DNA of 64,000 nt from Nanobdellota archaeon (lineage in GTDB: Archaea; Nanobdellota; Nanobdellia; Woesearchaeales; GCA-2686295). Position 1 is the first letter of the stretch, and the number at the start of each line of letters is the position of its first letter. Shown here in pieces: positions 1 through 64,000 of the stretch. The translations under genes and the position numbers were made by a program. The notes beneath the pieces were generated by a model, which made no database searches, was not told the origin of the DNA, and was given only the letters and a program-made list of their open reading frames with translations. The DNA lies in the NCBI GenBank assembly GCA_018819065.1, contig JAHJQL010000017.1, positions 35,952-99,951 of the forward strand, written 5' to 3'.

Positions 1-262
1 AATTCTGCTGTTCTGCTGGTTGTTGTGGTGCTTCTTTAAATTGTGCCATTTGTTCTCGCCTCGTTTCCTGCGGATTAACCCCGTTAGCTGCAGGAACCAT
101 ATCCGCTTGGTTCATAGCTTCAAAGATTTGAGCTGATGAAAAGCCATCCCTTTGAAGTGTTTGTATTATTTGATTATTAGTTATTCCCTGCCCCCTCATC
201 GAGATTACTTGGTTGATAGGAATCTCTGACTTTGAGGATTTATTATTCCCAAATAAAGCCAT
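1..262 (-). CDS. hypothetical protein, partial (N-terminal part; C-terminus lies beyond window start)
   Basis: ATG at 262-260 on the minus strand, and the frame stays open to position 1. Hand translation gives MALFGNNKSSKSEIPINQVISMRGQGITNNQIIQTLQRDGFSSAQIFEAM... The ORF track does not list it because it is under 60 aa within the window. Confidence 0.35.
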   Translation of the reverse strand, partial: MALFGNNKSSKSEIPINQVISMRGQGITNNQIIQTLQRDGFSSAQIFEAMNQADMVPAANGVNPQETRREQMAQFKEAPQQPAEQQN

Positions 263-302
263 TTTTACAAATATTTAATATGATATATTTATATAAATCT
301 TC

Positions 303-710
303 TTATTTATTAGCAATATACTTATTAAACTCATCTCTCGTGACAAAGTTCATAGGCTGCCACAAATCAACATATCTCTCCACAACCTTAAAATCTGACT
401 GCTTAACAGATTTATCAAGCTCTGATGACATCATCAAAAGATTATCATTTATCTCCCCAACAGACCGCTTTATATCCAAAAAATCCTTGTTTAAATCCTT
501 CATCTCAACTCTTATTTCCCTCTCAAAATTTAAGAAATTCTCATCAGACATATCATTTTTCTTACGCAGATTAGTATACCGCTCCTCAAGAACCCTTAGT
601 CTTGAGCCAAGACTCGTGACTCTCTTTGTCAAAGATTCAAAAGGAGAATCTGATTTACTTTGATCTCGATTGGTTGCAGGGATTTGCTTTGAGAAGTCTT
701 GTTCAACCAT
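303..710 (-). CDS. coiled-coil hypothetical protein
   Basis: Internal ATG at 710-708 gives a 136-aa product (MVEQDFSK...KYIANK) rich in heptad-like charged residues. The longer ORF-track start at 878 would run into the FlaI-like gene promoter region. The overlapping plus-strand ORF 232..663 is low-complexity. Confidence 0.5.
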   Translation of the reverse strand: MVEQDFSKQIPATNRDQSKSDSPFESLTKRVTSLGSRLRVLEERYTNLRKKNDMSDENFLNFEREIRVEMKDLNKDFLDIKRSVGEINDNLLMMSSELDKSVKQSDFKVVERYVDLWQPMNFVTRDEFNKYIANK

Positions 711-777
711 GTTTTTATAAAAAAGTTTATATATAATGGTTCTAAATATACAATATAAATTTTTCGTTTGAGGTGGG

Positions 778-3069
778 ATGTTGGCTGAAGAAGACTTATT
801 TTCTTTTGAAATGATGAGGCAGGGCGAAGATAATATCTTAAGAATAAACTGTGAAAAAGCAACCAGGGCACCATCCATTGAAGACGACGAGATTTACATG
901 TCAAAAACAGCTGAGTTTCTTATAGAGAATCCTGGGACGACAAAGATAGTTTTTTCACAAAAGAGAGATTATGAATATGACTATCCGCAGACAGTAATGC
1001 TTAACGAGATAGCCCATATATACAACGAGTTGGTAAAGAACAAACGCTTATTCTCGTATGAATCGTTCAAAGAGTATGATGAGGGTAAAAGCCAAGACTC
1101 AAAGTATAATGAGATAAGAAATACAGTCTTTAACCTTTTAAAAAAAGACCCTGTGGGTTGCTATGTGGCTTTGAAAAGAATTATGAGAAAAGAACAAATA
1201 TTAATGGAGAAAAGCTCAGAGCAAACACAAATAAAGGCGCATAAAAATTATCTCAAACTATTAGATTACCTAATAAACATTCTTGAAAATACCAAGTTAA
1301 TAGCAGTCTTAAAACCATTCACTGCCGGACACAGAGTAGGCTCAAGAGATATCTACAGGAAAGTCTTTAGTCCAACCATAAAGCCTGATTTTATGTTCAC
1401 AAAATTAATGGCCACATACCCAAAAGGTGCTGTTGAGCTTGACGCTTACGTTGTAAACAATATGGAAGTGGTGATTTTTGAGCTTCCAGACACTATACAA
1501 TACTTATACCACATAACCCCGCCAGAATTTAAGCTTGAAGAAGAAAAATACGAGCTTTTAGACCTTGCAAGAAACATAATGTCAGAGCACAAACCTGAAA
1601 AACAAGATTTTGTTGACCCACAAAGAATGAGAGAAGTCTTTTACAACGTTGGACATGACTTAATGGAAGAATTAGCCAACTACAAGAATATAAAACTCAG
1701 TCTAAAAGAAGTTGATGAACTAACACAGATACTCATAAGATACACTGTTGGCTTTGGACTAATAGAGGTGCTTCTTCAAGATGAAAAGATACAAGACATA
1801 ACAATTAACAGCCCAATGGGACAAATCCCTATGTTTCTTGTACACCAAGACTTTGGAGACTGCAAGACAAACATAATCCCAACAGTAAATGATGGAGAAT
1901 CATGGGCTTCAAAGCTAAGACTTATATCAGGAAGACCACTAGACGAAGCAAACCCTATACTTGACACTGAAATTGAACTACCAGGAATAGCAAATTCTAG
2001 AGTTGGAGTAATAGCACCACCACTAAACCCGACAGGAATAGCATACGCTTTTAGAAGACACAGAGACAAGCCATGGACTCTGCCACTATTCATAAAAAAC
2101 GGCATGCTAAACCCGCTGGCAGCAGGGATAATAAGCTTTCTAATAGACGGCAACAGGACACTATTAATTGCAGGCACCAGAAGCGCTGGAAAAAGCTCGC
2201 TTTTAGGTTCAATACTAGTTGATATAATGAGAAAATATAGAATATTAACTATAGAAGACACTTTAGAACTCCCAAGTACAAGCTTAAGAAAATTAGGTTA
2301 TAACATACAACAACTAAAAGTAGCATCAGCACTTTCAAAAGGAAGCTCAGAAGTTCCAGCCGATGAAGGTATAAGAACAACTTTAAGACTTGGAGACTCC
2401 TGCCTCATAGTTGGAGAAGTCAGAAGCACAGAAGCAAAAGCACTCTACGAAGCCATGAGAGTTGGAGCACTATCAAACGTTGTAGCAGGAACAATTCACG
2501 GCGACAGCCCTTATGGAGTGTTTGACAGAGTCGTAAACGACTTAGAGGTTCCAAGAACTAGCTTTAAAGCAACAGATGTCATAATAGTTGCAAACCCTAT
2601 AAAAAGCGCTGACGGACTGCATAAATGGAGGCGCATAACCCAGATTACTGAAGTCAGAAAAACGTGGGAGGACGACCCATTAAGAGAAGGAGGGTTTGTT
2701 GATTTGATGAAGTACAACTCAAAAACAGACCAGTTAGAGCCAAGTGATGAGTTGATAAACGGTGAGTCAGAGATACTAAAAGCAATAGCTGGAAATGTCA
2801 AGGAATGGGCTGGCGACTGGGACGCTGTATGGGACAACATTCTTTTGAGAGCAAAAATAAAAGAGCTAATTGTAGAAACAGCCAAGAAAGAAAACAACGA
2901 TGAAATCTTAGAAGCACCTTTTGTAATACAAAGCAACGACCAATTTCACAGGATATCAGAACGAATAAGGGAGAAGAAAGGAAAACTAGACTCAAAAATG
3001 ATTCTATTTGAATGGACTGAGTGGCTAAAAAAAGAGGTTAGAAAATTCAACGATAAAAATGACGAGTGA
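778..3069 (+). CDS. type IV pilus/archaellum-type secretion ATPase (FlaI/TadA/VirB11-GspE family) with long N-terminal extension
   Basis: Walker A GTRSAGKSSLLGS, a TIEDTLEL motif, and an Asp/His-box-like CLIVGEVRSTEA typical of the GspE/FlaI family. At 763 aa it is oversized relative to canonical FlaI. It is immediately followed by a FlaJ-like membrane gene. Confidence 0.8.
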   Translation: MLAEEDLFSFEMMRQGEDNILRINCEKATRAPSIEDDEIYMSKTAEFLIENPGTTKIVFSQKRDYEYDYPQTVMLNEIAHIYNELVKNKRLFSYESFKEYDEGKSQDSKYNEIRNTVFNLLKKDPVGCYVALKRIMRKEQILMEKSSEQTQIKAHKNYLKLLDYLINILENTKLIAVLKPFTAGHRVGSRDIYRKVFSPTIKPDFMFTKLMATYPKGAVELDAYVVNNMEVVIFELPDTIQYLYHITPPEFKLEEEKYELLDLARNIMSEHKPEKQDFVDPQRMREVFYNVGHDLMEELANYKNIKLSLKEVDELTQILIRYTVGFGLIEVLLQDEKIQDITINSPMGQIPMFLVHQDFGDCKTNIIPTVNDGESWASKLRLISGRPLDEANPILDTEIELPGIANSRVGVIAPPLNPTGIAYAFRRHRDKPWTLPLFIKNGMLNPLAAGIISFLIDGNRTLLIAGTRSAGKSSLLGSILVDIMRKYRILTIEDTLELPSTSLRKLGYNIQQLKVASALSKGSSEVPADEGIRTTLRLGDSCLIVGEVRSTEAKALYEAMRVGALSNVVAGTIHGDSPYGVFDRVVNDLEVPRTSFKATDVIIVANPIKSADGLHKWRRITQITEVRKTWEDDPLREGGFVDLMKYNSKTDQLEPSDELINGESEILKAIAGNVKEWAGDWDAVWDNILLRAKIKELIVETAKKENNDEILEAPFVIQSNDQFHRISERIREKKGKLDSKMILFEWTEWLKKEVRKFNDKNDE

Positions 3070-5299
3070 TGACATAGAGCAGTTCAAAGAGAAATACAAG
3101 AGCAAACTAAAATCGCAACTAAGGGGAGAAGACCCAGTACCAATAAGCAGCAACGACTATGAAGACTTTAAAAAAGATTATCTTCCAAAACACATGAACT
3201 TTTATGAAAAAGGATGTAACTTAGCTGAGAAAATATTTCACATAAAACCTGACAAAAAAAAAATTCCAGAGTATAAAGAAGCAATAGATATCTGCCACTT
3301 AAACATAACCCCAACAGGTGCAGCGAGTTTTCCAATACTAATGTTTTTAATATTTCTCCTCATAGGACTTTTCTTTGGATTCCTAATACCATTCTTAGTA
3401 GGCGGAAAGCCTAGCATGTTTGTAATAATAATGGCCGTACTTGTCGGATTTGGACTAATAGTTCCGCTTGGAAATCTGCCTTTCTTCTTTGCTAACAACT
3501 GGCGTATGAAAGCAAGCAACCAGATGGTTCTGTGCATATTCTACATAGTTACATACATGAGGCACAGCTCAAACTTTGAATTAGCGGTTGACTTTGCAGC
3601 TGAACACTTAGCCCCACCATTATCAATAGACCTAAAAAAAATTGTCTGGAACATAGAGACTGGCAAATATTCAACAATAAAAGAATCCATGGATGAATAC
3701 CTAGAGACTTGGAAGAAGTGGAACATGGAATTTATCGAGAGCATGCACTTGATAGAATCATCACTTTATGAAAGCTCTGAGAGTCGAAGGCTTGATGCAC
3801 TTGACAAGTCACTAACAGTCATGCTTGATGAGACTTACGAAAGGATGCTTCACTACGCACAAAACCTAAAGTCGCCAATAACAACTCTTCACATGATGGG
3901 AATAATCCTCCCAATACTAGGACTAGTAATACTGCCGTTAGTCGTCAGCTTCATGCCAGAAGTGAAATGGTTTCACTTATTCACGCTTTACAACATCTTA
4001 CTTCCGGGAGCTGTGTTTTACATGGCAAAGCAAGTGCTTTCAACAAGGCCAACAGGTTATGGAGAAACTGACATATCAGAGATTAACAAAGACTTAAAAA
4101 AATACAGGGACGTCATAATAAACATTGGTGGAGGTCTTGAATTAAGAATAAAACCAATCATTATATCAATAATAATTATAGTTGGTTTTCTAATAATAGG
4201 ATTCTCACCACTCATAATGCATGCGATGCTGCCAGAATTTGACTGCAGCATAGGCGACACTTCAAATGGAGTCACCACTTTTAAATGTGAAAACAAGCTC
4301 AACCACGCAGACAGTACCTATCAACCAAAATATTATCTTCTTGGATACAGACCTGAAATGATAGAAGGAGGAGCAACAGGCAAAATCATAGGTCCTTACG
4401 GTCTTGGAGCAATAATTCTTAGCATGTTTATACCAATAGGTCTTGGGGTTGGAATAGGTTTTTATAATAAGTTAAGATCTCAAAACGTCATAAAAATAAG
4501 GGATGAGACAAAGAAATTAGAGCAAGAATTTGCATCTGCACTATTCCAGTTAGGAAACAGGCTAGGAGATGGTTTTCCTGCAGAGATTGCATTTAGCAAA
4601 GTGGCTGATGTAATGGAAGGAACAGTATCTGGAGATTTTTTTGAGAAGGTAAGCCAAAACATAATTAGGAGAGGATACGGCGTTGAACAAGCAATATTTG
4701 ACCCTGATAATGGAGCATTAAAAGATTTTCCATCACCACTTATAGAAAGTTCGATGAAGGTATTAATTGAAAGCAGCAAGAAAGGTCCGCTAGTCGCAAG
4801 CAACGCACTAATTAACATATCAACATATGTCAAAGAGATGCATAGAGTAGATGAGAGACTAAAGGATTTAATGTCAGATATTATAAGCAGCATGAAATCA
4901 CAAATAGCATTTTTAACACCAGCAATATCAGGCATAGTCATAGGAATAACAAGCATGATAACAACAATCCTCGGAAGCCTTGGAGAAAAACTCTCAGAAC
5001 TAGCAGCTCAAGCAGAAGGAGCATCTACTGGTGGAATACTAAGCATGTTTGGAACAGGAGTGCCAACATTCTACTTTCAATTCATAGTAAGTTTATACGT
5101 AATACAAATAGCATTCATCCTAACAATCATGATTAACGGCATAGAAAACGGTGCTGACAAACTAAACGAACGATTCCTGCTTGGAAAAAACATGACTAGA
5201 ACAGCAATTATATATACGTCAGTAGCATTCGTTGTAGTCATGCTCTTTAATATAATAGCAGCAACCATACTAGGATCAGTAACGAGTAATTTGACTTAA
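3059..5299 (+). CDS. FlaJ/TadC-like polytopic membrane protein of type IV pilus/archaellum assembly
   Basis: 746-aa protein with multiple hydrophobic helices clustered in two blocks separated by cytoplasmic regions. It overlaps the upstream secretion ATPase by 11 nt, the classic FlaI-FlaJ / TadA-TadC arrangement. Confidence 0.7.
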   Translation: MTSDDIEQFKEKYKSKLKSQLRGEDPVPISSNDYEDFKKDYLPKHMNFYEKGCNLAEKIFHIKPDKKKIPEYKEAIDICHLNITPTGAASFPILMFLIFLLIGLFFGFLIPFLVGGKPSMFVIIMAVLVGFGLIVPLGNLPFFFANNWRMKASNQMVLCIFYIVTYMRHSSNFELAVDFAAEHLAPPLSIDLKKIVWNIETGKYSTIKESMDEYLETWKKWNMEFIESMHLIESSLYESSESRRLDALDKSLTVMLDETYERMLHYAQNLKSPITTLHMMGIILPILGLVILPLVVSFMPEVKWFHLFTLYNILLPGAVFYMAKQVLSTRPTGYGETDISEINKDLKKYRDVIINIGGGLELRIKPIIISIIIIVGFLIIGFSPLIMHAMLPEFDCSIGDTSNGVTTFKCENKLNHADSTYQPKYYLLGYRPEMIEGGATGKIIGPYGLGAIILSMFIPIGLGVGIGFYNKLRSQNVIKIRDETKKLEQEFASALFQLGNRLGDGFPAEIAFSKVADVMEGTVSGDFFEKVSQNIIRRGYGVEQAIFDPDNGALKDFPSPLIESSMKVLIESSKKGPLVASNALINISTYVKEMHRVDERLKDLMSDIISSMKSQIAFLTPAISGIVIGITSMITTILGSLGEKLSELAAQAEGASTGGILSMFGTGVPTFYFQFIVSLYVIQIAFILTIMINGIENGADKLNERFLLGKNMTRTAIIYTSVAFVVVMLFNIIAATILGSVTSNLT

Positions 5300-5333
5300 A
5301 AGAGGTAGTTTGAACAATATTTAAAAAAACGAT

Positions 5334-6011
5334 TTGTTTTCTATTGGTAAAATGCGCTGTAATGTTAATTGTTCAAAGCCTTTGCTCTATATGGCCGCAG
5401 TCTATTCCAACGCTGCAGGCACTCTTCTTAGGACTGATGAAAAAGAGCTAGATACAGATAATTTAGAATCAACACTTGAAAGCTATGGTCTTCCAAGAAA
5501 AAATATTGATGAGGCTGTCAAGGGTGGTGAAAGCATCAACTACGTAAACAACATAATTGACAGGCTTAAGGAGAATGGAGACTTAAACAAGTTAAACAAT
5601 TATTTCTCAAAGATAGGTTATAGAAGAATTGGTGATCCTGATGTTTACGACGCAACCAGCACAAAGCAAGGAGTTGTCGCTTACACTGATGGAAATAATC
5701 TGCTCGGGGTGAATTATCAGCTTGAAAAAAGATTAGAGGAATTAGTTGCTGATAGTTACATGTCTGAAGAGATAGCTGAGCATTACCTAATTGCTCATGA
5801 GTATGTGCACCGTGCGCAGCCTGATAGTGTTAAGAGTAACGTCTTAGTTGCTGAGACTGATGCTGAGATGAGGGTTGCTGAGTACTTCTTGGAAAGAGCA
5901 CAAGAGGAAAAAGACCCTGTGAAAGCTAACGAATATCAAAGAGGGGCTGAATTTGCGATGAACCGTTTTTACTCAATTCTTGAACAAGCAATAAGAAGAG
6001 AGGACGAATAA
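5334..6011 (+). CDS. hypothetical protein with HEYVH (HExxH zincin-like) motif
   Basis: 225-aa ORF carrying ...IAHEYVHRAQPD... The start codon is uncertain, with several in-frame Met near the N-terminus. No recognisable family. Confidence 0.45.
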   Translation: MFSIGKMRCNVNCSKPLLYMAAVYSNAAGTLLRTDEKELDTDNLESTLESYGLPRKNIDEAVKGGESINYVNNIIDRLKENGDLNKLNNYFSKIGYRRIGDPDVYDATSTKQGVVAYTDGNNLLGVNYQLEKRLEELVADSYMSEEIAEHYLIAHEYVHRAQPDSVKSNVLVAETDAEMRVAEYFLERAQEEKDPVKANEYQRGAEFAMNRFYSILEQAIRREDE

Positions 6012-6062
6012 AACAAATATTATACGTAATAAAATAAGTGCTTTTTGGTTGTGGGTAGGATT

Positions 6063-6323
6063 CTAGTATACCTTGTCGTGGTGGTTGTAGTCTAGAAGTG
6101 TCACAGTTTTTCTTTCTTCATCAATTTCATACGTTAGAACGAATGATTTGTCTATGTGCACTCTTCTTGCACCGTGCATGTCTCCGCGTAATGGTTTAAA
6201 ATGTAGAGGGTTCCCAAGGATTTGCTCGATTTTTTTCAGAATAATCTCCATCTGCTTTGGGCTCTTCTTTGATAGTTTGGAGAATATCTTATCCAGCTCT
6301 GGCTTTGTTTCAAGAGAGTACAT
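6063..6323 (-). CDS. RelE/ParE-family toxin (type II TA)
   Basis: 86 aa ending ...RGDMHGARRVHIDKSFVLTYEIDEERKTVTLLDYNHHDKVY, the typical RelE/StbE fold signature. Its start abuts the stop of the upstream small gene at 6323/6324. Confidence 0.75.
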   Translation of the reverse strand: MYSLETKPELDKIFSKLSKKSPKQMEIILKKIEQILGNPLHFKPLRGDMHGARRVHIDKSFVLTYEIDEERKTVTLLDYNHHDKVY

Positions 6324-6566
6324 TTATTGTAACCCGTATCTTTTCTTGAACGCATCCAATCCGCCTATGTGAATGGATTTTTCTTTTCTGATTTTATTTA
6401 GTTTGTCAAGATATTCTTTTCTAGCCTCTGGCTCTTCCTCGACAACGGATTTCATGAAGAAGTCTATTTGTTTACTCATACTTAGCCCGCTCCCCTTACA
6501 GTATTCAGAGAATTTCTTGTAAGTCTCCTCTTCCACGTTGAATGATTTTATGCTCACAGGTATCAC
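6324..6566 (-). CDS. putative antitoxin (RHH/RelB-like) of RelE cassette 1
   Basis: 80-aa protein directly upstream of and contiguous with the toxin. It is paralogous to the 81-aa gene at 10046..10291; both share a ...Y(L/I)(D/E)KLNKI(R/E)K(E/Q)K... C-terminus. Confidence 0.65.
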   Translation of the reverse strand: MIPVSIKSFNVEEETYKKFSEYCKGSGLSMSKQIDFFMKSVVEEEPEARKEYLDKLNKIRKEKSIHIGGLDAFKKRYGLQ

Positions 6567-6610
6567 CTTGTTTAATGTTATATAAGATTATTCAATATTA
6601 TTTAAATTTT

Positions 6611-6709
6611 GCGTTTTTGAGTCCTGCCCCAAGCCCAAAACTCTTCGCCAATTCATAGCTCGTCCCTCACATACGTTCAGGAGAATATAACACCGATTAT
6701 ATTCAATCG
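6611..6709 (+). repeat. conserved TA-cassette upstream element (copy 1), containing the TATA-like motif ataacaccgattatattcaat
   Basis: Shares gcgttttt..gaactcttcgc and gaRaatataacaNNgatta blocks with 10398..10540, which sits upstream of the second antitoxin. Confidence 0.5.
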
Positions 6710-6810
6710 TCGTGTAAATTTCTTAGTAAGGGGCTGGCTCTTAATATTACTTCAAGTCAATTAGAACTTTTCGCTACATTTAAATAATTCATATAATAAA
6801 TAGAATAATT

Positions 6811-7584
6811 ATGAAACAAAAAATACTGATGATATTTTTAATGTCTATAATGTGTGTTTCAATAGTGTCAGCAACAACATTATATGATTTTAAGAAAGAT
6901 GCTGACGCCTATATTATTTCACAAGTGGGGCAGAAATACTTTAATGATAATTTTGAGTATTTAGGTGATAAACCCTATCCAGAAGATACGCCAGACAGCA
7001 ATATGCGAATTACACAATATAATCATAAAATTGTAATTGGTGATTATGCAGAAGATGTAAAAGTGACTGTATGGTTTAATTTTAAGGATGGAATTTGGGA
7101 GATTGGTAACGGATATAATACCCAATCTGAAGAATTACCTGATTGTATTTCTGATACTACTAAATGTATGCCTTTTGAAATAACAAGGGAAAAAGCCATT
7201 GAAATTGCAAAAGAAAATGGTGCTTTTGAAGTTGCAGAAAGATATACTGTTGATATTCATTATTTTTATGGAGATATTCAATCTTATGTTTGGGATATTA
7301 CAACTTTTGAATCTGCTGTAAATGGAAAAACTGCAATTATTGATTTAAACACTGGAAAATTAATTTCAATTGCATGGTGGACTTCACTTGAAGTTGAAGC
7401 AGAATATAAAGATGCTACACCATTAAATAATCAACAAACTCCGATAACTACTCCTTCAAACACAGATCAAAAGACACAAGATAATTCATCAAATACTTAT
7501 CTATATTTGATTGTTGGTGCAGTTGTTTTGATTGTAATATTTTTTGTAATTCTATTTATTAAAAGAAACAAGAATAAAGTTTAA
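6811..7584 (+). CDS. secreted, C-terminally membrane-anchored protein with PepSY-like domains
   Basis: N-terminal signal peptide (MKQKILMIFLMSIMCVSIVSA) and a C-terminal TM helix followed by KRNKNKV. Internal ...EITREKAIEIAKENGAFEV...IIDLNTGKLISI resembles PepSY repeats. Confidence 0.55.
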   Translation: MKQKILMIFLMSIMCVSIVSATTLYDFKKDADAYIISQVGQKYFNDNFEYLGDKPYPEDTPDSNMRITQYNHKIVIGDYAEDVKVTVWFNFKDGIWEIGNGYNTQSEELPDCISDTTKCMPFEITREKAIEIAKENGAFEVAERYTVDIHYFYGDIQSYVWDITTFESAVNGKTAIIDLNTGKLISIAWWTSLEVEAEYKDATPLNNQQTPITTPSNTDQKTQDNSSNTYLYLIVGAVVLIVIFFVILFIKRNKNKV

Positions 7585-7660
7585 CGAGCCAGCCCAAATA
7601 AAATATAGACACGACGACTTTGATTTTTTGCCTTCGGCATCGTTGCACTAAAATTTCGTC

Positions 7661-7924
7661 CTAAACGTTATCTTCGAAATGTTGGTTGTTAAAACAGTCA
7701 TCACACATACTATTATGCCAATCTTTGTTATGAGCTGAGATTTGTTTATTGCATTTTTTGCAGTTATAATTCATATCTTCATCATGTTTTTTATGGAATG
7801 TTTTCATTTTCTCTTGAATATCTTTGGGTCCTAAAGTTTCGATGAAAGCTCCGTCTTCCCAAAGTTCATCTTCATCATCTTTCAAGTTCTCTTCTTCATC
7901 CATTTTAGTACCTATTTTTATCAA
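7661..7924 (-). CDS. small Cys-rich zinc-ribbon protein
   Basis: 87 aa with CKKCNKQ...H...CDDC (C4/CHCC-type). It overlaps the 3' end of the WYL gene by 20 nt on the same strand, so they are likely co-transcribed. Confidence 0.45.
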   Translation of the reverse strand: MIKIGTKMDEEENLKDDEDELWEDGAFIETLGPKDIQEKMKTFHKKHDEDMNYNCKKCNKQISAHNKDWHNSMCDDCFNNQHFEDNV

Positions 7925-8411
7925 AGTTGTCTGGAATTGTATAATCTTTATTGGTCAATTTTACAGTAACAATCCTACTTGTTCTGAATTTTCTGATAGC
8001 TTTTCTCAAATGGCAGTAGCCAATGACATATTTTCTTGTTTTATGGTAAACATCAATTTCTCTTTTTCTTGTTTCAGCAGATGCCATATCAAAATAGCCA
8101 ATTTCAATTGTTTTTTGATTATTAAAAGCGTTTTCAATCTTTCTGTAAGCTAACTCATTAATTTCATTATTGAATGTGTCATATCTTCTCCTCAAGATAG
8201 TTTTCTTTGTTTTCTCGTTTTCCTTTTTTGGGAGTGATTTTTCTATCTTTTTTATGATTACCTTTAAACCTGTTCTATCGGCAATTTTTTCATCATAATG
8301 GTCTAATTCCCAATCTTCTGAAGGATTTACAATTAATCCTTCATCAAACACTTTTAAAATCTGATGTATTTGTACTGCTTCTTTTGTTGATAAGTTTATG
8401 GAAATATTCAT
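7905..8411 (-). CDS. WYL-domain protein (putative ligand-sensing transcriptional regulator)
   Basis: The C-terminal segment IEIGYFDMASAETRKREIDVYH..RKYVIGYCHLRKAIRKFRTSRIVTVKLT matches the WYL-domain pattern (Y..R.i.P...wYl.gyc..r...R.FRl.RI). Confidence 0.6.
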   Translation of the reverse strand: MNISINLSTKEAVQIHQILKVFDEGLIVNPSEDWELDHYDEKIADRTGLKVIIKKIEKSLPKKENEKTKKTILRRRYDTFNNEINELAYRKIENAFNNQKTIEIGYFDMASAETRKREIDVYHKTRKYVIGYCHLRKAIRKFRTSRIVTVKLTNKDYTIPDNFDKNRY

Positions 8412-8422
8412 TTTGTGGATGA

Positions 8423-9325
8423 TTATTTACTCTTGTCTTGTAATTTCTTCTTTGTTTCAGGTTCAGCCAAATAGCTCTCTCTTGATGTAACAGGACGACC
8501 TAATTCTTTCTCTGTTTCTTTTCGTGCATTGCCTGCTACTCTTCCGCCCCTTTTGGCAGCACCTTCAACTTCTTCATAACCTTGTGCATCTTCTTTTCTC
8601 GTGATTTCAGTGGATACTCTTTCTCCTAACATTGAAAATATTAACTCTAAGTCATTCATATGATCTCTCAGATTTTCTCTTTTTAATCCTTTGAATTTCT
8701 TATATTCGCTTGGAGTCATGCCAAAAGTGGCTTTTGATATTTCTGCTGTGAGTATTGCATAATTTCTTTCTTCCAAAACGCCTCTTTTTTTCCATTACAT
8801 AAAAATCATAGATTTTTAGGTTGCCAGAAAACAATGTTTTCTGAGCACATCTGTTAATTCATCTCTTATAGCAATACCTCTAACTCTTTTTTCTATCCAG
8901 TCATCAGAATATCCCTTTGCTTTGTATAGTTCTCTCATTCGTTTTTGGGCAAGTTCAGGATTCTCTATTTCCTGCACTCTCTGATAACCTACTTCTGCGA
9001 GCCATTGTTTGAAAGGCTTTGCTTTTTTAGATGGAATAGATTGTATTATCCTAAAAGCGTTTTTTGTATTGACACAATCAGTAAGATAGGATTTACCATC
9101 AGCAGATACTAATTTCAGTTGTCCGATTTTTGCGGACAACTCAAACCCTTCTTCAGTAAGCCTTTTTTTCAGGTCAGACCAGTATTTCCTTGCTCTTCCA
9201 GTTTCTGTCAATACTTCTACAATGTCAACTACTGAAAACCACCATTCATCATTAAACCAAGTCCTTCTAATCTCCTTGCCTTGAAATACCACTAATGCTT
9301 TATCAAATTTAGACATTTTTCCCAT
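8423..9325 (-). pseudogene. DinD/Bro-N-domain DNA-damage-inducible protein D homologue, disrupted by frameshift/in-frame stop
   Basis: The N-terminal ORF (8816..9325) has a Bro-N signature (FDKALVVFQGKEIRRTWFNDEWWFSVVDIVEVLT...KYW). Its frame ends ...ELTDVLRKHCFLAT*. The downstream ORF (8423..8776) begins at a TTG, and in its frame the upstream residues read WKKRGVLEERNYAILTAEISKATFGMTPSEYKKFKGL, the DinD C-terminal region. The break lies next to a T9 run (8783-8793). Confidence 0.6.
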
Positions 9326-9728
9326 TACTAATATCTGCTTAAATAATATATCCTACAATAATCCTAAAATAAATTGTAATATAAAGAATTTTCGGTTAAA
9401 AACGCATAATTATTCGATAAATAATTTCTTGTTACAAACCAGATGTTTGTGATAGTATATTACTAGTTGGGATACAAAAAAAGGTACCCAAAATTAAACT
9501 AATTTTAGTACCAAAAAATATACTTTTTTGTGTACCTTAAAAGGTACCACATTTTAAGACAGGCGAGAAATCACGTATAACTAGGACAAGATATATAAAT
9601 CTAAGCATCCATTTTTATACTATGGGAGCTGAAACGTCCGTTTCGCAAACTACTCCTTAAAAAACAATAATTAGAATCGCAGAAAAACCATTTTATCGAC
9701 GAGAAGAGATATTCGAAAAAGACGTCTT

Positions 9729-9750
9729 ACACCGTTTATATTCAATTCAG
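9729..9750 (+). repeat. copy of the intergenic motif acaccgtttatattcaattcag, flanked by a palindromic aagacgtctt
   Basis: Matches taacacYGaTTATATtCAAt copies at 6687, 11709 and 10515. Confidence 0.4.
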
Positions 9751-9767
9751 AAAAAACGTCTTTATTT

Positions 9768-10049
9768 TTATTGGTTTGGGGCTCTCTCGTAGACTTCATC
9801 GTGATGCCCAAAGTCAACAAACGAAATTGTATCAGATTCTTTTAGAAATTTGAATACAAGCACAAAGTGTCCTAGATGAACTCGTTTTCTGTCTTTCATG
9901 TCATATCTTAAATTCTTGTAATGTTCAACATCTTTGGAAGTTATTACTTCTTCAATTTTCTTCAGAATTCGTTCATACATCACTTTGTCTTTCTTTGAAA
10001 ACTTGTTGAGAATGTCTTGTAAGTAAGGCTTTATCTCATAATGTCTCAT
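9768..10049 (-). CDS. RelE/ParE-family toxin (cassette 2)
   Basis: 93 aa, ...RYDMKDRKRVHLGHFVLVFKFLKESDTISFVDFGHHDEVY. It is paralogous to 6063..6323, and its start overlaps the antitoxin stop by 4 nt. Confidence 0.75.
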   Translation of the reverse strand: MRHYEIKPYLQDILNKFSKKDKVMYERILKKIEEVITSKDVEHYKNLRYDMKDRKRVHLGHFVLVFKFLKESDTISFVDFGHHDEVYERAPNQ

Positions 10050-10291
10050 ACTTTGTCCTCAATAATTTTTCTCAACTCAGCCATATTCTTGAACTTTATG
10101 CCTTTCTGCTTCTCGATTTTATTCAACTTCTCAATGTACTTAGGTCTCAAAGCAGGCTCTAAAATATCCTGTTCATAACGCTGAGCCATCACTTCAATAG
10201 CCTCACTCTTATCCTTAAGACCAAATTGAGCTTTCACAATATTCAACACTCTATTCGTATCATCATCAATCTTTATAATTGCCTGAACCAT
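10046..10291 (-). CDS. putative antitoxin of RelE cassette 2
   Basis: 81 aa, paralogue of 6324..6566. Confidence 0.65.
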   Translation of the reverse strand: MVQAIIKIDDDTNRVLNIVKAQFGLKDKSEAIEVMAQRYEQDILEPALRPKYIEKLNKIEKQKGIKFKNMAELRKIIEDKV

Positions 10292-10397
10292 AATATCACC
10301 TTAACATGATATTAATTCGGTATTAATATATAAATTTTTTGATTCTACAAGCCCAAAACCAAACTATTCTCAAATAAAAAGGTGCTTCGCACTGTAA

Positions 10398-10540
10398 GCG
10401 TTTTTTCTGAACTCTTCGCAAAGCTTCGATTTGCTCGTCGTCTCATCTCTGTTCAACCCAGCTCTTAGCTTGCTTTCGCTCGCAGAAGGAGCTCCATGAG
10501 GAACCGAAAATATAACAGTGATTAAGCGACATATTACTCG
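10398..10540 (+). repeat. conserved TA-cassette upstream element (copy 2), locally GC-richer than surroundings
   Basis: Shares gcgttttttctgaactcttcgc and gaaaatataacagtgatta with 6611..6709. The ORF-track ORF 10370..10594 falls inside it and is probably spurious. Confidence 0.5.
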
Positions 10541-10611
10541 GGGGCACTTTAGATTATATTGAGGCACTCTTAATAGAAAACTATAAGAAAGCAAAGCTTA
10601 TTTTACATTAT

Positions 10612-11574
10612 ATGGAATCAGTTTTCAAACAAAGAATAGGTTTTAATGGAGATTTGAAAGAAATCTCAAAAGACATTTGTAGAGATTTTAATCTTGGAGA
10701 CTTTGTTGATTGTAAAATAATTCTCACAGGTTATGAAGATTTCAATTTCTCTTTAGAAACCAACAACGGCAAATTCTTTGTAAAAATATTCTCAAATGAA
10801 AGAACAATTGATGATTGTAAAAGAAATGTTGATGTAATCGTAAAGTCATTAGAAGTCGGCGTTTTTGCCCCTAAATTATACAAATCAAAACAGGGATATT
10901 TACATCTTCTGTATATTGATCAATCAACATTAAGAATTTGCGTTATGGATTTTATTGATGGTAAAGATTTCTTTACTTCTAAAGCAGCAATCACTCATGA
11001 AGACATGCTTTCATTAGTATGCCAAGCATCTTTAATTAACTCAATAAATATTGAACCAGCAAAAATTTATGATTCATGGGCGATTACTAACTTTCTTCTG
11101 GAATTTGAAAAGAAAAGTCAATACTTAGAAAAAGAAGATTCTGACATTATTAAACCCCTTGTTGAAAAATTTAAGAATATCAAAATCGCATCATTACCTC
11201 ACTGCTTTGCACACGGGGATATAATCAGAACTAATGTTATAAGAGATAAAAATGATAAGATTTGGATTGTGGATTTTTCTGTTTCAAATTATTATCCTCG
11301 CATTCAAGAATTAGCAGTGTTGGCTTGCGATATCTTATTCAATAGAGATAACAAAGAAGAAAGTGAACAAAATCTTAAAGATGCTTTAGAAGAATATCAA
11401 AAAACGATAAAATTGACTACAAGAGAAATTGAAGTTTTACCAACTTACATTAAACTTGCTCATGCCATGCATGTATTATGTGCAACCTATGAGAAGAAAG
11501 CTAAAAAGAATGATTCTAAAGAGAATGAATACTTTCTCAACATTGGAAAGTCTGGATTAAGACAAATAAATTAA
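10612..11574 (+). CDS. phosphotransferase-family protein (APH/choline-kinase/homoserine-kinase-II-like)
   Basis: Catalytic-loop-like HGDIIRTNVI and metal-binding IWIVDFS motifs of the APH/ePK-like kinase fold. Confidence 0.6.
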   Translation: MESVFKQRIGFNGDLKEISKDICRDFNLGDFVDCKIILTGYEDFNFSLETNNGKFFVKIFSNERTIDDCKRNVDVIVKSLEVGVFAPKLYKSKQGYLHLLYIDQSTLRICVMDFIDGKDFFTSKAAITHEDMLSLVCQASLINSINIEPAKIYDSWAITNFLLEFEKKSQYLEKEDSDIIKPLVEKFKNIKIASLPHCFAHGDIIRTNVIRDKNDKIWIVDFSVSNYYPRIQELAVLACDILFNRDNKEESEQNLKDALEEYQKTIKLTTREIEVLPTYIKLAHAMHVLCATYEKKAKKNDSKENEYFLNIGKSGLRQIN

Positions 11575-11708
11575 AATCTCTTTCTAAGAGTGCCCAAAAT
11601 AGTATGATAAATGCGAAATGTATTTGCCGATGAAGTGCCCCCTGCGTCATACGCTGCGGAAAACTAAAGTTTTCCTTGCCCCTCACCCAAAAAAAGGCTC
11701 GGGGGAAA

Positions 11709-11730
11709 CTAACACTGATTATATCCAAAT
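11709..11730 (+). repeat. copy of the intergenic motif taacactgattatatccaaatg, ~50-65 nt upstream of the next gene
   Basis: Third copy of the TATA-like motif. It is preceded by a perfect hairpin ggaaaact-aa-agttttcc (11657-11674). Confidence 0.4.
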
Positions 11731-11776
11731 GTTAAAAATGCTATAGTTTAAATAAAGCAGTCTCTTTCTAAATGAT

Positions 11777-12118
11777 ATGTCCGAACAGGGTTATGAAATA
11801 TATAAAACAAAACCAGATGAAAATCAAAAATTCCCTCATATAGTACTCGATCAAGTGGGAGTAAAGTTTTACGATGGTCCTAATAACTCTGGTGAAACGG
11901 GAGGTTATTGTCATCCGAACTCAGATAGAGAACCCGATCAATTGGCAAAAATTATTGATACAATAGTTTATGATAGATTGTTAAAAAGAACAAATTTAAA
12001 GAATTCTCCCATCAATTCAATAAAGGTATTTCTTGAAGACCCAAGTTGGGACGAGACTGCAACAAAATTATTAGAACTAAACGATAGTCGAGCGTTTTCA
12101 ACATCTCGAAAATCCTAA
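11777..12118 (+). CDS. hypothetical protein
   Basis: 113-aa ORF with no recognisable motifs. The initiator Met is taken from the ORF track. Confidence 0.4.
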   Translation: MSEQGYEIYKTKPDENQKFPHIVLDQVGVKFYDGPNNSGETGGYCHPNSDREPDQLAKIIDTIVYDRLLKRTNLKNSPINSIKVFLEDPSWDETATKLLELNDSRAFSTSRKS

Positions 12119-12189
12119 AAATCTCGTTAATCCTTTTTATGAATTTTCGGTTTTTTCTAGCGAAAAACGAACATAACACTTTTTTTAGA

Positions 12190-12230
12190 AGGAAAAAAAA
12201 GAAAAAAAATCAGCAAGACTTACATCTTGC
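12190..12230 (-). terminator. hairpin (gcaagacttacatcttgc) plus T8/T8 run downstream of the Zn-ribbon gene
   Basis: On the minus strand the stop codon sits inside a 6-bp stem-loop followed by TTTTTTTTCTTTTTTTT, consistent with archaeal oligo-T termination. Confidence 0.45.
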
Positions 12231-12363
12231 CAATTCTAAACATCTTAGTTCCACAAGTTGGGCAGATTCCCTTAACACAGTCTCTACCATTAGCCATTTT
12301 ACTGGCTTTTGCGTCTTTCATAGTCCTTTTTGACTTGCACTTGACACAATATGCTTCCACCAT
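12220..12363 (-). CDS. small CxxC...CxxC zinc-ribbon protein
   Basis: Internal ATG at 12363 gives 47 aa: MVEAYCVKCKSKRTMKDAKASKMANGRDCVKGICPTCGTKMFRIGKM. The longer ORF-track start would read through the tRNA-Phe 3' exon. It lies immediately downstream of the tRNA on the same strand. Confidence 0.6.
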   Translation of the reverse strand: MVEAYCVKCKSKRTMKDAKASKMANGRDCVKGICPTCGTKMFRIGKM

Positions 12364-12408
12364 TCTAGTACACCTCATATTTTTTAATGAATTATTAGGA
12401 AAAAAAGT

Positions 12409-12617
12409 GGGGACACCGGGACTTTCACTTACGGCTTCGAATTGCAACGCAATTCCTTCGCCCGAAGGGAAGGATTTCGTCGTCAAGGTTCTCAAAAAGC
12501 GAAGCTTTTTGGCACCTCAAAAACGATTTCTCGTTTTTGTTGGGGCGAAACCGTTGTTTTGAACCCGGGACCACTAGATCTTCAGTCTAGTGCTCTCCCA
12601 GTCTGAGCTATGTCCCC
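12409..12617 (-). tRNA. tRNA-Phe (GAA) with a 135-nt intron in the T-loop (non-canonical position 59/60)
   Basis: The 5' exon (12617..12558, minus strand) is GGGGACA TA GCTC AGACTGGGA GAGC A CTAGA CTGAAGA TCTAG TGGTC CCGGG TTCAAA. The 3' exon (12422..12409) is T CCCGG TGTCCCC A. All stems pair perfectly, the anticodon is GAA, and the mature length is 74 nt. The intron spans 12557..12423. An oligo-T run follows the 3' end. Confidence 0.85.
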
Positions 12618-12626
12618 GAAAAAACA

Positions 12627-12911
12627 TTAAATTTTAGTTATTGTTCCTTTTCTTCCAGCAGTTAACTGTAAGCTTCCCTGCCATTCATTTACATAGCCAT
12701 CTTTTAATTCTATCTTATCACCAACTTTGACTTGGTCTATTTGTTCGTTCCACAAAGTCATAGTGACTTCTCCAGTTTCATCCTTTACTTTCGCGTTTGC
12801 AACTCTTCCAGGAGTTCCAAATTTCTGAAATTCTCTGACTTCGCCAATTTCAATCACTTCGACTTTGACGTTGACATCTCCTTTTTTTGGTTTTAAATCA
12901 CTTATTTTCAT
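12627..12911 (-). CDS. OB-fold single-stranded nucleic-acid-binding protein (SSB/RPA-like)
   Basis: 94-aa protein with a beta-rich OB pattern (VKVEVIEIGEVREF...GRVANAKVKDETGEVTMTLWNEQ...GDKIELKDGYVNEWQGSLQL). It ends 9 nt upstream of the tRNA-Phe 5' end. Confidence 0.6.
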   Translation of the reverse strand: MKISDLKPKKGDVNVKVEVIEIGEVREFQKFGTPGRVANAKVKDETGEVTMTLWNEQIDQVKVGDKIELKDGYVNEWQGSLQLTAGRKGTITKI

Positions 12912-12939
12912 TGTAATACTCGAGAAAATCGGTGACTAT

Positions 12940-14448
12940 TTAAAGTTTTTTGTTAAGCATGACAAATGTTTGCTTGTTATAAATTAAAGCTTTTAACGTT
13001 TCTTTTAAATCAGAGATTTTCACCCTTACTTGGTTTTCAGTATCCCTATCTCTTATTGTAACATCCTTCTTTTCCAAGCTATCAAAATCAACTGTTACAA
13101 CGTAAGGAGTTCCTTCTTCTGATGCCCGCAAATACCTCTTACCTATTGATCCTTTCTCGTCGTATTTGCATAGGAATTCAGCATTTAAATCAGTAAATAT
13201 TTTTTCTGCAAGAGCAGTTAATTCTGGTTTTTTTAGCAATGGATAAACTGCGACTTTGAAAGGGGTAAGTTTAGGTGAAAGCTTTAATATAGTTTTTCCT
13301 TCTTCTTCGCTTTTCTTATCATAATTTAAGTCTAAAACTGCAAAAGTCAATCTTCCTGTTCCAAATGCTATCTCCAGTATGTGTGGTATCTTCTTTTCAT
13401 TGGTCTGTTCATCTAAGACTTCCATGTTTGTCTTTGAGAATTTTGCGTGTTGTTTTAAGTCATAATCAGTCCTGTCATGCACTCCACAGATTTCTGTCCA
13501 TCCAAAACTGTTTAAGTTGACTTCCACGTCCCAAGCATCATCTGCGTAGAATGCTTTTTCATCTGGTGAGTGTTGTGTAAGCCTAATTTTTTCTTCTGGA
13601 ATTCCAATCTCCAAAAATATCTTATGTGTCAACCAGATCATGTATGCGTAAACCTTGTTTTTTAGAAACTTTCTTTTCATAGCATCTTCTAAGCTAATAG
13701 TTTCAGGCTTTTTATTCTTGCTTTGGAGTTCCCAAGCCCAGAAAGTCAGTTTGTCTTTTTGTACATTGTCAAACTTTGGAAAGTTGTTCTTTTGGTCTTT
13801 GAATATGAACAGCTGAGCCTCTGCTTGTGTAAACTCTCTTGTTCTAAGAAGGTGTTGTCTTGGGCTTATCTCGTTTCTGTAAGCATTTCCTATTTGAAAC
13901 ACTCCAAAGGGTAGTTTTTTCCTGAAAAAATCGTAGTATCTAAGAAACTCTAGATAAGTCGTTGTTGCAGTTTCTGGCCGGTTATACGCCTCGTTTCCTA
14001 TGCCCACAACTGTTTTCATCATTAAATTGTGCTGCTCGACTTTTGAGTCAAAGATTGTTTGACAAGAAGGGCATTTAACATTGTTTTTTGATAAGAACGA
14101 TTCAAAACTAGTTATTTTCTTATCAGGAAATAGTTCTTGTAGTAGTTGCTCTGCTTTAAATGAAGACTTGCATTTCTTACAAGTAATCATTGCATCTGTA
14201 AATCCACCAAGGTGACCTGATGCTTCCCAAACAATCTTTGGCATTATTGTTGGGCATTCAACTTCTAAAAAGTCATTTTTAAAGAATACATCCCTAACAA
14301 CGTTTTCAATGTTGTTTTTCAGCATTTTCCCAAGCGGTGCGTAGGTGTAAAAGCCTGCAAGTCCACCATATATCTCTGGTGTTGGACCCCAGATAAATCC
14401 TTTCTGCTGCATAAAAGATATTAATTCCTGCATGAACTGTTTAGTCAT
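12940..14448 (-). CDS. glyS: glycyl-tRNA synthetase, archaeal/eukaryal-type class II
   Basis: N-terminal ...PEIYGGLAGFYTYAPLGKMLKNN... and a class II motif region ...FQIGNAYRNEISPRQHLLRTREFTQAE..., followed by a C-terminal anticodon-binding domain. Confidence 0.85.
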   Translation of the reverse strand: MTKQFMQELISFMQQKGFIWGPTPEIYGGLAGFYTYAPLGKMLKNNIENVVRDVFFKNDFLEVECPTIMPKIVWEASGHLGGFTDAMITCKKCKSSFKAEQLLQELFPDKKITSFESFLSKNNVKCPSCQTIFDSKVEQHNLMMKTVVGIGNEAYNRPETATTTYLEFLRYYDFFRKKLPFGVFQIGNAYRNEISPRQHLLRTREFTQAEAQLFIFKDQKNNFPKFDNVQKDKLTFWAWELQSKNKKPETISLEDAMKRKFLKNKVYAYMIWLTHKIFLEIGIPEEKIRLTQHSPDEKAFYADDAWDVEVNLNSFGWTEICGVHDRTDYDLKQHAKFSKTNMEVLDEQTNEKKIPHILEIAFGTGRLTFAVLDLNYDKKSEEEGKTILKLSPKLTPFKVAVYPLLKKPELTALAEKIFTDLNAEFLCKYDEKGSIGKRYLRASEEGTPYVVTVDFDSLEKKDVTIRDRDTENQVRVKISDLKETLKALIYNKQTFVMLNKKL

Positions 14449-14560
14449 AGAGGAGAATAGATTTGTTTTATTTAAAAAGTTATCTTAAAAACCAAATTAA
14501 CACCACTAGACAGTAGTTAAAAAACGAAAGATTTATAAATATTGAAATCAACAATGACAT

Positions 14561-16051
14561 ATGCAAGAACAAATTAAATGGGTTTCTGAAGATGTAAAAA
14601 GAATTACGCTAAACAATATTCCATTAGATGAAATAATAAATAAGAGATATAACCAACAAGACGTGCTGTCATTTGCAGCTGATAGAAGCTTAAGAAACCT
14701 GCCAGAAGATTATAAAATGCTTACAGAACTTTTAGGTAAAGATGTTGTTTTTTACACGACAGGACTTCAAGTTCTCGCTGAAAAGAATCCGAGAATGCTA
14801 CAAAAAATAAATGATGAACAAACAAATGAATATACTCAAAAGCAGAGCATAAAATTAGAAGGTGGAAGGGCTGAATCAGACATAACTGCAGGAGTCTTAT
14901 TAAGTAGTGGTCTTGACAATGGATTTATTAAGATAGGATATCTGGAACCAAAAAACATAGATAAGAAAAACAGGACTCAAAATCTCGATAACATCGAACT
15001 AATAATATCAAACATTCTCAAAGGCGACCAAAAAGCAAATTTTGTAAGAATTACCAATAATGGAACATCATTAGATGTAGAACCACTTAAAGAAAACTCC
15101 CTTTATTCTGACGCATATTATGGAGAAGTTCCAAAAGACATAATCACTGCAAGATTTATGAAACTAATTGCAGAGGCAGCACATATAACTTATACATTAA
15201 CAAATGAAATACCAAAAGAAACAATTCATAGAGCCAAACAAGAAAAAATAGCTGAAATTAACAAGAAAAGAGAAATCTCAGATGAAGAAGCGTTAAGTTC
15301 TTATCATACATACAAAATAATTAATGCATTTAATCTAAGCGAGGAGTTTAAAGAATTATTTTTGCCAATCCAGACAGGTATGAACAACTATGAGAACAAC
15401 CACACAGTAATAATCAGCGACAGGTCACCAAAAAATAGAAAGGAAAAGAATTTTGATGGAAACAAGATTGATCAAGCACCATTCACAAGAGAACTGACGT
15501 TAATTCTAGATTGTGTCCCCGGGTACTTCAACCTTGAAGAGAGAGCCAACTTAGAAAGATTTGCAAGCATTTGCTATAATAAAACAAGCGATGAACTTGA
15601 GCAGGATTTGGAGTATCAAGCATCAAATCACGGGGAGAGGTTTACCAGATCAGTATTAAATGCCAATCACTGCATCAAAGAAGCAGAAAGAATCTACAAC
15701 ACAAAGGGTGGAACACCATTCTTTTTTGAGTATGCAAAAAAATTATCAGATGCAAAAGTGCATTATCAAATGGCAGAAGATTCCATGAAAGTTTTAAACA
15801 AAAACAGTGCGTTAGCAGAAGATGACGCTTTAGAAGTAATTGCTATGATAAAAGAAAGTTTTAGTAACAAGCTCAGATTTGTCAACGAGAACGATTACAA
15901 GATCGATTTAGAGCTTTACAATAAGATTTCTAGACCGTGGATTGCGGAGTCTGAAGGCCAAAGAGTAAACCCAATATATAGAGATATTTCTCAGAAGCCG
16001 ATGACAATAAAGCAATTAGAGGATGGTCTGAAATACACGAAGAATCCTTAA
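14561..16051 (+). CDS. hypothetical protein
   Basis: 496-aa ORF with coding-like composition and no recognisable motif. Its 3' end overlaps the convergent PhoU-like gene by ~120 nt. Confidence 0.5.
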   Translation: MQEQIKWVSEDVKRITLNNIPLDEIINKRYNQQDVLSFAADRSLRNLPEDYKMLTELLGKDVVFYTTGLQVLAEKNPRMLQKINDEQTNEYTQKQSIKLEGGRAESDITAGVLLSSGLDNGFIKIGYLEPKNIDKKNRTQNLDNIELIISNILKGDQKANFVRITNNGTSLDVEPLKENSLYSDAYYGEVPKDIITARFMKLIAEAAHITYTLTNEIPKETIHRAKQEKIAEINKKREISDEEALSSYHTYKIINAFNLSEEFKELFLPIQTGMNNYENNHTVIISDRSPKNRKEKNFDGNKIDQAPFTRELTLILDCVPGYFNLEERANLERFASICYNKTSDELEQDLEYQASNHGERFTRSVLNANHCIKEAERIYNTKGGTPFFFEYAKKLSDAKVHYQMAEDSMKVLNKNSALAEDDALEVIAMIKESFSNKLRFVNENDYKIDLELYNKISRPWIAESEGQRVNPIYRDISQKPMTIKQLEDGLKYTKNP

Positions 16052-16844
16052 GAGCAGACAAAATCAAATCATTAATTTTTTTTCTCGAGTCATAGAATTG
16101 TTTTGCTTTAGTCGAATCATAAGAAAAATATATTTCTGTGACGATATACAAATTATCAAGAACCATTTTTGCAATAAGTTGAGTATTTTTAGATATTTTT
16201 TTGGGCTTTAAATGAGCAAAAAACTTAAAATCATTGCCAAGTTTTTCAACAGCCCATATAAGTGTATAATTCATAAAAGAGCCTGATAGTTCTGGGTTTT
16301 TGTGCATCGCCCGCATACAATAATGCGCAAGCTTATTATTCGCTTGTTCTAACTCAAGCAAATCAGATAAAATAGACTCATCCTCAGTTTCAAGATATTG
16401 AACAATTTTTCTAATCTTTTCACGCAGTAAAAAAATCAACCTATTTTGTATGGATTCAAAATCAGAATTATTCATTTCAGATATTGATTTTACGAGCACA
16501 TAATTCTTTTCTTTTTTTACAATTTCGAACATCGTTGCTTCAACCTTAAGACTTTCTTTTACCTGATTTAGCTCTGACTCATCAGAAAAAAGCACAGTTA
16601 TTTCATCATAACCCCTCTTTGAGAGATTATCAAATTTTCGACGTGTAAGAGAACCATATTTAGAAGCATCTATTACAACTTTAGTTACTGGAGCAACATA
16701 GCTTTCAGGCTTTATCTCAAGCACACCTTTAACAGAGTCTATGTTGAGAATATCACCTTTCTTAAGATTCCACTGCTTAACCCATTTATGCGGAAGGCTA
16801 ACTCCCAAGCTGCTTGAACTCTGTTGGATGACTTTTCTTTGCAT
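15930..16844 (-). CDS. PhoU-domain regulator with N-terminal AbrB/SpoVT-like swapped-hairpin domain
   Basis: N-terminal ...SSLGVSLPHKWVKQWNLKKGDIL (AbrB/MazE-like), followed by PhoU-like helical repeats (...IQNRLIFLLREKIRKIVQYLETED...LELEQANNKLAHYC...). ATG at 16844 is preferred over the TTG at 16862. Confidence 0.7.
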   Translation of the reverse strand: MQRKVIQQSSSSLGVSLPHKWVKQWNLKKGDILNIDSVKGVLEIKPESYVAPVTKVVIDASKYGSLTRRKFDNLSKRGYDEITVLFSDESELNQVKESLKVEATMFEIVKKEKNYVLVKSISEMNNSDFESIQNRLIFLLREKIRKIVQYLETEDESILSDLLELEQANNKLAHYCMRAMHKNPELSGSFMNYTLIWAVEKLGNDFKFFAHLKPKKISKNTQLIAKMVLDNLYIVTEIYFSYDSTKAKQFYDSRKKINDLILSALKDSSCISDHPLIALLSSASEKYLYILGLLFGLQTPQSTV

Positions 16845-16968
16845 AAAGAAGAAGCCAATCAAGAGAACTATTTAAAGTTTTTGAAAAATAGCTATAATAT
16901 ATATTATATAGTGAAAATCTATATATACTTAAATAATACCACTAACTAATAACAACAAAGGTGATAAT

Positions 16969-17922
16969 ATGAATTCAATAAAAAAAATCGCGTATATAAC
17001 AATGCTCTTCGCAGCGACGTATTTTGCAGGTTGCACAAACAACGATAACAACACACAACCACAACCAGAAAAAGAAGTTGTAACAACAGACACAACTAAA
17101 GTATCCGAAGATAAAGAAACAATTGAAGACGAAATAAAACAATATTCAAGAACAATAAAAGTTCCAATAAACGGACAAACATACACTTACACAGAATTCT
17201 TCGAAAGCGATTTGCTGATATCAACCGAACTTCAAAAGACGAAAGGAGACACAATCGAGACATACACCGATGTAAATCTTGATTCAATAATAGGAAATCA
17301 TCCTGATGATAAGTATACAAAATCAAAAGGACGGGGAGAGGGGACGGGACTTGATATCAGAGCGACAAACAACTCATACTATAAATGGGACTTTGACAAC
17401 ACACTCAGAATAGAATATCCTGACTTAACAAAAGAAAGCGCAGAAATAAATGAAGCAGTCAAAAGCAAGCTAGAACAAGAAAACAAGCAATACCAAAAAG
17501 CACAAGAAGCAATAGTGGACTATTTCAATCAAGAAATAAAAAATGCGGTAACTAGAGCAAAAAAAACATATAACCAAAAAATAGACGAGAAAGACGGGTT
17601 TAAAGTAGAAGCTGAAATCGACAGCCTTAACAAACTAACAATGTATGATGCAGACAGCAGCGGAGTTCTTGGAGACAACCCGGAAGATTATGTTGAACTT
17701 GGATACGTCCGATCTGAAGCAAGCGACTATACCCGAATGACAAATGAGAATTTTATGTCTGGATGGGGAGGGGGAGATTATAGCATAAGAAAAGGCGGAC
17801 ATCTATCAAACAAGATAATCTCAAAGGTTCAAGAAGCAATGAAGACAACATTCACAGACATATTCAAGAACTACAAAAAACAATACCAAAAACAAGTAAT
17901 TGAAAATATAAAGAAGGAGTGA
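16969..17922 (+). CDS. putative lipoprotein/secreted protein
   Basis: Signal peptide with a lipobox-like AGC (MNSIKKIAYITMLFAATYFAGC), then a hydrophilic acidic/Lys-rich body. Confidence 0.55.
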   Translation: MNSIKKIAYITMLFAATYFAGCTNNDNNTQPQPEKEVVTTDTTKVSEDKETIEDEIKQYSRTIKVPINGQTYTYTEFFESDLLISTELQKTKGDTIETYTDVNLDSIIGNHPDDKYTKSKGRGEGTGLDIRATNNSYYKWDFDNTLRIEYPDLTKESAEINEAVKSKLEQENKQYQKAQEAIVDYFNQEIKNAVTRAKKTYNQKIDEKDGFKVEAEIDSLNKLTMYDADSSGVLGDNPEDYVELGYVRSEASDYTRMTNENFMSGWGGGDYSIRKGGHLSNKIISKVQEAMKTTFTDIFKNYKKQYQKQVIENIKKE

Positions 17923-18563
17923 AAATAACATTGTTATTCAAAACAAAAATTAAAAAAACACAGATAAACACTGACGAAGTCTACAACACAATCCAAGAAG
18001 GCCTAAAAGAAATGGAATCAAAAGGAATTGACAGGATAACAGTTGCATTGGGCGAAACAGAAAAAAATCCAAATGCCAGTGGTTGGATTGAAATGAACCA
18101 AAGTAACTATTATGACTACGAACTTCTAGACTCTGATGAACAAAAAATGGTTGATGAAAAAAAGACATATGCAGTAATGGCATTAGTCATAGAAAACCCT
18201 TTTAATGCAGTAAAATACAACGGAAAAGGTATGGAGAATTTCACCAGAACAAGAGTATTTCCATTACTTCCGACTTTAAAGCCAAAATCAAATTTATATT
18301 ATGTTGTTTCAGGAGGATTCTTAACAGGTGAAGACTTAAAGCAATACGTATCTGAAGTGGTAAAGGCAAATGAAGACTGGACACCTGAGAATTTAAAGAA
18401 TGTTTTAAATCAAAACATGCAAGAGTATCAAGAAAAAACAAAACAAGCACTAAGAGACCACACAGGACTACAATACAGACTTGAAAAGATGGAAGAAAGA
18501 AAACATTCACCTCAAGAAGAAATACTTAACACAATAAAAGAACAGATTTACAAGAAAAATTAA
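17919..18563 (+). CDS. hypothetical protein (GTG start overlapping upstream stop, GGAGG upstream)
   Basis: The GTGA overlap with the 16969..17922 stop suggests translational coupling. No recognisable domain. Confidence 0.5.
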   Translation: MKITLLFKTKIKKTQINTDEVYNTIQEGLKEMESKGIDRITVALGETEKNPNASGWIEMNQSNYYDYELLDSDEQKMVDEKKTYAVMALVIENPFNAVKYNGKGMENFTRTRVFPLLPTLKPKSNLYYVVSGGFLTGEDLKQYVSEVVKANEDWTPENLKNVLNQNMQEYQEKTKQALRDHTGLQYRLEKMEERKHSPQEEILNTIKEQIYKKN

Positions 18564-19753
18564 GAAGAAATGAGCCACTCAATCTCATCTGAACTCAAGT
18601 CTAATAATTTACTTAATTTTTCTGAATCTTTTTTAAAATAAACCTTCAAATAAGAAACATTTTCTCTTGCTCTCTTGACACTTGTGTGTGTCTTTGCAGC
18701 AAGTTTTCTTGCAATAGCAATCTTTTTTGCGTTCTTCTGATTAGCCATCCACATTCTAAGAATTCTCGTAGTTGGCTTAAGAGCGATAAATCCTGGATAC
18801 TTCTCTTTTTTTGAAAGAGCGATTCCTGCAGATAACAAGTTGTAGCAGTAAACGTAGAAACGATAGTATTGCCAACGCCTAATTCTTCCTTTAAAGACAT
18901 CTGCAAGAGCTAAATTTGAGAATGCTTCAGCCAAGTCCTCAACTTTAGTGTATTCTTTAGGAAGATTTTCTTCCACCCAAAAAAATATTTGGTCAAGATC
19001 TTCTTGAACATCATTAAACGCGTTTATTGCAACACTTGCATCTAACGTCTTAAAAACTCTCACTAACGCATTAGTTATCTTCTCTGTATGATCTCGTCCG
19101 TACGCAAGTTCCAAATCACTATTTGTCAACTTACCATTATATGAAAAACTTTGAAGATCGTTTATTGCAGCCCTCAAATCCCCACCCGCAGATCTTGCCA
19201 GGGATGTTAGGGCATCTTCATCAGCAGCAATTCCTTCTTTTAAACATATCATCTTAAGATAGCTTAAAATAGATGTGTAAAGCAAAGGGTGATACTCTAG
19301 CAATTCGCATTTCTTTTTAAGAGAAGAAATTGATTTAGTATAAGGATCGTTTGCAATGATAACAATAGGAAACGTGCTTTTGTCAATAAGAGTGTTTATC
19401 GCGGCAACGCCGCCTCTATCTTCTCTGCCTGCAACACCATCAATCTCATCTATGAGTATAAGCTTCTTCTTTTGAAATAGCGAAGCTTGGTTTATGGCTG
19501 CTCCAACCAGCGAATTTATGCTTTCAGCGTTTCGAAGGTTAGAAGCGTTTAATTCTATAAGCTCAAAATCTTTCTCAAAAGCTAAGGCGTACACTGAAGA
19601 AGTCTTACCAACACCTTGAGGGCCGTATATTAAGAGTGGTTTAACGCCTCTCTTGTAATTATTAACGTATGATTTCAATCTTTTTATGGCTGTATCTTGT
19701 CCTTGTACTTCAGAAAGACTCTTAGGAGTATACTTATTAATCCAAACACTCAT
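18560..19753 (-). CDS. rfcL: replication factor C large subunit (clamp loader AAA+ ATPase)
   Basis: N-terminal W.NKYTPKSLSEV.GQ, Walker A GPQGVGKTS, ELNASN, and a Walker B LILIDEID. The 397-aa size fits the archaeal RFC large subunit. Confidence 0.8.
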   Translation of the reverse strand: MSVWINKYTPKSLSEVQGQDTAIKRLKSYVNNYKRGVKPLLIYGPQGVGKTSSVYALAFEKDFELIELNASNLRNAESINSLVGAAINQASLFQKKKLILIDEIDGVAGREDRGGVAAINTLIDKSTFPIVIIANDPYTKSISSLKKKCELLEYHPLLYTSILSYLKMICLKEGIAADEDALTSLARSAGGDLRAAINDLQSFSYNGKLTNSDLELAYGRDHTEKITNALVRVFKTLDASVAINAFNDVQEDLDQIFFWVEENLPKEYTKVEDLAEAFSNLALADVFKGRIRRWQYYRFYVYCYNLLSAGIALSKKEKYPGFIALKPTTRILRMWMANQKNAKKIAIARKLAAKTHTSVKRARENVSYLKVYFKKDSEKLSKLLDLSSDEIEWLISS

Positions 19754-20003
19754 ATTTAGAAAGGAAGGAAAACCTTTTTTAAAAGCTTTCTACTTAATAG
19801 ATATACAATCTTCTTTTACCTTGCACTTAGTACACGCGACGTGGACAAGGTCTGAAGAACTAACCTCTAAGTCGTTATCCACGATGTACTTATGCAGTTT
19901 TTTTATGTGAGAACAGACCATAAATACTATTAAAGAAATTGTATTTAAAAATCATACGGTTGCCGGGACTTTCATCAGTGAATACTCTTAGCCGCTATGT
20001 TTA

Positions 20004-20414
20004 ATGAATAATTGTAAATTGTTTATAAAATTTTATAAACAACAATTTAATCTCAACAAGTACAAAGCAAAACTATTTTCAACTCAAATGCTAAAAATAA
20101 TGGATGTAATATGGATGTATGAAGAAGGAATGACTGCAAAAGTTATTTCAAGGCTCAAAAACCCTGATCAGAAAGGAGAGTATAGGCCTGATAAAGATGA
20201 GATAGTCATTGCTGCTGATAATATCAAATCTGAAGATGATTTTAACATAACACTGGTGCATGAGTTGATACATGCTAGGAATGATTTGTTATATTCAAAA
20301 AAAGAGCTAGAAAATGAGGTTGAAAAAGAAGCTTTGAAAACTTATAATTTAAATCCAGGAGTTGCTTTATTTGCAAGACAAATATATAAGATTGATTATA
20401 ATGGAAAAAATTAG
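20004..20414 (+). CDS. hypothetical protein with HExxH motif (LVHELIHARND)
   Basis: 136-aa ORF, possibly a small zincin-like protein. It lies upstream of the YchF-like GTPase. Confidence 0.45.
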   Translation: MNNCKLFIKFYKQQFNLNKYKAKLFSTQMLKIMDVIWMYEEGMTAKVISRLKNPDQKGEYRPDKDEIVIAADNIKSEDDFNITLVHELIHARNDLLYSKKELENEVEKEALKTYNLNPGVALFARQIYKIDYNGKN

Positions 20415-20498
20415 AATCATTCACAAGAGACTGTTTTTTTAGATAAATTTTATAAACGATGAATTATTTTTTACAACAAAGAATTTTTAGAGGATAAA

Positions 20499-21695
20499 AT
20501 GCTTGTTGGTGTTGTTGGAAAGGCAAATGTTGGAAAAAGCACTTTTTTTAAGGCTTTAACGCTTGCAGAAGTTGAAATCGCTAATTATCCTTTCGCAACT
20601 ATAAAGCCTAATCATGGCGTTGGGTTTGTAAAGATTGAGTGTGTGGATAAGGATTTTGGCGTTCAATGCAATCCACGAGAGGGATTTTGTATTAAACACA
20701 ACCGATTCGTACCTGTAAATGTTATCGACGTTGCAGGTCTCGTCCCTGGAGCTCATGAAGGAAAAGGCATGGGTAATCAGTTCTTAAACGATTTAAACCA
20801 AGCAGATGCATTAATTCACGTTATAGACTGCTCTGGAAGCACAAATGAAAAAGGAGAACCTATTGCTGCAGGCACTTATGATCCTGCAAATGACATAAAA
20901 TTTCTTGAAGAAGAGCTTGACTACTGGTATATAGACATCTTAAAGAAGGTTTGGGATAAGTTTTCAAAGGCAGTTACTCAGACTCAAACAGATGTTGATA
21001 AGTCACTTCATAAGCAGTTTTCAGGGCTTGGAAGCAGTGAAGAGATGATTAAAGACATGCTAAAACAGTTGTCATTATCTGAAAAAAAGCTTAAAGATTG
21101 GAGTGAAGATGAATTATCATCATTTGCAAAAGCTCTTAGAAAAAGAACAAAACCAATGGTTATTGCAGCAAATAAGATAGACACAACTTCTGCTCAGGAG
21201 AACTATAAGCGCCTGAGAGAGCAGTTTTCACACCTAACAATAATTCCTTGCTCTGCAGAGTCAGAATTAGCCTTAAAAGAGGCTGCAAAACACAAGCTAA
21301 TAGAGTACCTCCCAGGTGAGAAAGACTTTAAAATAATTGGAAGTCCCAACGACAAGCAAACAAAAGGATTGGAGTTTATCAAAAACAATGTTTTAGAGCG
21401 ATTTGTAGAAGGAACGGGTGTTCAACAAGTATTAAACAATGTGGTGTTTGAATTGTTAAAAAGAATTGCTATATTTCCAGGTGGAATCAACAAGCTAGAA
21501 GATCAACACGGAAATGTGCTGCCCGACTGCTTTTTACTACCTGAAAAATCAACGGCCTTAGACTTCGCTTATAGAATACACACAGACCTTGGAAATGGGT
21601 TTATTAGAGCAATTGATGTTAAAACAAAGAGGACGGTTGGGAAAGAACACTTGTTAAAACATTTAGATGTTGTAGAAATAATAAGTAGTAAATAA
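20499..21695 (+). CDS. YchF/OLA1-like Obg-family GTPase with C-terminal TGS domain
   Basis: G1 GVVGKANVGKSTFF and ANYPFATIKPNHGV (YchF-like), then G3 DVAGLV, and a C-terminal TGS-like region ...DFAYRIHTDLGNGFIRAIDVKTKRTVGKEH. Confidence 0.75.
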   Translation: MLVGVVGKANVGKSTFFKALTLAEVEIANYPFATIKPNHGVGFVKIECVDKDFGVQCNPREGFCIKHNRFVPVNVIDVAGLVPGAHEGKGMGNQFLNDLNQADALIHVIDCSGSTNEKGEPIAAGTYDPANDIKFLEEELDYWYIDILKKVWDKFSKAVTQTQTDVDKSLHKQFSGLGSSEEMIKDMLKQLSLSEKKLKDWSEDELSSFAKALRKRTKPMVIAANKIDTTSAQENYKRLREQFSHLTIIPCSAESELALKEAAKHKLIEYLPGEKDFKIIGSPNDKQTKGLEFIKNNVLERFVEGTGVQQVLNNVVFELLKRIAIFPGGINKLEDQHGNVLPDCFLLPEKSTALDFAYRIHTDLGNGFIRAIDVKTKRTVGKEHLLKHLDVVEIISSK

Positions 21696-21702
21696 AAAAA
21701 AA

Positions 21703-22314
21703 TTATTTCTTCTCTTTTATAAGACCATATTTTAGAAGTATATCCTTATATTTTTGAAAGTCTTCTGACTCTTTAAAGAGCTTTTTATTCTTATCCGAGA
21801 GCTTCTCAAGCCAAGAATGTGTTATTCTTAGAACTTCTTTTACATCCTCATCCATGGCTGAAACTAAAGGTTTCTTCTCAAGTGCAGCCTCTAACTCATC
21901 ATCAAACTCAGCTCCATGACCGCTTTTGAATATGTTGAGCTTATTAAAGAAAACAGCCAACAAACCAGCTTTTTTCTCCTCAACAGCTTCTTCCATTTCT
22001 TCTAATGCAGCTTCCTCGTCTTCAAGTGCTTCTATATCTCCTTCAAGCTCTTCAAACTTCTTTTTTTCTTCAGGCGTCAAATCATCATCACTCTCCACAG
22101 CGTATCTTCTTTTCCATCTAAAAAGCTTCCTTAAAAAGGAAGGCTCTTTATACTCTACATGAATCTTACTTTGTGAGAACTTAGGAACTTTTTCATTAGA
22201 AGGTTGCTTAATAAATGGAAGTCTGTCCATAAAACTCTTATAGTTCCTCTTCTTTAAATCTCCAATATAACGATCTAAGTCTTGATTAAAATCTTTCTGA
22301 GTAATAATTACCAC
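21703..22314 (-). CDS. acidic hypothetical protein
   Basis: 203 aa rich in Glu/Asp/Lys (EELEGDIEALEDEEAALEEMEEAVEEKK). Confidence 0.5.
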   Translation of the reverse strand: MVIITQKDFNQDLDRYIGDLKKRNYKSFMDRLPFIKQPSNEKVPKFSQSKIHVEYKEPSFLRKLFRWKRRYAVESDDDLTPEEKKKFEELEGDIEALEDEEAALEEMEEAVEEKKAGLLAVFFNKLNIFKSGHGAEFDDELEAALEKKPLVSAMDEDVKEVLRITHSWLEKLSDKNKKLFKESEDFQKYKDILLKYGLIKEKK

Positions 22315-22400
22315 CCTTTTAAAATATTATGCTAAGCCGATATGAAGTGAAACAGTATATAAATTTTTTTGTTATAAAAAAAATGAGGTTAAAAAAAAGG

Positions 22401-22559
22401 TGGGGACGGAGGGATTTGAACCCTCATCTGACGGTATCTCCACGAATGGACTCCTTTAAATCATCGGCGAAGCCTCATCGCTCCAAGTACTGGAGCCGAC
22501 CATTCTAGCCAGGATGTACCCATTTTTGTACTAAACAAAAAGGTTTATACTACGCCCCC
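22401..22559 (-). tRNA. tRNA-like gene, probably intron-rich (identity unresolved)
   Basis: On the minus strand the 3' end is a canonical T-arm and acceptor: GAGGG TTCAAAT CCCTC CGTCCCC A, then CC plus oligo-T. 159 nt upstream, GGGGGCG-UA pairs 7/7 with CGTCCCC (one G-U) and carries U8/A9. A TATA-like TTTAAATATAAAAAC lies ~27 nt upstream of that G. Between them there are ~85 extra nt, and I could not fold a unique D/anticodon arm by hand. Confidence 0.4.
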
Positions 22560-22575
22560 AACTAACAATACAGAA

Positions 22576-22600
22576 AAAGTTTTTATATTTAAAGTTAACT
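22576..22600 (-). promoter_or_regulatory. archaeal TATA/BRE-like box upstream of the tRNA-like gene
   Basis: The minus-strand TTTAAATATAAAAAC is centred ~27 nt upstream of the putative tRNA 5' end. Confidence 0.45.
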
Positions 22601-25084
22601 TCTTTTTTTCCTTGCAACTGCTCTTCGCTCGTTAAAATCCATTCTTATTCGTTTATAACCAATTATCGCAACGAAGATGAATGCTATGAACACTAAGAAC
22701 CAATTAGCATAGAAGCAAAGCTTATCATAAGCCTGAGAAAGTGTAAACTTATCCCTTCTTACAACTTCAAGAGTTATTCTTGGGCTTAGAGTGAACGCGT
22801 CGTGGTTGTCTACTGCCAGAAAAGAGACATTAGTCACGCCGTACCATCCTTGTTTTGGCATGAATACCACTTTATCTATTGTTATATCTACATTTACAAA
22901 TTCGCTTGAGTCTATGAGTGACAAGTTAACTTTGTCTCCTGCATCAGGGTCAGAAACAAAGGATGATTTTTCAACCTTGAAAGCTTTATCCTGAGCCCAG
23001 ATATAATGAGTTGAACTAGCTTTTGAATAATCTATTAATGGATTTAGAACTGGTGGGCCTATGAAGAAGTAAACTATCCAAAGCAAGATTCCTAGTATTA
23101 CTAAAAGCAACACTAAGAACAAGATGAATTTTCTCTTATTAAGCCAACCCTTCTTCTTCACAAACTTAGCAACAATTGCTAATATTATGATTGCAAATAT
23201 TAATAGTACAGTTACGAATCGGCATGGTTTTTGCGAGAAGTAAAGATATAGCTTGACATAAACAGGCTTGTCTTTGAGACTGACAATTATATTGTTTTTA
23301 TATTCAAAATCGTTGTCAGACTTTATTGTTAGGTCAAGAGTATAATCTCCAAATGGAGTTTTATCAGTGTGATTTGATAATAGTAGGATTTCTTTTGTCT
23401 CTCCTGGGTTAAGCGATAAGGTTTTTTCACTTAGTTTTATCCAGAAATCTTTTGGCTGAAGGGATAAAGAGTATTTTCCAGATTCAAGTCCTTCGTTAGT
23501 TATCTTTATTACTGCTGAGTTTTCTGTATCTCTTCTGATAGAATAAGAGGTTTTTGCTATGCTTGCTTTGTAGCAGCTCCATTGAGACAAAACAACTATG
23601 TTCTTAACCTCGTCTGATGCCTTGACACCATTTTTTAGGACTGCTTCTACCAACAATCCATAAGTTGCATCTTTATCAGGTGGATTTAAAGTAAGCACAA
23701 CATCTTTATCTTCGCCAGGCTCTAAAATTATAGAGTCAGTATCTAACTCAGCGATGGCTGGGTAAGCTTTTAAAGATATCTTTTCTTCATATAACCCCTC
23801 ATTTTTTACATTTACAACTAACTCTTTTTCTGAAGCGCAGAATCTTAAATTCTTATCAACAATAGTTATCTTTGGCTTATAACAATCAATTATATCTAAT
23901 ATAACAGTTTTTTCATTTGATATATTTCCATACCAACTTGTGGATTTGAGAGTGAAGGTATAATAACCAACTTTTACCTGTTTCAAAATAAAATTTATAT
24001 TCTCAGATTTGCTCTCATCCGAACCAAGGCTTACTTGATTAGAGGATAGTTTTACAAAAGAAGGTGCACCTATTAACTCTAAATAATACTTGTTTGGAGT
24101 ATCAACATCATTTTCAATATCAAATTCTATTGGTGCGTATTCTTCCTCACAAACTTCATGATAGTCATCAATGTCTAATGAATAATCATAAAGCTTGTTT
24201 ATGACTAGATCATGTTTGATTTCTGTTTTTAAGCGGTTATTCTCGGCCACAACTGAAAAAATGTTAGGTGTTACTCCAAAAACCGCACAAGAAGGTGTAA
24301 AGGTTGATTTGATGATTCCTTCTTCACCAGGATTTAAAAGAATTGTTTGTGAAGATAAAGTCATGTAAGGCTTATTGGTTATTGGTGTTGCTGTGTATTG
24401 TTCAGAAAATAATCCCGAGTTTTTTATCAATAATTCGTACTCTACAGATTTGCAAGGATCAATATCATCTTTGCTTGCTTTAAGTTTTACATCTAAATTT
24501 TGACATTGAGAAACTACTAATTTCTTTGTTAAAGTAGCTTCTCCATCACCAAGCAGCTTAACAGTTATCTTTAGCGTCTTATCTAAGATGTTGCAAGGAG
24601 CATTTATCTGCAGCAAGACTTCTTGAATTGCTCCGCTTTCTAATTCAAAATAAGAAGGGTTTATGCTTACAAAATCAAGGTTGGATGATAAGCTGTAAGC
24701 GACTTTCTTGTTTTCAGTATTTCTTATTTTTATTGAATCGTTAAGTTTTGAGCATGAACAAACCTTTAAATTAGCATCACCTGTGGCTGCTCCAAACTTC
24801 AAAGGAATTATTGGTGGCTTAGTAGTAATTGTCGGAGTGACTATGGTTGTAGGTGGTGTCTGTTTTGGAACATAAATAATGGTCTGTTGAGAAGGCGAAT
24901 CTGGTATGCTGACAAGATAAACTTCAAAAATTGTTTTTTCATACGGTGGCTGCACAGAGGTCACTGTTTGGTTAACCACTTCTGTATTGATTAGATTAAC
25001 TTCAAAAATCTCTGCACTTGCAAAACTAACTATGAATAGAATTGTTAAAAGAACAACTGAAAACTGTAATTGGTTTTTGTTCAT
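22595..25084 (-). CDS. large cell-surface protein (S-layer/adhesin-like) with signal peptide and membrane-spanning segments
   Basis: N-terminal signal peptide (MNKNQLQFSVVLLTILFIVSFASA), long beta-rich Thr/Ser/Asn-rich ectodomain, two internal TM helices and a C-terminal TM helix. Confidence 0.6.
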   Translation of the reverse strand: MNKNQLQFSVVLLTILFIVSFASAEIFEVNLINTEVVNQTVTSVQPPYEKTIFEVYLVSIPDSPSQQTIIYVPKQTPPTTIVTPTITTKPPIIPLKFGAATGDANLKVCSCSKLNDSIKIRNTENKKVAYSLSSNLDFVSINPSYFELESGAIQEVLLQINAPCNILDKTLKITVKLLGDGEATLTKKLVVSQCQNLDVKLKASKDDIDPCKSVEYELLIKNSGLFSEQYTATPITNKPYMTLSSQTILLNPGEEGIIKSTFTPSCAVFGVTPNIFSVVAENNRLKTEIKHDLVINKLYDYSLDIDDYHEVCEEEYAPIEFDIENDVDTPNKYYLELIGAPSFVKLSSNQVSLGSDESKSENINFILKQVKVGYYTFTLKSTSWYGNISNEKTVILDIIDCYKPKITIVDKNLRFCASEKELVVNVKNEGLYEEKISLKAYPAIAELDTDSIILEPGEDKDVVLTLNPPDKDATYGLLVEAVLKNGVKASDEVKNIVVLSQWSCYKASIAKTSYSIRRDTENSAVIKITNEGLESGKYSLSLQPKDFWIKLSEKTLSLNPGETKEILLLSNHTDKTPFGDYTLDLTIKSDNDFEYKNNIIVSLKDKPVYVKLYLYFSQKPCRFVTVLLIFAIIILAIVAKFVKKKGWLNKRKFILFLVLLLVILGILLWIVYFFIGPPVLNPLIDYSKASSTHYIWAQDKAFKVEKSSFVSDPDAGDKVNLSLIDSSEFVNVDITIDKVVFMPKQGWYGVTNVSFLAVDNHDAFTLSPRITLEVVRRDKFTLSQAYDKLCFYANWFLVFIAFIFVAIIGYKRIRMDFNERRAVARKKRS

Positions 25085-25114
25085 CGTACATGTTCTTTTG
25101 AAAAATTAAAAAAA

Positions 25115-26413
25115 TTAGTAATAGGTCTGTGTCTCCGTGTCATCATCCACGCCGCCGTTGTTCTTTCTAAGCTTGTTAAAGCCTATGATTAAGCCGACGA
25201 TTATTAGGATTATTACAAGGACAATCAGTGCTATTTCTAATCCTTTTTTCAAATCACTAGAAGATGACTTTTTTTCATCATCAGTGATTTTCACTGTTAG
25301 TGGAACTACTTTTGAGTCTTTGTCTGTTGAGACCGTCACCAAAAACATTCTTTCACCGCTAACATCTTCATTTGGAGTTATTAAAACTTCAACAGTCTTT
25401 GTCTCTCCGCCTTTTAACACTATTTGTGATCCTGGTGAAAGCATGCTTGTTCCCCAAGAGCTAACTCCTGAAACTGTCAGTGTGTATATCTTTGTTGTTG
25501 TTCCAAAGTTTGTTATGCCCATTGGGAATGAAACTTGTGAACCTTCTTTCACCTCTAGTTTTTCTGGAGCAACAATAGTTGTTTTTGATTCAGACACAGA
25601 TGATGGTGTTGTTGCTGTGCATGTGTCTCCTGGAACAACTGTTAGGTCTGTTGTTTTTGATGTTGATTCATATTCATCAAATTCAACTGTTATCTCTACT
25701 TTGTAAACTCCTGGAGCTGCGCAGTCTGGAATTCTAAGCAAGAATTCTTCTAATGTTTCTTTCTCATCTGCTTCTAACTCGTCAAGGTACTGGTAATCCA
25801 TTATGTTTAGTGCTGGAACTGCAACTTGAACTTTTACATCGTCTAAGTCTGTGTCACCAATGTTTTCAACTTTAACTGTTGCAGTAAATGCTCTTCCAGC
25901 ATTTATTACTGATGATGGACTAAATGAAAAATCTTTTATTATAACTGCATCTTCAGGATCAGTTCCTTCGACGTGTAGTTGATACATCTTTTCGAATGAT
26001 AAGCCATCTTCGTCACCAACTCTCACTCTTAGAATTGTATATTTCTTTTCCATTTTTGTTGGCACTTGAAGTGATAATGTAATTGTGTCTATGTCTCCTT
26101 GTGACATGTCAAATGTTCTTGAAGTTGCTGAGACAAGATTTTCTTCTTTATTAGCATATCTGTAACCATAAATGTCTGCTTCAACTTGAACATTTGAAAG
26201 GTTGTCGAGTGCTTGGACTCTGACTTTCAAATCAAGGTCTTGACCCCTTCTTACTTTCAAGTTGTCTGTGTGTGTTCCAACTTGAGAGCTGTTCATGCTG
26301 TCCATTTCTTCGCCGTTAATCTTTAAGTATAAAACATCTAGATTTATTGCAGCAGCGAAATTCGCAGTTAGTAAAACCGCAATCATTAAAATAAACACTT
26401 TTCCTAAATTCAT
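25115..26413 (-). CDS. cell-surface protein with CARDB/S-layer-like beta domains and C-terminal TM anchor
   Basis: ATG at 26413 gives an MNLGKVFILMIAVLLTANFAAA signal peptide. It has CARDB-like segments (VKVENIGDTDLDDVKVQVAVP), a Thr/Ser-rich stalk, a C-terminal TM IALIVLVIILIIVGLIIGF, and a basic tail. Confidence 0.6.
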   Translation of the reverse strand: MNLGKVFILMIAVLLTANFAAAINLDVLYLKINGEEMDSMNSSQVGTHTDNLKVRRGQDLDLKVRVQALDNLSNVQVEADIYGYRYANKEENLVSATSRTFDMSQGDIDTITLSLQVPTKMEKKYTILRVRVGDEDGLSFEKMYQLHVEGTDPEDAVIIKDFSFSPSSVINAGRAFTATVKVENIGDTDLDDVKVQVAVPALNIMDYQYLDELEADEKETLEEFLLRIPDCAAPGVYKVEITVEFDEYESTSKTTDLTVVPGDTCTATTPSSVSESKTTIVAPEKLEVKEGSQVSFPMGITNFGTTTKIYTLTVSGVSSWGTSMLSPGSQIVLKGGETKTVEVLITPNEDVSGERMFLVTVSTDKDSKVVPLTVKITDDEKKSSSSDLKKGLEIALIVLVIILIIVGLIIGFNKLRKNNGGVDDDTETQTYY

Positions 26414-26567
26414 TTTTACGTACCCCCTAATTTGGTTTCTTTTTTTCTTAATGTAAAAGAAAGTTCCTCGTCGAAACCCCCTATACAAACACGAAATTAA
26501 ACAAATATATAAAGCTTTCGTTTATTTCTTCATTCATCAGTGAAAACTTTTTGTTTTTATTTTCTAG

Positions 26568-29500
26568 TTAAATTATTCTTACAGGTATCTGCTTCTCCCT
26601 TCTCAAATCATCATTGCCAGTGTAAACACTAAAATAGTAATCTCCTGACTTAATGTTATTAGGTATATAAACGTATGATTTCACGCGCGTTCTCTTTTTA
26701 GCGTGAATATCAACAACACTTAATTGCTCCTTAAGTCCATACTCAGGAATCATAACACCAACTGCGATATCACTGACTTTTTTGTCAAAAGTGTTTTCTA
26801 AAGTGATTGCAACTAATGCATATTCTCCTTTTCTAACTGTGTTATAGTCATACCCATATATTGTGACATCAACTATCTTTACAGCATCACTATCCTCAAG
26901 GCCACTAACAATGGAAAACTCTCTTATATCAGTTGGGCTTTCACAACCAGGATCATCCGGGTAATCAGTTAAACCATCACCATCATTATCAACTCCATCA
27001 GAGCACTGATAATTCACAAATTCAATTACTCTTATCCTAAACAAAGCCGAAGCAGAGAATGTTCCATCAAATACAGACACGTAAAACCAGTGCTGTCCAA
27101 ACTGATCCTGGGTTGGTGTGAAACGTATAACTCCAGAAGTTGAGTTTATATTAAATAAACCAGTATCATCGCTGAAAGTTAAAGGGTCATTATTACTATC
27201 TGAAGCTTGGACTTGGTAAACGAACTCTCTTCCTATATAAGCCACTAAGTCCGCACCTAAAATTGTAGGTGGCATTGAAATTAAGTAAACAGTTAAAGTG
27301 AATGGATCACTAACAGATACTACACCATCAGAGCAACTAATAGTTATAGTGTGAGCACCACCATCTGAAACTGTTGGTGTAAAACTTATCAGTCCGGATG
27401 TTGGATTAATATTAAATAAGTTAGTGTTGTCTGAGTAAGTTATTGGGTCGCCATCAACATCACTGCAAACTACTTGGTAAGTGAAAGTTGAGTTTTCTGT
27501 AGCGTTCATGTCAGGGATTAGCTGCATAATTGGTGCGTCATTAACTGGATTAACAGTTATAGCAAACGTATTGTCTGCAGTTCCGCCATTACCATCACTA
27601 ACCCTAACAGAGCAACTAGCAACACCATTCCAATTCAAAACAGAATGTAACTTAAGAGTGTTACCAACAACCTCACAGTTAACCTGAGCAGTGTTCTCAT
27701 TAACAACAGAGAAACTCAAAACATCACCATCAGCATCAAAAACCAAAGCACTCAAATCAACAACATGAGTAAAAACACCAAAATCCTCATCCAAAGTCAC
27801 ACTTGGGATGCTGCTAGTCCAGACAGGATTATCATTCTGAGAAACAACAGAGAAAACAGCAGAGTCACTATCAGACAAACTACCAGGATCAGATGCAGTA
27901 AAAGTTATAGTCTCAAAACCAAACCAATTAGCATTTGGAACACTAATAGTAGCAACACGAGAAGGACTAATTGAAACAATCAAATCAGTATTACCAACAT
28001 AAGTCCAAGTCATTTCAGAATCAAGATTATCAACATCAGAAACATAATTATCAAGATTTATAGTTGTAAAGGTTTGACCCTCATTAACAGTCTGATCAGG
28101 AATATCAGAAACAACAGGTGCGTCGTTTACTGGATTAACAGTTATAGCAAACGTATTGTCTGCAGTTCCGCCATTACCATCACTAACCCTAACAGAGCAA
28201 CTAGCAACGCCATTCCAATTCAAAACAGAATAAAGCTTAAGAACGCTTCCAACAACCTCACAGTTAACCTGAGCAGTGTTCTCATTAACAACAGAGAAAC
28301 TCAAAACATCACCATCAGCATCAAAAACCAAAGCACTCAAATCAACAACGTGAGTAAAAACCGGGAAATCCTCATCCAAAGTCACACTTGGGATGTTACT
28401 CGTCCAAACAGGATTATCATTCTGAGAAACAACAGAGAAAACAGCAGAGTCACTATCAAACAAACCAGCAGGCGTAACATCAGTTGCAGTGAATGTTATT
28501 GTTTCTGCACCATTCCAATTATTGCTTGGGGGAGTAATGGTTACAACGTTTTGAGAGTTAACATTAACTGTCAAATCAGTGTTTCCTGAGTAAGTCCAAA
28601 CAATAGCATCACCATCAACTTCAATTAAGTAAGTATCTAAATCAAATGATGAGAATGATTGACCCTCATTAATAGTTTGATTAGGAATGTCCAAAACAAC
28701 AGGTGCATCATCAACAGGGTTGATTGTTATAGAAACTAATGCGTTGTTGCTGCTTGAGAATTGGTCTGAACATTTGTAAGTGAAACTATCAGCTCCAAAG
28801 TAATTAAGAGCAGAAGTATATATAACAGTATTGCCAACAACAGAACCTAATGATCCATGAGACGGACTTGACACAATTGAGTAAGTCAGATTATCCCCGT
28901 CAACATCAGAACAATTAAAAGTCACTTGTTTAGAAACATCTTCATTAGTTACAGCAAGTAAAGGATAAGCAACAGGTGCATCATCAACAGGATTAACTGT
29001 TATACTAACGGTGGCGACGTTACTGTAATTAAGTCCGTCAAACGCTTTGAAAGTAAATGAATCTGCTCCGTTGTAATTCTGGTTTGGAGTGTAAGTAACG
29101 TTGTTTCCCAAAAGAGTCAAAAGCACTCCATGAGTTGGCTGTGTTACTATACTATATGTTAATAGGTCATTATCTGCATCTGTTGCAACTAAAGTTATTA
29201 GTTTAGAATTGTCTTCATTTAATGAAACTGCTTGATTATAAGCAACTGGTGCGTGGTTTACTACGACTGCAGGTGTAACAACTATTGTTTTTAATGTTAG
29301 TTCCATGTCATTATCATCATCAATTACTCTAAGAGTTGTCGCGTAAGTTCCACTCTGGTTGAAAGTATATGTGGTATTTTGCGAATAGCTATCAATTGTT
29401 CCGTCACTTAAGAAGTCCCACTGGTACCTAAAAGGAGGATTTCCTTTTGTCACATTACCCCTAAACGAAACTGTCAGTGGTGCTGGTCCTGAAGCTGGAT

Positions 29501-31913
29501 TAGCAATTATCTGCGGAATTGGTCGATAATCACTAACAACTACTTCAGCAGTTGATTGCCGGTCAATAACTCCATGGCTATCTCTAACAGCGAGTCGGAA
29601 TGTCCACCAACCATTATACCGAAAAGTGTAAGTCAAATTGCTTGATGTGCTCCAATTAGTCTCAAAAAAAGGCGGGTGCTGAAGAATCCATTTATATTCT
29701 AATATGTCACCGTCAGGATCATACGAACCAGCACCTGATAAATTAATTGGAAATCCTTCAACGCCACTGTATGGTCCGCCAGCGTTTCCGATTGGAGGGT
29801 CATTAACAGGAATCACATTTATCGTAAATGTGTTATCAGCTGTTCCACCATTACCATCACTAACCCTAACAGAGCAACTAGCAACACCATTCCAATTCAA
29901 AACAGAATGTAACTTAAGAGAATTACCAACAACCTCACAATCAACCTCAGCAGTGTTTTCGTTGATAACAGAAAATGACAAGGAATCACCATCAGCATCA
30001 AACACTAAAGTCCTCAAATCAACAACGTGAGTATAAGTTCCAAAGTCTTCATTCAATATTGCGTTAGGAATACCACTTGTCCAAACAGGAGGATTATTCT
30101 GAGAAACAACAGAGAAAACAGCAGAGTCACTACCAGATAAGTGATTAGGAGTAACATCCGTTGCAGTAAAAGTAATTGTTTCTGCACCATTCCAATAAGC
30201 ACTCGGAGTTGTTATAGTTACAACATTCTGAGCATTAATACTAACAGTTAAAGCAGAGTTACCAGAATAACTCCAAACAACACTATCACCATCAACCTCA
30301 GTAAGATAACTATCCAAATCAAAAGTTGAAAAAGACTGACCTTCATTAATTGTTTGATCAGGAATACCAGAAACAACAGGAGCATCATCAACAGCAGTAA
30401 CTGTTATTAAAACGCTTGCTATATTACTGTTTGAAAAACCATCATTACACTTATAAGTAAAATTATCAGAACCAACATAGTTCTGAGATGGAGTATAAGT
30501 AACATGATTATCAACAACAAAACCCAAAGAACCATGATATGGATTTTTTGAAACAACAAAATAAGTTAATGAACCACTATCAACATCAGAACAATTAAAA
30601 ACAACCTGCTTAGAAACATCCTCATAAGTAAAAACACTAACAGGATAAGCAACAGGAGCATCATCAACTGGATTAACAGTTATAGCAAACGTATTGTCTG
30701 CTGTTCCGCCGTTGCCATCACTAACCCTAACAGAGCAACTAGCAACGCCATTCCAATTCAAAACAGAAACAAGCTTAAGAACGCTTCCAACAACCTCACA
30801 ATCAACCTGAGCAGTGTTCTCACTAACAACAGAGAAAGATAAGGAATCACCATCAACATCAGAAACTAAACTTAGCAAGTTTCCAACATGAACAACAGTT
30901 CCAAAATCCTCATCAAGATTTGCATTAGGAATGTTACTAGTCCAGACAGGAACATCATTAACTGGAGTAACAGTAATTGAAACAGCAGCAACACCACTAT
31001 CCAAAGAACCATCATTACACTTATAAGTAAAACTATCAACACTATTAAAATTCTGAGCAGGAGAATAAACAACCTTATCACCAACAACAGAACTTAAAGT
31101 TCCATGAACAGGATTTGAAACAACAAAATAAGTTAAATAATCACCATCAACGTCAAAACAATTAAAAACAACCTGCTTAGAAACATCCTCAAAAGTAAAA
31201 ACACTAACAGGATAAGCAACAGGAGCATCATTAACAGGAGTAACAGTAATTAAAACTGTTGCTGTGCTTAAACCACCATAACCATCGCTAGCTGTGTAAG
31301 TAAAACTATCAGCACCATAATAATTTGTATTTGGAGTATAATAAAGATTTGAATTTGTTTTTGTTAATGTACCGTGTGCTGGTTGTGTAAAAGAATTTAT
31401 TGATAAAACATCACCATTTGGATCAGAATCATTTAGCAATACATTAAATAAATTGTTTGAGCTATCTTCTTGAACAGTAAAAGCATCATTTCTTGCAACT
31501 GGATTTTGATTTGTTGCTGTGAATGTTAAGTAATCCCAATCACTTGAATATTGGTCACCTGCATATATTTCTATTTGATAGGTTCCAGGAGCATTGTAAT
31601 CAATTTTTTGAACTATTTGTGTTCCATTAATATTAGTAACGCCACCAACACCATTGTTTATTCCGCTCACATATGTTTTTACAACTTGTTGTTGACTGTT
31701 TAATAATTTAATACTGTAAGTTGTAGGAGGATTCATACTAAATACAGACCAAAATAAACTAACTGTTTGTCCGTTGGAAAATGATATTGTATCTCCTGAT
31801 ATTGGATTTCCATTTTGATCAAGCCATTGAATAACACCCAGTGCTGCTTGTGTTGATTGAGCAAAAAATCCTAACATAAAAAATAAAATTATAGGAAGTA
31901 TGATTTTTTTCAT
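26568..31913 (-). CDS. giant (1781 aa) secreted adhesin with tandem cadherin/VCBS-like repeats, PKD domain and Cys/Asp-rich DNDGDG motif
   Basis: Signal peptide MKKIILPIILFFMLGFFAQSTQA. Repeated modules ...SDGNGGTADNTFAITVNPVNDAPV... and ...NDAPVAYPVSVFTYEDVSKQVVFNCSDVD.. occur at least 6 times. A PKD signature RYQWDFLSDGTIDSYSQNTTYTFNQSGTYATTLRVIDDD is present, along with CSDGVDNDGDGLTDYPDDPGC near the C-terminus. Confidence 0.8.
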   Translation of the reverse strand: MKKIILPIILFFMLGFFAQSTQAALGVIQWLDQNGNPISGDTISFSNGQTVSLFWSVFSMNPPTTYSIKLLNSQQQVVKTYVSGINNGVGGVTNINGTQIVQKIDYNAPGTYQIEIYAGDQYSSDWDYLTFTATNQNPVARNDAFTVQEDSSNNLFNVLLNDSDPNGDVLSINSFTQPAHGTLTKTNSNLYYTPNTNYYGADSFTYTASDGYGGLSTATVLITVTPVNDAPVAYPVSVFTFEDVSKQVVFNCFDVDGDYLTYFVVSNPVHGTLSSVVGDKVVYSPAQNFNSVDSFTYKCNDGSLDSGVAAVSITVTPVNDVPVWTSNIPNANLDEDFGTVVHVGNLLSLVSDVDGDSLSFSVVSENTAQVDCEVVGSVLKLVSVLNWNGVASCSVRVSDGNGGTADNTFAITVNPVDDAPVAYPVSVFTYEDVSKQVVFNCSDVDSGSLTYFVVSKNPYHGSLGFVVDNHVTYTPSQNYVGSDNFTYKCNDGFSNSNIASVLITVTAVDDAPVVSGIPDQTINEGQSFSTFDLDSYLTEVDGDSVVWSYSGNSALTVSINAQNVVTITTPSAYWNGAETITFTATDVTPNHLSGSDSAVFSVVSQNNPPVWTSGIPNAILNEDFGTYTHVVDLRTLVFDADGDSLSFSVINENTAEVDCEVVGNSLKLHSVLNWNGVASCSVRVSDGNGGTADNTFTINVIPVNDPPIGNAGGPYSGVEGFPINLSGAGSYDPDGDILEYKWILQHPPFFETNWSTSSNLTYTFRYNGWWTFRLAVRDSHGVIDRQSTAEVVVSDYRPIPQIIANPASGPAPLTVSFRGNVTKGNPPFRYQWDFLSDGTIDSYSQNTTYTFNQSGTYATTLRVIDDDNDMELTLKTIVVTPAVVVNHAPVAYNQAVSLNEDNSKLITLVATDADNDLLTYSIVTQPTHGVLLTLLGNNVTYTPNQNYNGADSFTFKAFDGLNYSNVATVSITVNPVDDAPVAYPLLAVTNEDVSKQVTFNCSDVDGDNLTYSIVSSPSHGSLGSVVGNTVIYTSALNYFGADSFTYKCSDQFSSSNNALVSITINPVDDAPVVLDIPNQTINEGQSFSSFDLDTYLIEVDGDAIVWTYSGNTDLTVNVNSQNVVTITPPSNNWNGAETITFTATDVTPAGLFDSDSAVFSVVSQNDNPVWTSNIPSVTLDEDFPVFTHVVDLSALVFDADGDVLSFSVVNENTAQVNCEVVGSVLKLYSVLNWNGVASCSVRVSDGNGGTADNTFAITVNPVNDAPVVSDIPDQTVNEGQTFTTINLDNYVSDVDNLDSEMTWTYVGNTDLIVSISPSRVATISVPNANWFGFETITFTASDPGSLSDSDSAVFSVVSQNDNPVWTSSIPSVTLDEDFGVFTHVVDLSALVFDADGDVLSFSVVNENTAQVNCEVVGNTLKLHSVLNWNGVASCSVRVSDGNGGTADNTFAITVNPVNDAPIMQLIPDMNATENSTFTYQVVCSDVDGDPITYSDNTNLFNINPTSGLISFTPTVSDGGAHTITISCSDGVVSVSDPFTLTVYLISMPPTILGADLVAYIGREFVYQVQASDSNNDPLTFSDDTGLFNINSTSGVIRFTPTQDQFGQHWFYVSVFDGTFSASALFRIRVIEFVNYQCSDGVDNDGDGLTDYPDDPGCESPTDIREFSIVSGLEDSDAVKIVDVTIYGYDYNTVRKGEYALVAITLENTFDKKVSDIAVGVMIPEYGLKEQLSVVDIHAKKRTRVKSYVYIPNNIKSGDYYFSVYTGNDDLRREKQIPVRII
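27533..28700. repeat. two tandem ~583-bp near-identical coding repeats inside the adhesin gene
   Basis: ggtgcgtc...ggattaacagttatagcaaacgtattgtctgcagttccgccattaccatcactaaccctaacagagcaactagcaac... recurs at 27533 and 28116 with only a few mismatches over hundreds of bp. Confidence 0.8.
29800..30045. repeat. third copy of the adhesin module repeat (high identity to 27540-27760)
   Basis: Shares ccattaccatcactaaccctaacagagcaactagcaacaccattccaattcaaaacagaatgtaacttaagag with copy 1. Confidence 0.75.
30660..30900. repeat. fourth copy of the adhesin module repeat
   Basis: ggattaacagttatagcaaacgtattgtctgctgttccgccgttgccatcactaaccctaacagagcaactagcaacgccattccaattcaaaacag... Confidence 0.75.
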
Positions 31914-33439
31914 TTTCTTCTACCTCCAGGTAAATTGTTTCTGTTATGATAAGGTTTACCACCACCAAAATTATACTTCAAATCAATTGAAGTGTTCATG
32001 CTTCCATTTTTCCATCCTGGTACGTCAAATGATGGTTTGTTTTCATTTAAGTATCCTACTCCTAGTTTAAAGCCTAATTTATCAGATAAATCAACACCAA
32101 CATTTAATCCACCACCATATGATAAAGTTGTAGAATTCTTTTCATTTCTTGTTATGTGAGCATCATCAGGCAAACCATTCTTAAAATCTCTTTCATAAGT
32201 TGTATTTGTTTTGTTTCGAGTGTTTGATTGTATTCTTCCAAAGAGTCCTACAACAAAATTTTTGAATCTTTTGTAAACTCCAAGTTCTCCACCAAAACCA
32301 GATAATCGTTTGAATTCTTCTTCTCTTGAACCTTCAAAATAACCATTATTTGGAAACACTTGTTTTGTACTGTTGATGTTTTGAGGTAATGTCATAAAAG
32401 CAGTTCCTTCAATTCCATAATTATTATTAAAAGCATAACCAAGCATAACTCTTGCTTCGCTAACAGGTTTTGACCCGTTTGCAACATTCATTCCATAACC
32501 TGCACCTATTGAAATTGGAGACTTGTTAACTTTAACAAACAACGTGTCTGTATCTCCTTTAACAATGTTAGTTATTATTTTAGTTGCTGGACTGTATGTA
32601 TCCATTAGCTTTTGAAGATATACAGGATCATCTAATGCTTTTGAGATAAGATAGTTTCTCACAAATTTTTTGAAATCTTCAAAAGGAACTAATGTATCAT
32701 CATGTTCAAGTATCATGATGTGTTCTCGATCCGTGTTTTTTCCATTTTGATCTGTTGTTTTTTGTACACGTTTTTTGATGTTTGGAGCTAATGCTTTTGT
32801 AATTTTTCCAGTGTAATATATATCTTTTATATCTCCACCTTCTTTCCATTCAACACGAACACGACTTGTGTCTATTGGAATAATTTCACCTTTTGGATTT
32901 ACAATTTTTATTTTTTTTATTTGATTATTAACTTTTGCTCTTTGATTTTCAGGAACGTTGTATCCGTATAACATTTCTGAAAGAATATCTAAAGTTGTAG
33001 AATGCCATGTTTGGCTTTCCCAAGTTTTATAATCTCCTGCTTTAATTAGCATATCTATAGTTAGAGGAACATATGTTTCATTTGTAATAAAATTTTCATT
33101 AAATGGATTACTAATATCTGAGATTTTATTTGTTTTTGGATCAACGTTTGTTAATCGAGGAGTTCCATCTGTTTTTTTTATAGGTACAAATCGGTGTCTT
33201 GATTCATTATATACATTATCAGTTCCAAATATTTCATTAAGATAATCTTTGTGAGTCATATTTTTGAAGAGAAGATTGTCTAATGCTACGGAATCAATTT
33301 TAGAAGCGATAAATGTTGTATCAGATTTGATATCGTTCTGAGTAATTGTTTGTTCTATTGTGTGTTTCTTTGCTTCTTGAAGAATTTCAAAGTCTCTGAC
33401 AGCATCTGGTGAACCAATTGGAAATAAAGAATTTATCAT
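31910..33439 (-). CDS. hypothetical protein with Gly/Asn/aromatic-rich beta-strand C-terminal half, translationally coupled to the adhesin gene
   Basis: The stop overlaps the adhesin ATG (ATGA at 31910-31913). The C-terminal half shows an alternating amphipathic pattern (GAGYGMNVANG...LGYAFNNNYGIEGTAF...LGVYKRF.NFVVGLFGRIQ...LSYGGGLNVGVDLSDKLGFKLGVGYL...SIDLKYNF) reminiscent of membrane beta-barrels. No N-terminal signal peptide is visible. Confidence 0.55.
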   Translation of the reverse strand: MINSLFPIGSPDAVRDFEILQEAKKHTIEQTITQNDIKSDTTFIASKIDSVALDNLLFKNMTHKDYLNEIFGTDNVYNESRHRFVPIKKTDGTPRLTNVDPKTNKISDISNPFNENFITNETYVPLTIDMLIKAGDYKTWESQTWHSTTLDILSEMLYGYNVPENQRAKVNNQIKKIKIVNPKGEIIPIDTSRVRVEWKEGGDIKDIYYTGKITKALAPNIKKRVQKTTDQNGKNTDREHIMILEHDDTLVPFEDFKKFVRNYLISKALDDPVYLQKLMDTYSPATKIITNIVKGDTDTLFVKVNKSPISIGAGYGMNVANGSKPVSEARVMLGYAFNNNYGIEGTAFMTLPQNINSTKQVFPNNGYFEGSREEEFKRLSGFGGELGVYKRFKNFVVGLFGRIQSNTRNKTNTTYERDFKNGLPDDAHITRNEKNSTTLSYGGGLNVGVDLSDKLGFKLGVGYLNENKPSFDVPGWKNGSMNTSIDLKYNFGGGKPYHNRNNLPGGRRK

Positions 33440-33625
33440 ATTAAAAACCCCCTGTTTAGATATAAATTTATTTTAAATAACATAAACTTCCCCGAAAATT
33501 TAAGAAAGTAAATGAACAGATTTTATAAAACTTTTCTTTTTTTAACTATTATATAATGGTTACTTAACTAGCTTGATGTTTTTAATTCAAACAACATTTA
33601 AATAAAAAAACACATTCAAGAAAAT

Positions 33626-34687
33626 ATGGATATCAAAATAATCGGTGGTGGACCTGTTGGCTGTTACTCTGCAGCCATTCTTTCAAAAAAACACAACGTG
33701 ACAATTTATGAAGAGCACAAAGAAACAGGTAAACCAATCCAGTGCACAGGAATACTCACAGACACAATAAATGAGATAATAAAACTAAAAAAAGAATTTG
33801 TGGCAAACAAGATATACGCAACGAGAGTTTATGCTCCAAACAAAGAAAACATTCGCATAAACTTCAAAAAACCAAACATAATAGTGTATAGAGATGAATT
33901 TGACAAATACTTCTTGGACAAAGCATTAAAAGGCGGAGCAAAGATAAATTACAATAATCAGTTTGTAAAAAGAGATGAAGTTTTAGACAAAATAACAAAC
34001 AAAACCACAACGATAAAATATGATTTGTTAGTTGGCGCTGATGGGCCTCTTAGCAAAGTCTCACAAACATTTGGGCTTGGAAGGAGAGATTACTTAGTTG
34101 GAGTTCAAGCAATAATTAAAAAGAAGAATGACAACGTTGTAGATTTCTATCCTCATATTGGAACTTACGCGTGGGCTGTTCCTGAATCTGAAGAAGTGTT
34201 AAGAGTTGGTGTTGCTGCAGAGAAAAACCCATTAGCCATCTTTAAAGATTTTTCAAAGAAGTATAAAGGAAAAATAATTAGTATGCAGGGAGGAATAATA
34301 CCACTTCACAAACCAAAGTTAATAACTTCAAAAGAAAAAGTATTCTTGGTTGGTGACGCTGCAGCTCAGATAAAAAACACTACTGGAGGAGGTCTTGTTC
34401 CTGGTTTGATGGCTGCAGAAGAGTTAAGCAAAGCAATCAACGAAGATAAAAATTATGAAACGCTGTGGAGAAATAGAATTGGAAGAGACCTCTTTGCACA
34501 TTACAAACTAAGAAAGATAATGAATAATTTCAAAGAAGAAGACTGGAACAAGCTAATAAAAATATTAAATGAAGATAGAATAAAAGAAGTGCTGTCAAAA
34601 GAAAGCAGAGACAAACCACTAAAAATAATAAGCAATATTTTGATTAGAAAACCCTCACTCTTAAAATTTGTCAAACAACTGTTTTAA
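33626..34687 (+). CDS. geranylgeranyl reductase-family FAD-dependent oxidoreductase
   Basis: N-terminal dinucleotide-binding IIGGGPVGCYSAAIL, plus LVGADGPLSKVS and FLVGDAAAQIKNTTGGG motifs typical of the archaeal GGR/ChlP family. Confidence 0.8.
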   Translation: MDIKIIGGGPVGCYSAAILSKKHNVTIYEEHKETGKPIQCTGILTDTINEIIKLKKEFVANKIYATRVYAPNKENIRINFKKPNIIVYRDEFDKYFLDKALKGGAKINYNNQFVKRDEVLDKITNKTTTIKYDLLVGADGPLSKVSQTFGLGRRDYLVGVQAIIKKKNDNVVDFYPHIGTYAWAVPESEEVLRVGVAAEKNPLAIFKDFSKKYKGKIISMQGGIIPLHKPKLITSKEKVFLVGDAAAQIKNTTGGGLVPGLMAAEELSKAINEDKNYETLWRNRIGRDLFAHYKLRKIMNNFKEEDWNKLIKILNEDRIKEVLSKESRDKPLKIISNILIRKPSLLKFVKQLF

Positions 34688-34714
34688 CGCATAAACAAAA
34701 ACGTGATTTTATAA

Positions 34715-35400
34715 TTATTTAAAACTCAAAATTGCATTCTTATGTTTTTCAAAAACTTTTTGATCAAAATATCCATATACTCCTGATAGCCCATCTTTAA
34801 ATTGTTTTGAGGAGATTTTCTCAATGATTTTCGCGATTCTGTCTTTGAAATCACACCTCATTTGAATTTCGGATTTCATCCATTCCTTATTTTTGGATTT
34901 TGGAAACATCATAAACACATCTCTTATGTCGGTGGATCTGCACGATATGATTTTCATAACAAGCAGTGCATCGATGTTTATTATTCGCATCTCGAGTTCT
35001 TCAGTAATGGTTTTTCCTCTCAGTATTTTAATACTTGAGTTTTCAAAAATCCAATCCGCTACAAATATTGCTCCAGTCATTCTGTCTGTTACATTACATA
35101 TCAATACATCCATGGTTACTGAAAAATTGTTATTAAGCTTTTTTTCATATCTGGAGAAGCTTTTAGAATATTGTGCATTTTGTGGATGTCTTTCTTTTTT
35201 GTAGCCGATTTTTAAGAGAATTGGTTCTATTTTTTCAACGCAGTTTCATCTTTAATCACAATGTCGCAGTCTACTGAAAATCTTGACAAGGTATAGGTAT
35301 TGACAGCATATCCTCCTATAATAGCAAAATCACAGTTTCTTAATTCTTTAAGAGTCTTAAATATTTCTTCTTCTCTTAGAGATAAAAAGTCTTTAATCAT
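34715..35400 (-). pseudogene. AbiEii/DUF1814-like nucleotidyltransferase, frameshifted
   Basis: ATG at 35400 (overlapping the upstream stop as ATGA) encodes MIKDFLSLREEEIFKTLKELRNCDFAIIGGYAVNTYTLSRFSVDCDIVIKDETALKK*. The GG.A...R.S.D.D motif is characteristic of AbiEii. The frame of ORF 34715..35113, read upstream, continues ...EKIEPILLKIGYKKERHPQNAQYSKS...MDVLICNV..., so the two are joined by a -1/+1 shift near a T6 run at 35231-35236. Confidence 0.5.
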
Positions 35401-35996
35401 GCTAATGCTCCATATTTCTTCTTAATATATTCTGATGCATACGCATACACGTCATTTGATTTTGCATATTTTATTGTTTCTTTTAATGAATCGACTTTGA
35501 ATCCGTTTTTTTCTTCAAATGATAATGAACTTACAGGAATCAAAATAATAAACTCTCCTATCGTTCCTCCTGAATTGATATAATTAGATATTTCATTTCT
35601 ATTAAAAAATGTCTTCCAATATTTCAAGTCTTTTTTCAAAATCTTAATGAAATAAGGAGACTTTTCCAAGCCTCTTTGCACATAGGAAAAATCAGACCAG
35701 ATTTCCACTGCCGACAATTGCGTGAATGCATATATCTTCCCTGCATTCTTGATAATCTCAGGGACTCGAAATTCCAATAATCCCCTTATAACGTCTGTTG
35801 GATTTATGCAAGAATATGTTCCTTGAGAATTTTTTTTGATCCATCCTGTCCTCAACAATAAAGAAAATATCTTCTTTTTCATGCTCGTAGAAACTATCCA
35901 ATCTAACTCGGACTGTCTGAATTCTCCACTCGTACTGTGTTTTGAAAACAACAAAGCATATGCTTTTAATCCATATTGAGGAATTTCAATCGCCAT
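35397..35996 (-). CDS. putative AbiEi-like antitoxin/transcriptional regulator
   Basis: 199-aa protein directly upstream of the AbiEii-like NTase with a 4-nt ATGA overlap, the arrangement typical of abiEi-abiEii. Confidence 0.4.
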   Translation of the reverse strand: MAIEIPQYGLKAYALLFSKHSTSGEFRQSELDWIVSTSMKKKIFSLLLRTGWIKKNSQGTYSCINPTDVIRGLLEFRVPEIIKNAGKIYAFTQLSAVEIWSDFSYVQRGLEKSPYFIKILKKDLKYWKTFFNRNEISNYINSGGTIGEFIILIPVSSLSFEEKNGFKVDSLKETIKYAKSNDVYAYASEYIKKKYGALA

Positions 35997-36069
35997 ATGT
36001 AGTTACCTATTAGGTAACTAATATTTAAATCTTTCGTTCTTAAAAGATAACAAAAATTCTAAAGAAAAA

Positions 36070-36747
36070 TCACCGCATAAACTTTCTAAAGATCATACGA
36101 AGACCTATTTTTACACTGTTTAAAGTGCTTTGACCTTTTTGTTTTGAATAATCAGAGTAAGTAATTGTGACAGGCACTTCAACAAAAGGGATTTTCTTTT
36201 TATGAATCTCTTCTACAATCTGAGACGCGTGCTCCATACGATCAGATGTTATATTAATCATCTTCGCTGCTTTTCTTGAAAAAACCCTAAAGCCATTGTG
36301 AGAGTCTGAAAGCTTAACACCATATAAGACGCGAGTGACGATTATACCTATTTTTAGGACTAACTTCCTAATAAAGGGGATTGATAAGTTTTCTTTCAAG
36401 AACCTTGAGCCAAGAGCAACCTCTACATTGTTTTTCTCAATTGATTCTAACAAAGCTTTGATGTCTTCAGGGTGATGCTGACCATCAGCATCAAAAGTCA
36501 CAATAAAGTCTGCTCCTCGTAGCAACGCGTAATCAATTCCTGTCTTTAAAGATGCACCCTGACCTCTGTTGATGAAATGCCTTAAAACAAAAACATTCTC
36601 TTTTGATGCAACTTCAAAAGTTTTATCCTTAGAACCATCATCAACAACTATTATGTTGTTATAACCATGCTTTTTTAATCCTGCTATAACTCTTGGAATT
36701 GACTTTTCCTCATTATAAGCTGCTATTACTATGTAAACCTTTTTCAT
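36070..36747 (-). CDS. GT2 glycosyltransferase, dolichyl-phosphate sugar synthase (DPM1/ArnC/AglD-like)
   Basis: ATG at 36747 (MKKVYIVIAAYNEEKSIPRVI...VVDDGSKDKT...DADGQH). Start overlaps the upstream gene stop (ATGA). Confidence 0.75.
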   Translation of the reverse strand: MKKVYIVIAAYNEEKSIPRVIAGLKKHGYNNIIVVDDGSKDKTFEVASKENVFVLRHFINRGQGASLKTGIDYALLRGADFIVTFDADGQHHPEDIKALLESIEKNNVEVALGSRFLKENLSIPFIRKLVLKIGIIVTRVLYGVKLSDSHNGFRVFSRKAAKMINITSDRMEHASQIVEEIHKKKIPFVEVPVTITYSDYSKQKGQSTLNSVKIGLRMIFRKFMR

Positions 36748-37097
36748 CTTGTTATTAAAAACACACCTGTTATTATAAGGATTATTCCAAACCATTTATA
36801 TTTATTCATGTTTTCATCCAGGAACTTAACTGAGAGCAAGGAAACCCAGATATAAGAGAAAGAAGTTATCGGGTAGACTAACGACAAACGCGCGTATTTT
36901 AAAGCCCAGACATAGAAAACTGATGAGAATAGGAATAAGAATATTCCAAATAAAAGCTCACGATTAAAAATTATCTTAAAAAAATTTTTTAATATAGTTC
37001 TGTGAAGATTAGCAGAGCCTTTCTTTAGGTAAAGAGAGCCAAAGGCGCCTATAACTGTTGCAAATATTGTTAGTGATATTGCAGATAATTCATTCAT
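36744..37097 (-). CDS. 4-TM EamA/DMT half-transporter (ArnE/ArnF-like)
   Basis: 117 aa, four hydrophobic helices, EamA-like LSLVYPITSFSYIWVSLLSVKFLDE. Confidence 0.6.
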   Translation of the reverse strand: MNELSAISLTIFATVIGAFGSLYLKKGSANLHRTILKNFFKIIFNRELLFGIFLFLFSSVFYVWALKYARLSLVYPITSFSYIWVSLLSVKFLDENMNKYKWFGIILIITGVFLITR

Positions 37098-37453
37098 TAC
37101 TTACCACCACCGCCAATAAAGCTAACACCTAAGATTATTAAAACCAATCCAAGCCAGTTAGCAAACAAAATATTTTCGCGCAGAAGGAAGAATGAAAGGA
37201 AGAATACCCATATAAAACTCAAAGCGATGAACGGGTAAAGGACTGATAACTCGCCATATTTCAAAGCAATAATCAAAATAATCGCACCTATTCCATAGAG
37301 GAAAAAACCACCTATTAACGGAAAACTTAACAAAGATAACGCGTTTCCTGAAATACTCTTAGTTCCAATCTTTATGAAGTACTGGCCAAAGGATGTAAGA
37401 AAAGTGCAAGTAATAACTAAAGCAATTGCAAAGAGAGGAGTCTTTCGCTTCAT
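37097..37453 (-). CDS. 4-TM EamA/DMT half-transporter (ArnE/ArnF-like), paired with the preceding gene
   Basis: 118 aa, GELSVLYPFIALSFIWVFFLSFFLLRE. Its stop overlaps the next gene's start by 1 nt. Confidence 0.6.
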   Translation of the reverse strand: MKRKTPLFAIALVITCTFLTSFGQYFIKIGTKSISGNALSLLSFPLIGGFFLYGIGAIILIIALKYGELSVLYPFIALSFIWVFFLSFFLLRENILFANWLGLVLIILGVSFIGGGGK

Positions 37454-37499
37454 AATGAAAAAGATAAAAAGACTATTTTAAATAGTTTCTGAAAAAAAA

Positions 37500-40361
37500 T
37501 CATATTTCTTTATTCCAGTCAACACTCCAAACAATCACTCTGTCGCCTGTCATTGATGTTTCTTCGCTGAATTTTTTGAAATGCTCAGTGTATCGTCCGT
37601 CTAAAAAGTAAAGCCTTGTGAACATTGACTGTGAAAGATAAGGACTGCTGACCATTGCGCGGTTGTTTAACTTATCATATAACACGTCTAATTGAAAATC
37701 AGAACTTTCTAATTCATACCTCTTTAATGAATCATCAGCTATTACTATATTGTTTGGTTTAGAATCTTGCTGACCTGCTAGTTGTCCGGTGTTTGGATCA
37801 ATAAATGATATGATAAAAGTGGATGCTTTTGGGTTTGAAATGTTTATCTTAACACCTGAAATAACCACTTGATGTCCTTGGTTTGAGTTGCCAAGACCAA
37901 GTCCTAAGTTGCAAAGTATAATTCCAGATTCATTTTTACAGCTACCCCAGTTAGCGCCTGCGTAGCTAGGCCAGGGAGCAATCCAGGCATTTGCTTCTTC
38001 ATCAGAAGTCAATGATTGTACCTCATAATAATAACTGGCTGCTTGGTCTTCTGTATAGTTAAATCTTTTAACTAGTATTTTTACAGCTGCATCCAAATCA
38101 TTAACATTTTTTACATTGTTATAGATAAAAGCCCTGTCAAAGTTCCAAGAACCAAAGTGAGCCCAAACACCTGCCTTGCCAACCATGTCGTTAGATGTAA
38201 TAAATAATGCTTCTGGAGGTTGGCAGTGGGTGTAGCTAAGTATTTTTTCAATAGCTGAATTATCAAATCCTATTTCCTGGAGGTAATCCTTTGCAGATTC
38301 TCTGTCTTTTTCTATAACTGCGTAGACTACATCAACTGATTTTTCAGTGTCATCATACTTTTTATCAACTTCTGTAAAAGCGTTGTTTGCGCCACAGTCA
38401 AGCATTCTTAAGATTCCAACAGCTTGGTGCTCGCTATCAGTCATTAATAGTTTTCCAACCCAGTGGGCTTGAGGAGTGTTTTGGCTTGTACCATCAAAAG
38501 TTACTGCTCTATCAGCTATTGCTTTGAAGAAGTGACCGTAATCCCACCATGAAGTTATTATTGCGCCTTTTGATGAGTTCTGCTCTATGTTTATCAATGT
38601 GTTCCACCAAGCATCGTTCATAATTGGAACGTCATTTCTGCCAATGTTATTAGCGGCTTTTACTGGTCCAATTAATAAAATCAATAATAAAACTATGAAA
38701 ATTCCTGAAGCAATTTTTCTATTAATTTTAAACTCTTTTGAGATGAAGTCTGATAGCACTGATTGTATGGTTCCAAAAGCTATTCCTAAAGCGATTGCAA
38801 ATGCTGGAACCATTAACAAGATAAACCTAACACCTTTTGTGCTTGCATAAATAGTTCCAACAAACCAAATGGTTAAAAACAACGCGTATTTTATATCAAC
38901 GTTTCTATTATCTTTAAGAAGTAATATCAAACCAATCAGCAGTGGCAACATGAACAAAGCTATGTAAATTATTGGCGACATATTAATGAAAGTTGTTGTT
39001 ATTAGTAAGAAATAAATAATTGCTCCAAGAATTATTAACAAAAAATCTTTTTTTGAAAAGTCATCTCTCTTAATCATTGTAAAAACAACCCCAAGGCATG
39101 CTATGAAGAATAGTAATTTGCCGCCATTTTGAGCAATAACTGCTGATATGGATGCAGGGTTTAACTCAGCAACTGTTGTGTAGACATTAGGCCAAAGGTT
39201 TGCGTGAGCTGCTTGTTTTATGATTGTAAAGCCCAAAGGACCTGTAAAAAACTGAATAAAATTGTTAAAACTAGTGATTAGCGTGACAAATAATCCTGAA
39301 AATGTGATGAATAAAATAAGTGCTATAGCAGGGCTTTTTATGTTGTTGTTAAAGATAGTTTTTAGGCTCTTTTTCTGAACAAGACCTTTGATTGCTGCAT
39401 AGAAAATATAGACTAATATTATACCTATTAAGAAGTCAAATATGTACCACCAGCCAGTCCAAGCAAAGCTGTATATCCCTACAAATAAGCCGCCAAGGAA
39501 TAAGTATATCAACTGTTTTTTGAAATTATCAGACTCAAAGGCTTCAAGGAAGAACCAAGCAATGAACAACGGAAATGTTACGTTGAAAGGATCAGTATCA
39601 GTAGCTCCCGCGGTTGTCCTGCCTAGGAATGATGAGTGAACAGCAACAATCATGGCAGCGACAAACCCTCCAAAGTAGCCAACCCTTTTTTTAGCTATGA
39701 AAAACGCTGGTATGACTGCAAAGACAGACATTAATATTGGGAGGAAGAAAAAATTCTTCATCACACTATTATCTGTGAATAAGCTCATGAATTTATGGTA
39801 ATAAAGACCTAAGTATAATATTAAGTTGTTTTCAGCAGGCCTACCTATTGGTGCAAACATGTGATCATCATAAGGTACACCATCTATAATTACATCTCCA
39901 TAGTGACCTTTTTCAAGAAGGTTTACAACATCTCGATAGAAGTAATAAGGGTCTATTGAACCTAAATAAGTCTGCCCTGTATCATCTTGAAAGTTTGACT
40001 TTAAGTTTTGAGATATTAAACTCACTTGATTATCAACAAGTTCTTTTTGCGACTCTAAGACTTCTGCAACCTGCTTTTCAATCAACTCGTTCTTGTTTTG
40101 AGCTGGCAGGTTTGGATACTGCTTGTTTACATCGTTTGAAACTTGATTTCTAATGGAGTTATAAACGCTGTTGTAAGCCCAATCATCAGTTACTGGCAAG
40201 TTATAAGACTGCGCCCTAACATAAACAGAGAAACTCATTGGAATAAGTATTAGCAGGATGATAAGCCAAGCGTTGTTTTTTGGTGAGCTAAGCTTTTTGA
40301 ACCAATTATTAACAGCAGTTAAGTCTATTGAGAATTCATCATCAGATTTCTTCTTAGCCAT
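37500..40361 (-). CDS. aglB: archaeal oligosaccharyltransferase AglB (STT3 family)
   Basis: Multi-TM N-terminal domain and the catalytic WWDYG motif (ITSWWDYGHFFKAIADRAVTFDGTSQN). 953 aa. Confidence 0.9.
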   Translation of the reverse strand: MAKKKSDDEFSIDLTAVNNWFKKLSSPKNNAWLIILLILIPMSFSVYVRAQSYNLPVTDDWAYNSVYNSIRNQVSNDVNKQYPNLPAQNKNELIEKQVAEVLESQKELVDNQVSLISQNLKSNFQDDTGQTYLGSIDPYYFYRDVVNLLEKGHYGDVIIDGVPYDDHMFAPIGRPAENNLILYLGLYYHKFMSLFTDNSVMKNFFFLPILMSVFAVIPAFFIAKKRVGYFGGFVAAMIVAVHSSFLGRTTAGATDTDPFNVTFPLFIAWFFLEAFESDNFKKQLIYLFLGGLFVGIYSFAWTGWWYIFDFLIGIILVYIFYAAIKGLVQKKSLKTIFNNNIKSPAIALILFITFSGLFVTLITSFNNFIQFFTGPLGFTIIKQAAHANLWPNVYTTVAELNPASISAVIAQNGGKLLFFIACLGVVFTMIKRDDFSKKDFLLIILGAIIYFLLITTTFINMSPIIYIALFMLPLLIGLILLLKDNRNVDIKYALFLTIWFVGTIYASTKGVRFILLMVPAFAIALGIAFGTIQSVLSDFISKEFKINRKIASGIFIVLLLILLIGPVKAANNIGRNDVPIMNDAWWNTLINIEQNSSKGAIITSWWDYGHFFKAIADRAVTFDGTSQNTPQAHWVGKLLMTDSEHQAVGILRMLDCGANNAFTEVDKKYDDTEKSVDVVYAVIEKDRESAKDYLQEIGFDNSAIEKILSYTHCQPPEALFITSNDMVGKAGVWAHFGSWNFDRAFIYNNVKNVNDLDAAVKILVKRFNYTEDQAASYYYEVQSLTSDEEANAWIAPWPSYAGANWGSCKNESGIILCNLGLGLGNSNQGHQVVISGVKINISNPKASTFIISFIDPNTGQLAGQQDSKPNNIVIADDSLKRYELESSDFQLDVLYDKLNNRAMVSSPYLSQSMFTRLYFLDGRYTEHFKKFSEETSMTGDRVIVWSVDWNKEI

Positions 40362-40504
40362 TAAAAGTCCCCCTTATTTACAACGAGTTATAACGTTGGT
40401 TTTATATAATTTTTGATTTCAACTTGGTTTGCCAAAGCCAATTATTTTCAGAAGCTGTTTTAACTGCGGCGAGATTTAAGCAAAATTGCTTAAAATATGT
40501 TGAA

Positions 40505-41791
40505 TCACCCACGATTTTTTAAAAGCCATTTCCAAACAGGCAAAATACTTATTTTTCTATTCCCAACTTTTAATTCTTCCTCTTCAGACATTGTTAATAT
40601 TAAAAGATTGTCGCATGAAAATTCTTTGCTTGCTAGCAGCAATGATCTTATTTCTCTGTCTCTTGTTTCAAAATTGGATATATCATAGCAGACCTGAATG
40701 AGTTCTTCTATTTTTTTGCCACTTTTTATTACAAAATCCACTTCGTTTTTAGTGGCGTTTTGGTAATATGCCGTGTCTTTATTTCTCCTGAGCAATTCAA
40801 CAAAAACCATGTTTTCCAGCAATCTTCCCTTATCATCTACGAAATTTATGCGCAACAGTCCGTTATCTATAAAATAAATTTTCGGAATTGATTGCTCTGA
40901 TTTCTTATATGATAATGAGAATTTATTTAGCATAAAAATAAAGAATGAGTCTTCCAAGTAGCCAAGGTAGTTGTATATTGCGTCTTTGCTGGACTTTATC
41001 TGTTGAGACTTTAAGTAATTATAAAATTTATTGGCTGAAAATTCTTTAGAAATCAATAACGCTCTCATCATTGTCTTCATCAAAAAGATATTTCTTATCT
41101 TGTGCCTTTCAATAATGTCTCTTAATATTGCTGTATCAAAAATATCTCTTAGTATCTTTTCTCTTTCTGTTGAGTAAAGTGCCACTTCAGGGTATCCTCC
41201 AAAATTCAAGTACTCATCAAAATAGTTCAGGATTATGCCTTCTTCTTTTGAAGATAGAAATTTAGGCACATTAAATGACTTAAAGGTTAAGAACTCTTTG
41301 AAAGATAATGGTAATATGTTGTATGTTAGGCTTCTTCCTCTCATGCTGGTTGCTAACTCTTTGCTTAAAAGCTTGGATGATGAACCTGTTATTATTACCT
41401 TGATTTTTTGATCAATGCATGTTCTTACAAACAATTCCCAATTTACTACATTCTGTATTTCATCAAGAAATAACCATAATTCCTCTTTCTTGTTTTTAGG
41501 AAAGATCTGCTGGTACGCTTCAAGCAATAATGAAAGATCTTTTGAATTTATTACTCCCAGGTCTCCACGCTCAAAATTTATGTAGATTGTTTTATCTTTG
41601 CCGTTTTTTTTTGCAACTTCTTCTGTAAGCATCAACATTTCAGAAGTTTTGCCTGCCCTTCTTGGTCCTATTAGAGAATAAGCTCTGTTTATGTTCAAGT
41701 CCAAAGGTATGTTTATGTGTCTTGATATTAAATTTTTGGGAGATGATTCGTTCCAGTCTTTTATAATTTTAATCCAATATTGCACATCCAT
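40505..41791 (-). CDS. AAA+ ATPase of the COG1373 / AAA_14-DUF4143 family
   Basis: Walker A GPRRAGKTS, Walker B LFLDEIQ, and the C-terminal DUF4143-like region common in archaea. Confidence 0.7.
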   Translation of the reverse strand: MDVQYWIKIIKDWNESSPKNLISRHINIPLDLNINRAYSLIGPRRAGKTSEMLMLTEEVAKKNGKDKTIYINFERGDLGVINSKDLSLLLEAYQQIFPKNKKEELWLFLDEIQNVVNWELFVRTCIDQKIKVIITGSSSKLLSKELATSMRGRSLTYNILPLSFKEFLTFKSFNVPKFLSSKEEGIILNYFDEYLNFGGYPEVALYSTEREKILRDIFDTAILRDIIERHKIRNIFLMKTMMRALLISKEFSANKFYNYLKSQQIKSSKDAIYNYLGYLEDSFFIFMLNKFSLSYKKSEQSIPKIYFIDNGLLRINFVDDKGRLLENMVFVELLRRNKDTAYYQNATKNEVDFVIKSGKKIEELIQVCYDISNFETRDREIRSLLLASKEFSCDNLLILTMSEEEELKVGNRKISILPVWKWLLKNRG

Positions 41792-41947
41792 ACAAACACA
41801 TAGAAGGAAACTATTTATAAATGTTTCCTTTCTTATCGGCTTTGATGTTTGAAATTTATAATGATCTTACAAATTCAACCACTCTGAATTCTTCGCCAAA
41901 TAGATTAAAGCTAAAAAAAGATATTAAGAACCCTTGTGCAACTTCTT

Positions 41948-43708
41948 TTAGTCCAAAGCAAGTTTTTCACTGTCCCAAACATCTTTTTGGTTGTCTTCTC
42001 TTTTGATTAAGAATTTATCAATCACTAAATAATCTATGCCTGTACCCATCATACACTTGTAAGCATCAAATGGTGTGCATACGATTGGCTCGCCTCTGAT
42101 GTTAAAGGATGTGTTTATCAGTATTGGAATGCTTGAGAGTTCTCCAAACTTCTTGATTAAATTATAGTATAAATGGTTTTGTTCTCGCCTAATAGTCTGC
42201 AAGCGCCCACTGCCATCAACGTGAGTTACTGAAGGTATTTTTTTGTGCCATTCTTTTTTTATTGGGTAAACCATTAACATATAATCAGTTGGTGCGGGGA
42301 TTGGGTTATCACACTCAAAGTATGTTAATGCATCATCTTCACAAACAACTGGTGCAAAAGGCCTAAATTTTTCCCTGTGCTTGACTTTCTCATTTAACAA
42401 CTGCTTTGCTTTTGGATTGCAAGGGTTTGCCAAGATGCTTCTGTTACCAAGTGCTCTTGGTCCCCACTCCATTCTGCCTTGAAACCACCCAACAACCTTG
42501 TTTTCAAAGATTAACTTAGCAGTTTGTTCTATTAAGTCAGATTCATCTTTGAAAGTTGAGTATTTTACCTTATTTTTGTCTAAGAAAACCTTTATCTCTT
42601 TTGTTGAAAATTCAGGCCCTAAAGATGCGTTTTTGAAAGGAAAAACTCTTTTATGACTAAGAATTGAGTGGTATATGTAAGCTGCAACTCCAATACTCGT
42701 TCCCCCATCTGAGGCGTTTGGCTGCATCCAAACATCTTTAAAAGGTGTGTTTTTGAGTATTTTGCCGTTGAAAACGCTGTTTAAGCCAACACCGCCAGAA
42801 AGAACTAATTTTTCACAGTTTGTAGCTTGATAAACATAGTTTAACATTCTTGTCATGACTTCTTCAGTTACTAATTGAAGGGCTGCAGCGATGTCTTTAT
42901 GTCTCTTTGTCATCTCAGATCCTTTCTTTGTAATTGGTCCTCCTAACAAATCACATAGTTTCTTTGAAGGCATCCTGTCAGAGTAGTGGTATTTGAAGTA
43001 AGACATGTCAAACCTGTAGCTGCCATCAGATTTTATATCAATGACTTTTCTTAGTTTTTTGTAATAAGGATTTGTTTTTTTATTCATGTCACCGTATGCT
43101 GAAAGACCCATGACCCGATACTCTGAATTATTCACACTCATTCCAAGATACGCCGTTATTGTTGAGTATAATAGTCCAATTGAGTGTGGAAACCTTATTT
43201 CTTTGAACAAGTGGATTTTGTTGTTTTCCCCAACGCCATAAGCTGTTGTTGTCCACTCACCAACGCCATCAACTGTTAAAATAGCTGCTTTTTCAAATGG
43301 GCTGACTAAAAACGTGCTTGCGGCGTGGGCTAAGTGGTGCTCTATGAATAATACGTCACCTTTGTATTTTAGCTTTTTTCTAATGACAGATGTAATCCTT
43401 AGCTTTTCATTCATCCAAGAAGGCATAAAGCTTAAGAAAGCCTTAAAGCTTTTTGGAAACATTTCTAAGTGCGAAGATATCATCCTCTCAAACTTCAGCA
43501 TCGGCTTTTCGTAAAAGCCAATGTAATCAACCTTGTTTACGCTGATTTTTTGATCTTTTAAGCAATATTCAATTGCATTTATCGGAAATGAGTTATCATG
43601 CTTTTTTCTAGTAAAACGCTCCTCTTCTGCAGCTGCAACTATTACTCCATCTTTAAGTAGCGCAGCTGATGAGTCGTGGTAATAACAACTCATTCCAAGT
43701 ACGTACAT
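41948..43708 (-). CDS. carbamoyltransferase (NodU/CmcH family)
   Basis: N-terminal GMSCYYHDSSAALLKDGVIVAAAEEERFTRKKHD, typical of NodU/CmcH/TobZ-type carbamoyltransferases. 586 aa. Confidence 0.85.
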   Translation of the reverse strand: MYVLGMSCYYHDSSAALLKDGVIVAAAEEERFTRKKHDNSFPINAIEYCLKDQKISVNKVDYIGFYEKPMLKFERMISSHLEMFPKSFKAFLSFMPSWMNEKLRITSVIRKKLKYKGDVLFIEHHLAHAASTFLVSPFEKAAILTVDGVGEWTTTAYGVGENNKIHLFKEIRFPHSIGLLYSTITAYLGMSVNNSEYRVMGLSAYGDMNKKTNPYYKKLRKVIDIKSDGSYRFDMSYFKYHYSDRMPSKKLCDLLGGPITKKGSEMTKRHKDIAAALQLVTEEVMTRMLNYVYQATNCEKLVLSGGVGLNSVFNGKILKNTPFKDVWMQPNASDGGTSIGVAAYIYHSILSHKRVFPFKNASLGPEFSTKEIKVFLDKNKVKYSTFKDESDLIEQTAKLIFENKVVGWFQGRMEWGPRALGNRSILANPCNPKAKQLLNEKVKHREKFRPFAPVVCEDDALTYFECDNPIPAPTDYMLMVYPIKKEWHKKIPSVTHVDGSGRLQTIRREQNHLYYNLIKKFGELSSIPILINTSFNIRGEPIVCTPFDAYKCMMGTGIDYLVIDKFLIKREDNQKDVWDSEKLALD

Positions 43709-43722
43709 TTTTATTTTCCCCC

Positions 43723-43983
43723 CTAAAAAGTTCTGTAATATTTTTCAATGTCTTTTTCTTTTAAGTCCAAATCATTCCAGTAAGACTTCTTTTTCTTATT
43801 CACCTTTAAATCTAAAAAATGTTTTTTGAAAACCTTTGCGAATATGGACGTTAAACCAACACCTACAAAGTAAACGATTGAAAGTAATAACGAATTAATA
43901 ATAACACTCACATCATGTCCAAAATCCATAAATCCTTCTTTAAAGCCTAAGAAGAAGTCTTTAATCAAACTCATCTCAGCCAC
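43723..43983 (-). CDS. small membrane protein
   Basis: 86 aa, one or two TM helices. It is in an operon position between the 75-aa membrane protein and the carbamoyltransferase. Confidence 0.4.
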   Translation of the reverse strand: MAEMSLIKDFFLGFKEGFMDFGHDVSVIINSLLLSIVYFVGVGLTSIFAKVFKKHFLDLKVNKKKKSYWNDLDLKEKDIEKYYRTF

Positions 43984-44198
43984 CTTCTCAGCATAACACC
44001 AATTAATGTTATTAAAAGAGTAAACAGTATAACATAAAAGAAAGACGAGCCAAACACAATCTTTTTAGAAAAAACCAGTACAAAGTATATAATTGTTGAA
44101 AACAACAAGTAAGCAGATAAAAAGCCGACTTTTTCACCAAAGCTAAAAACAAAATTGTTATTTTCAAAATCCATGAAGCAGAAGGAAAAACCACTCAT
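43971..44198 (-). CDS. small membrane protein
   Basis: 75 aa with two hydrophobic helices. It overlaps the downstream gene by 13 nt. Confidence 0.4.
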   Translation of the reverse strand: MSGFSFCFMDFENNNFVFSFGEKVGFLSAYLLFSTIIYFVLVFSKKIVFGSSFFYVILFTLLITLIGVMLRRWLR

Positions 44199-44250
44199 TA
44201 ATAAACTTTTTAGAAAAAGTTTAAATAAAAGCTTTCAATAACAATCAAAG

Positions 44251-44583
44251 TTGATGCAAATAATACAAATAATAGGAATACTATTCGCACTATTTGCGTA
44301 TAGCAGGACTATCCTAAGATTTAAAGACAAGAGAATTACAGCAAAAGAGTTCTTGTTCTGGACAATAGTGTGGGTGGGTGTGATAATTGTTGCAATAATT
44401 CCTGGAGTTATGAGTGGGCTGTCAAGATTTTTAGGAATAGGAAGACCAATCGATATAATCGTCTACGCAAGCATAATAATCTTGTTTTACTTGATATTTC
44501 GAATTTATGTTAAAATCGAAGATGTTGAGCAAAACATCACAAAGATAGTTAGAGAAACTGCAATTAGAAGAAAGAAAAAATGA
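44251..44583 (+). CDS. DUF2304-like small membrane protein
   Basis: 110 aa, 3 TM helices plus a basic tail, a family usually adjacent to glycosyltransferases. Its stop overlaps the GT4 start. Confidence 0.5.
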   Translation: MMQIIQIIGILFALFAYSRTILRFKDKRITAKEFLFWTIVWVGVIIVAIIPGVMSGLSRFLGIGRPIDIIVYASIIILFYLIFRIYVKIEDVEQNITKIVRETAIRRKKK

Positions 44584-45713
44584 ACATTTTATTTCTAACG
44601 GAATACTTTCCACAATCAGACAAAGGAGAAATATCTGGTGGAGTTGAAGCAAGATGTTTTTATCTTGCAAAAGAATTAAGTAAAAATCATAAAATCATAG
44701 TAGTAACTTCTTGGAGAAAAAGACAAAAAAGAGTTAACAAAATAGGAACAATCATTGTTGAAAGAGTTGGACCAAATCACAAATACTCAAATAAAGGAAG
44801 TATTTTCTCAAGATTATTGTTTGCAATTTATGCTTATAAAAGAGCAAAAATAAAAAAAGCAGACGTTGTTGATGGATTTAATTTCACAACTTATATTCCT
44901 GCCTATTTTGCAGCAAAAAAGATTAATGCCAAAAAGATAGCAACTTATCATGAAACTTGGGTTGGAGAATGGATAAAAAATAAAGGATTAATCACAGGAT
45001 TAATTGGTGAATTACTTGAAAGAATTACTTTAAAACTAAAATGGGATTTAATAATTGCAGTTTCTAATTTTACAAAAGAAAAACTAGAACAAACGAGCCC
45101 AGAATTAAACAAAAGAGTAGTCTACAACGGCGTTATGATGAATGACTTTGAAAAGATAAAAACTACAAAAGACGAAGGATTTAGGATTGTGTGCGTATCA
45201 AGGCTGATAAAAACCAAAAGACAAGAGACAATACTAAAAGCGCTAAAAGAACTAAAAGACGAAGAAATAACAGCAGTATTTGTTGGTGATGGAGATGATA
45301 AAGAATACTTTAAGAAAAGAATTAAAGAATTCAAATTAGAGAAACAAGTCAGATTCACAGGATTTCTAAAAACCAAAGAAGAAGTCATAAAAGAAATAAA
45401 AAAGTCACATGTATTAGTGCATCCATCTGCAGTCGAAGGATTTGGAATAACAGTAATAGAAGGAATGGCAGCAGGAGTTCCAGTGATATGCTCAGATATT
45501 GAACCATTAAAAGAAGTCACTAATAATGGACTATGCGGATTAATATTCAAACTAGATGATTACAAAGAACTAGCAGAAAAAATAAAAACATTAAAAAACG
45601 ACAAAGAAAAATATGAAGAGATGAAAGAAAAAGGGTTAAAAAGAGCGAAAGAATTTGAATGGAAAACAATAGCGAAGGAGTATGAAAAAGCAATAATAAA
45701 AAAGAGTTCATAA
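44580..45713 (+). CDS. GT4 (GT-B) glycosyltransferase
   Basis: The C-terminal EGFGITVIEGMAAGVPVICSD motif is the GT4 signature. Confidence 0.8.
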   Translation: MNILFLTEYFPQSDKGEISGGVEARCFYLAKELSKNHKIIVVTSWRKRQKRVNKIGTIIVERVGPNHKYSNKGSIFSRLLFAIYAYKRAKIKKADVVDGFNFTTYIPAYFAAKKINAKKIATYHETWVGEWIKNKGLITGLIGELLERITLKLKWDLIIAVSNFTKEKLEQTSPELNKRVVYNGVMMNDFEKIKTTKDEGFRIVCVSRLIKTKRQETILKALKELKDEEITAVFVGDGDDKEYFKKRIKEFKLEKQVRFTGFLKTKEEVIKEIKKSHVLVHPSAVEGFGITVIEGMAAGVPVICSDIEPLKEVTNNGLCGLIFKLDDYKELAEKIKTLKNDKEKYEEMKEKGLKRAKEFEWKTIAKEYEKAIIKKSS

Positions 45714-46273
45714 TGAAAGAAGAGATAAAAAAACAATTTGATGAACACATAACTGCTGTTAAGGACAATTTTGATTTGGCTGAAAAAGTTGAGAACGCTT
45801 CAAGGTTGATTATAGATGCACTTAAAAACGAGAAAAAGATTCTTATCTGCGGCAACGGCGGAAGCGCAGCAGATGCCCAGCACATAGCTGCAGAGTTAAT
45901 GGGTAAGTATGAAAAGATGAGACCAGCACTTGCTGCAGTGGCGCTGACAACAGATACAAACATGCTCACTGCTTGGAGCAACGATGACTGTTATGAAAAC
46001 GTGTTTTCAAGACAAGTCGAAGGACTTGGCGCTAAAGGAGATGTTTTAATTGGAATAAGCACATCTGGAAACTCGGAGAATATCATAAGAGCAATGACTG
46101 CTGCTAAGAAAAAAGGATTAAAAACAATCTCTTTCATTGGAAAAGACGGGGGAAATATGAAAGGACTTGCAGATGTTGAGATACACATAAAACATGACCG
46201 GACGTCAAGGGTGCAGGAGGTTCAAGAATTATGTTATCATATAATGTGCGGAGCTGTGGAGAACGCTTTTTAG
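45713..46273 (+). CDS. gmhA: sedoheptulose-7-phosphate isomerase (SIS domain)
   Basis: ILICGNGGSAADAQHIAAEL, GISTSGNSENI. 186 aa. Confidence 0.85.
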   Translation: MKEEIKKQFDEHITAVKDNFDLAEKVENASRLIIDALKNEKKILICGNGGSAADAQHIAAELMGKYEKMRPALAAVALTTDTNMLTAWSNDDCYENVFSRQVEGLGAKGDVLIGISTSGNSENIIRAMTAAKKKGLKTISFIGKDGGNMKGLADVEIHIKHDRTSRVQEVQELCYHIMCGAVENAF

Positions 46274-46310
46274 TTAACTATTTATATTCTTTTTAATTCT
46301 TAAAAAAAAG

Positions 46311-47756
46311 ATGAAAGAGAAACTCAAAAGGATAATTGGAGATTTTTCTAAGAAAAAGATTCTAATCATTGGAGACATAATGATTGACAAGTATATATAT
46401 GGTGAGGTTACTAGAATAAGCCCAGAGGCACCAGTGCAAATTGTAAAAGTAAAAAGAGAGGTTTACACGCTTGGTGGTGCTGGAAACGTAGCAAACAACA
46501 TCAGAAGCTTAGATGCAAAATCAGTTGTTGTAAGTGTAGTTGGAGAAGATAAAGAAGGCGAACTGCTAAGAAAATTGTTGAAGAACAAAGATATAAGTTT
46601 TGAACTTATTAAAACCAAGAAGCCAACCACAATAAAAACTAGGGTGATTGGACAACAACAACAACTTTTAAGGATAGACTATGAAAATATACAAGACGTT
46701 AACAGCGAACAATTATTAAAAGCAATCAAAAAAGAAATGAAGAATTGTAACGGCGTAATAATATCCGACTACGCGAAAGGAGTAGTCACAAAAGAACTTG
46801 TAAAAACGGTTGTTTTGCTAGCAGGAAAAAAGCCCGTTGTGATTGATCCAAAACACAAGGAGCTTGATTATTACAAGAACGCAACCATCATCACTCCAAA
46901 CGAGAAAGAAGCGTATGAATTAAGCAATTTAGATCTAAAAATAGATTTAAAAGAAGTAATAACTCATCTTGAAAACAAGCTAAACTGCAAAGTAATAGTT
47001 ACAAGAGGCGAAAAAGGGATTAGTTTTTTAAAAGAAGGAAAACAAATAGATGTACCAACAATAGCAAGAGAAGTCTACGACGTATCAGGCGCCGGCGACA
47101 CAGTGATAAGTGCATTGACGCTGGCTGTTTGCTCAGGAGCAGATTTAGAAGAAGCAGCGCTAATAGCAAACCAGGCAGCAGGGATAGTTGTTGGAAAGTT
47201 TGGAACTGCAACAACCACAAGAAAAGAATTATTGTTCGGGTTTGAGAAGATGAACGCAAAGATAAAAACAAGAGAAGAAATCATCCAGATAAGAAAAGAA
47301 CTAAAGAAAAAAGGTAAAAAAGTGGTGTTTACAAACGGCTGCTTTGACATACTACACATCGGACACGTAAGGCTACTTCAAAAAGCAAAGGAGTATGGCG
47401 ACGTATTAATACTAGGATTAAACACTGACGCATCGGTAAGAAGGCTAAAAGGACCAAGCAGACCAGTGAATAACCAAGAGGACAGGGCAGAAGTCATATC
47501 AGGACTAGAAAGTGTTGATTATATAGTATTCTTTGGCGAAGACACACCTGTAGAGATAATTAAGAAGCTAAAACCAGACGTGCATGTAAAAGGAGGAGAT
47601 TACAACCCACATGATTACAAACAAATGCCAGAAGCAAAGACAGTACATGAATATGGAGGAGTTGTAGAGATAATAAAACTAACAGATGGAAAGTCAACGA
47701 CAAACATAATTAATAAGATGAATTTTCTCCACAACGAAAAGAGTAGTTCACACTAA
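46311..47756 (+). CDS. hldE: bifunctional D-glycero-beta-D-manno-heptose-7-phosphate kinase / heptose-1-phosphate adenylyltransferase
   Basis: pfkB kinase domain (LGGAGNVANN, DVSGAGDTVISAL) plus a cytidylyltransferase domain (VVFTNGCFDILHIGHVRLL). The present C-terminus KMNFLHNEKSSSH appears non-native; see the remnant at 49429..49512. Confidence 0.85.
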   Translation: MKEKLKRIIGDFSKKKILIIGDIMIDKYIYGEVTRISPEAPVQIVKVKREVYTLGGAGNVANNIRSLDAKSVVVSVVGEDKEGELLRKLLKNKDISFELIKTKKPTTIKTRVIGQQQQLLRIDYENIQDVNSEQLLKAIKKEMKNCNGVIISDYAKGVVTKELVKTVVLLAGKKPVVIDPKHKELDYYKNATIITPNEKEAYELSNLDLKIDLKEVITHLENKLNCKVIVTRGEKGISFLKEGKQIDVPTIAREVYDVSGAGDTVISALTLAVCSGADLEEAALIANQAAGIVVGKFGTATTTRKELLFGFEKMNAKIKTREEIIQIRKELKKKGKKVVFTNGCFDILHIGHVRLLQKAKEYGDVLILGLNTDASVRRLKGPSRPVNNQEDRAEVISGLESVDYIVFFGEDTPVEIIKKLKPDVHVKGGDYNPHDYKQMPEAKTVHEYGGVVEIIKLTDGKSTTNIINKMNFLHNEKSSSH

Positions 47757-47762
47757 TATAAA

Positions 47763-49103
47763 ATGAAATATAGTGAATCTGAAACATTAGAACTGAAAAA
47801 ATCCACTTCAGAAATAAATGAAGCCATAATTTCAATAGTTGCAATTTTAAATAAGCACAATGCAGGAGAATTAATTTTTGGAATATCTCCAAACGGAACT
47901 GTAAACGGACAAAGTTTTTCTGAAAAGACATTAAGAGATATTTCTCAAAAGATAGCAAATTCTATTGAACCAAAAATATATCCTCGAGTAGAGCCTCAAA
48001 AAATTGGTGAAAAATATTGTATAATTGTAAAATTTGTAGGAGATGAACCAATTTACTATGCTCAAGGCAAAGCATATGTGAGAGTTGCTGATGAGGATAA
48101 ACTCATGTCTGCAAAAGAAATAGAAAAAAGAATACAATCAAAAAGTAATCTTAAATGGGATTCTTTTGTTTCAGATGTTTCTTTTGAAAAAGTCAATGAA
48201 ACTCAATTAAAAAAGTATATTGAAGAAGCAAGAAAAACCGAACGAATTAATTTTTCTTATTCTAATAAAAAAGAAGTTCTTGAAAAACTTGAGTTAATTA
48301 AGGGAAATAATCTATTAAATGCAGGTAAAATATTATTTTATGATGCAACAGAAGTTCAGACCGCGGTTTTTGCAGGAACATCAAAAAATACTTTTTTAGA
48401 TATTAAAGATAAGACTGCAAATATTTTTGAATTGATAGAATTTTCTGAAAAATACATTAAAGAACATATTGATTGGAGGGCAGATTTAAGCACAGGGACT
48501 CGGCAAGAGATACCTGAAATTCCTATAAGAGCAATATCTGAAAGCCTGGTTAATTCTTTTTGCCACAGGGATTATACTGCTCCTGAAAGCAATAAAGTTG
48601 CGATTTATAAAGACAGAATTGAAATTTGGAATCCTGGAGAGTTCCCATCTGAATTTAAACCATTAGATTTTGTGAAAAAAGAATTGCCATCAGTTCTTAG
48701 AAATCCAAAAATCGCAAAAATATTATACTATAATAGAAAAATTGAAAAATGGGGTTCTGGACTTCGTCGTATTTATGATGAGTGTAAAGAACACGATGTC
48801 AAAGTCAAATTTAAAGTCTTAAAATATGGATTTAGTGTTATATTTTTTCGAAGCAAACCAAAAGTAACAAAGCAAGAATCGGACACAAACCAGACACAAA
48901 CCAGACACAAACCAGATGAAGAAAATAGACAGAAATGGATTTTAGACTACCTAAAAACTAATCAAACTATAAAATCTAAAGATATAATTCAAAAATTTAA
49001 AATTGTCAAAGATACATCTGTTCGAGACCTTAATAACCTTATTAAACAAAATAAAATCATTAAGAAAGGTGCAGGAAACAATGTGTGGTATGAGTTAAGA
49101 TGA
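47763..49103 (+). CDS. Schlafen/AlbA_2-domain protein with HATPase_c_4-like and C-terminal HTH (COG2865-like)
   Basis: N-terminal ESETLELKKS...AILNKHNAGELIFGISPNGTVNG (AlbA_2) and a mid region ...YKDRIEIWNPGEF. A short DNA tandem repeat acaaaccagac x3 lies at 48888-48922. Confidence 0.75.
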   Translation: MKYSESETLELKKSTSEINEAIISIVAILNKHNAGELIFGISPNGTVNGQSFSEKTLRDISQKIANSIEPKIYPRVEPQKIGEKYCIIVKFVGDEPIYYAQGKAYVRVADEDKLMSAKEIEKRIQSKSNLKWDSFVSDVSFEKVNETQLKKYIEEARKTERINFSYSNKKEVLEKLELIKGNNLLNAGKILFYDATEVQTAVFAGTSKNTFLDIKDKTANIFELIEFSEKYIKEHIDWRADLSTGTRQEIPEIPIRAISESLVNSFCHRDYTAPESNKVAIYKDRIEIWNPGEFPSEFKPLDFVKKELPSVLRNPKIAKILYYNRKIEKWGSGLRRIYDECKEHDVKVKFKVLKYGFSVIFFRSKPKVTKQESDTNQTQTRHKPDEENRQKWILDYLKTNQTIKSKDIIQKFKIVKDTSVRDLNNLIKQNKIIKKGAGNNVWYELR

Positions 49104-49387
49104 AAAAGAACTACAGGCATTATGATCAAGAAAAATTTCTAGAAGCCCTTGAAAACATAGATAAGAAAAAAACTAATAAAATACTAGATTTAGGTTCTGG
49201 CAAGGGAGATTTCACACATGAAATACAGTCAGTATTCAAAGGTTCTAGGATAACTGCAACAAAGATATATAAATGGCTTTACAAGAAACGACTTAAAATA
49301 TTTACTAGAACAGCACAAATTTACAATAGAAAAAGGTCTTGTTACAAAGGTTTTTTTATCAGAAAACAAACACATACCGCTGCTTGA
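49100..49387 (+). pseudogene. truncated class-I SAM methyltransferase fragment
   Basis: Only motif I (ILDLGSGKGDFT) is present and the ORF is 95 aa. It overlaps the Schlafen-like gene stop by 4 nt. Confidence 0.4.
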
Positions 49388-49428
49388 AAAAATAATACCC
49401 AAAATAGCACTATCACAAATATAGATTT

Positions 49429-49512
49429 ATGAAAGAAAATGATGGAGAAGTAAGACTTGTAAAACTAATAGAAGGAAAATCAACGACAAACATAATTAAT
49501 AAAATAAAATGA
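49429..49512 (+). pseudogene. remnant of the original 3' end of hldE
   Basis: Encodes MKENDGEVRLVKLIEGKSTTNIINKIK*, aligning to the hldE C-terminal GGVVEIIKLTDGKSTTNIINK. 23 nt (tcaacgacaaacataattaataa) are identical to 47699-47721. Its TGA overlaps the hldD ATG. Confidence 0.6.
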
Positions 49513-50456
49513 TAATCGTTACAGGTGGAGCAGGATTTATCGGTAGTTGTATTGTAAAAGGCTTAAATGACTTAGGAATTTCTAATATAATTATTGTTGA
49601 TGAACTAGGCACCGACGAGAAGTGGAAAAACCTCGTTAATCTAAAGTATAAAGACTTTATCCATAAAAACAATTTCTTAGAAGAATTAAAACTGATGAAA
49701 AACATCGACTTAATAATTCATATGGGCGCATGCTCATCAACAACAGAAACAGATTCAGATTATTTGATAGATAATAACTTCAAGTATAGCAAAGAATTGT
49801 TTGACTGGTGTTTAAAGAATAACTGCAGATTGATATACGCAAGCAGTGCAGCGACGTACGGCGACGGAAGCATTGGTTATGATGATTCAAAAACAGACGA
49901 GTTAAAGCCTCTGAATATGTATGGATATACAAAAAAATTATTTGACCAATACGTTTTAAACTCAGAAAACAAACCAAAGCAATGCGTCGGACTAAGATTC
50001 TTCAACGTCTACGGCCCAAACGAATATCATAAAGGAAAAATGGCTTCGGTAATATTTCACTCGTTTAACCAGATAAAAAAAGAAAAAGAGATAAAACTAT
50101 TCAAATCATACAAGAAAGAATACTCTGACGGAGAGCAAAAAAGAGACTTTGTATACGTAAAAGACACAGTAGAAGTAGTTCTGTTCATGATGAAGAATGA
50201 TAAAATTAACGGTATATTCAACGTTGGAACAGGAGAAGCAAGAAGCTTTAATGACTTGGCAAGAAGCGTGTTTAAAGCAATGAACCTAAAAGAAAATATA
50301 AAATATGTGGATATGCCGCAAGGACTAAAAGAAAAATACCAATACTACACACAAGCAAACATTGAAAAACTAAGAAAAGCAGGCTACAAAAAGAAGTTTT
50401 ACAGCCTAGAAGAAGGAACAAAAGACTATGTGTGTAAATATTTAGAAAAAATGTGA
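49509..50456 (+). CDS. hldD: ADP-L-glycero-D-manno-heptose 6-epimerase
   Basis: MIIVTGGAGFIGSCIVKGLNDLGISNIIIVDEL... matches the RfaD/HldD N-terminus closely. 315 aa SDR. Confidence 0.9.
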   Translation: MIIVTGGAGFIGSCIVKGLNDLGISNIIIVDELGTDEKWKNLVNLKYKDFIHKNNFLEELKLMKNIDLIIHMGACSSTTETDSDYLIDNNFKYSKELFDWCLKNNCRLIYASSAATYGDGSIGYDDSKTDELKPLNMYGYTKKLFDQYVLNSENKPKQCVGLRFFNVYGPNEYHKGKMASVIFHSFNQIKKEKEIKLFKSYKKEYSDGEQKRDFVYVKDTVEVVLFMMKNDKINGIFNVGTGEARSFNDLARSVFKAMNLKENIKYVDMPQGLKEKYQYYTQANIEKLRKAGYKKKFYSLEEGTKDYVCKYLEKM

Positions 50457-50488
50457 ATTATTAGAATAAATTTCAAGTTCATAAAATA

Positions 50489-51487
50489 ATGAAAATAAAC
50501 ATAATAAATAGTTCTCCAAAAAATAGCGCAATATGGAAAGTAGGATATTATAATTATCTTGAATTAAAAAAAGACACTCATTATGATGTTAAATTTATAG
50601 ATTTATGGGAAGAAAACAAAGTATCTCATAACAATATAATTAGAGCATTACAACTTCTAAAAGGAATAAATCTAAATTTAAAGAAAGACGAAATAAATTA
50701 TTACATGACCCCCCTAATGTCAAAAACAATGAGGATAAATAAAGCAAAACAAAACATCATGTTTATACATGATTTGTATCCGTTGTATTATTCAGGAATA
50801 GGACTTAAAACAGTATGCAAAATACTCTATAAACAATCGACATTTGCAAATCTAATAGTTACTAACTCCGATACAACAAAGAATGAATATTTACAAGAAT
50901 ATGGTAAAACAAATAAAATATTTTCAAACCATCTTGGATTAGATAAAAAATATTTTAAAGTAAAAACTGTAAAAAAACCTAAGAAATTAACTTTCATAAG
51001 CATAGGAAGAGATGAACCAAGAAAAAATCTTGAATTTATAATTAATATTCTTAACAAAATTAATGTAGAATTTGAACTAATAAGAATAGGTGAATTTAGC
51101 AAGAAAAACATATCTAAGTTGAATAAAATAAAAAATAAAATACGAATATACAAAAATGTCAATGAAAATGAATTAATAAAACTGTATTCAAAATCACACA
51201 TTTTACTATTTCCATCGACTTATGAAGGATTTGGAATGCCACCAATAGAAGCAATGGCATGTGAATGCATACCATTAGTATCAGACAAAACAAGTTTGCC
51301 AGAAGTAGTTCAAAATGAAGAACTAATAATTCCTCTTGAAGAAGAAAAATGGATTGAAAAAATAAAACAAATAATTAAAGATGAAAGTTACAAAAAAGAA
51401 TTAATACAATTTGGAAAACAACAAATAAATAAATATATTTGGAAAGAACATAAAGAAAGATTTGAAAAAATATTGAATTATTTATAA
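50489..51487 (+). CDS. GT4/GT1-type glycosyltransferase
   Basis: C-terminal LLFPSTYEGFGMPPIEAMACECIPLVSD. Confidence 0.7.
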   Translation: MKINIINSSPKNSAIWKVGYYNYLELKKDTHYDVKFIDLWEENKVSHNNIIRALQLLKGINLNLKKDEINYYMTPLMSKTMRINKAKQNIMFIHDLYPLYYSGIGLKTVCKILYKQSTFANLIVTNSDTTKNEYLQEYGKTNKIFSNHLGLDKKYFKVKTVKKPKKLTFISIGRDEPRKNLEFIINILNKINVEFELIRIGEFSKKNISKLNKIKNKIRIYKNVNENELIKLYSKSHILLFPSTYEGFGMPPIEAMACECIPLVSDKTSLPEVVQNEELIIPLEEEKWIEKIKQIIKDESYKKELIQFGKQQINKYIWKEHKERFEKILNYL

Positions 51488-51510
51488 AAATAAATTTCAG
51501 ATGTGCTAAA

Positions 51511-52467
51511 ATGTATATAACTCAAAAAAAATATTGGTCTTTTCTTTTCACAATCGACATTATTGGAAACATATTATTTTTTTGGACAAAACTAAAAAAA
51601 CCTCCTAAAAGAATAAATAAAATCCTATTTATAAGACTTGAACATATAGGAGATATGGTACTTGCAACACCCATATTTGAAAGTTTCAAAAAAGAACATC
51701 CTGAATGTAAAATTCACGTGTTATGTAAAACCTTAAGTGAACCAATAATTAAATATAATCCTTATGTTAATAAAATAATTACATATGACCCTTCATGGAT
51801 GATACAAAGACAAGAAGATCCAAAAAAAACTTTTTATTCGTTAATATCTACTCTTCGAAAAGAAAAATATGATTTAGTATTTGAAATGCATGGAGACCCA
51901 AGAAATAATTTAATAACATTTTTAACTGGAAGTTATACAATAGGATATTCTTGTAGAGGTGGAGGATTTTTCTTAAATAAAATAATTCAATATAATCCTA
52001 AGAAAAGAATGATTGAACAAAATCTAGATTTAATAACTAATTACTGTAAAAAAACTACTGACAAAACAAGAATATTTGTTGATAATAATTCAAAAAAAGA
52101 AGCAACCAAGTTAATGAAAAAGTATAATCTTAAAAGTAAACAATATATAATTATCAATCCTTTATCTGGCAGAAAAGAAAAAGATTTGACAACAGAAGAA
52201 GTTAATAAATTTATTAAAGAATATTCTGATCAAAAAATAGTAATCACAGGATCAAAATCAGAAATTGAAAAAAATAAAGTATATAATAAATATACAAATA
52301 TAATAAATGTGACAGGTAAAACTAATCTTTTAGTATTAACAGAAATTGTGCAAAACGCAAAAAAAGTAATAGCACCAGATACAGGAATAATACACATTGC
52401 AAAAGCTGTCAAAACACCATTTGAAGCAGTATATAAGACAACTGATAAAAGTGTGTGGGGGTACTAG
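51511..52467 (+). CDS. GT9 glycosyltransferase (ADP-heptose heptosyltransferase family)
   Basis: ILFIRLEHIGDMVLATPIFESFKKEHPECKIHVLC (N-terminal GT9 signature), ...IINPLSGRKEKDLT..., KVIAPDTGIIHIAKAV. Confidence 0.75.
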   Translation: MYITQKKYWSFLFTIDIIGNILFFWTKLKKPPKRINKILFIRLEHIGDMVLATPIFESFKKEHPECKIHVLCKTLSEPIIKYNPYVNKIITYDPSWMIQRQEDPKKTFYSLISTLRKEKYDLVFEMHGDPRNNLITFLTGSYTIGYSCRGGGFFLNKIIQYNPKKRMIEQNLDLITNYCKKTTDKTRIFVDNNSKKEATKLMKKYNLKSKQYIIINPLSGRKEKDLTTEEVNKFIKEYSDQKIVITGSKSEIEKNKVYNKYTNIINVTGKTNLLVLTEIVQNAKKVIAPDTGIIHIAKAVKTPFEAVYKTTDKSVWGY

Positions 52468-54014
52468 AATTGCTTAAAAAAACAGAACGAACTACGAACG
52501 ATTCTAACACGAAGAATTTTAAAGTTTTATTTGTCTTGCCAGATTTTAATTACGTTGAAGAATACATGCCTGATTATTCTGGAAGCTTTTCGCTCGGGTT
52601 AGGATATGTTTCTGCAATGCTAAAAAAACACGAGTTTCAAACGTCACTAATTCATTTGACAAATAATATTCCTAAAAAGGAATTTGTAAAAAGAATAAAA
52701 GATGAAAACCCAGATCTAATTGGTTTTAGCATTTTTTCACATCAAAGAGCTGATGCTGAGAAATATGTTGGATTTATCAGAGATGCCAAAATAAATATAC
52801 CTATAATAATTGGTGGAGTTCACGCAACAACAGACCCTGAAGATGCAATAAGAATTAAAGGAGTCAATTATGTTTGTGTTGGTGAAGGAGAATATCCACT
52901 GCTTGACTTATGCAACACATTATATGAACAAAAAAATACTACAAACATTCCAAATATATGGGTAAAAGAAAAACAAAAAATAATACAAAATGAAATAAGA
53001 CCACTATTGCAAAATCTTGATGAACTTTCGTTTCCAGACCGAGAAATGTTTGATTATAAAAATCTTTCAGACACAAAAATGGGTGTTTTTAATGTTCTTG
53101 CAACAAGAGGCTGCCCATATAATTGCACATACTGCTGCAATCATGTATATCAGAAAATATACAAAAATAAAGGAAAATATGTTCGATTTAGAAAACCAGA
53201 ATTTGTAATTCAAGAAATAAAAGAAGGATTAAAAAAATATCCTTATTTAAAATATGTAAATCTGGAAGATGACGCTTTTTGTTTAGATAAAAAGTTTGTA
53301 AAAGAATTTTCAAAAGAGTTTAAAAAAAAAATTGGTAAACCATTTAATGCAAATACACGTGTAAATCTAATAAATGATGAAGTCGCAAAAAACTTATCAA
53401 AAGGAGGATGTATACATGTTGCAGTTGGGATTGAGTCAGGAAACCAACAAATTAGAGAAAAAATACTCAAAAGATTTATGACAAATGAACAAATTCATAA
53501 CGCAATTAAAACGTGCCATAAATATGGAATAACAGTCGGAACATATAACATAATAGGGCTACCACAAGAAAGCATAAAAAATGTTCTTGAAACAATAAAA
53601 CTAAATGTGAAATCAAAAGCAGACTCAATGCATGTTTCAATATTTCAACCATATCCAAACACTGAATTATATAATTATTGTATAAAAAATAAAATGATAA
53701 AAAACTCAAAAGTCAGCACATTCTTTGGAGAATATCTTCTTAAAAATAATACAATAACAAAAGAAGAAGTAACGTTTGCTTACAAATATTTTTACATTTA
53801 TGCTAAAGTATATAAAACAATTGGAAAATTAAAAATAATAGAAAAAACACTTGACAAAACATTCACAGCGAAGAAAACACATAAATTGCAATTAGCAATT
53901 TATCCGATTATGTTTTTTATAACAAACCCGATGATAGCCATTTACAGAATTATGATGAACATATCACCAAAAGCAACAAGAAAAATAAAATATTTGATTC
54001 TTGGGAGAAAATAA
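52455..54014 (+). CDS. cobalamin-binding radical SAM enzyme (class B RS, probable methyltransferase)
   Basis: N-terminal B12-binding-like domain (IGFSIFSHQ...IIIGGVHATTDPED) and a radical SAM cluster motif ATRGCPYNCTYC. Confidence 0.8.
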   Translation: MGVLELLKKTERTTNDSNTKNFKVLFVLPDFNYVEEYMPDYSGSFSLGLGYVSAMLKKHEFQTSLIHLTNNIPKKEFVKRIKDENPDLIGFSIFSHQRADAEKYVGFIRDAKINIPIIIGGVHATTDPEDAIRIKGVNYVCVGEGEYPLLDLCNTLYEQKNTTNIPNIWVKEKQKIIQNEIRPLLQNLDELSFPDREMFDYKNLSDTKMGVFNVLATRGCPYNCTYCCNHVYQKIYKNKGKYVRFRKPEFVIQEIKEGLKKYPYLKYVNLEDDAFCLDKKFVKEFSKEFKKKIGKPFNANTRVNLINDEVAKNLSKGGCIHVAVGIESGNQQIREKILKRFMTNEQIHNAIKTCHKYGITVGTYNIIGLPQESIKNVLETIKLNVKSKADSMHVSIFQPYPNTELYNYCIKNKMIKNSKVSTFFGEYLLKNNTITKEEVTFAYKYFYIYAKVYKTIGKLKIIEKTLDKTFTAKKTHKLQLAIYPIMFFITNPMIAIYRIMMNISPKATRKIKYLILGRK

Positions 54015-54970
54015 TGCTAAAAGATAAATTAATATTAGAAACTGTTAATTGCTTAATATGTAAAAAAAATAAATTCAAGGTTAATAAAAAAATAATTATT
54101 AATACTAAAAAAGAAGCTAAAATAGTAAAATGTAAAAATTGCGGATTAGTATATTTATCACCAAGACCCAAAAATGTTGAACTATTATATTCTGAAAAAT
54201 ACTGGGAATTAAATGAAAATAAAAGTTTTGAACATTTAAACAAACAAAGAACTGATGCTGTTAAAAAAACAATTGAAAAAATTGAAAAATACATATCTAA
54301 ACATCTGAATCAAGAACAAAAAATAAACATTTTAGATATAGGTGCAGGAGATGGACTTTTTCTAAACAGCATAAATAAAAAATTTAATAGATATGCAACA
54401 GAAATATCTAAAAGCGGTGTAAACTATCTTAAAAAAAAAGGAATAAAAAATGTTTATTGCGGAGATTTTAATGAAATAAACTTTAAAGAAAAATATGATG
54501 TTGTCAACATAAGTCATGTTATAGAACATCTTAAAAATCCCGCATATTTTTTAAAAAAAGTTAAAAAGATTATGAAAAAAGAAAGTATTTTGGTTATTTC
54601 AGCACCTAATGAAGATTCTTTTTTTACAAAAATAGTTAATTTACCAATTATAAGAAAACTGACTATCGAAAAAGATGAGTGGACGAATCAAAAAAAAGTC
54701 GACAAAATTGAATTCTGTTCAATAAAAAATAACAGCGAGTTAGGAGAAAGAAGATTTCTAATACATAATTTGCATCACTTTTATTTTTTTACACCTAAAA
54801 CAATTAAATATTTATTAAAAATTAACAAGTTTAAGATAGTTTATTTTTATGATGGAAATTTAATAAAAACAAACTCTTCAATTAAGAACATGATTAAAAA
54901 TAATTTTATTAATAAGTTATTCAAATTTTTTAATTCCCAAGAAGAATTATTAATCTTTGCAAAAATTTAA
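54014..54970 (+). CDS. class-I SAM methyltransferase with N-terminal Cys4 zinc ribbon
   Basis: CLICKKNKF...CKNCGLVY, then ILDIGAGDGLFLN motif I. Confidence 0.7.
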   Translation: MLKDKLILETVNCLICKKNKFKVNKKIIINTKKEAKIVKCKNCGLVYLSPRPKNVELLYSEKYWELNENKSFEHLNKQRTDAVKKTIEKIEKYISKHLNQEQKINILDIGAGDGLFLNSINKKFNRYATEISKSGVNYLKKKGIKNVYCGDFNEINFKEKYDVVNISHVIEHLKNPAYFLKKVKKIMKKESILVISAPNEDSFFTKIVNLPIIRKLTIEKDEWTNQKKVDKIEFCSIKNNSELGERRFLIHNLHHFYFFTPKTIKYLLKINKFKIVYFYDGNLIKTNSSIKNMIKNNFINKLFKFFNSQEELLIFAKI

Positions 54971-54972
54971 AA

Positions 54973-56127
54973 ATGAGAAAAATAAAATATTTAATATTAG
55001 ATAAATTGTTTTTTCTAATTAATAAAATTGTTAAGAAAAAAAAACCAAAAGTAGATGCTAAAACTATAAAAAAAGTTCTTATTATAAAATATTGTTGTAT
55101 TGGCGATGTTCTTATGACAACTCCTTTAATAAAAGGTATCAAACAAACATTTCCTAAAACGAAAATTGATTATTGTGTTGGTGAATGGTCAAAAGAAGTT
55201 TTAAAAGAAAATAAATCACTAAATAGAATATTTATTGACAAAAAAAATAACAGAAAAGAACTTAAAAGAGAATTAAAGAACAAATATGATTTAATATTTA
55301 TTTTAGATTTGGGTATTTCTGATCAATACTTTGCATATTCACTAAAACCAAAAATATTAGCAGGTCTTGACAGCATGAATAGAGGTTTTCTTTTGAACTA
55401 TAAAATGAAACATGAAGTTGATGATAATATTCATGAAACAGATGCATATCTTGGAGTTTTAGAGTCTCTTGGTTATAAAACAAAAGATAAACAAATGGAA
55501 ATGATTCTAACAAAAGAAGAGAAAAACTTCGGTTTAAATTTTATTAAAACAAACAATCTTGAAGATAAAAAAATGGTTGGAATATTTCCTGGTGGTGGAC
55601 ATAATCCGGGAACCACTATGAATTTAAAACAATGGGGAAGTGAAAAATATGCTGAATTAGTAAATAAATTAACAAATAATGATTTTTCTATAATATTGTT
55701 TGGTGGAAAAACTGATAAAGAAACAATTGATAATGTAAAAAAATTATTAAATAATAAGAATAAAGTAATTGATGCGTCAATAAAATATAATTTAAGACAA
55801 TCATCTGCATTAATAAGCACATGCGATTTATTTATTTCAAATGATTCAGGACCAATGCACATCGCATCAGCTCTTGGAGTGAAAACAATATCAATATTCG
55901 GACCTACAAATGCAAATCTATTAAAACCTTTAGGGAAAAATGATTTTATGTTTTACACAAATAAAAAATGCACTCCTAATTATACAAACAAAAATAACAA
56001 TCATGATTGTCATCCATGTTATAGACAAATAATAGGTGATTTTAATTATGGATGTCAAACAAAAGATTGCATGAAAAAAATACTTGTTGAGGATGTTGAA
56101 AAAAAAGTTTATGAAATACTACAATAA
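54973..56127 (+). CDS. GT9 glycosyltransferase (heptosyltransferase family), second copy
   Basis: VLIIKYCCIGDVLMTTPLIKGIKQTFPKTKIDYCV, VGIFPGGGHNPG, NDSGPMHIASALGVKTISIFGPT. Confidence 0.75.
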   Translation: MRKIKYLILDKLFFLINKIVKKKKPKVDAKTIKKVLIIKYCCIGDVLMTTPLIKGIKQTFPKTKIDYCVGEWSKEVLKENKSLNRIFIDKKNNRKELKRELKNKYDLIFILDLGISDQYFAYSLKPKILAGLDSMNRGFLLNYKMKHEVDDNIHETDAYLGVLESLGYKTKDKQMEMILTKEEKNFGLNFIKTNNLEDKKMVGIFPGGGHNPGTTMNLKQWGSEKYAELVNKLTNNDFSIILFGGKTDKETIDNVKKLLNNKNKVIDASIKYNLRQSSALISTCDLFISNDSGPMHIASALGVKTISIFGPTNANLLKPLGKNDFMFYTNKKCTPNYTNKNNNHDCHPCYRQIIGDFNYGCQTKDCMKKILVEDVEKKVYEILQ

Positions 56128-56758
56128 AGAATATGCTTTAAACCATCAAAAAAATGCTAAAGAGTATTGGGAGTATAAAGAAATATTTAGATTATTCACA
56201 CCTAAAAAAAATTCTTCAATATTAGAAATTGGCTGTAATACAGGTGACTTAATAAAACTTCTTTACGAAAGAGGCTACAAAAATATTTCAGGAATTGATA
56301 TAAACTCTCAAGCTGTTAAAATCGCAAAAAAAAAAGTTCCTAAAGCAAACATACAAATTAAAGATATCATGAAAACAATCCCAGAAAAAAAATACGATAT
56401 AATTTATGCATTACATATTATTGAACACTTTGAAAATACTGAAGATTTTCTTAAAAAAATTAAAAATTTACTTAATAATAAAGGAATACTTATAATTTCA
56501 TGTCCTAATAAAATAGCCTATTTAATGAGATTAGAACATTTTATCAGAGGAAAAAAGCACTGTTTTGATCCGACACATGAAAAATATTTCTCAATATTAG
56601 AATTACAAAAAGAATGTAGAAAAATAGGTTTTAAAATTATGAGAAAAAGCACTTTACCTCTTGATTTAATAACACAAAAAATCCTCGAAGGAAAAAATAT
56701 TAGAATTCCTGCAACGATATTTGGAGGTCATAATTATATAGTGTGTCAAAATGATTAA
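56084..56758 (+). CDS. class-I SAM methyltransferase
   Basis: ILEIGCNTGDL motif I and DIIYALHIIEHF motif II. It overlaps the upstream GT9 3' end by 44 nt. Confidence 0.7.
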   Translation: MLRMLKKKFMKYYNKEYALNHQKNAKEYWEYKEIFRLFTPKKNSSILEIGCNTGDLIKLLYERGYKNISGIDINSQAVKIAKKKVPKANIQIKDIMKTIPEKKYDIIYALHIIEHFENTEDFLKKIKNLLNNKGILIISCPNKIAYLMRLEHFIRGKKHCFDPTHEKYFSILELQKECRKIGFKIMRKSTLPLDLITQKILEGKNIRIPATIFGGHNYIVCQND

Positions 56759-58268
56759 AAAATTAATATTATTTTATCCATCGAGCGAATCTGATTTTGA
56801 AGGTAAAGATATAGATTTTGAAATACCAGGAATACCTATTGGAATAATGAGTTTAGCAGCATATATAGAGTCAAAAGGATACGAAGTAAAACTAATAGAT
56901 TCGAGATTATATGATAAGAATACTAGTAAAAACATGTTGTTTAATGAAATAAATGAAGAAACAATTGTAGGAATTTCAGCCACCACATCTCAAGTAAAAC
57001 ATGGATATATAATTTCTAAAGAAATAAAAAACAAATTTTCAAAAACAAAAATTGTTTGGGGCGGAATACACCCAACACTTTATCCAGAACAAACAATAAA
57101 AGGAAAATATGTTGATTTTGTGATAAATGGTGAAGGTGAATATGGATTACTGGAACTAATAAAACAACTTAACCTGACAACACCCGATTTTTCAAAGGTT
57201 CCTAGTCTAATTTATTTAAAAAGAAGTAAAATCATACAAAATCAATTAACTTTCTGTTCTGACATAAATGAGTTACCAGATCCGTCATATCATCTTCTAG
57301 AAATTGAAAAATATACAAATCGTGAACTTTATTTTTATGATATGAATAAAAAATACAAAACCATTGACATAAACACCAGCAGAGGTTGCCCATATAGATG
57401 CTCATTTTGTACAAATACCATTAATGGTTTTAAAAATTGGAGACCATTAGATGCAAAAAGAGTTAATAAACTAATCGATAAGTTGATCACAAAATATAAA
57501 GTAGAACACATATGGTTTATGGATGATTATTTTTTTGGAAATAAAGAAAGAGTAAAAGAAATTATTAACCACTTAATTAAAAAAAAATATAATCTCACCT
57601 GGGAGGCAAATGCAAGAGCTAATTTATTTAGAAATAATTATTTTACAAAAGAATTTATAAAATTAATAAAAAAAAGTGGTTGTATACAGTTAAGAATGGG
57701 TATAGAATCAGGTTCGAATAGAGTTTTAAAAATATTAAAAAAAGATATATTTATTGATGATGCAATAACTGCTACCAAAAAATTAAAAAAATATAAAATA
57801 AGAAGTAACATGTATTTTATGGGAGGAATTCCTGGAGAAACAAAAGAAGAGTTCATACAAACAATAAAACTAATGATTAATTTAAAAAAAATAGATTCTA
57901 ACTCGCTTATTCAAGGGCCTGGATTATTCAGACCATATCCGGGAACAGAATTATATAAAGAATGCAAAAAATTAGGATTTGAAGAACCAAAAACGCTTGA
58001 AGAATGGACTAAAATTAATTTGACAAATAATTTCGGAATAAATGAAAAAGACATTCAATGGGTTGATTTTGCACCTGAAGTAATAACGTCTGAAATAACT
58101 GTATTTAATTTTATGTATGGACACAGCAATAAGTCAAGAAATAAAAAACTTAGCATTACTAGAATAATATTATATTATATTGCACTATTAAGATTAAAAA
58201 CTAATTTTTTTAAAATACCAATGGAAAAAAAATTATTAGAGATAAAACAAAGAATGACAAAAAAGTAA
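56751..58268 (+). CDS. cobalamin-binding radical SAM enzyme, second copy
   Basis: B12-binding-like N-terminus (IVGISATTSQ...IVWGGIHPTLYPEQ) and TSRGCPYRCSFC. Confidence 0.8.
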   Translation: MIKKLILFYPSSESDFEGKDIDFEIPGIPIGIMSLAAYIESKGYEVKLIDSRLYDKNTSKNMLFNEINEETIVGISATTSQVKHGYIISKEIKNKFSKTKIVWGGIHPTLYPEQTIKGKYVDFVINGEGEYGLLELIKQLNLTTPDFSKVPSLIYLKRSKIIQNQLTFCSDINELPDPSYHLLEIEKYTNRELYFYDMNKKYKTIDINTSRGCPYRCSFCTNTINGFKNWRPLDAKRVNKLIDKLITKYKVEHIWFMDDYFFGNKERVKEIINHLIKKKYNLTWEANARANLFRNNYFTKEFIKLIKKSGCIQLRMGIESGSNRVLKILKKDIFIDDAITATKKLKKYKIRSNMYFMGGIPGETKEEFIQTIKLMINLKKIDSNSLIQGPGLFRPYPGTELYKECKKLGFEEPKTLEEWTKINLTNNFGINEKDIQWVDFAPEVITSEITVFNFMYGHSNKSRNKKLSITRIILYYIALLRLKTNFFKIPMEKKLLEIKQRMTKK

Positions 58269-58272
58269 AAAC

Positions 58273-59157
58273 ATGAAAACTATTATAAATTTATTAAAAT
58301 GTCCTGTTTGTAATTCAAACATTTCAGAAAATTTAAAGTGTGAACAATGTTCATACACAATCTCCAAAAAAAAAAATGTTTTTTTGTATAAACAGTTTCT
58401 AGACAAACAAATGTTGCGAGAAGACAACTTAAATAAAGAAATAATAAAAAATTCAAAAAAATTTAGAAAAGAAATAATTAATAAAAAAGGAATATTTTCA
58501 GTAAAAAAGATTATTAAAAGAATAAAAAAAGATAAAAAAATAAATAAAAACTCTGTAGTTCTTGAACTTGGCGGTGCAAATGGATGGTTATCAGAAATAG
58601 TATCTAAAGAAACTTCTAACGTATATAATACAGATATCTCATTTTGTTTTTTAAAGTATGGAAAAATTCCTTCTTTTCTTATCCCTATGAACAAAATTGA
58701 TAAAATATTCAAAAAAGAAAGTTTTGACATAGTCTGGGTTAATGCTGCATTGCATCATTGCGAAAATCTTGATGAAGTTTTTAAAGCTGTTAAGTATGTT
58801 CTTAAGAAAAAAGGGATATTCATAATCAGCAATGAACTAATTGTCGGAAAAATTATAAAAAATCCGGATGTAAAAAAAGCAAACGAAGCTGGAGCGCAGG
58901 ATTACCCTTATCAATTATCACATTATGTAAACACCTCAAAAAAATACTTGAAAACTTCAATTTTTTTGCCAGATGATTTGGATTATTTTATAAAAAATCC
59001 GCAAGTTATTCAAACAGGGTACAAAAGAATTATTTTTAGACTAATTAAAAAAGTTGGTTTTTTCAGATTAAAGGATACATTTTTATTTAAAAAAATATAT
59101 CTTGCTTTCGGAGAACTATTTGGTGCACCAGTATTAATAATATGCGAGAATGACTAA
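58273..59157 (+). CDS. class-I SAM methyltransferase with N-terminal zinc ribbon
   Basis: CPVCNSN...CEQCSY, then VLELGGANGW. Confidence 0.65.
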   Translation: MKTIINLLKCPVCNSNISENLKCEQCSYTISKKKNVFLYKQFLDKQMLREDNLNKEIIKNSKKFRKEIINKKGIFSVKKIIKRIKKDKKINKNSVVLELGGANGWLSEIVSKETSNVYNTDISFCFLKYGKIPSFLIPMNKIDKIFKKESFDIVWVNAALHHCENLDEVFKAVKYVLKKKGIFIISNELIVGKIIKNPDVKKANEAGAQDYPYQLSHYVNTSKKYLKTSIFLPDDLDYFIKNPQVIQTGYKRIIFRLIKKVGFFRLKDTFLFKKIYLAFGELFGAPVLIICEND

Positions 59158-59904
59158 ATGAAAAAAATTAAATTGTCAGGATTTATTGTAGTAAGGAATG
59201 AAGAAAAAAATATTGAAAGATGCTTAAGATCTCTTGATTTTTGTGATGAAATAATAGTTGTAGATCAGGAAAGCACTGACAAAACAGTTAAGATAGCGAG
59301 AAAATATACGAAAAACATTTATCATGACAAATGCTGGGGATATGCTGACCCTAGCAGAAAACTAGGAGCTAGCAAATGTAAAGGACGATGGATTCTAAAC
59401 TTGGATGCTGATGAAGAAATCACAAATCCCTTAAAATTAGAAATATTAGATGCGATAAAAAAAAACACTGCAGATGCATATTATATTCATAGAGAGATAT
59501 ATTTTTTGGAGAAAAAAATAGTGTGTGTAAGTGAAACTGATTATGTTCTCAGACTTCATAAAAAAAATACTGTAACTTATGTTTCAAATATTCATGTATG
59601 TGTAATTCCAAAAAAAAATATTATTATCAAAAAACTTAAAGAATCTATGAATCATTATGCAACAACATCTATAAAACAAGCACTAGAAAAAATTAGAAGA
59701 TACGCGAAAATTCAAGCTAAAACAGACAAAAAATATAATTCTTTTCCTCGAAAGTATTTTGGAATATTTTATACTCCCATCTATTATTTTGTCTACATCT
59801 ATTTCATCAAAAAAGGATTTTTGAATGGACAAAATGGTTTTATATATGCATGTATGGATTTCTATTATCAAATATTGATATATAGATATTTATGGTTCAA
59901 ATAA
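59158..59904 (+). CDS. GT2 glycosyltransferase
   Basis: GFIVVRNEEKNIERCLRSLDFCDEIIVVDQESTDKT. Confidence 0.7.
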   Translation: MKKIKLSGFIVVRNEEKNIERCLRSLDFCDEIIVVDQESTDKTVKIARKYTKNIYHDKCWGYADPSRKLGASKCKGRWILNLDADEEITNPLKLEILDAIKKNTADAYYIHREIYFLEKKIVCVSETDYVLRLHKKNTVTYVSNIHVCVIPKKNIIIKKLKESMNHYATTSIKQALEKIRRYAKIQAKTDKKYNSFPRKYFGIFYTPIYYFVYIYFIKKGFLNGQNGFIYACMDFYYQILIYRYLWFK

Positions 59905-59913
59905 AAAAATAGA

Positions 59914-60615
59914 TTAAATCTTTCTCGCTTTTACAATATATAATAAAGAGAACCTATTTGGAATCTTATATGCTAAAAACTTTCTAAAAGACTTAGGCAT
60001 AAATGTCAAAATATATGCTATTAGATTAATAAATTTTGAAGATAAACATTTTGCCCGAGTTATATTTTTCACATCTCTCTGCCATGTATTAAATGCGGGA
60101 ACATGTTCAACCCACTCAACATTAAAACCTGTCTTGTTTAAATCATCAATCAAATTTTTAATATAAATTCGCCTTACATGATGTACCCCATCTGCGGGAT
60201 TGTTAGGCTGACCTATAAACAACACCCCGCCATCTTTAAGTACATTGTTTACCTCCGTTAGTGTCTTACTTGGATGATTCAAGTGTTCGAGAACCTCAAA
60301 ACAATACACAACATCATAACTATCCTCTTTTATAGGAAATCTTTTATGAATATCTGTTTTAATTGTTTTATAACCTAATTTTCTAGAAAATTTTAATCCA
60401 GAATCAGAAATATCCATGATAGTAACATTTCTTATGCCGAGATAATACATGAAATGTCCATTGCCACCGCCAATGTCTAACAACGATTTTTTTCCTTTTA
60501 CAACAAGCTTCTTTTTGAAATCATGATATAATCTCTCATAATATTTTATCTCTTTTCGCTTCTCAAACTCTTTATCCCAATAAGTTTTATAGTATAATCC
60601 ATAATTTTCTTGCAT
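59914..60615 (-). CDS. class-I SAM methyltransferase
   Basis: LLDIGGGNGHFMYYL and DVVYCFEVLEHL motifs. Confidence 0.7.
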   Translation of the reverse strand: MQENYGLYYKTYWDKEFEKRKEIKYYERLYHDFKKKLVVKGKKSLLDIGGGNGHFMYYLGIRNVTIMDISDSGLKFSRKLGYKTIKTDIHKRFPIKEDSYDVVYCFEVLEHLNHPSKTLTEVNNVLKDGGVLFIGQPNNPADGVHHVRRIYIKNLIDDLNKTGFNVEWVEHVPAFNTWQRDVKNITRAKCLSSKFINLIAYILTFMPKSFRKFLAYKIPNRFSLLYIVKARKI

Positions 60616-60696
60616 GATTTTAAAAATGATATATCTTTTATAAATCTCCTTATTTTATTATTGTGCTAGAATGCAGATTATGCAAAAAAAAAGAAT

Positions 60697-60860
60697 GCAA
60701 TAGACACTACGATTGCAACAAGTCTTGGATTCATGCTAATGACTTACTTAACAACGAGACTAATCTTAAAAGAGTATCCTGTTCACATCGATAAGTTCAT
60801 CCAGTAAAAAAACAATCTTCTCCAGATTCATATTCTTAGCAGCATTAAGCATTCTAATAA
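60697..60860 (+). pseudogene. remnant of a wzx 3' end (diverged duplicate of 62110-62270)
   Basis: Translates as IATSLGFMLMTYLTTRLILKEYPVHIDKFIQ*, matching IATGLGFALMAYLTTKLILKEYPIHIEKFIQ in the intact flippase. DNA similarity continues ~50 nt further. Confidence 0.55.
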
Positions 60861-60897
60861 TATTTAAATTAAGCATTCTAATAATATTTAAATAAAC
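60846..60897 (+). repeat. 26-bp perfect tandem direct repeat (taagcattctaataatatttaaat x2)
   Basis: Directly visible at the boundary of the wzx remnant and the promoter region of the intact wzx. Confidence 0.8.
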
Positions 60898-60913
60898 AAT
60901 CAATAAACTATTA

Positions 60914-62404
60914 TTGATGAACAAGCTCACTAGAACAACAATTCAGCTTTTCATAATTAGTCTTTTTATTGGGCTAATCAATTATCTTTTAAGGATTGTA
61001 TTTGCCAGGAACTTAACTTTGGAGGAGTATGGTTTGTTCTATGCTGTTTTCGCACTTGTTTCCTTCTTTGCTCCTTTTAGGGATTTGGGTCTTGGCGAGT
61101 CTACCTTGTTTTTCATTAATAAATATGTTGTCAAGTCTGACAAGAAGAGAATCAAAGCATCTATAGTTATTGGTATTCTTCCTCAGCTCATTCTTGGAAT
61201 AGTCATTGCAGCAATTCTCTTCTTGCTTAAGGGTTACTTGGTTAAAAACTATTTCAAGAATCCCTTAGCAGACCCAATAATGACTATTTTAATCATCCTT
61301 TTTGCTTTTGAGACTATAAGGCCTACTTTGATATATCTCTTCTTAGCTTATCAAAAAGTTGCTTTAAGCAAGTTAAACGACTTGATTTGTTCTCTATCTA
61401 TATTAATAGTTTCAATAATACTATTTTCTTTTTCATCATCATCAAAAACAACAGTTCCAGCAATAGCTTACTTAATAGGATCAGTTGTAGCAATAGTCAT
61501 ATTTGGAATCATTTTTTACACTCAATTTAAAGATGTCATCAAAGAGAAAGCAGCCATAAACAAAGCGTTAATAAAAGAGATGTTTAATTATGCTATTCCA
61601 ATTATGTTTTCCACGGCTGGAGCTATGATTTTAGTCTACAGCGACACATTATTATTAACTTATTTTAAGGGTGTGGAGTTAGTTGGATTATATAACATCG
61701 CGTACCCTGCTTTAGGAGTTATATTAATTTTTATAACGCCAATAAGCATAATTCTTTTCCCAAAGATATCTAACCTTTACCATCAAAAGAAGTCTCAAGA
61801 CATAAAAAACATTTTAAGCATAATATACAACAATTTCTTGCTCTTAACAATTCCTTTGGGACTTGCATTCTTTGTTTACTCTGATTTAATTATTTCTTTG
61901 CTCTTTGGAGTAAAATACATAGGTGCAACTAACACGTTAAAGGTTTTCTCATTAGCATTCATATTCATAGGTATAAGAGATATCAACTTTAACATAATCG
62001 CAGGTATTGGAAAAGTCAAGGAGCGCTCAAAGATACTCTACTATGGCGCAGGATTCAACGTAATACTAGACTTAATCTTAATTCCAAAATACGGTGCAAG
62101 TGGAGCTGCAATTGCAACAGGCCTCGGATTTGCATTAATGGCTTACCTAACAACAAAACTAATCTTAAAAGAATACCCAATCCACATCGAAAAGTTCATC
62201 CAGTTAAAAACAGTATTCTCAGGACTATTATTCCTTGCTTCATTAAGTCTGCTTAAAAAAATAATTGTTATGAGCAACGCAATAATAGAAGCAATAATTG
62301 TCTGCACAATTTCAGGAATAATTTATGTACTCGCACTATACTTATTAAAAGTTGTAACTAAAGAGAAAATACTGTTTTTAAAAGAATTAGTTTTGAAAGA
62401 ATGA
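60914..62404 (+). CDS. wzx: polysaccharide/oligosaccharide flippase (Wzx, MOP/MATE-like superfamily)
   Basis: 496 aa with ~12-14 predicted TM helices, a typical Wzx topology, in a glycan gene cluster. Confidence 0.75.
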   Translation: MMNKLTRTTIQLFIISLFIGLINYLLRIVFARNLTLEEYGLFYAVFALVSFFAPFRDLGLGESTLFFINKYVVKSDKKRIKASIVIGILPQLILGIVIAAILFLLKGYLVKNYFKNPLADPIMTILIILFAFETIRPTLIYLFLAYQKVALSKLNDLICSLSILIVSIILFSFSSSSKTTVPAIAYLIGSVVAIVIFGIIFYTQFKDVIKEKAAINKALIKEMFNYAIPIMFSTAGAMILVYSDTLLLTYFKGVELVGLYNIAYPALGVILIFITPISIILFPKISNLYHQKKSQDIKNILSIIYNNFLLLTIPLGLAFFVYSDLIISLLFGVKYIGATNTLKVFSLAFIFIGIRDINFNIIAGIGKVKERSKILYYGAGFNVILDLILIPKYGASGAAIATGLGFALMAYLTTKLILKEYPIHIEKFIQLKTVFSGLLFLASLSLLKKIIVMSNAIIEAIIVCTISGIIYVLALYLLKVVTKEKILFLKELVLKE

Positions 62405-62547
62405 TCAATTTTTCTTCCACTCAATCATCTTTTTTATCATATCTTTAATTGACATTGTTATCTTCCAGTTTGGATAGTTTTTTTATCTGTCCCTCTTCAT
62501 TGTGTGCTGGTATTAACACGCTTAATTTCATTTTAAGAAATCCTTTT

Positions 62548-63621
62548 TTAGCTTAATATTGGCTTGAGACTCTTCTCGTTTTTTCGTATCCATTCAACAA
62601 CATCTTTTACAATCTCGTCAATTGTAATCTTTGGCTTCCAACCACACTCTCTTTTAATCTTTGTCGTGTCTGTCAAGTAGATTGGAACATCCTGTGTTCT
62701 ATCTTCTTTCACACTTCCAATCTTTATCTTGTTGCCTGTGTATTTCTCGCAGAGCTTAGTTAATTCTAAAAGTGAAACACTAAATTCTCTTCCACCACCA
62801 ACATTATAGGTTTTTCCAGAGAACTGCTCTATATTTTCAAGTTGTAATTTTAGTAGTCTATAAAGATCTTGTATGTGAATAATATCTCTTACTTGTTTTC
62901 CTTCTCCGCCATAACCGATGTAATTCAATTCTCCTTTAAAGTAGTGCTTTGCAGCCCATAAGACAATTAATCCTTGATCGACTTTCCCCATCTGCCAAGG
63001 GCCAGCTATTACTCCGCACCTGTCAATGACTGCTCGCATATCATAAGCATCGATGTACTCGTTTATTAGTATTTCAGAAGCTAATTTTGTCGCTCCGTAG
63101 AACGAACTTGCTCCTTCAATTGGAAAATCTTCAGATATGCCTTTAGAGGACGCACCTCTAACAGGTTGGTTTTCTGCAAGTTCAAAACGAGTCTCTTTTT
63201 CCACAAGCTTTAATGAGTTTATCAGTTTTGTAGGATAAACTCTGCTTGTTGACAAAAAAAGAAAATCTGCTTTGTTCTTCCTTGCAACCTCCAAACAATT
63301 AATCGTTCCAAAAAAATTTGTATTGATAACGTATTCAGGAGACTCATCACTATAACCTGCGAGGACGGATGGCTCTGCAGAGCAGTCAATAACACAATCA
63401 ACATCTCTTATGCCCGTCAAATCTTCCTTATTTCTAATGTCTCCATGAAAAAATTCTATATTGTTGTCTTTTAATCTTGGAATTGCGAGTTCTGATCCTC
63501 TGCGCTTGAGACTGTCAACGCAGACAATTTTTATCTTAGGAAAATCTTTTTTTAGAAATATCGCCAGGTTTGAGCCGACAAATCCTGCGCCTCCAAAAAC
63601 AACTATTTTTTCATATCTCAT
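62548..63621 (-). CDS. NAD-dependent sugar-nucleotide epimerase/dehydratase (SDR, GalE-like)
   Basis: VVFGGAGFVGSNLAIFL Rossmann motif and a YGATKLASE catalytic YxxxK. Confidence 0.8.
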   Translation of the reverse strand: MRYEKIVVFGGAGFVGSNLAIFLKKDFPKIKIVCVDSLKRRGSELAIPRLKDNNIEFFHGDIRNKEDLTGIRDVDCVIDCSAEPSVLAGYSDESPEYVINTNFFGTINCLEVARKNKADFLFLSTSRVYPTKLINSLKLVEKETRFELAENQPVRGASSKGISEDFPIEGASSFYGATKLASEILINEYIDAYDMRAVIDRCGVIAGPWQMGKVDQGLIVLWAAKHYFKGELNYIGYGGEGKQVRDIIHIQDLYRLLKLQLENIEQFSGKTYNVGGGREFSVSLLELTKLCEKYTGNKIKIGSVKEDRTQDVPIYLTDTTKIKRECGWKPKITIDEIVKDVVEWIRKNEKSLKPILS

Positions 63622-63683
63622 GAATAAGCGAGATAAATCTTATTTGATTTATATGTTTTCTTTTTTTCAGATGAAAAATAACA

Positions 63684-64000
63684 TCAATTTCCATTATGAT
63701 TTCTAATTGATGGAAGAAGTTTAAACCATTCAATAGTTTGTCTTAAGCCCTCATCTAATTCAACTTCAGGTTTCCATCCAAGCATCTTTCTAGCTGATGA
63801 AATGTCTGGTTGCCTCTTTGTTGGATCATCCTGAGGGAGTTTCTCAAATATAAGAGGAGAACTTGAATTAGTAAGTTGCTTTACTTTTTGCGCTAGCTCA
63901 AGTATTGTAAACTCATCAGGGTTTCCTAAATTTTTTGGCTGAACAAAATTGGAGTTCATCATCATGATTAATCCTGAAACCATATCACTGATATAGCAAA
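63684..64000 (-). CDS. UDP-glucuronate decarboxylase (UDP-xylose synthase)-like SDR, partial (N-terminus beyond window end)
   Basis: The frame is open to the window edge. ...YISDMVSGLIMMMNSNFVQPKNLGNPDEFTILELAQ...DDPTKRQPDISSARKMLGWKPEVELDEGL closely parallels the UXS C-terminal region. Confidence 0.75.
   Translation of the reverse strand, partial: CYISDMVSGLIMMMNSNFVQPKNLGNPDEFTILELAQKVKQLTNSSSPLIFEKLPQDDPTKRQPDISSARKMLGWKPEVELDEGLRQTIEWFKLLPSIRNHNGN

Follow-up and report, generated by a model that had tools for sequence, protein, structure and literature searches.

The 6.9-kb stretch between a pilus locus and the tRNA-Phe gene of a Nanoarchaeota (DPANN) MAG is a lineage-specific accessory island, and it is probably a mosaic in which six or more self-contained modules were acquired separately rather than as one mobile element. 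The window, i.e., the whole stretch of 64,000 nucleotides that was analysed, is 100% identical to contigs of this MAG. The island (5300–12219, with no strand assigned) runs from the stop codon of the pilus membrane-protein gene (5299) to a DUF5679 gene, and it carries two toxin–antitoxin pairs, a WYL regulator, a broken DinD-like gene, a kinase, and orphans. The accessory content described in the first-pass annotation was borne out, with corrections, by HMM searches, which identified toxin–antitoxin pairs and defence-associated genes. However, the case for a "defence" island is weak, since the sole candidate effector, PDC-S13, is interrupted, and PADLOC otherwise recognises the WYL domain only.

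Absence from relatives and recurrent use of the site

The order of ATPase, pilM (pilus membrane protein), gap, tRNA-Phe, OB-fold protein, and GlyRS is kept in about 30 loci, with pilM identity as low as 53%. Behind the pilus gene, the gap measures about 150–350 nt (from 148 nt) in most loci and 0.6–4.1 kb in some, and the 6.9 kb found here is the largest among these related loci. The island is absent from L007, L008/L023, L041, L025, and about 25 further syntenic loci; in the comparison of presence and absence that had been proposed earlier, the block was lacking from every related genome examined, with both flanks still syntenic. Where the gap is filled in other loci, it holds a thioredoxin/CcdA/ArsR set, an ABC transporter, VapBC-like pairs, or LAGLIDADG ORFs, and none of these loci contains an integrase or a homologue of any island protein in the gap. 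Since the block is absent from the relatives and the conserved site holds different cargo in different lineages, the island is specific to its lineage and occupies a conserved hotspot, as the first-pass annotation had supposed for a site beside tRNA-Phe.

It could also be argued that the region is ancestral and was repeatedly lost in relatives, in which case the difference would stem from genome reduction and not from a gain. Reductive evolution is known in DPANN genomes, and the composition of the island is host-like (GC 33.0% vs. 32.8%; tetranucleotide distance below the window mean). However, about 30 relatives (53–72% pilM identity) lack any island gene at the site, the relatives with insertions hold unrelated genes, and close homologues of three modules sit elsewhere in other genomes, so that repeated loss is quite improbable. 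No close relative in which the site is empty was found; since the nearest comparators reach only about 70% protein identity, the gain cannot be dated, and loss in the relatives is only the less parsimonious course. The strain L022 (99.92% identical) has the left part of the island, up to the limit of its contig, with the same SNP density in the island part as in the flank; together with the host-like composition, this carriage is compatible with old or like-from-like acquisitions.

The tRNA-Phe(GAA) gene lies on the minus strand at 12408–12617 and contains a 136-nt intron (12422–12557) after T-loop position 59; the fold joins the acceptor and T stems over the intron (z = −5.3), both intron junctions show a bulge-helix-bulge-like motif in the fold, and ARAGORN calls the 74-nt spliced product tRNA-Phe. 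The tRNA-Phe call at 12542–12617 is an artefact of this intron, the true span being 12617–12408 and the true 3′ end 12408. Between the island and the tRNA lies a DUF5679 zinc-ribbon gene on the minus strand (12220–12363; 47 aa; DUF5679 1.4e-11), which is missing from the same spot in L008 and L007, while in L044 a 71%-identical copy adjoins the pilus gene; its membership of the island is uncertain.

A position beside a tRNA gene would suit a single element (provirus, plasmid, or integrative island) that integrated at tRNA-Phe, later decayed, and lost its integrase and att sites, and L007 indeed has a second copy of the tRNA-Phe 3′ end about 90 nt beyond tRNA-Phe, an att-like signature; moreover, Bro-N/DinD-like genes are common on phage contigs, and toxin–antitoxin pairs and WYL proteins are typical cargo. 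However, no integrase is called in 612–21574 or about 31–64 kb of the window, in agreement with the first-pass annotation; capsid, replication, and conjugation genes are absent from the island in HMM/PADLOC searches and public annotations; and the search for direct repeats of the tRNA-Phe 3′ end that had been suggested revealed nothing inside the island that copies the tRNA 3′ exon or the end of either flanking gene. Homologues of the modules never co-occur elsewhere but are scattered singly; among viruses, the WYL gene, orf113, and orf225 lack close relatives; and the DUF5679 gene intervenes between island and tRNA. GC content and tetranucleotide usage are host-like. A single element is therefore improbable, and the earlier reading of an integrated mobile element is not indicated. 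The first-pass annotation had taken conserved synteny together with host-like composition as evidence against an island, and the two parted: the composition is host-like, but the block is not syntenically conserved.

Classical tRNA-linked islands of bacteria and archaea resemble the one described here in that a block restricted to one lineage occupies a conserved position next to a tRNA gene and that the cargo at this spot, toxin–antitoxin and defence-associated, varies between lineages. Unlike them, the present island has neither an integrase nor a tRNA 3′-end repeat, is compositionally indistinguishable from the host, is separated from the tRNA by a conserved small gene, and is a mosaic of modules individually present elsewhere.

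Gene content of the modules

A TTTAAATA-type box lies 25–45 nt ahead of the start in every island gene, as in housekeeping genes. Toxin–antitoxin module 1 (6063–6566, minus strand) consists of a RelE/YafQ/ParE-type toxin (6063–6323; ParE_toxin 1.1e-7, TIGR00053 YafQ 2e-21, RelE_StbE 3e-12) and an upstream antitoxin (6324–6566) with a weak Arc/RelB-like match, and the palindrome TAATCTTATATAACATTA separates its TATA box and start codon. Module 2 (9768–10291, minus strand) consists of a ParE/RelE toxin (9768–10049) and a DUF2683-like antitoxin (10046–10291), the two genes overlapping by 4 nt; six C-terminal codons of this toxin (ERAPNQ) extend into a flanking repeat block. The first-pass annotation had described two paralogous RelE/antitoxin cassettes: there are two cassettes, and their toxins are 42% identical, but the similarity of the antitoxins is confined to their C-terminal parts. 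Both agree with type II modules of the RelE/ParE superfamily in having toxins of 86–93 aa that match RelE/YafQ/ParE HMMs and a small upstream antitoxin gene abutting or overlapping the toxin gene, to which module 1 adds its promoter palindrome; they differ in the archaeal host and the divergent antitoxins.

The WYL-domain gene (7905–8411, minus strand) was confirmed by HMM (WYL 6.8e-11; PADLOC WYL 7.8e-16) as encoding a short protein of 168 aa in which no HTH can be recognised. Together with other proteins of 160–180 aa, it forms a small family (39 representative clusters at E<1e-10). Like the WYL defence regulators of the BrxR/CapW/PafBC type, the domain is encoded beside a candidate defence gene; however, the protein is about half as long as the long forms (roughly 300 aa) and lacks the N-terminal wHTH that can be aligned in them, and the adjoining gene is inactivated. 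The end of the WYL gene is overlapped by the Cys-rich mini-protein ORF noted earlier (7661–7924, minus strand; 80–87 aa; CxxC...H...CxxC), which is also called in public annotations and has no family match in HMM searches beyond a sub-threshold zf-UBR.

The adjoining DinD-like Bro-N gene (8423–9325, minus strand), a PADLOC candidate PDC-S13, was first described as frameshifted, but both halves share one frame, matching PDC-S13 profile positions 4–162 and 166–278, and the gene is interrupted by an exact 51-nt insert (8797–8847, minus strand) with two in-frame stop codons and two small hairpins. Removal of the insert restores ...ELTD-E-WKKRGV... in protein and DNA alignments with intact homologues, which are 280 aa long, 80–96% identical, and present in Nanoarchaeota, Woesearchaeota, Pacearchaeota, and bacteria. 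No bulge-helix-bulge was seen by eye at the ends of the insert, and the window contains no second copy of it.

The orf257 module (6695–7655, plus strand) comprises a gene (6811–7584) and the flanking DNA that moves along with it, 115 nt on the upstream side and 70 nt on the downstream side; the product has a signal peptide, a weak PepSY match, and a C-terminal TM. The APH-family kinase module (10510–11592, plus strand) comprises a gene (10612–11574), about 100 nt of conserved upstream sequence, and a short 3′ hairpin, and the earlier family assignment was upheld (APH 3.3e-10). Several orphans had also been reported, which can be recognised as orf225, orf257, and orf113. orf225 (5334–6011, plus strand; started at 5352 or 5391 by gene callers) contains an HEYVH (HExxH-like) motif and has no Pfam, NCBIfam, PHROG, or PADLOC match, no PDB sequence or fold match, and no relatives in related loci or viral contigs; orf113 (11777–12118, plus strand; 113 aa) has no match in family, PDB, and fold searches and no viral relative.

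Solo modules, repeats, and inverted blocks

The orf257, APH kinase, and Bro-N modules each occur alone in other genomes in unrelated contexts, and homologues of the island modules were never found together in the genomes examined. Settings of the APH gene include a position after rpsG and one next to a class II aminoacyl-tRNA synthetase gene of the Asp/Lys/Asn type; orf257 is found in L110 and L111; and in L021, Bro-N lies between housekeeping genes. The orf257 module is 82% identical in nucleotides to L110 5886–6834, and the APH module is 80–88% identical to L102–L106, with a left limit that recurs at window position 10510/10511, and the upstream alignment is conserved in four of the five genomes. 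The DNA homology of both stops sharply, about 100 nt upstream and 20–70 nt downstream of the gene. Two solo insertions are flanked by direct repeats of about 40 nt and encode no recombinase: Bro-N in L021, with a 41-nt perfect repeat that is a duplicated pyrG 3′ end, and the orf257-bearing segment in L110, with 37-nt repeats of 92% identity. Among the modules, independent acquisition is shown only for orf257, APH, and Bro-N.

The first-pass annotation had listed four copies of a short intergenic repeat. Three are robust: the reference copy GAGAATATAACACCGATTATATTCAAT (6681–6707), copy 2 (9722–9746; 19/25 matches, core 17/18), and copy 3 (11703–11729; 20/25 matches). They have at most two mismatches in 18 nt and lie between modules, all on the plus strand; the fourth (10506–10524, plus strand) is weaker and is part of the conserved region upstream of the APH gene. 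Further copies occur neither in the window nor in about 1.2 Mb of related loci. Homology between the orf257 module and L110 starts within the reference repeat, at GATTATATTCAAT in its right half; the left half, GGAKAATATAACAS, is common to L110 and L019, where it terminates a conserved 3′ element, and homology breaks directly after ATATAACA(C/G). In addition, inverted blocks bracket orf257 (TCGTCGTGT/GGGCTGGCTC and GAGCCAGCCC/ACACGACGA), APH, and toxin–antitoxin module 2; the score of the gene-bracketing blocks was reached by 0 of 2000 random flank pairs, and that of the module 2 blocks was equalled by 6 of 2000.

These features would fit tandem accretion of recombinase-less cassettes by site-specific or short-homology recombination, in which each insertion re-creates the 18–25-nt repeat as an att-like junction and the inverted blocks form the cassette ends. 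The unique, same-strand repeats, the homology limits of orf257 within the reference repeat and of APH (10510) within the weak copy, the direct repeats around solo insertions, and inverted blocks far beyond chance all speak for it. However, robust copies number only three, and the putative end copies (6006 and 12169) match no better than expected by chance; L021 and L110 have direct repeats that are specific to their targets and unrelated to the window repeat, so that there is no common att site; APH copies elsewhere have neither flanking direct repeats nor a repeat at their right ends; the exact inverted blocks are absent around homologous modules in other genomes; and no recombinase or transposase is called in about 0.6–21.6 kb and 31–64 kb of the window. 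Such cassettes are thus possible, though doubtful. Mobile insertion cassettes (MICs) and MITE-like non-autonomous elements are passenger genes between terminal inverted repeats, and, as in that description, orf257, APH, and toxin–antitoxin module 2 lie within two-block inverted repeats of about 30–60 nt without a transposase inside; the differences are that no target-site duplication adjoins the blocks, no cognate transposase is found in the checked parts of the window, and the APH homologues in other genomes lack conserved copies of the blocks.

Archaeal integrons have been documented, mostly as CALINs rich in toxin–antitoxin cassettes (Ghaly et al. 2022, PMC9668308), and an integron-like cassette array without integrase, as in some Nanoarchaeota MAGs, would resemble the island in having small units, mostly of a single gene, that are separated by a like-oriented repeated site, and in its reversed toxin–antitoxin units, which in bacterial chromosomal integrons are interspersed and thought to stabilise the array. 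However, canonical attC sites are refuted: no RYYYAAC...GTTRRRY pair (R″/R′ boxes) at 40–160 nt spacing occurs on either strand of 5200–12450, and no intergenic region folds better than shuffles as single-stranded DNA (z −1.3 to +0.9), i.e., there is no attC hairpin. IntI and attI are absent, every gene has its own promoter, and the complementary blocks flank genes instead of forming a single intergenic site. An integron-like array is therefore very improbable.

Probable piecemeal accretion and proposed persistence

Separate acquisition of the modules is preferred, and we infer the order and mechanism of their arrival. A conserved, recombination-permissive gap between the convergent pilus-operon end and tRNA-Phe would have been filled by modules each bringing its own canonical promoter. 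Such accretion leaves the three same-strand repeats and the inverted blocks unaccounted for, and they point to a more specific mechanism than generic recombination. APH-family small-molecule kinases are common in DPANN and CPR genomes, and the kinase here would be one that relocates with its own regulated promoter. From what is known of these families, the short WYL protein may be a regulator that senses a ligand and probably controls the neighbouring DinD-like gene, now inactivated by the 51-nt insertion, and the two RelE/ParE-type pairs may serve as addiction modules: once the labile antitoxin is lost, an mRNA-cleaving toxin would be freed, deletion of the region would be penalised, and the neighbouring cargo would persist, stabilising the island.

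The Gap Between the Pilus Operon and tRNA-Phe

The island occupies 5300–12219 (6.9 kb), between the gene of the pilus membrane protein (pilM, stop at 5299) and a DUF5679 gene. About 80 related loci (L-numbers, from other genomes or metagenomes) were gathered by searching genomes with GlyRS and metagenomes with a pilus membrane protein alignment. About 30 of these loci, with pilM identity as low as 53%, keep the gene order ATPase, pilM, gap, tRNA-Phe, OB-fold protein and GlyRS. The first-pass annotation had placed the island at a tRNA-linked hotspot, and this is borne out: the block is missing from about 30 syntenic loci with conserved flanks, so it is not itself conserved in synteny. The gap is mostly 148–350 nt long and contains the tRNA only (148 nt in L008 and L023, 162 nt in L071, 170 nt in L072 and 179 nt in L041). 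In some loci it reaches 0.6–4.1 kb with cargo unrelated to the island, such as a thioredoxin/CcdA/ArsR set in L024, an ABC transporter in L067, VapBC-like pairs in L082 and L074, and LAGLIDADG ORFs in L081, L026 and L032; these cargo-bearing gaps hold no integrase and no homologue of any island protein. The largest gap insertion among the examined loci is that of the window, at 6.9 kb. The window sequence recurs at 100% identity in GCA_018819945.1, GCA_018828865.1, a 141-kb ENA contig and several Logan assemblies (Nanoarchaeota MAG, DPANN), and the 99.92%-identical strain L022 has the left part of the island up to its contig end (window 7855), with the same SNP density in island and flank.

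At the right border, ARAGORN and Rfam miscall the tRNA-Phe gene, as the call at 12542–12617 (only 36 bits in Rfam) takes intron bases as a false 3′ end. The true gene lies at 12617–12408 on the minus strand and has a 136-nt intron after T-loop position 59 (59/60), across which the acceptor and T stems pair (fold z = −5.3). Both intron junctions are found in a bulge-helix-bulge-like motif, made up of the T stem, a 3-nt bulge AG/U, a 4-bp helix (UUCA with UGAA), a 5-nt loop AA/ACA and then a 9-bp helix, and the predicted spliced 74-mer is a canonical tRNA-Phe by call; the motif at both junctions and the canonical spliced tRNA identify a bulge-helix-bulge tRNA intron. Between the tRNA 3′ end at 12408 and the island lies the DUF5679 gene (12220–12363), which is absent from the same spot in L008 and L007 and adjoins the pilus gene in L044.

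The tRNA-Phe gene itself varies among relatives. In L008 (11817–11934), an insertion of roughly 41 nt in the D-loop takes the place of the T-loop intron, while L007 (11838–12015) has an intact gene with a second copy of the 3′ end about 90 nt beyond; the spacer between them resembles the intron hairpin of the window (CCAAAAAnnnnnnTTTTTGAG), and this arrangement suggests that the intron was derived from a duplicated 3′ exon. Three more distant relatives have their LAGLIDADG-type ORFs in this pilM/tRNA-Phe/GlyRS gap (L081 5669–6382, L026 12831–13553 and L032 3774–4484); the ORFs may be intron-encoded homing endonucleases, and ARAGORN finds no tRNA in these three gaps. In addition, two independent Logan assemblies from different samples (L005 and L006) both end at 12511, within the tRNA intron, which may mark strain-level variation.

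Gene Content and Comparison with Known Element Types

Nearly every gene named in the first-pass annotation is supported by HMM searches. The RelE/ParE-superfamily toxins RelE1 (6063–6323; ParE_toxin and RelE_StbE HMMs) and RelE2 (9768–10049; ParE_toxin HMM) are 42% identical, and both pass the superfamily thresholds, with ParE_toxin scores of 32.7 and 26.3 bits (cut-off 23) and a RelE_StbE score of 46.7 bits (cut-off 27.9). Each toxin gene is directly preceded in its operon by a small antitoxin gene, namely AT1 (6324–6566), which abuts RelE1, and AT2 (10046–10291), which overlaps RelE2 by 4 nt; the likeness of AT1 and AT2 is confined to their C-terminal parts. The C-terminus of RelE2 is six residues longer than that of RelE1 (ERAPNQ; 9768–9788, minus strand), the codons of these residues form a GC-rich block pairing as an inverted repeat with 10348–10360, and the frame seems to enter a flanking element. 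HMM searches also identify a WYL protein of 168 aa (7905–8411), a Bro-N gene in two pieces (8423–8776 and 8816–9325) and an APH-family kinase (10612–11574); a Cys-rich mini-ORF (7661–7924) and three ORFs without a convincing family match, orf225 (5334–6011), orf257 (6811–7584) and orf113 (11777–12118), complete the list. For the orphan ORFs, single-sequence AlphaFold models were poor (pLDDT 57 and 67), Foldseek against the PDB gave no match under E = 0.2, and PDB sequence searches gave none; no close viral relatives of the WYL protein, orf113 or orf225 were found in viral contigs. All island genes have a TTTAAATA-type box at about −30, as in housekeeping genes of the same genome. A promoter and terminator consensus scan stayed at background level, and the tRNA was the sole match of the Rfam scan.

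The Bro-N gene (DinD-like, 8423–9325) had been described as frameshifted, which is incorrect, since both halves share one frame. They match positions 4–162 and 166–278 of PDC-S13, a PADLOC candidate family, and alignment to intact 280-aa homologues delimits an exact 51-nt insert with two in-frame stop codons at 8797–8847 (minus strand), whose excision restores ELTD-E-WKKRGV. The insert holds two hairpins in a gene that is otherwise 96% conserved, is identical in six of six assemblies from different samples, and has no further copy in the window; it is read as an inactivating insertion. A bulge-helix-bulge intron was also considered for the insert, judged by eye only, and rejected: the 4-nt stretches beside both junctions are unable to pair, and the minimum-free-energy fold is not bulge-helix-bulge-like. 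Homologues of the gene number thousands, at 80–96% identity, in Nanoarchaeota, Woesearchaeota, Pacearchaeota and some bacteria, in unrelated gene contexts; DNA similarity is about 80% and limited to the ORF, which points to strong purifying selection and not only to recent transfer. At 9470–9550, 150–230 nt upstream of Bro-N, there are two palindromes, nearly perfect and with GGTACC cores (GGTACCCAAAATTAAACTAATTTTAGTACC and TGTGTACCTTAAAAGGTACCACA), which may be operator sites.

The island had been likened to integrated mobile or defence islands, with the remark that no integrase is visible. The remark is correct: no integrase was found by family searches of the island ORFs or in the gene calls of 0.6–21.6 kb and about 31–64 kb, and the island ORFs include neither a tyrosine or serine integrase nor any further gene for mobility. 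The 18-nt 3′ exon pattern of tRNA-Phe matches only once in the window at ≤3 mismatches, so the direct repeat expected at the far boundary is missing, and short-word blastn of both flanks against the island gave no duplicated ends of pilM, DUF5679 or OB. Composition is not atypical, as GC is 33.0% versus 32.8% and the tetranucleotide distance is 0.140 versus a mean of 0.176 for same-size windows; GC and tetranucleotide usage are host-like. All of this speaks against an integrated mobile element. The strongest compositional outliers of the window lie outside the island, at about 50000–60000 and 24500–33000; they comprise a glycosyltransferase/radical-SAM/methyltransferase cluster (about 25% GC) and the region around a 1781-aa ORF. 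As for a defence island, PADLOC recognises only the WYL domain and the candidate PDC-S13, the latter broken by two stop codons.

Archaeal integrons, mostly CALINs rich in toxin–antitoxin cassettes, are known from Nanoarchaeota (PMC9668308), and membership of this class was therefore tested. With attC defined as R″ (RYYYAAC) and R′ (GTTRRRY) boxes 50–150 nt apart that fold as a hairpin, no R″/R′ pair occurs on either strand, none of the intergenic regions of the island folds better than its own shuffles, and no integron integrase with an adjacent attI is present in or beside the island. An integron or CALIN is rejected for lack of attC boxes and hairpins. The island is not recognisable as an integrated element, a defence island or an integron.

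Modules in Other Genomes and Their Junctions

Individual modules of the island occur in other genomes in different contexts. In L021, a 1.1-kb insertion between pyrG and a GHMP kinase gene carries Bro-N as a solo gene and no recombinase; the insertion is flanked (7761–7826 and 8867–8932) by a direct repeat that is perfect over 41 nt (85% over 66 nt), of which one copy is the real pyrG 3′ end and the other a displaced, slightly diverged pyrG C-terminus that is still coding. Similarly, the orf257 module (6695–7655) has 82% DNA identity to L110 in another context, where a 37-nt direct repeat of 92% identity (5836–5872 and 7554–7590) surrounds a 1.7-kb segment with the orf257 homologue and a small membrane ORF. 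Homologues of the APH kinase are common in DPANN and Patescibacteria (86–55% identity) and are found following rpsG, next to a gene for a class II aminoacyl-tRNA synthetase (Asp/Lys/Asn type) and at further sites. About 100 nt of conserved upstream sequence and a short 3′ hairpin move together with the kinase gene, whose homology has a recurrent left limit at window 10510/10511. The upstream region (10510–10611), conserved across contexts in L103, L105, L106 and L102, contains two tandem GCACT-type boxes and an invariant TTAATAGAAAACTATAAGAAAGCAAAGCTTAT; it is probably a regulated promoter moving with the gene. Bro-N, orf257 and APH thus make at least three modules of the island that relocate independently, each under its own promoter.

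Such modules could also have arrived by tandem accretion of recombinase-less cassettes, the main rival reading, which is considered rather unlikely. An intergenic repeat, GAGAATATAACACCGATTATATTCAAT, had been reported in four copies, of which three are robust (6681–6707, 9722–9746 and 11703–11729) and the fourth (10506–10524) is weaker. The robust copies (18–25 nt) all lie on the plus strand and all between modules (3/3 in each case), as junction sites would, but they number only three; the rest of the window and about 1.2 Mb of related loci contain no other, and putative outer copies at 6006 and 12169 do not exceed chance expectation. The homology of orf257 to L110 begins within the repeat, at GATTATATTCAAT, and the left half of the repeat (GGAKAATATAACAS) closes a conserved 3′ element common to L110 and L019, right after which homology stops; both limits favour cassettes. 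This element (window 7616–7654; L110 6795–6861; L019 10514–10590, minus strand) consists of a T-run, a UUCG-loop hairpin and GTTGCACTAAAATT; the hairpin stem varies among genomes with pairing retained (TGCC/GGCA, TTCGGC/GCCGAA and TTCC/GGAA), and in L019 the element is present without the orf257 gene. Two-block inverted repeats bracketing orf257, APH and the RelE2/AT2 pair (TA2, 9768–10291) also fit cassettes: among 2000 random flank pairs, none attained the information-weighted score of orf257 or that of APH, and 6 attained that of TA2; however, exact inverted blocks were not found around homologous modules of other genomes. Moreover, the direct repeats of L021 and L110 are target-specific and unrelated to the short repeat of the window, and APH copies in other genomes lack direct repeats and have no short repeat at their right ends.

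Other roles of these sequences were examined. The short repeat was rejected as a core promoter, as it lies 50–120 nt upstream of genes and is not TATA-like, and a separate TTTAAATA-type box precedes every gene at about −30; a viral origin of the 18-mer was dismissed because ten IMG/VR matches have no common flanking similarity and are attributed to chance. RNA-level 5′/3′ pairing of the gene-flanking blocks is unlikely, since the 5′ blocks are placed upstream of the canonical promoter; two L110 substitutions in the blocks would retain G–U pairs. The island shares inverted repeats around passenger genes with mobile insertion cassettes or MITE-like elements, but no target-site duplication is visible directly outside the blocks (6707/7617 and 10540/11642); no cognate transposase is present in the checked parts of the 64-kb window. 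Integron cassette arrays have a repeated recombination site in one orientation; the three robust same-strand repeat copies between modules may correspond to such a site, but they are not attC-like. The short repeat and inverted blocks suggest cassette junctions and termini, although the case is thin.

In full, the cassette reading proposes that DPANN archaea carry very small recombinase-less cassettes and that the island is a tandem array of them. Each unit would consist of a single gene, its promoter and conserved ends; insertion would involve direct repeats of about 40 nt, by which the 3′ end of a host gene is rebuilt in some cases, L021 being an example; and an 18–25-nt junction repeat would join the units, with cassette-specific inverted blocks bracketing them. 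Taken jointly, these propositions are improbable; if true, they would describe an integron-like gene-capture platform without attC sites and without an adjacent integrase.

Probable Separate Acquisitions and Their Meaning for DPANN Archaea

The locus is probably a mosaic accessory island assembled from separate acquisitions, which would have entered where convergent transcription units leave a permissive gap. As addiction modules, the two RelE/ParE pairs would penalise deletion, a role based on the established behaviour of the family and on toxin–antitoxin cassettes in chromosomal integrons; the toxins are predicted to cleave mRNA and to be neutralised by the antitoxins. The short WYL protein would sense a ligand and regulate neighbouring genes, with the DinD-like gene, now dead, as the likely target, and the kinase and orphans would be cargo.

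The genomes of DPANN archaea are tiny and reduced, the organisms are host-dependent, and how they gain and retain accessory genes is poorly understood. The locus provides a clean comparative case, in which the gap between the pilus operon and tRNA-Phe is fixed and the cargo differs by lineage; this cargo consists of single-gene modules with their own promoters, some of which occur elsewhere as direct-repeat-flanked insertions that encode no recombinase. If the junction repeat and inverted blocks are recombination sites, they would represent an archaeal gene-capture mechanism distinct from integrons; if they are not, the locus would be an ordinary, well-documented hotspot stabilised by toxin–antitoxin pairs. 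A lead worth following is offered in DPANN genomes by single-gene insertions with flanking direct repeats and by junction repeats.

What the first reader, a model, noticed from the sequence alone, without database searches (positions are those of the whole stretch)
12409..12617. tRNA-Phe(GAA) interrupted by a 135-nt intron inside the T-loop
All four arms and the acceptor fold perfectly once 12423-12557 is removed. The splice point lies between T-loop positions ~59/60, far from the canonical 37/38 site. Non-canonical T-loop introns are hallmarks of certain archaeal lineages and require a relaxed-specificity splicing endonuclease. The intron itself contains a stable hairpin (CCTTCCCTTCGGGCGAAGGAATTG). 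Two ORF-track ORFs (12139.., 12227..) are artefacts of this region.
Basis: seen in the sequence. Interest (0 to 1): 0.6.

Follow-up and report, generated by a model that had tools for sequence, protein, structure and literature searches.

The report
tRNA-Phe with a T-loop intron
A phenylalanine tRNA gene of a tiny DPANN archaeon is interrupted in its T-loop by a 136-base intron of a known archaeal type, and that intron carries a 51-base mobile hairpin element that also sits in other genes, a possible clue to how such introns are gained.

Summary
On the minus strand, exon 1 (12558-12617) plus exon 2 (12408-12421) give a perfect 74-nt tRNA-Phe(GAA). The intron is 136 nt (12422-12557), at position 59/60. 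ARAGORN and Rfam instead call a continuous tRNA (36.3 bits) with a damaged acceptor stem and T arm. Intact orthologs, which match the spliced product except for a compensated 7:66 pair, score 71-72.5 bits.

The junctions form a bulge-helix-bulge only in the 59/60 register: the T stem, a 3-nt bulge, and a 4-bp helix UUCA:UGAA. Five other T-loop introns in relatives show the same pattern. The host is a DPANN "Nanoarchaeota" MAG, and GlyRS-Ssb-tRNA-Phe synteny is conserved. So this is a new member of a known kind of intron.

The intron also contains a nested 51-nt two-hairpin element:
- A second window copy (8797-8847) splits a Bro-N/DinD gene, with an exact filled versus empty site and no target duplication.
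- In relatives, the element alone is a 37/38 intron of tRNA-Phe and a 59/60 intron of tRNA-Gly.
- It also separates extra copies of the tRNA-Phe 3' end.

Splicing itself, the endonuclease, and the rest of the genome were not seen.

The parts
12558..12617 (-). Exon 1 of tRNA-Phe(GAA): tRNA positions 1-59 (60 nt, with one extra D-loop base). It ends in T-loop TTCAAA.
   Evidence: 98% identical to the 5' part of the intact orthologous tRNA-Phe in L006.
12422..12557 (-). 136-nt intron at tRNA position 59/60 (T loop). It is highly structured.
   Evidence: The intron alone folds at -50.6 kcal/mol, z = -5.7.
12408..12421 (-). Exon 2: T60, the 3' strand of the T stem (CCCGG), the 3' strand of the acceptor (TGTCCCC), and discriminator A73.
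   Evidence: T66 pairs with A7, whereas relatives have C66:G7, a compensatory change.
12560..12563 (-). 5' strand of the central 4-bp BHB helix (H): T-loop U54-A57 (UUCA).
12424..12427 (-). 3' strand of the H helix: intron UGAA, 3-6 nt upstream of the 3' splice site.
12421..12423 (-). 3' bulge (A, G | U60). Predicted cleavage is between 12422 and 12421.
   Evidence: The cleavage position within the bulge follows the established BHB rule and is an inference.
12557..12559 (-). 5' bulge (A58, A59 | A). Predicted cleavage is between 12558 and 12557.
   Evidence: In the MFE fold this is part of a 5 x 3 internal loop, so this side of the motif is relaxed.
12546..12554 (-). 5' strand of the 9-bp helix that closes the intron (ACGGUUUCG). 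It overlaps the degenerate 3'-end-like stretch.
12431..12439 (-). 3' strand of the intron-closing helix (CGAAGCCGU).
12541..12557 (-). Degenerate look-alike of the tRNA 3' end (ACAACGGTTTCGCCCCA). ARAGORN and Rfam use it for their continuous tRNA model.
   Evidence: Similarity to exon 2 at this position has P about 0.004-0.009.
12488..12542 (-). Nested copy of the ~51-nt two-hairpin mobile element: hairpin A 12518-12539, a linker ending in GCC, hairpin B 12493-12511, then GAGAA.
   Evidence: Covariance model R1: 55.9 bits, E = 6e-10. Hairpins.
12454..12474 (-).
12400..12406 (-). T7 run, two bases after the distal 3' end. It is the likely archaeal transcription stop. No such run follows the proximal pseudo-3' end.
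   Evidence: sequence. The function is inferred.
8797..8847 (+). Second copy of the same element, inserted in a Bro-N/DinD-type gene (8423-9325, minus strand) and antisense to it.
   Evidence: R1: 71.3 bits. Removing exactly 51 nt restores D-E-W as in intact homologs. Nucleotide-level filled versus empty site against L219.

Best explanation
This is the genome's syntenic tRNA-Phe(GAA) gene, interrupted between T-loop positions 59 and 60 by a 136-nt archaeal endonuclease-type (bulge-helix-bulge) intron.

Proposed mechanism:
- The whole 210 nt is transcribed up to the T7 run after the distal 3' end.
- In the precursor, T-loop bases U54-A57 pair with UGAA near the intron's 3' end. This 4-bp helix sits between the T stem and a long intron-internal helix, and it exposes the two splice sites in bulges.
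- The tRNA splicing endonuclease (EndA) cuts after A59 and before U60.
- An RtcB-type ligase joins the exons into a normal 74-nt tRNA-Phe, and CCA is added afterwards.

Shown: the exon structure, the junction motif, orthology, and conservation.
Inferred: transcription through the intron, cleavage, and ligation.

The middle of the intron is a nested copy of a ~51-nt two-hairpin mobile DNA element. The element is structurally neutral for the splice motif. In relatives it can be the entire intron of a tRNA.
For: (1) The spliced product is a perfect cloverleaf with GAA, A73 and the loop TTCAAAT.
(2) It differs from the intact tRNA-Phe of relative L006 only at positions 7 and 66 (G:C to A:U), a compensatory pair that involves the distal exon. 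Other relatives also covary at 4:69, 5:68 and 6:67.
(3) Intact orthologs score 71-72.5 bits with Rfam tRNA. The continuous model in the window scores 36.3.
(4) The BHB appears only in register 59/60: H = WWWW, h = WWWWW. Five more T-loop introns in relatives behave the same way: tRNA-Phe in L017, L029 and L061, and tRNA-Gly in L004 and L020. Element-free 3'-end duplicates (L082, L093 dup2) fail the test.
(5) The precursor MFE forms the acceptor stem, T stem, H helix and 3-nt bulge without constraints, with z = -6.4.
(6) GlyRS-Ssb-tRNA-Phe synteny is conserved in many Woesearchaeota/Nanoarchaeota MAGs. No other tRNA-Phe is in the window.
(7) A T7 run follows the distal 3' end but not the proximal one.
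(8) Position 59/60 is a documented archaeal intron position (PMC4090602). DPANN lineages carry EndA variants linked to many disrupted tRNA genes (PMC5829648).
(9) The allele was assembled identically from an independent run.
(10) The element is a family with 95% paired stem cells and several pair types per position. It forms the whole 37/38 intron of tRNA-Phe in the closest relative L087, where it scored 33.8 bits without being in the training set and has a good BHB.
Against: - There are no RNA data, so splicing is inferred.
- EndA and RtcB were not found among the roughly 40 window ORFs scanned, so the enzyme type is unknown.
- The 5' side of the motif is not a clean 3-nt bulge in the MFE fold.
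- The intron contains two T5 runs, which can act as archaeal terminators. The same runs occur in the L087 and L004 introns.
- Only 64 kb of the genome was seen, so a second intact tRNA-Phe elsewhere cannot be excluded.
- The L004 tRNA-Gly that carries the element in its T loop has two acceptor mismatches and a weak D stem. That example may be a decaying gene rather than a working intron.
Confidence: 0.8

Rival explanations
1. The continuous tRNA called by ARAGORN and Rfam (12542/3-12617) is the working gene. The perfect 3' end 136 nt downstream is a leftover direct repeat, for example an att-type duplication left by an integrative element, as seen downstream of tRNA-Phe in relatives.
For: - Both tools call it. 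Rfam gives 36.3 bits against a gathering score of 29.
- Relatives L006, L003, L093 and L082 do have an intact tRNA-Phe followed by exact copies of its 3' end.
Against: - The continuous model has G3.G70 and C6.U67 mismatches and only 3 of 5 T-stem pairs. It loses the G53:C61 pair, has an 8-nt T loop, and lacks an A73 discriminator.
- It scores half of what intact orthologs score.
- No T run follows it.
- The compensatory 7:66 change involves the distal copy.
- No integrase or other element body lies between the repeats. The interval is only 136 nt.
Confidence: 0.05
2. The gene is a pseudogene, killed by insertion of mobile DNA into its T loop. A functional tRNA-Phe lies elsewhere in the genome, and the BHB-like pairing is a by-product of the element's sequence.
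For: - The element clearly inactivates a protein gene in the same window.
- L004's element-bearing tRNA-Gly shows signs of decay.
- There are T5 runs in the intron.
- The rest of the genome was not seen.
Against: - Both exons are intact across a divergence at which GlyRS is only 66-72% identical, and the only two changes are compensatory.
- In the window, the H helix is formed by non-element intron sequence (GUGAAAG) with 4/4 Watson-Crick pairs, so it is not an accident of the element's own end.
- The locus is the syntenic, apparently single tRNA-Phe position in relatives.
- Archaeal genomes normally carry one gene per isoacceptor, as stated in PMC3293823.
Confidence: 0.1
3. The intron arose by duplication of the 3' exon. 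An ancestor had an intact tRNA, a spacer with the element, and a second 3' end, as L006, L003 and L093 have now. Both 3' ends were usable, the proximal copy then decayed, and splicing to the distal copy became obligatory. This concerns origin and is compatible with the best explanation for present function.
For: - The first 17 nt of the intron resemble exon 2 (P about 0.004-0.009).
- In L006, L003 and L093 dup1, the distal copy lies behind the element's UGAG and could form the same H helix and bulge (H = WWWu, h = WWWWW).
- The distal copies track lineage-specific acceptor changes.
Against: - In the window the element abuts the proximal remnant, not the distal exon. 65 unrelated nt lie between the element and exon 2, so the layouts are not collinear.
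- The other five 59/60 introns show no such remnant.
- A simpler history is an older ~85-nt intron into which the element later inserted.
Confidence: 0.3

Closest known systems
Non-canonical archaeal BHB tRNA introns at position 59/60 (Crenarchaeota and Nanoarchaeota; Marck and Grosjean 2003, as reviewed in PMC4090602)
   Same: Same position. Same logic: the exons form a normal cloverleaf and the splice sites lie in bulges that flank a 4-bp helix. The host is archaeal.
   Different: The host is a DPANN Woesearchaeota-like MAG. At 136 nt the intron is, as far as I recall, long for a non-canonical intron. It contains a nested mobile element. The 5' flanking helix is imperfect.
Disrupted tRNA genes of DPANN archaea with broad-specificity EndA (ARMAN-2 epsilon2 type, PMC3239211; L3-loop alpha4 types in Woese- and Pacearchaeota, PMC5829648)
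   Same: Same superphylum. Many introns at unusual positions: the orthologous tRNA-Phe of relatives carries introns in the D arm, at 37/38, near 45/46, at 53/54 and at 59/60. Standard tRNA finders miss or misread them.
   Different: The endonuclease of this genome was not seen, so its type and specificity loop are unknown.
Families of similar introns shared between different tRNAs and positions in Thermoproteales ('intron transposition', Fujishima et al. 2010, cited in PMC4090602; mechanism unknown)
   Same: One sequence family occurs at 37/38 of tRNA-Phe (L087), at 59/60 of tRNA-Gly (L004), and inside the 59/60 intron of tRNA-Phe (window).
   Different: Here the same family also occurs outside tRNA genes. 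One copy has an exact filled versus empty site in a protein-coding gene, which shows DNA-level insertion. The lineage is different and the element has a defined two-hairpin structure.
Intron gain and tRNA-fragment duplication through integration of mobile elements at tRNA genes (Caldiarchaeum model, PMC3293823; SSV- and pNOB8-type att duplications)
   Same: Relatives show intact tRNA-Phe genes followed by exact direct repeats of the 3' end (L006, L003, L093, L082).
   Different: The intervals are only 85-135 nt with no recombinase gene. In the window the proximal copy is at most a degenerate remnant. No integrase was found in the ORFs scanned.
Small non-autonomous hairpin repeats that insert without target duplication (IS200/IS605-derived MITEs or 'PATEs', and REP/REPIN-type elements). 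This comparison is from my own knowledge and is a lead only.
   Same: About 51 nt, two conserved hairpins, dispersed copies, precise insertion with no target-site duplication and no long terminal inverted repeats.
   Different: No associated transposase was seen. No conserved target motif could be established from the few flanks. Membership was not tested.

Membership tests
tRNA-Phe | Cloverleaf with anticodon GAA, discriminator A73, and the conserved T-loop and G53:C61 pair | tested here: met
   Spliced product. It is identical to the 72.5-bit ortholog except for the compensated 7:66 pair.
Archaeal BHB (endonuclease-spliced) tRNA intron | The exons alone reconstitute a canonical tRNA | tested here: met
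Archaeal BHB (endonuclease-spliced) tRNA intron | A central 4-bp helix flanked by two 3-nt bulges that hold the splice sites, in the correct register | tested here: met
   H = 4/4 Watson-Crick pairs only at 59/60. The 3' bulge is AGU and the 5' bulge is AAA.
Archaeal BHB (endonuclease-spliced) tRNA intron | Outer helices h and h' on both sides (strict hBHBh') | tested here: inconclusive
   h is the 5-bp T stem and is met. h' is one C:G pair, then a 1 x 2 internal loop, then 9 bp. The MFE fold shows a 5 x 3 internal loop instead of a clean bulge. This is a relaxed form.
Archaeal BHB (endonuclease-spliced) tRNA intron | The host encodes the splicing endonuclease EndA and an RNA ligase | not testable with these tools
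Archaeal BHB (endonuclease-spliced) tRNA intron | Spliced tRNA and excised (often circular) intron observed as RNA | not testable with these tools
   No RNA data were available.
Shared or 'transposed' archaeal tRNA intron family | The same intron sequence occurs in different tRNA genes or at different positions | tested here: met
   R1 hits in the L087 tRNA-Phe 37/38 intron, the L004 tRNA-Gly 59/60 intron, and the window tRNA-Phe 59/60 intron.
Integrative-element att duplication at a tRNA gene | Direct repeats of the tRNA end that flank an element encoding a recombinase | tested here: not met
   The interval is 136 nt with no ORF. The proximal repeat is degenerate. No further copy of the 3' end occurs in the window beyond a chance-level 3-mismatch hit. 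No integrase was found in the scanned ORFs.
Non-autonomous mobile DNA element (MITE-like) | Several dispersed copies, and at least one filled versus empty site with exact boundaries | tested here: met
   Three copies in the window and 13 distinct copies overall. A 51-nt insertion is present in the window gene and absent in L219, with flanks ACAGATG|AATGGAA.
IS200/IS605-derived MITE | Related autonomous element with a TnpA (Y1) transposase, and a conserved target tetra- or pentanucleotide 5' of the insertion | not tested
   No transposase was seen in the window. The flanks are too few for a target consensus.
Known Rfam RNA family for the intron or element | A match at or near a family's gathering score | tested here: not met
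   Only sub-threshold chance-level hits were found (AaHKsRNA22 at 17.9 bits, IMES-1 at 14.9 bits). There are no C/D boxes.

The most novel reading that the evidence does not exclude
The 51-nt two-hairpin element is a mobile DNA element that creates archaeal tRNA introns. It inserts at the DNA level without target duplication. Its conserved 3' end (UGAG-CA) can pair with the T-loop UUCA, or after slight change with an anticodon loop. This would instantly make the central helix and 3' bulge of a BHB next to an existing tRNA stem. Insertions into tRNA genes would then be rescued by the splicing endonuclease and persist as introns, while insertions into protein genes simply break them. That would give a concrete mechanism for the unexplained 'transposition' and gain of non-canonical archaeal tRNA introns. 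The tRNA-Phe plus element plus duplicated 3'-end arrays in relatives could be intermediates of this process.
Probability: 0.3. Interest if true: 0.75.

Novelty: new member of a known kind. Interest (0 to 1): 0.5.

Why it matters
For annotation: standard tRNA finders report a damaged continuous tRNA-Phe here. Similar T-loop introns are probably among the "missing" tRNAs of DPANN genomes (PMC5829648 notes incomplete tRNA sets).

For evolution: how archaeal tRNA genes gain non-canonical introns is an open question (PMC4090602). This locus and its relatives show one small structured element in four settings: as a whole intron at two different tRNA positions, nested in a larger intron, as a proven DNA insertion in a protein gene, and next to duplicated tRNA 3' ends. 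The question therefore becomes testable in a defined clade with ordinary genomics and RNA sequencing.

Tried and rejected
- Continuous tRNA model (ARAGORN/Rfam): rejected as the functional form because of stem mismatches and half the ortholog score.
- Splice registers 58/59 and 60/61: no BHB.
- C/D-box sRNA in the intron: no boxes.
- Rfam match for the intron or element: none.
- Integrated element flanked by tRNA 3'-end repeats in the window: no second repeat, and no integrase in the scanned ORFs.
- Metagenome scan with GlyRS gave only 4 loci, none new and useful.
- Viral contigs: the tRNA-Phe 3' end as an attP candidate gave 0 hits. The loose element core gave 120 or more hits, but none passed the covariance model. 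That run serves as a negative control.
- BHB at the Bro-N/DinD insertion: absent by hand (Wu--), so that copy is read as a disruption, not an mRNA intron.
- Duplication and decay as a general origin of 59/60 introns: only the window shows a remnant.
- Homology of the non-element intron parts to other 59/60 introns or to any fetched locus: not significant.
- More tRNA-Gly orthologs in the GTPase-RFC gap of other relatives: none found.
- Identity of the candidate disrupted tRNA at 22401-22559: unresolved.
- MAFFT alignment of all ten element copies was structurally inconsistent. A six-copy model plus Infernal realignment was used instead.

Full report
WHAT IS THERE

On the minus strand, 12617 down to 12408 reads GGGGACATAGCTCAGACTGGGAGAGCACTAGACTGAAGATCTAGTGGTCCCGGGTTCAAA, then 136 nt, then TCCCGGTGTCCCCA, followed by C and a T7 run.

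ARAGORN and Rfam both report a continuous tRNA-Phe(GAA) at 12542/3-12617 (Rfam 36.3 bits). That model has several defects:
- G3.G70 and C6.U67 mismatches in the acceptor stem
- only three T-stem pairs
- an 8-nt T loop
- no A73 discriminator

Joining 12558-12617 to 12408-12421 gives a 74-nt tRNA with 7/7 acceptor pairs, 5/5 T-stem pairs, the loop TTCAAAT and A73. The intron is 12422-12557, 136 nt, at position 59/60.

IS IT MORE THAN CHANCE, AND WHICH MODEL IS RIGHT?

- The unconstrained fold of the 210-nt precursor pairs the 5' end with the distal 3' exon (-85.9 kcal/mol, z = -6.4).
- Intact orthologous tRNA-Phe genes of relatives score 71-72.5 bits with the same Rfam model.
- The L006 gene is identical to the window's spliced product except at positions 7 and 66, where G:C has become A:U. 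This compensatory pair involves the distal exon.
- The same 261 nt were assembled from an independent sequencing run.

THE HOST AND THE LOCUS

The neighbouring GlyRS (12940-14448, minus strand) is 100% identical to a protein of an NCBI "Nanoarchaeota archaeon" MAG. Its relatives are Woesearchaeota, Nanoarchaeota and Pacearchaeota. The window has 33% G+C and encodes AglB/STT3 and other archaeal genes.

The order GlyRS, Ssb-like OB protein, tRNA-Phe is conserved in many relatives, so this is the orthologous tRNA-Phe gene. No other tRNA-Phe is in the window.

THE SPLICE MOTIF

I tested the three possible registers using the geometry of the archaeal bulge-helix-bulge. In that geometry, the four exon bases before the 5' bulge pair with intron bases 3-6 before the 3' splice site.

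Only 59/60 works: UUCA (U54-A57) pairs with UGAA in four Watson-Crick pairs. The T stem is the outer helix, and AGU and AAA are the bulges. On the intron side, the outer helix is one C:G pair, a small internal loop, and a 9-bp helix (ACGGUUUCG:CGAAGCCGU). The motif is therefore strict at the 3' site and relaxed at the 5' site.

The same register and helix are found in five other T-loop introns that I located in relatives with a purpose-built finder: tRNA-Phe in L017, L029 and L061, and tRNA-Gly(CCC) in L004 and L020.

Position 59/60 is a documented archaeal intron site (PMC4090602). DPANN lineages are known for disrupted tRNA genes and for EndA variants with extra loops (PMC5829648, PMC3239211). 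In the relatives, the orthologous tRNA-Phe carries introns in the D arm (L004, L026), at 37/38 (L087, L088, L020, L063, L058, L061), near 45/46 (L080, L017), at 53/54 (L087) and at 59/60.

A MOBILE ELEMENT INSIDE THE INTRON

The 5' half of the intron contains two A/T-armed hairpins joined by a linker that ends in GCC, followed by GAG. The same architecture recurs in relatives.

A covariance model built from six copies found 13 distinct copies, all in the window's close clade. It found none in 678 kb of viral contigs pre-selected for the core motif. Across the 13 copies, 181 of 191 stem cells are paired, and several stem positions show three or four different pair types.

Copies that were not used for training include:
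- the entire 37/38 intron of tRNA-Phe in the closest relative L087 (33.8 bits, with a good BHB)
- both spacers in L093

In L004 the element is the whole 52-nt T-loop intron of a tRNA-Gly(CCC). That tRNA has two acceptor mismatches and may be decaying.

The window has three copies: the one in the intron (12488-12542), one at 8797-8847, and a weaker one at 9485-9535.

The 8797-8847 copy lies inside a Bro-N/DinD-type gene. Removing exactly 51 nt fuses ORFs 8816-9325 and 8423-8776 into a 282-aa protein. That protein is 90-96% identical to intact homologs, which all read ELTD-E-WKKRG at the junction. At the nucleotide level, an intact homolog (L219) reads ACAGATG|AATGGAA where the window reads ACAGATG[51 nt]AATGGAA, with no target duplication. 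I found no BHB at that junction by hand, and the insert carries an in-frame stop codon. That copy is therefore a plain disruption.

In three independent contexts (the L004 intron, the L087 intron, and the DinD insertion), the boundaries set by the context agree with the model's boundaries to within one base.

HOW THE INTRON AROSE IS NOT SETTLED

Relatives L006, L003 and L093 have an intact tRNA-Phe followed by GGGATTTTTCAAA, then the element, then an exact copy of the lineage's own 3' end. L093 has three copies of the 3' end in all. In those relatives the element's UGAG could form the same helix with the T loop.

The first 17 nt of the window's intron resemble exon 2 (P about 0.004-0.009). This suggests a decayed proximal 3' end, and it is the stretch the standard tools latch on to.

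Three things argue against a simple duplication-and-decay history. The layouts are not collinear. The other 59/60 introns show no such remnant. The non-element parts of the intron have no detectable relatives. An older ~85-nt intron later invaded by the element is at least as likely.

WHAT WAS NOT SHOWN

- There are no RNA data.
- No EndA, ligase, transposase or integrase is among the ORFs scanned.
- The intron holds two T5 runs that might terminate transcription.
- Only 64 kb of the genome was seen.

VERDICT

This is a real, very probably functional tRNA-Phe gene with a T-loop (59/60) endonuclease-type intron. It is a new member of a known kind, in a lineage where such introns are expected, and standard tools misread it.

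The added value is the nested 51-nt mobile element. It links tRNA introns at two positions, a proven DNA insertion in a protein gene, and duplicated tRNA 3' ends. That link gives a testable lead on how archaeal tRNA introns are gained (PMC4090602, PMC3293823).

Noticed in passing
window 22401-22559 (minus strand): Candidate second disrupted tRNA, missed by ARAGORN and by Rfam at gathering level. It has a perfect T arm (GAGGG-TTCAAAT-CCCTC), a 3' acceptor strand CGTCCCC plus A plus a T8 run, and a matching 5' strand GGGGGCG 152 nt upstream. The D stem is GTAT/GTAC with a hairpin insert in the D loop. There are about 85 excess nt, so probably two or more non-canonical introns. Rfam gives a weak tRNA-clan (tmRNA model) hit of 23.3 bits. 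The anticodon and identity are not resolved, and no Phe anticodon loop was found.
   Followed up: partly
window 8423-9325 (minus strand), insert 8797-8847: A Bro-N/DinD-type gene is split into two ORFs by a precise 51-nt insertion of the two-hairpin element. There is no target duplication, and the insert contains an in-frame stop codon. The rest of the gene is otherwise intact (90-96% protein identity to intact homologs), which points to a recent insertion.
   Followed up: yes
window 9485-9535: Third, weaker copy of the element (29.5 bits), in an intergenic stretch and flanked by GGTACC-containing repeats.
   Followed up: no
L006 4898-5021; L003 4892-5014; L093 3223-3460; L082 about 2502-2665: An intact tRNA-Phe is followed by one or two exact extra copies of its own 3' end, 85-135 nt downstream. 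In L006, L003 and L093 the spacer contains GGGATTTTTCAAA plus the element. The distal copies carry each lineage's own acceptor-stem variants. This could reflect gene conversion, recent insertion with a long duplication, or an alternative spliceable 3' exon. It is unexplained.
   Followed up: partly
L004 1597-1721: A tRNA-Gly(CCC) whose 52-nt T-loop (59/60) intron is exactly the element. The acceptor stem has two mismatches and the D stem is weak, so the gene may be decaying. The orthologous L020 tRNA-Gly has an unrelated 35-nt 59/60 intron plus a 37/38 intron.
   Followed up: partly
L087 4442-4595: In the closest relative, tRNA-Phe has two introns. One is a 48-nt 37/38 intron that is a copy of the element, with its 3' end changed to UCGG so that it pairs with the anticodon loop. 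The other is a 32-nt intron at 53/54. A further element copy lies just upstream (4350-4407, opposite strand).
   Followed up: partly
L004 about 4840-4880; L026 about 4836-4856; L017 4606-4775: The orthologous tRNA-Phe genes carry introns at other unusual places: in the D arm (41 and 20 nt) in L004 and L026, and three introns in L017 (anticodon stem, variable region, and T loop).
   Followed up: no
window 12220-12372 (minus strand): A real 50-aa DUF5679 zinc-ribbon gene lies just downstream of the tRNA (Pfam E = 3e-12). The longer ORFs that overlap the tRNA on both strands are artefacts.
   Followed up: yes
window 7600-11600: An accessory island lies downstream of tRNA-Phe: a WYL-domain protein (7905-8411), the disrupted Bro-N/DinD gene, a ParE toxin plus DUF2683 pair (9768-10291), and an APH-family kinase (10612-11574). 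No integrase was seen.
   Followed up: partly
window 14561-18563: Relative to the RFC-GlyRS adjacency in relatives, the window has about 4 kb of extra genes between GlyRS and RFC. These include a MazE-domain protein and three ORFs without Pfam hits.
   Followed up: no
L002 (contig end at 3430): An independent assembly of the same locus breaks a few bases after the element inside the intron. This is expected if the element is repeated in that genome.
   Followed up: no

Follow-up and report, generated by a model that had tools for sequence, protein, structure and literature searches.

Multi-intron tRNA genes have been described in several archaea. In the tRNA-Glu(UUC) gene of Methanopyrus kandleri, a D-loop intron with an HBh′ motif at position 20b/21 is combined with a canonical intron at 37/38, and tRNA-Thr of Aeropyrum pernix is a further multi-intron gene of this type (PMC5829648; PMC4090602). 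Disrupted tRNA genes are also known from ARMAN-2 and Nanoarchaeum equitans (PMC3488258; PMC5829648), while other, still undetected ones are to be expected in DPANN genomes (PMC5829648), where split tRNAs are present as well (PMC4090602). Introns of tRNA-Trp may, in addition, have box C/D RNAs nested within them (PMC4090602). Such an intronic guide is found in the pre-tRNA-Trp of Euryarchaeota, including Haloferax volcanii, Pyrococcus and Methanosarcina (PMC2584109, supplementary file 4; PMC4090602; PMC3326292), and its classical order of elements is C - guide39 - D′ - loop - C′ - guide34 - D, with a terminal stem closing the structure (PMC2584109, supplementary file 4).

Here we analysed a tRNA-like locus on the minus strand of a 64-kb stretch of DNA, hereafter referred to as the window. 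The original prediction had pointed to a T-arm and an acceptor 3′ strand ending at position 22401, to a pairing 5′ strand (GGGGGCG with U8/A9) at a span of 159 nt, and to about 85 surplus nucleotides distributed over at least two introns. All of these elements are indeed present. The gene extends over exactly 159 nt from the acceptor 5′ end to the discriminator and is composed of three exons (15, 24 and 35 nt) and two introns (31 and 54 nt; 85 nt removed in all), and once joined, the exons form a tRNA of 74 nt that matches the tRNA-Trp family in sequence as well as structure. The anticodon, which had been left unassigned, is CCA. One intron had correctly been placed in the anticodon region; the other was suspected right after position 9 and is in fact located in the D-loop, at 15/16. 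With high confidence, we identify the locus at 22401-22559 as a tRNA-Trp(CCA) gene of a DPANN-type (Nanobdellati) archaeon that carries two introns, the canonical one of which is proposed to serve as a guide for C34. Genes of this type are already well known, and the locus adds one more example. The features of the gene are listed in Table 1.

Table 1. Elements of the tRNA-Trp locus, with positions given for the whole window
Feature	Position	Strand	Description
TATA-like box	22586..22593	-	TTTAAATA; -34 to -27 from G1 (mature 5′ end)
Exon 1	22545..22559	-	tRNA positions 1-15: GGGGGCG, U8 A9, D-stem GUAU, A14 A15
Intron 1	22514..22544	-	31 nt; non-canonical position 15/16, D-loop; relaxed HBh′ motif; predicted hairpin
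Exon 2	22490..22513	-	tRNA positions 16-37: remainder of D-loop CCUGGCUA, GAAU, G26, GUCGG, loop CUCCAG
Anticodon CCA (Trp)	22491..22493	-	directly preceded by U33; called by ARAGORN on the spliced sequence
Intron 2	22436..22489	-	54 nt; canonical position 37/38; strict hBHBh′ motif
Antisense UUGGAGC	22480..22486	-	in intron 2; complementary to G31-G37
Predicted kink-turn module	22458..22478	-	AUGA (D-type) box, hairpin GGC-UUC-GCC, bulge GAU, C-type box (A)UGAUUU
Exon 3	22401..22435	-	tRNA positions 38-73: A38, CCGUC, variable loop AGAU (4 nt), T-arm, CGUCCCC, discriminator A
T-run	22391..22398	-	eight T, after the 2-nt trailer CC

Removal of both introns yields a consistent cloverleaf, as anticipated for a tRNA with introns flanked by bulge-helix-bulge (BHB) motifs. 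The acceptor strands GGGGGCG (22559-22553) and CGTCCCC (22408-22402) pair at 7/7 positions, with one G5·U68 wobble; U8 A9 follow directly on the 5′ strand (22559-22551 covering both), and the discriminator A is found at 22401. The T-arm, GAGGG-TTCAAAT-CCCTC (22425-22409), has no other match in the window even if two mismatches are allowed, 0.01 matches being expected by chance. The conserved nucleotides U8, A14, A15 (together with U48), G18 G19, A21, G26, U33 and the T-loop UUCAAAU are all present in the spliced tRNA. The true D-arm, GUAU-AACCUGGCUA-GAAU, is built from exons 1 and 2 and exists only once intron 1 has been removed; its stem consists of the pairs G·U, U-A, A·A and U·G. Removal of intron 2 generates the anticodon arm GUCGG-CUCCAGA-CCGUC, with a single U28·U42 mismatch.

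This cloverleaf is well conserved. Across 46 spliced relatives, 96.8% of its positions are paired, compared with 84.3% in shuffles and at most 53.4% in slid registers. Two-sided changes amount to 118 cells (10 pairs) versus 26.6 in shuffles and cover all four stems, and the observed covariation score was reached by 0/500 shuffles. The acceptor stem is 100% paired and the anticodon loop CUCCAGA is invariant among the 46 relatives, 10 of which share the A12·A23 mismatch in the D-stem; U28·U42 is found in the window copy alone. For the unmodified 74-mer, the cloverleaf (-21.0 kcal/mol) is not the minimum-energy fold (-29.4 kcal/mol).

The spliced 74-mer was called as tRNA-Trp(cca) by ARAGORN with default settings. 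When intron 1 alone was deleted, ARAGORN detected a tRNA-Trp with a 54-nt canonical intron, i(40,54). The unspliced locus was called neither by ARAGORN nor, at the gathering threshold, by Rfam; standard tRNA finders miss this gene because it is interrupted by two introns. A scan in which single segments were deleted and ARAGORN was run with introns allowed returned 258 solutions, many of them spurious (Leu, Phe, Ser, Thr and Stop). The deletion scan alone was not decisive, and tRNA-Trp was chosen among these solutions because of the BHB geometry and the orthologues.

The tRNA-Trp genes of the relatives were collected by a specific pattern scan of metagenome contigs, while a looser pattern scan of genome contigs retrieved mostly tRNA-Pro and other tRNAs, from Nitrosopumilaceae. 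Related tRNA-Trp genes occur in metagenome-assembled genomes (MAGs) of Woesearchaeota and Nanoarchaeia; those of Thaumarchaeota differ from the window copy in D-arm and intron. A thaumarchaeal host, at first suggested by the GC content and an S-layer hit, was rejected on account of these differences and because synteny as well as the closest tRNA-Trp genes indicate MAGs of Nanobdellati/DPANN. The closest syntenic match is L070, a Nanobdellati MAG that shares the flanking genes at 67-72% nucleotide identity, and the window locus occupies the syntenic position of its single tRNA-Trp. The L070 gene begins with GGGGGCGTAGTATAACCTGGCTAGAATGG, which corresponds to exon 1 plus exon 2 of the window copy without the D-loop intron, its first 15 nt being identical to exon 1. 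L070 has a D-loop intron in its tRNA-Phe and none in its tRNA-Trp. The “tRNA-Phe” of the window is likewise disrupted, in this case by a 136-nt T-loop intron, expected at position 59/60 (region 12400-12630).

The boundaries of intron 1 were set by comparison with L070 and with more than 30 further relatives, in which the D-arm is uninterrupted. Joining exons 1 and 2 gives GUAUAACCUGGCUAGAAUGG, which is identical to the L070 orthologue and matches these uninterrupted relatives. Moreover, a 17-32-nt intron is present at the identical 15/16 site in six relatives (L095, L118, L124, L142, L176 and L223), which share with the window copy the conserved intron ends AA↓A ... GUAC-AY↓Y (arrows mark splice sites) and covarying inner helices. 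In the window copy, the central helix H is formed by G10-U13 and GUAC at intron positions -6 to -3, the 5′ site lies in the bulge AA↓A (A14 A15↓A16) and the 3′ site in AU↓C, and the internal helix h′ comprises CC/GG followed by 7 bp, UUUUUGU/ACAAAAA. A closing exonic helix at the 3′ site, between positions 6-9 and the 4 nt after the 3′ bulge, is possible in 0/7 genes. The motif was classified as relaxed rather than strict because its 3′ bulge lacks this exonic helix. An alternative boundary that gives a 30-nt intron was rejected, since the resulting D-loop (AAACC) is absent from all relatives and the bulges would have the wrong geometry. The candidate D-arm GTAC-AAAAATGG-GTAC of the original prediction is present as a sequence, but it is intron 1 sequence that is absent altogether from relatives without the intron, and its 3′ GUAC is the pairing partner of nucleotides 10-13 of the D-stem.

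The 3′ boundary of intron 2 is set by the anticodon-stem pairing. Its central helix, between C32-C35 and GGAG (positions -6 to -3), is paired at 4/4 positions, a perfection found in just 2 of 43 related introns, and each strand contributes a 3-nt bulge (A36 G37↓U and A U↓A38). The outer helix h is the anticodon stem itself; the inner helix h′ measures only 2 bp (A72-U118 and C73-G117). The intron contains three copies of GGAG, each of which is able to pair with CUCC.

A TATA-like box had been predicted at the right distance from the gene, and the placement of TTTAAATA agrees with that in 33 of the 43 tRNA-Trp genes from relatives, where such a motif starts at -31 to -38; in L070, AACTTTAAATAT is found at the TATA-box position that matches the window copy. 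Downstream, the trailer CC and eight T occupy 22400-22391. Judging from its sequence, the T-run is a probable archaeal transcription stop, and T-rich trailers follow most of the related genes. Transcription would yield a minus-strand precursor of ~160-170 nt. Going by what is established for archaeal tRNAs, every splice site would lie in a 3-nt bulge adjoining a 4-bp helix, where the splicing endonuclease (EndA) would cleave between the second and third nucleotides of the bulge. The exons would then be joined, and the introns circularised, by an RtcB-type ligase. The ends would be trimmed by RNase P and a 3′ nuclease, and CCA, which the gene does not encode, would be supplied by the CCA-adding enzyme. 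For the precursor, the splicing-competent fold is less stable than the minimum-energy fold by 11 kcal/mol. Since the motif of the D-loop intron is only of the relaxed HBh′ type, the organism is expected to possess a broad-specificity EndA. Among the 36 larger ORFs of the window that were scanned (about half of the ORFs of at least 110 aa), there was no match to the EndA family, nor to the L7Ae, Nop5 and fibrillarin families.

Conceivably, the locus could represent something other than a functional tRNA-Trp gene. That it encodes a tmRNA-like or other tRNA-like non-coding RNA is suggested by RF00023, the tmRNA model, which gave the best Rfam match on the raw sequence (22398-22484; 23.3 bits, E = 1.1e-07; E-value mode, local). 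However, this sub-threshold score is half of the gathering score of 47, and the alignment comprises only the acceptor and T-arm, with 304 model positions skipped. The host is archaeal, as indicated by genes for the RFC large subunit and STT3 in the window, ARAGORN found no tmRNA, and the spliced sequence is a standard tRNA-Trp. Refuted by the spliced cloverleaf and by the orthologues, this reading is given practically no credence here. Equally negligible is the chance of a permuted tRNA or of the alternatives raised in the original prediction, a split or rearranged tRNA and a tRNA 3′ remnant at a mobile-element attachment site. The failure of standard tools at the locus and the DPANN split tRNAs on record (PMC4090602) would fit such a reading, but within 159 nt the three exons are collinear, on a single strand and in their normal order, which refutes it. 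In addition, the 5′ half is complete, there is one promoter and one terminator, and the flanks are syntenic with L070 without an adjacent integrase.

A decaying pseudogene, in which the D-loop insert is never removed and the stem mismatches reflect early decay, appears improbable to us, albeit less so than the foregoing readings. It would be in line with the restriction of U28·U42 to the window copy among 46 relatives, the weakening of the D-stem by A12·A23 and a cloverleaf that is not the minimum-energy fold; since the window covers 64 kb only, a second tRNA-Trp gene could also be located elsewhere. Nevertheless, the locus has kept its promoter box and T-run, has lost none of the invariant tRNA nucleotides, retains a canonical BHB that is perfect and is syntenic with the single tRNA-Trp of L070; moreover, A12·A23 is common to 10 relatives. 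The ends of the insert match those of six independent relatives and its inner helices covary; the conserved ends and covarying helices therefore indicate selection for structure rather than decay.

Within the two-intron tRNA-Trp gene, intron 2 contains a module that resembles a methylation guide. Counted upstream from the AUGA box in UUGGAGC-G-AUGA, the partner of C34 is the fifth nucleotide, a G. A table covering 29 archaea lists a guide34 plus box D unit identical to UUGGAGC-N-NUGA (PMC2584109, supplementary file 4). GGAG-N4-GA recurs with invariant spacing in 43 unique related introns, close to their 5′ ends. The antisense duplex with the anticodon arm amounts to 6-7 bp in 39 of these 43 introns and to 7 bp in the window copy. 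A layout of NNGA, a stem of two or more bp, 3 nt and GA is found in 43/43 of the GGAG-N4-GA introns versus 21.5% of shuffles. The stem of the predicted kink-turn covaries among the related introns (GGC/GCC, GCC/GGC, GUC/GAC, GCU/AGC and others), and its bulge is RAU or UAU in 40/43. In the window copy, the predicted pairs are a tandem G·A/A·G followed by U·U and A-U, the latter two being the commonest non-canonical pairs among the relatives.

Only one kink-turn is evident in the window intron: no second box pair (C′/D′) could be discerned, and the locus gave no match to a C/D family of Rfam. A guide for position 39 was likewise not apparent, as no antisense of at least 6 nt to the 3′ splice junction plus positions 38-43 was found in the window intron, and such antisense occurs in only 7 of 42 related introns. 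Two candidates for a further box element were rejected. A 3′-terminal box C (NUGAAGA) is not conserved at position -7, has no D′ partner that we could find, and reads GUGGAGA in the window copy, with GG instead of GA, so that it survives only as the possible C′ of the permuted guide considered below; the GGUAUG-hairpin element of long related introns lacks the G·A tandem of a second kink-turn.

With less confidence than for the splicing steps, we propose that intron 2 may fold onto the anticodon loop before splicing, such that UUGGAGC pairs with G31-G37, and that the adjoining kink-turn (NNGA box, hairpin, RUGAU box) could recruit L7Ae and Nop5-fibrillarin. These would then 2′-O-methylate C34, in the manner of the box C/D guide found in the tRNA-Trp introns of Euryarchaeota. 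The guide fold and the splicing fold would be mutually exclusive. How the module could work is a more speculative matter. It is a rather doubtful idea that the intronic guide of tRNA-Trp in DPANN and some Methanosarcinales is either a circular permutation of the classical one or a single-kink-turn guide in cis. In the permuted version, guide34 plus D may open the intron, with the terminal stem closed into a hairpin, box C next and a C′-like UGAAGA at the 3′ end, which may become contiguous with guide34 plus D (spacer of ~12 nt) only once the excised intron is circular. In the other version, a single-kink-turn guide may act in cis by way of a 3-5-nt hairpin loop. If true, either version would be relevant to a long-standing problem, namely whether the guide in the tRNA-Trp intron acts in cis or as a trans-acting circle.

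The gene would still be a genuine two-intron tRNA-Trp if the conserved kink-turn were not a methylation guide at all. It could instead be a structural or L7Ae-binding element that aids folding of the long intron for splicing or stabilises the excised circle, with the GGAG repeats serving the BHB solely. We consider this unlikely but worth serious thought. Efficient archaeal C/D methylation normally requires both box pairs, and one is evident here; the antisense is short (6-7 bp in 39/43), the order of the elements differs from the classical one, and all three GGAG copies of the window intron can pair with CUCC. On the other hand, GGAG-N4-GA is fixed in 43/43, a spacing that sets C34 exactly five nucleotides upstream from the box in agreement with the C/D rule, and UUGGAGC-N-NUGA is identical to the classical unit of guide34 and box D. 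Furthermore, the BHB requires just the 3′-terminal GGAG and has no need for a 5′ copy.

Our current understanding of archaeal tRNA splicing is left unchanged by this locus. Tryptophan has one codon and normally one tRNA gene. If annotated by ARAGORN or Rfam only, the genome would seem to be without a tRNA-Trp here and its tRNA-Phe would receive a false 3′ end. Such missed or wrong tRNAs distort completeness estimates and genetic-code inferences for DPANN. With L070 lacking the D-loop intron in tRNA-Trp and carrying one in tRNA-Phe, the tRNA-Trp locus is also a clean case of recent intron gain or loss.

Compared with the euryarchaeal guide intron, intron 2 resides in the same tRNA at the same position, is unusually long for a tRNA intron, and has the UUGGAGC antisense to the anticodon loop, C34 five nucleotides upstream of the NUGA box, and the NUGA plus RUGAU kink-turn. 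The module of kink-turn and C34 antisense known from tRNA-Trp introns thus reaches DPANN, in a rearranged form. In the window copy, guide34 and the D-type box stand at the 5′ rather than the 3′ end of the intron, a closed hairpin replaces the terminal stem with the C-type box following it, and a clear second box pair and a position-39 guide are lacking. ARMAN-2 and N. equitans are DPANN lineages with many introns at non-canonical positions and relaxed BHB motifs, for which standard finders return incomplete tRNA sets. The window host is likewise of the DPANN type but belongs to a different lineage, the closest syntenic match being a Nanobdellati MAG. Lastly, the gene shares with M. kandleri tRNA-Glu and A. 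pernix tRNA-Thr the combination of a D-loop HBh′ motif and a strict BHB at 37/38, for which a broad-specificity EndA is expected. It differs from these genes in its tryptophan identity, its DPANN-type host, its insertion at 15/16 and a central helix that uses the 5′ strand of the D-stem (nucleotides 10-13).

All elements named in the original prediction were located on the minus strand of positions 22399-22600, and their coordinates are listed in the table together with those of a disrupted tRNA-Phe gene. With two mismatches permitted, the T-arm pattern had this site as its sole match in the window, at a chance expectation of 0.01, and the discriminator was followed by CC and then eight T residues. 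Among 43 relatives, 33 had a TATA-like motif starting between -31 and -38; that of the window copy starts at -34. ARAGORN and Rfam at its gathering threshold gave no call at the locus, the sole tRNA they called in the window being a "tRNA-Phe" at 12542-12617. In E-value mode, Rfam returned at the locus only a sub-threshold match of the tmRNA model to the acceptor and T-arm (23.3 bits versus 47).

Coordinates of the elements of the tRNA-Trp and tRNA-Phe genes, in window positions
Feature	Position	Strand	Remarks
tRNA-Trp promoter box TTTAAATA	22593-22586	minus	-34 to -27 relative to G1
tRNA-Trp acceptor 5' strand GGGGGCG, then TA	starts at 22559	minus	159 nt upstream
tRNA-Trp intron 1	22544-22514	minus	gene nucleotides 16-46, 31 nt; cuts after second nucleotide of each bulge
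tRNA-Trp T-arm GAGGG-TTCAAAT-CCCTC	22425-22409	minus	read from sequence
tRNA-Trp acceptor 3' strand CGTCCCC	22408-22402	minus	
tRNA-Trp discriminator A	22401	minus	
tRNA-Phe true gene	12617-12408	minus	G1 = 12617, A59 = 12558
tRNA-Phe intron	12557-12422	minus	136 nt, T-loop 59/60
tRNA-Phe 3' exon TCCCGGTGTCCCCA	12421-12408	minus	T-run next

Intron 1 interrupts the D-loop between positions 15 and 16. A helix is formed by G10-U13 with GUAC (gene nucleotides 41-44), and beyond this helix a 3-nt bulge (A14 A15 A16) is followed by an inner hairpin. Removal of the intron fuses GUAUAA to CCUGGCUAGAAU. The syntenic orthologue in L070, which has a similar promoter, reads GGGGGCGTAGTATAACCTGGCTAGAATGG... 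without a D-loop intron, corresponding to exon 1 of the window directly joined to exon 2, and the same uninterrupted D-arm was present in more than 30 further relatives. The junction was unambiguous, as moving either cut by 1 nt produced a D-loop present in no relative. Furthermore, an intron of 17-32 nt is present at 15/16 in six related tRNA-Trp loci (L095, L118, L124, L142, L176 and L223). In all six, the 5' bulge is AA↓A or AA↓U (↓, cut), the strand of the central helix reads GUAC, GUAG or GUAA, and the 3' bulge has the form A-N↓Y. The inner helices of the D-loop introns vary in sequence while their pairing is kept (CC/GG, CCAU/AUGG, CCAUC/GAUGG, GGAUU/AAUCC, GGA/UCC). Since an exonic helix closing the 3' bulge was absent from all seven genes with a D-loop intron, this motif represents the relaxed HBh' form of the bulge-helix-bulge (BHB).

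Gene nucleotides 65-70, CUCCAG, are shaped as an anticodon loop (C32 U33 C34 C35 A36 G37), and the preceding five nucleotides, GUCGG, pair with CCGUC, which adjoins the 4-nt variable loop and the T-arm. Between G37 and A38 lie the 54 nt of intron 2, with the 3' end GGAG-AU. C32-C35 form four of four pairs with GGAG, the inner helix has 2 bp, and the bulges are A36 G37↓U on one side and A U↓A38 on the other; canonical position 37/38 thus carries a strict hBHBh' motif. When only intron 1 was deleted, ARAGORN reported a tRNA-Trp with a 54-nt canonical intron. Such a perfect central helix was found only in the window and in one other intron (2/43). GA at positions -6 and -5 (..UGAAGAU↓; ending ..GAAGAW↓) was kept in 27 of 43 related introns (loci L008-L238), where it costs a C34.A mismatch in the central helix.

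The spliced 74-mer has U8, A14, A15 (with U48), G18 G19, A21, G26, U33, the anticodon CCA and the T-loop UUCAAAU, and ARAGORN at default settings identified it as tRNA-Trp(cca). The main reading of the original prediction, a tRNA gene with introns, is supported, and the anticodon that it had left unassigned is CCA. Its expectation of at least two introns, possibly with one in the anticodon region, was likewise correct, but the first intron sits at 15/16 and not after position 9, and the D-arm it proposed is intron sequence. Two pattern scans yielded 135 tRNA-Trp(CCA) genes, 108 of them unique. In an alignment of 46 spliced relatives, 96.8% of cloverleaf positions were paired versus 84.3% in shuffles, and 118 cells showed changes on both sides versus 26.6 in shuffles; none of the slid registers exceeded 53.4% pairing. 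The A12.A23 mismatch is common to 10 of these 46 relatives, the remainder having A-U, G-C or U-A. The U28.U42 mismatch occurs in the window copy only and looks like an intermediate between the A28-U42 and U28-A42 states of the relatives. The cloverleaf of the unmodified 74-mer lay 8 kcal/mol above the computed minimum, and the splicing-competent precursor fold 11 kcal/mol above the minimum-energy fold. Multi-intron archaeal tRNAs are a well-known kind, to which this locus adds another case.

The window is archaeal, encoding an RFC large subunit, a YchF-like GTPase, an STT3 oligosaccharyl transferase and a class II aminoacyl-tRNA synthetase besides many ORFs without a family match, at a GC content of ∼34%. 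It is collinear with L070, a contig of "Nanobdellati archaeon NIOZ-UU113" (Nanobdellati being the DPANN kingdom), over 12.6-14.5 kb, 18.7-19.7 kb and 20.5-22.8 kb at 67-72% nucleotide identity. The most similar tRNA-Trp genes came from Woesearchaeota and Nanoarchaeia MAGs, AT-rich metagenome contigs and two Methanosarcinales MAGs. Directly upstream of the tRNA-Trp gene, three large ORFs of 829, 457 and 1781 aa (22595-31913, minus strand) matched S-layer or surface proteins only weakly (PACE-CTERM-type putative S-layer protein, choice-of-anchor T), and the 829-aa ORF has its stop codon 1 nt from the TATA-like box. Elsewhere, a WYL and a BRO-N domain occur in adjacent small ORFs (7905-9325, minus strand), both typically associated with mobile elements or viruses and with defence regulation. 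A low-GC block at 44000-62400 (25-28% at 48-60 kb, where GC skew and AT skew are both strongly positive) codes for a sugar-modification and polysaccharide cluster with GT4 and GT9 glycosyltransferases, an epimerase, a PfkB-cytidylyltransferase fusion, two B12-binding radical SAM proteins and a flippase, and may be a horizontally acquired island; a Schlafen/AlbA_2-HATPase_c_4 protein is encoded at 47763-49103.

The 3' end is false in the tRNA-Phe(GAA) called by both ARAGORN and Rfam (36 bits). The intron of the true gene has a strict BHB, with UUCA(54-57) paired to UGAA, bulges AA↓A and AG↓U, and the T-stem as outer helix. For the 210-nt precursor, the folding energy was -85.9 kcal/mol (z = -6.4). 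With its 136 nt, the intron is longer than the quoted range of 11-129 nt (PMC4090602), and an Rfam search inside it found nothing known. In L070, where both genes lie on the minus strand, the tRNA-Trp lacks a D-loop intron, whereas the D-loop of the tRNA-Phe is interrupted by an intron of ∼40 nt and its T-loop by none. The occurrence of different non-canonical introns within the same two genes of two related genomes points to rapid intron gain and loss.

To the exon-intron structure, splice-motif geometry, conservation and covariation, and promoter and terminator placement observed here, established archaeal biology adds a likely course of processing. Transcription would start a few nucleotides upstream of G1. 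Intron 2 would probably first be folded back on the anticodon loop, permitting kink-turn-dependent methylation of C34, and the precursor would then refold into the BHB. EndA would cleave at four sites, RtcB would join the exons and circularise the introns, and end trimming and addition of CCA, which is absent from the gene sequence, would follow. With its relaxed HBh' motif, intron 1 implies an EndA of broad specificity; enzymes of this kind, and the combination of D-loop HBh' introns with canonical introns, are documented (PMC5829648; PMC3488258). In addition, the incomplete tRNA sets of DPANN genomes have been noted as a sign of disrupted genes that escaped detection (PMC5829648).

The proposed C34 methylation concerns the 5' end of intron 2, UAC-UUGGAGC-G-AUGA-(GGC UUC GCC)-GAU-GA-UUU. 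UUGGAGC is complementary to G31-G37, and, counted upstream from AUGA, the G opposite C34 is nucleotide five, following the box C/D guide spacing rule. AUGA, the hairpin as canonical stem, a 3-nt bulge and GA are arranged as in a kink-turn, with predicted tandem G.A/A.G pairs followed by U.U and A-U. This layout was found in all 43 unique related introns with GGAG-N4-GA near the 5' end, versus 21.5% of shuffled controls. Across the 43 introns the stem covaries widely, often around GNRA loops: pair 1 is G-C in 38, pair 2 is CG in 26, GC in 11 and UA in 4, and pair 3 is CG in 18, UA in 10, AU in 4 and UG in 4. The bulge is GAU, AAU or UAU in 40/43, the D-type box AUGA in 25, UUGA in 10 and CUGA in 4, the antisense duplex 6-7 bp in 39/43, and the hairpin loop in between 3-5 nt in 35/43. 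No second box pair was evident in intron 2. Antisense to the 3' junction and positions 38-43 was absent from the window intron and, among 42 related introns, was present only in the 7 longest. The 3'-end UGAAGA could be a C'-like box, joining guide34 and D only across the circularisation junction, but conservation is lacking at position -7 and a D' partner was not found.

Thaumarchaeal tRNA-Trp genes (e.g., loci L006, L020, L061 and L182) likewise hold second introns, as a D-loop insert of ∼30-34 nt in Nitrososphaerales and an anticodon-stem insert of ∼19-22 nt in marine representatives; both adjoin a canonical intron in which an xUGA-CACG..CGUG-GAUGA kink-turn is conserved and a UUGGAGC guide is 3'-placed. 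A nested box C/D RNA guiding Cm34 and Um39 is an established feature of archaeal tRNA-Trp introns, as is the stable circular form of the intron after excision (PMC4090602; PMC7994747; PMC3326292). In a table of 29 archaea, the order is C, guide39, D', loop, C', guide34 (..UUGGAGCN), D (CUGA) and terminal stem (PMC2584109, supplementary file 4). We consider with moderate confidence that intron 2 works like this guide, although we do not claim its membership of the classical family as proven. The unit UUGGAGC-N-NUGA is identical in the classical guide and the window intron, but in the latter it lies at the intron 5' end, a closed hairpin takes the place of the terminal stem and the C-type box follows the hairpin. 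This rearranged intronic guide module is a mildly interesting variant.
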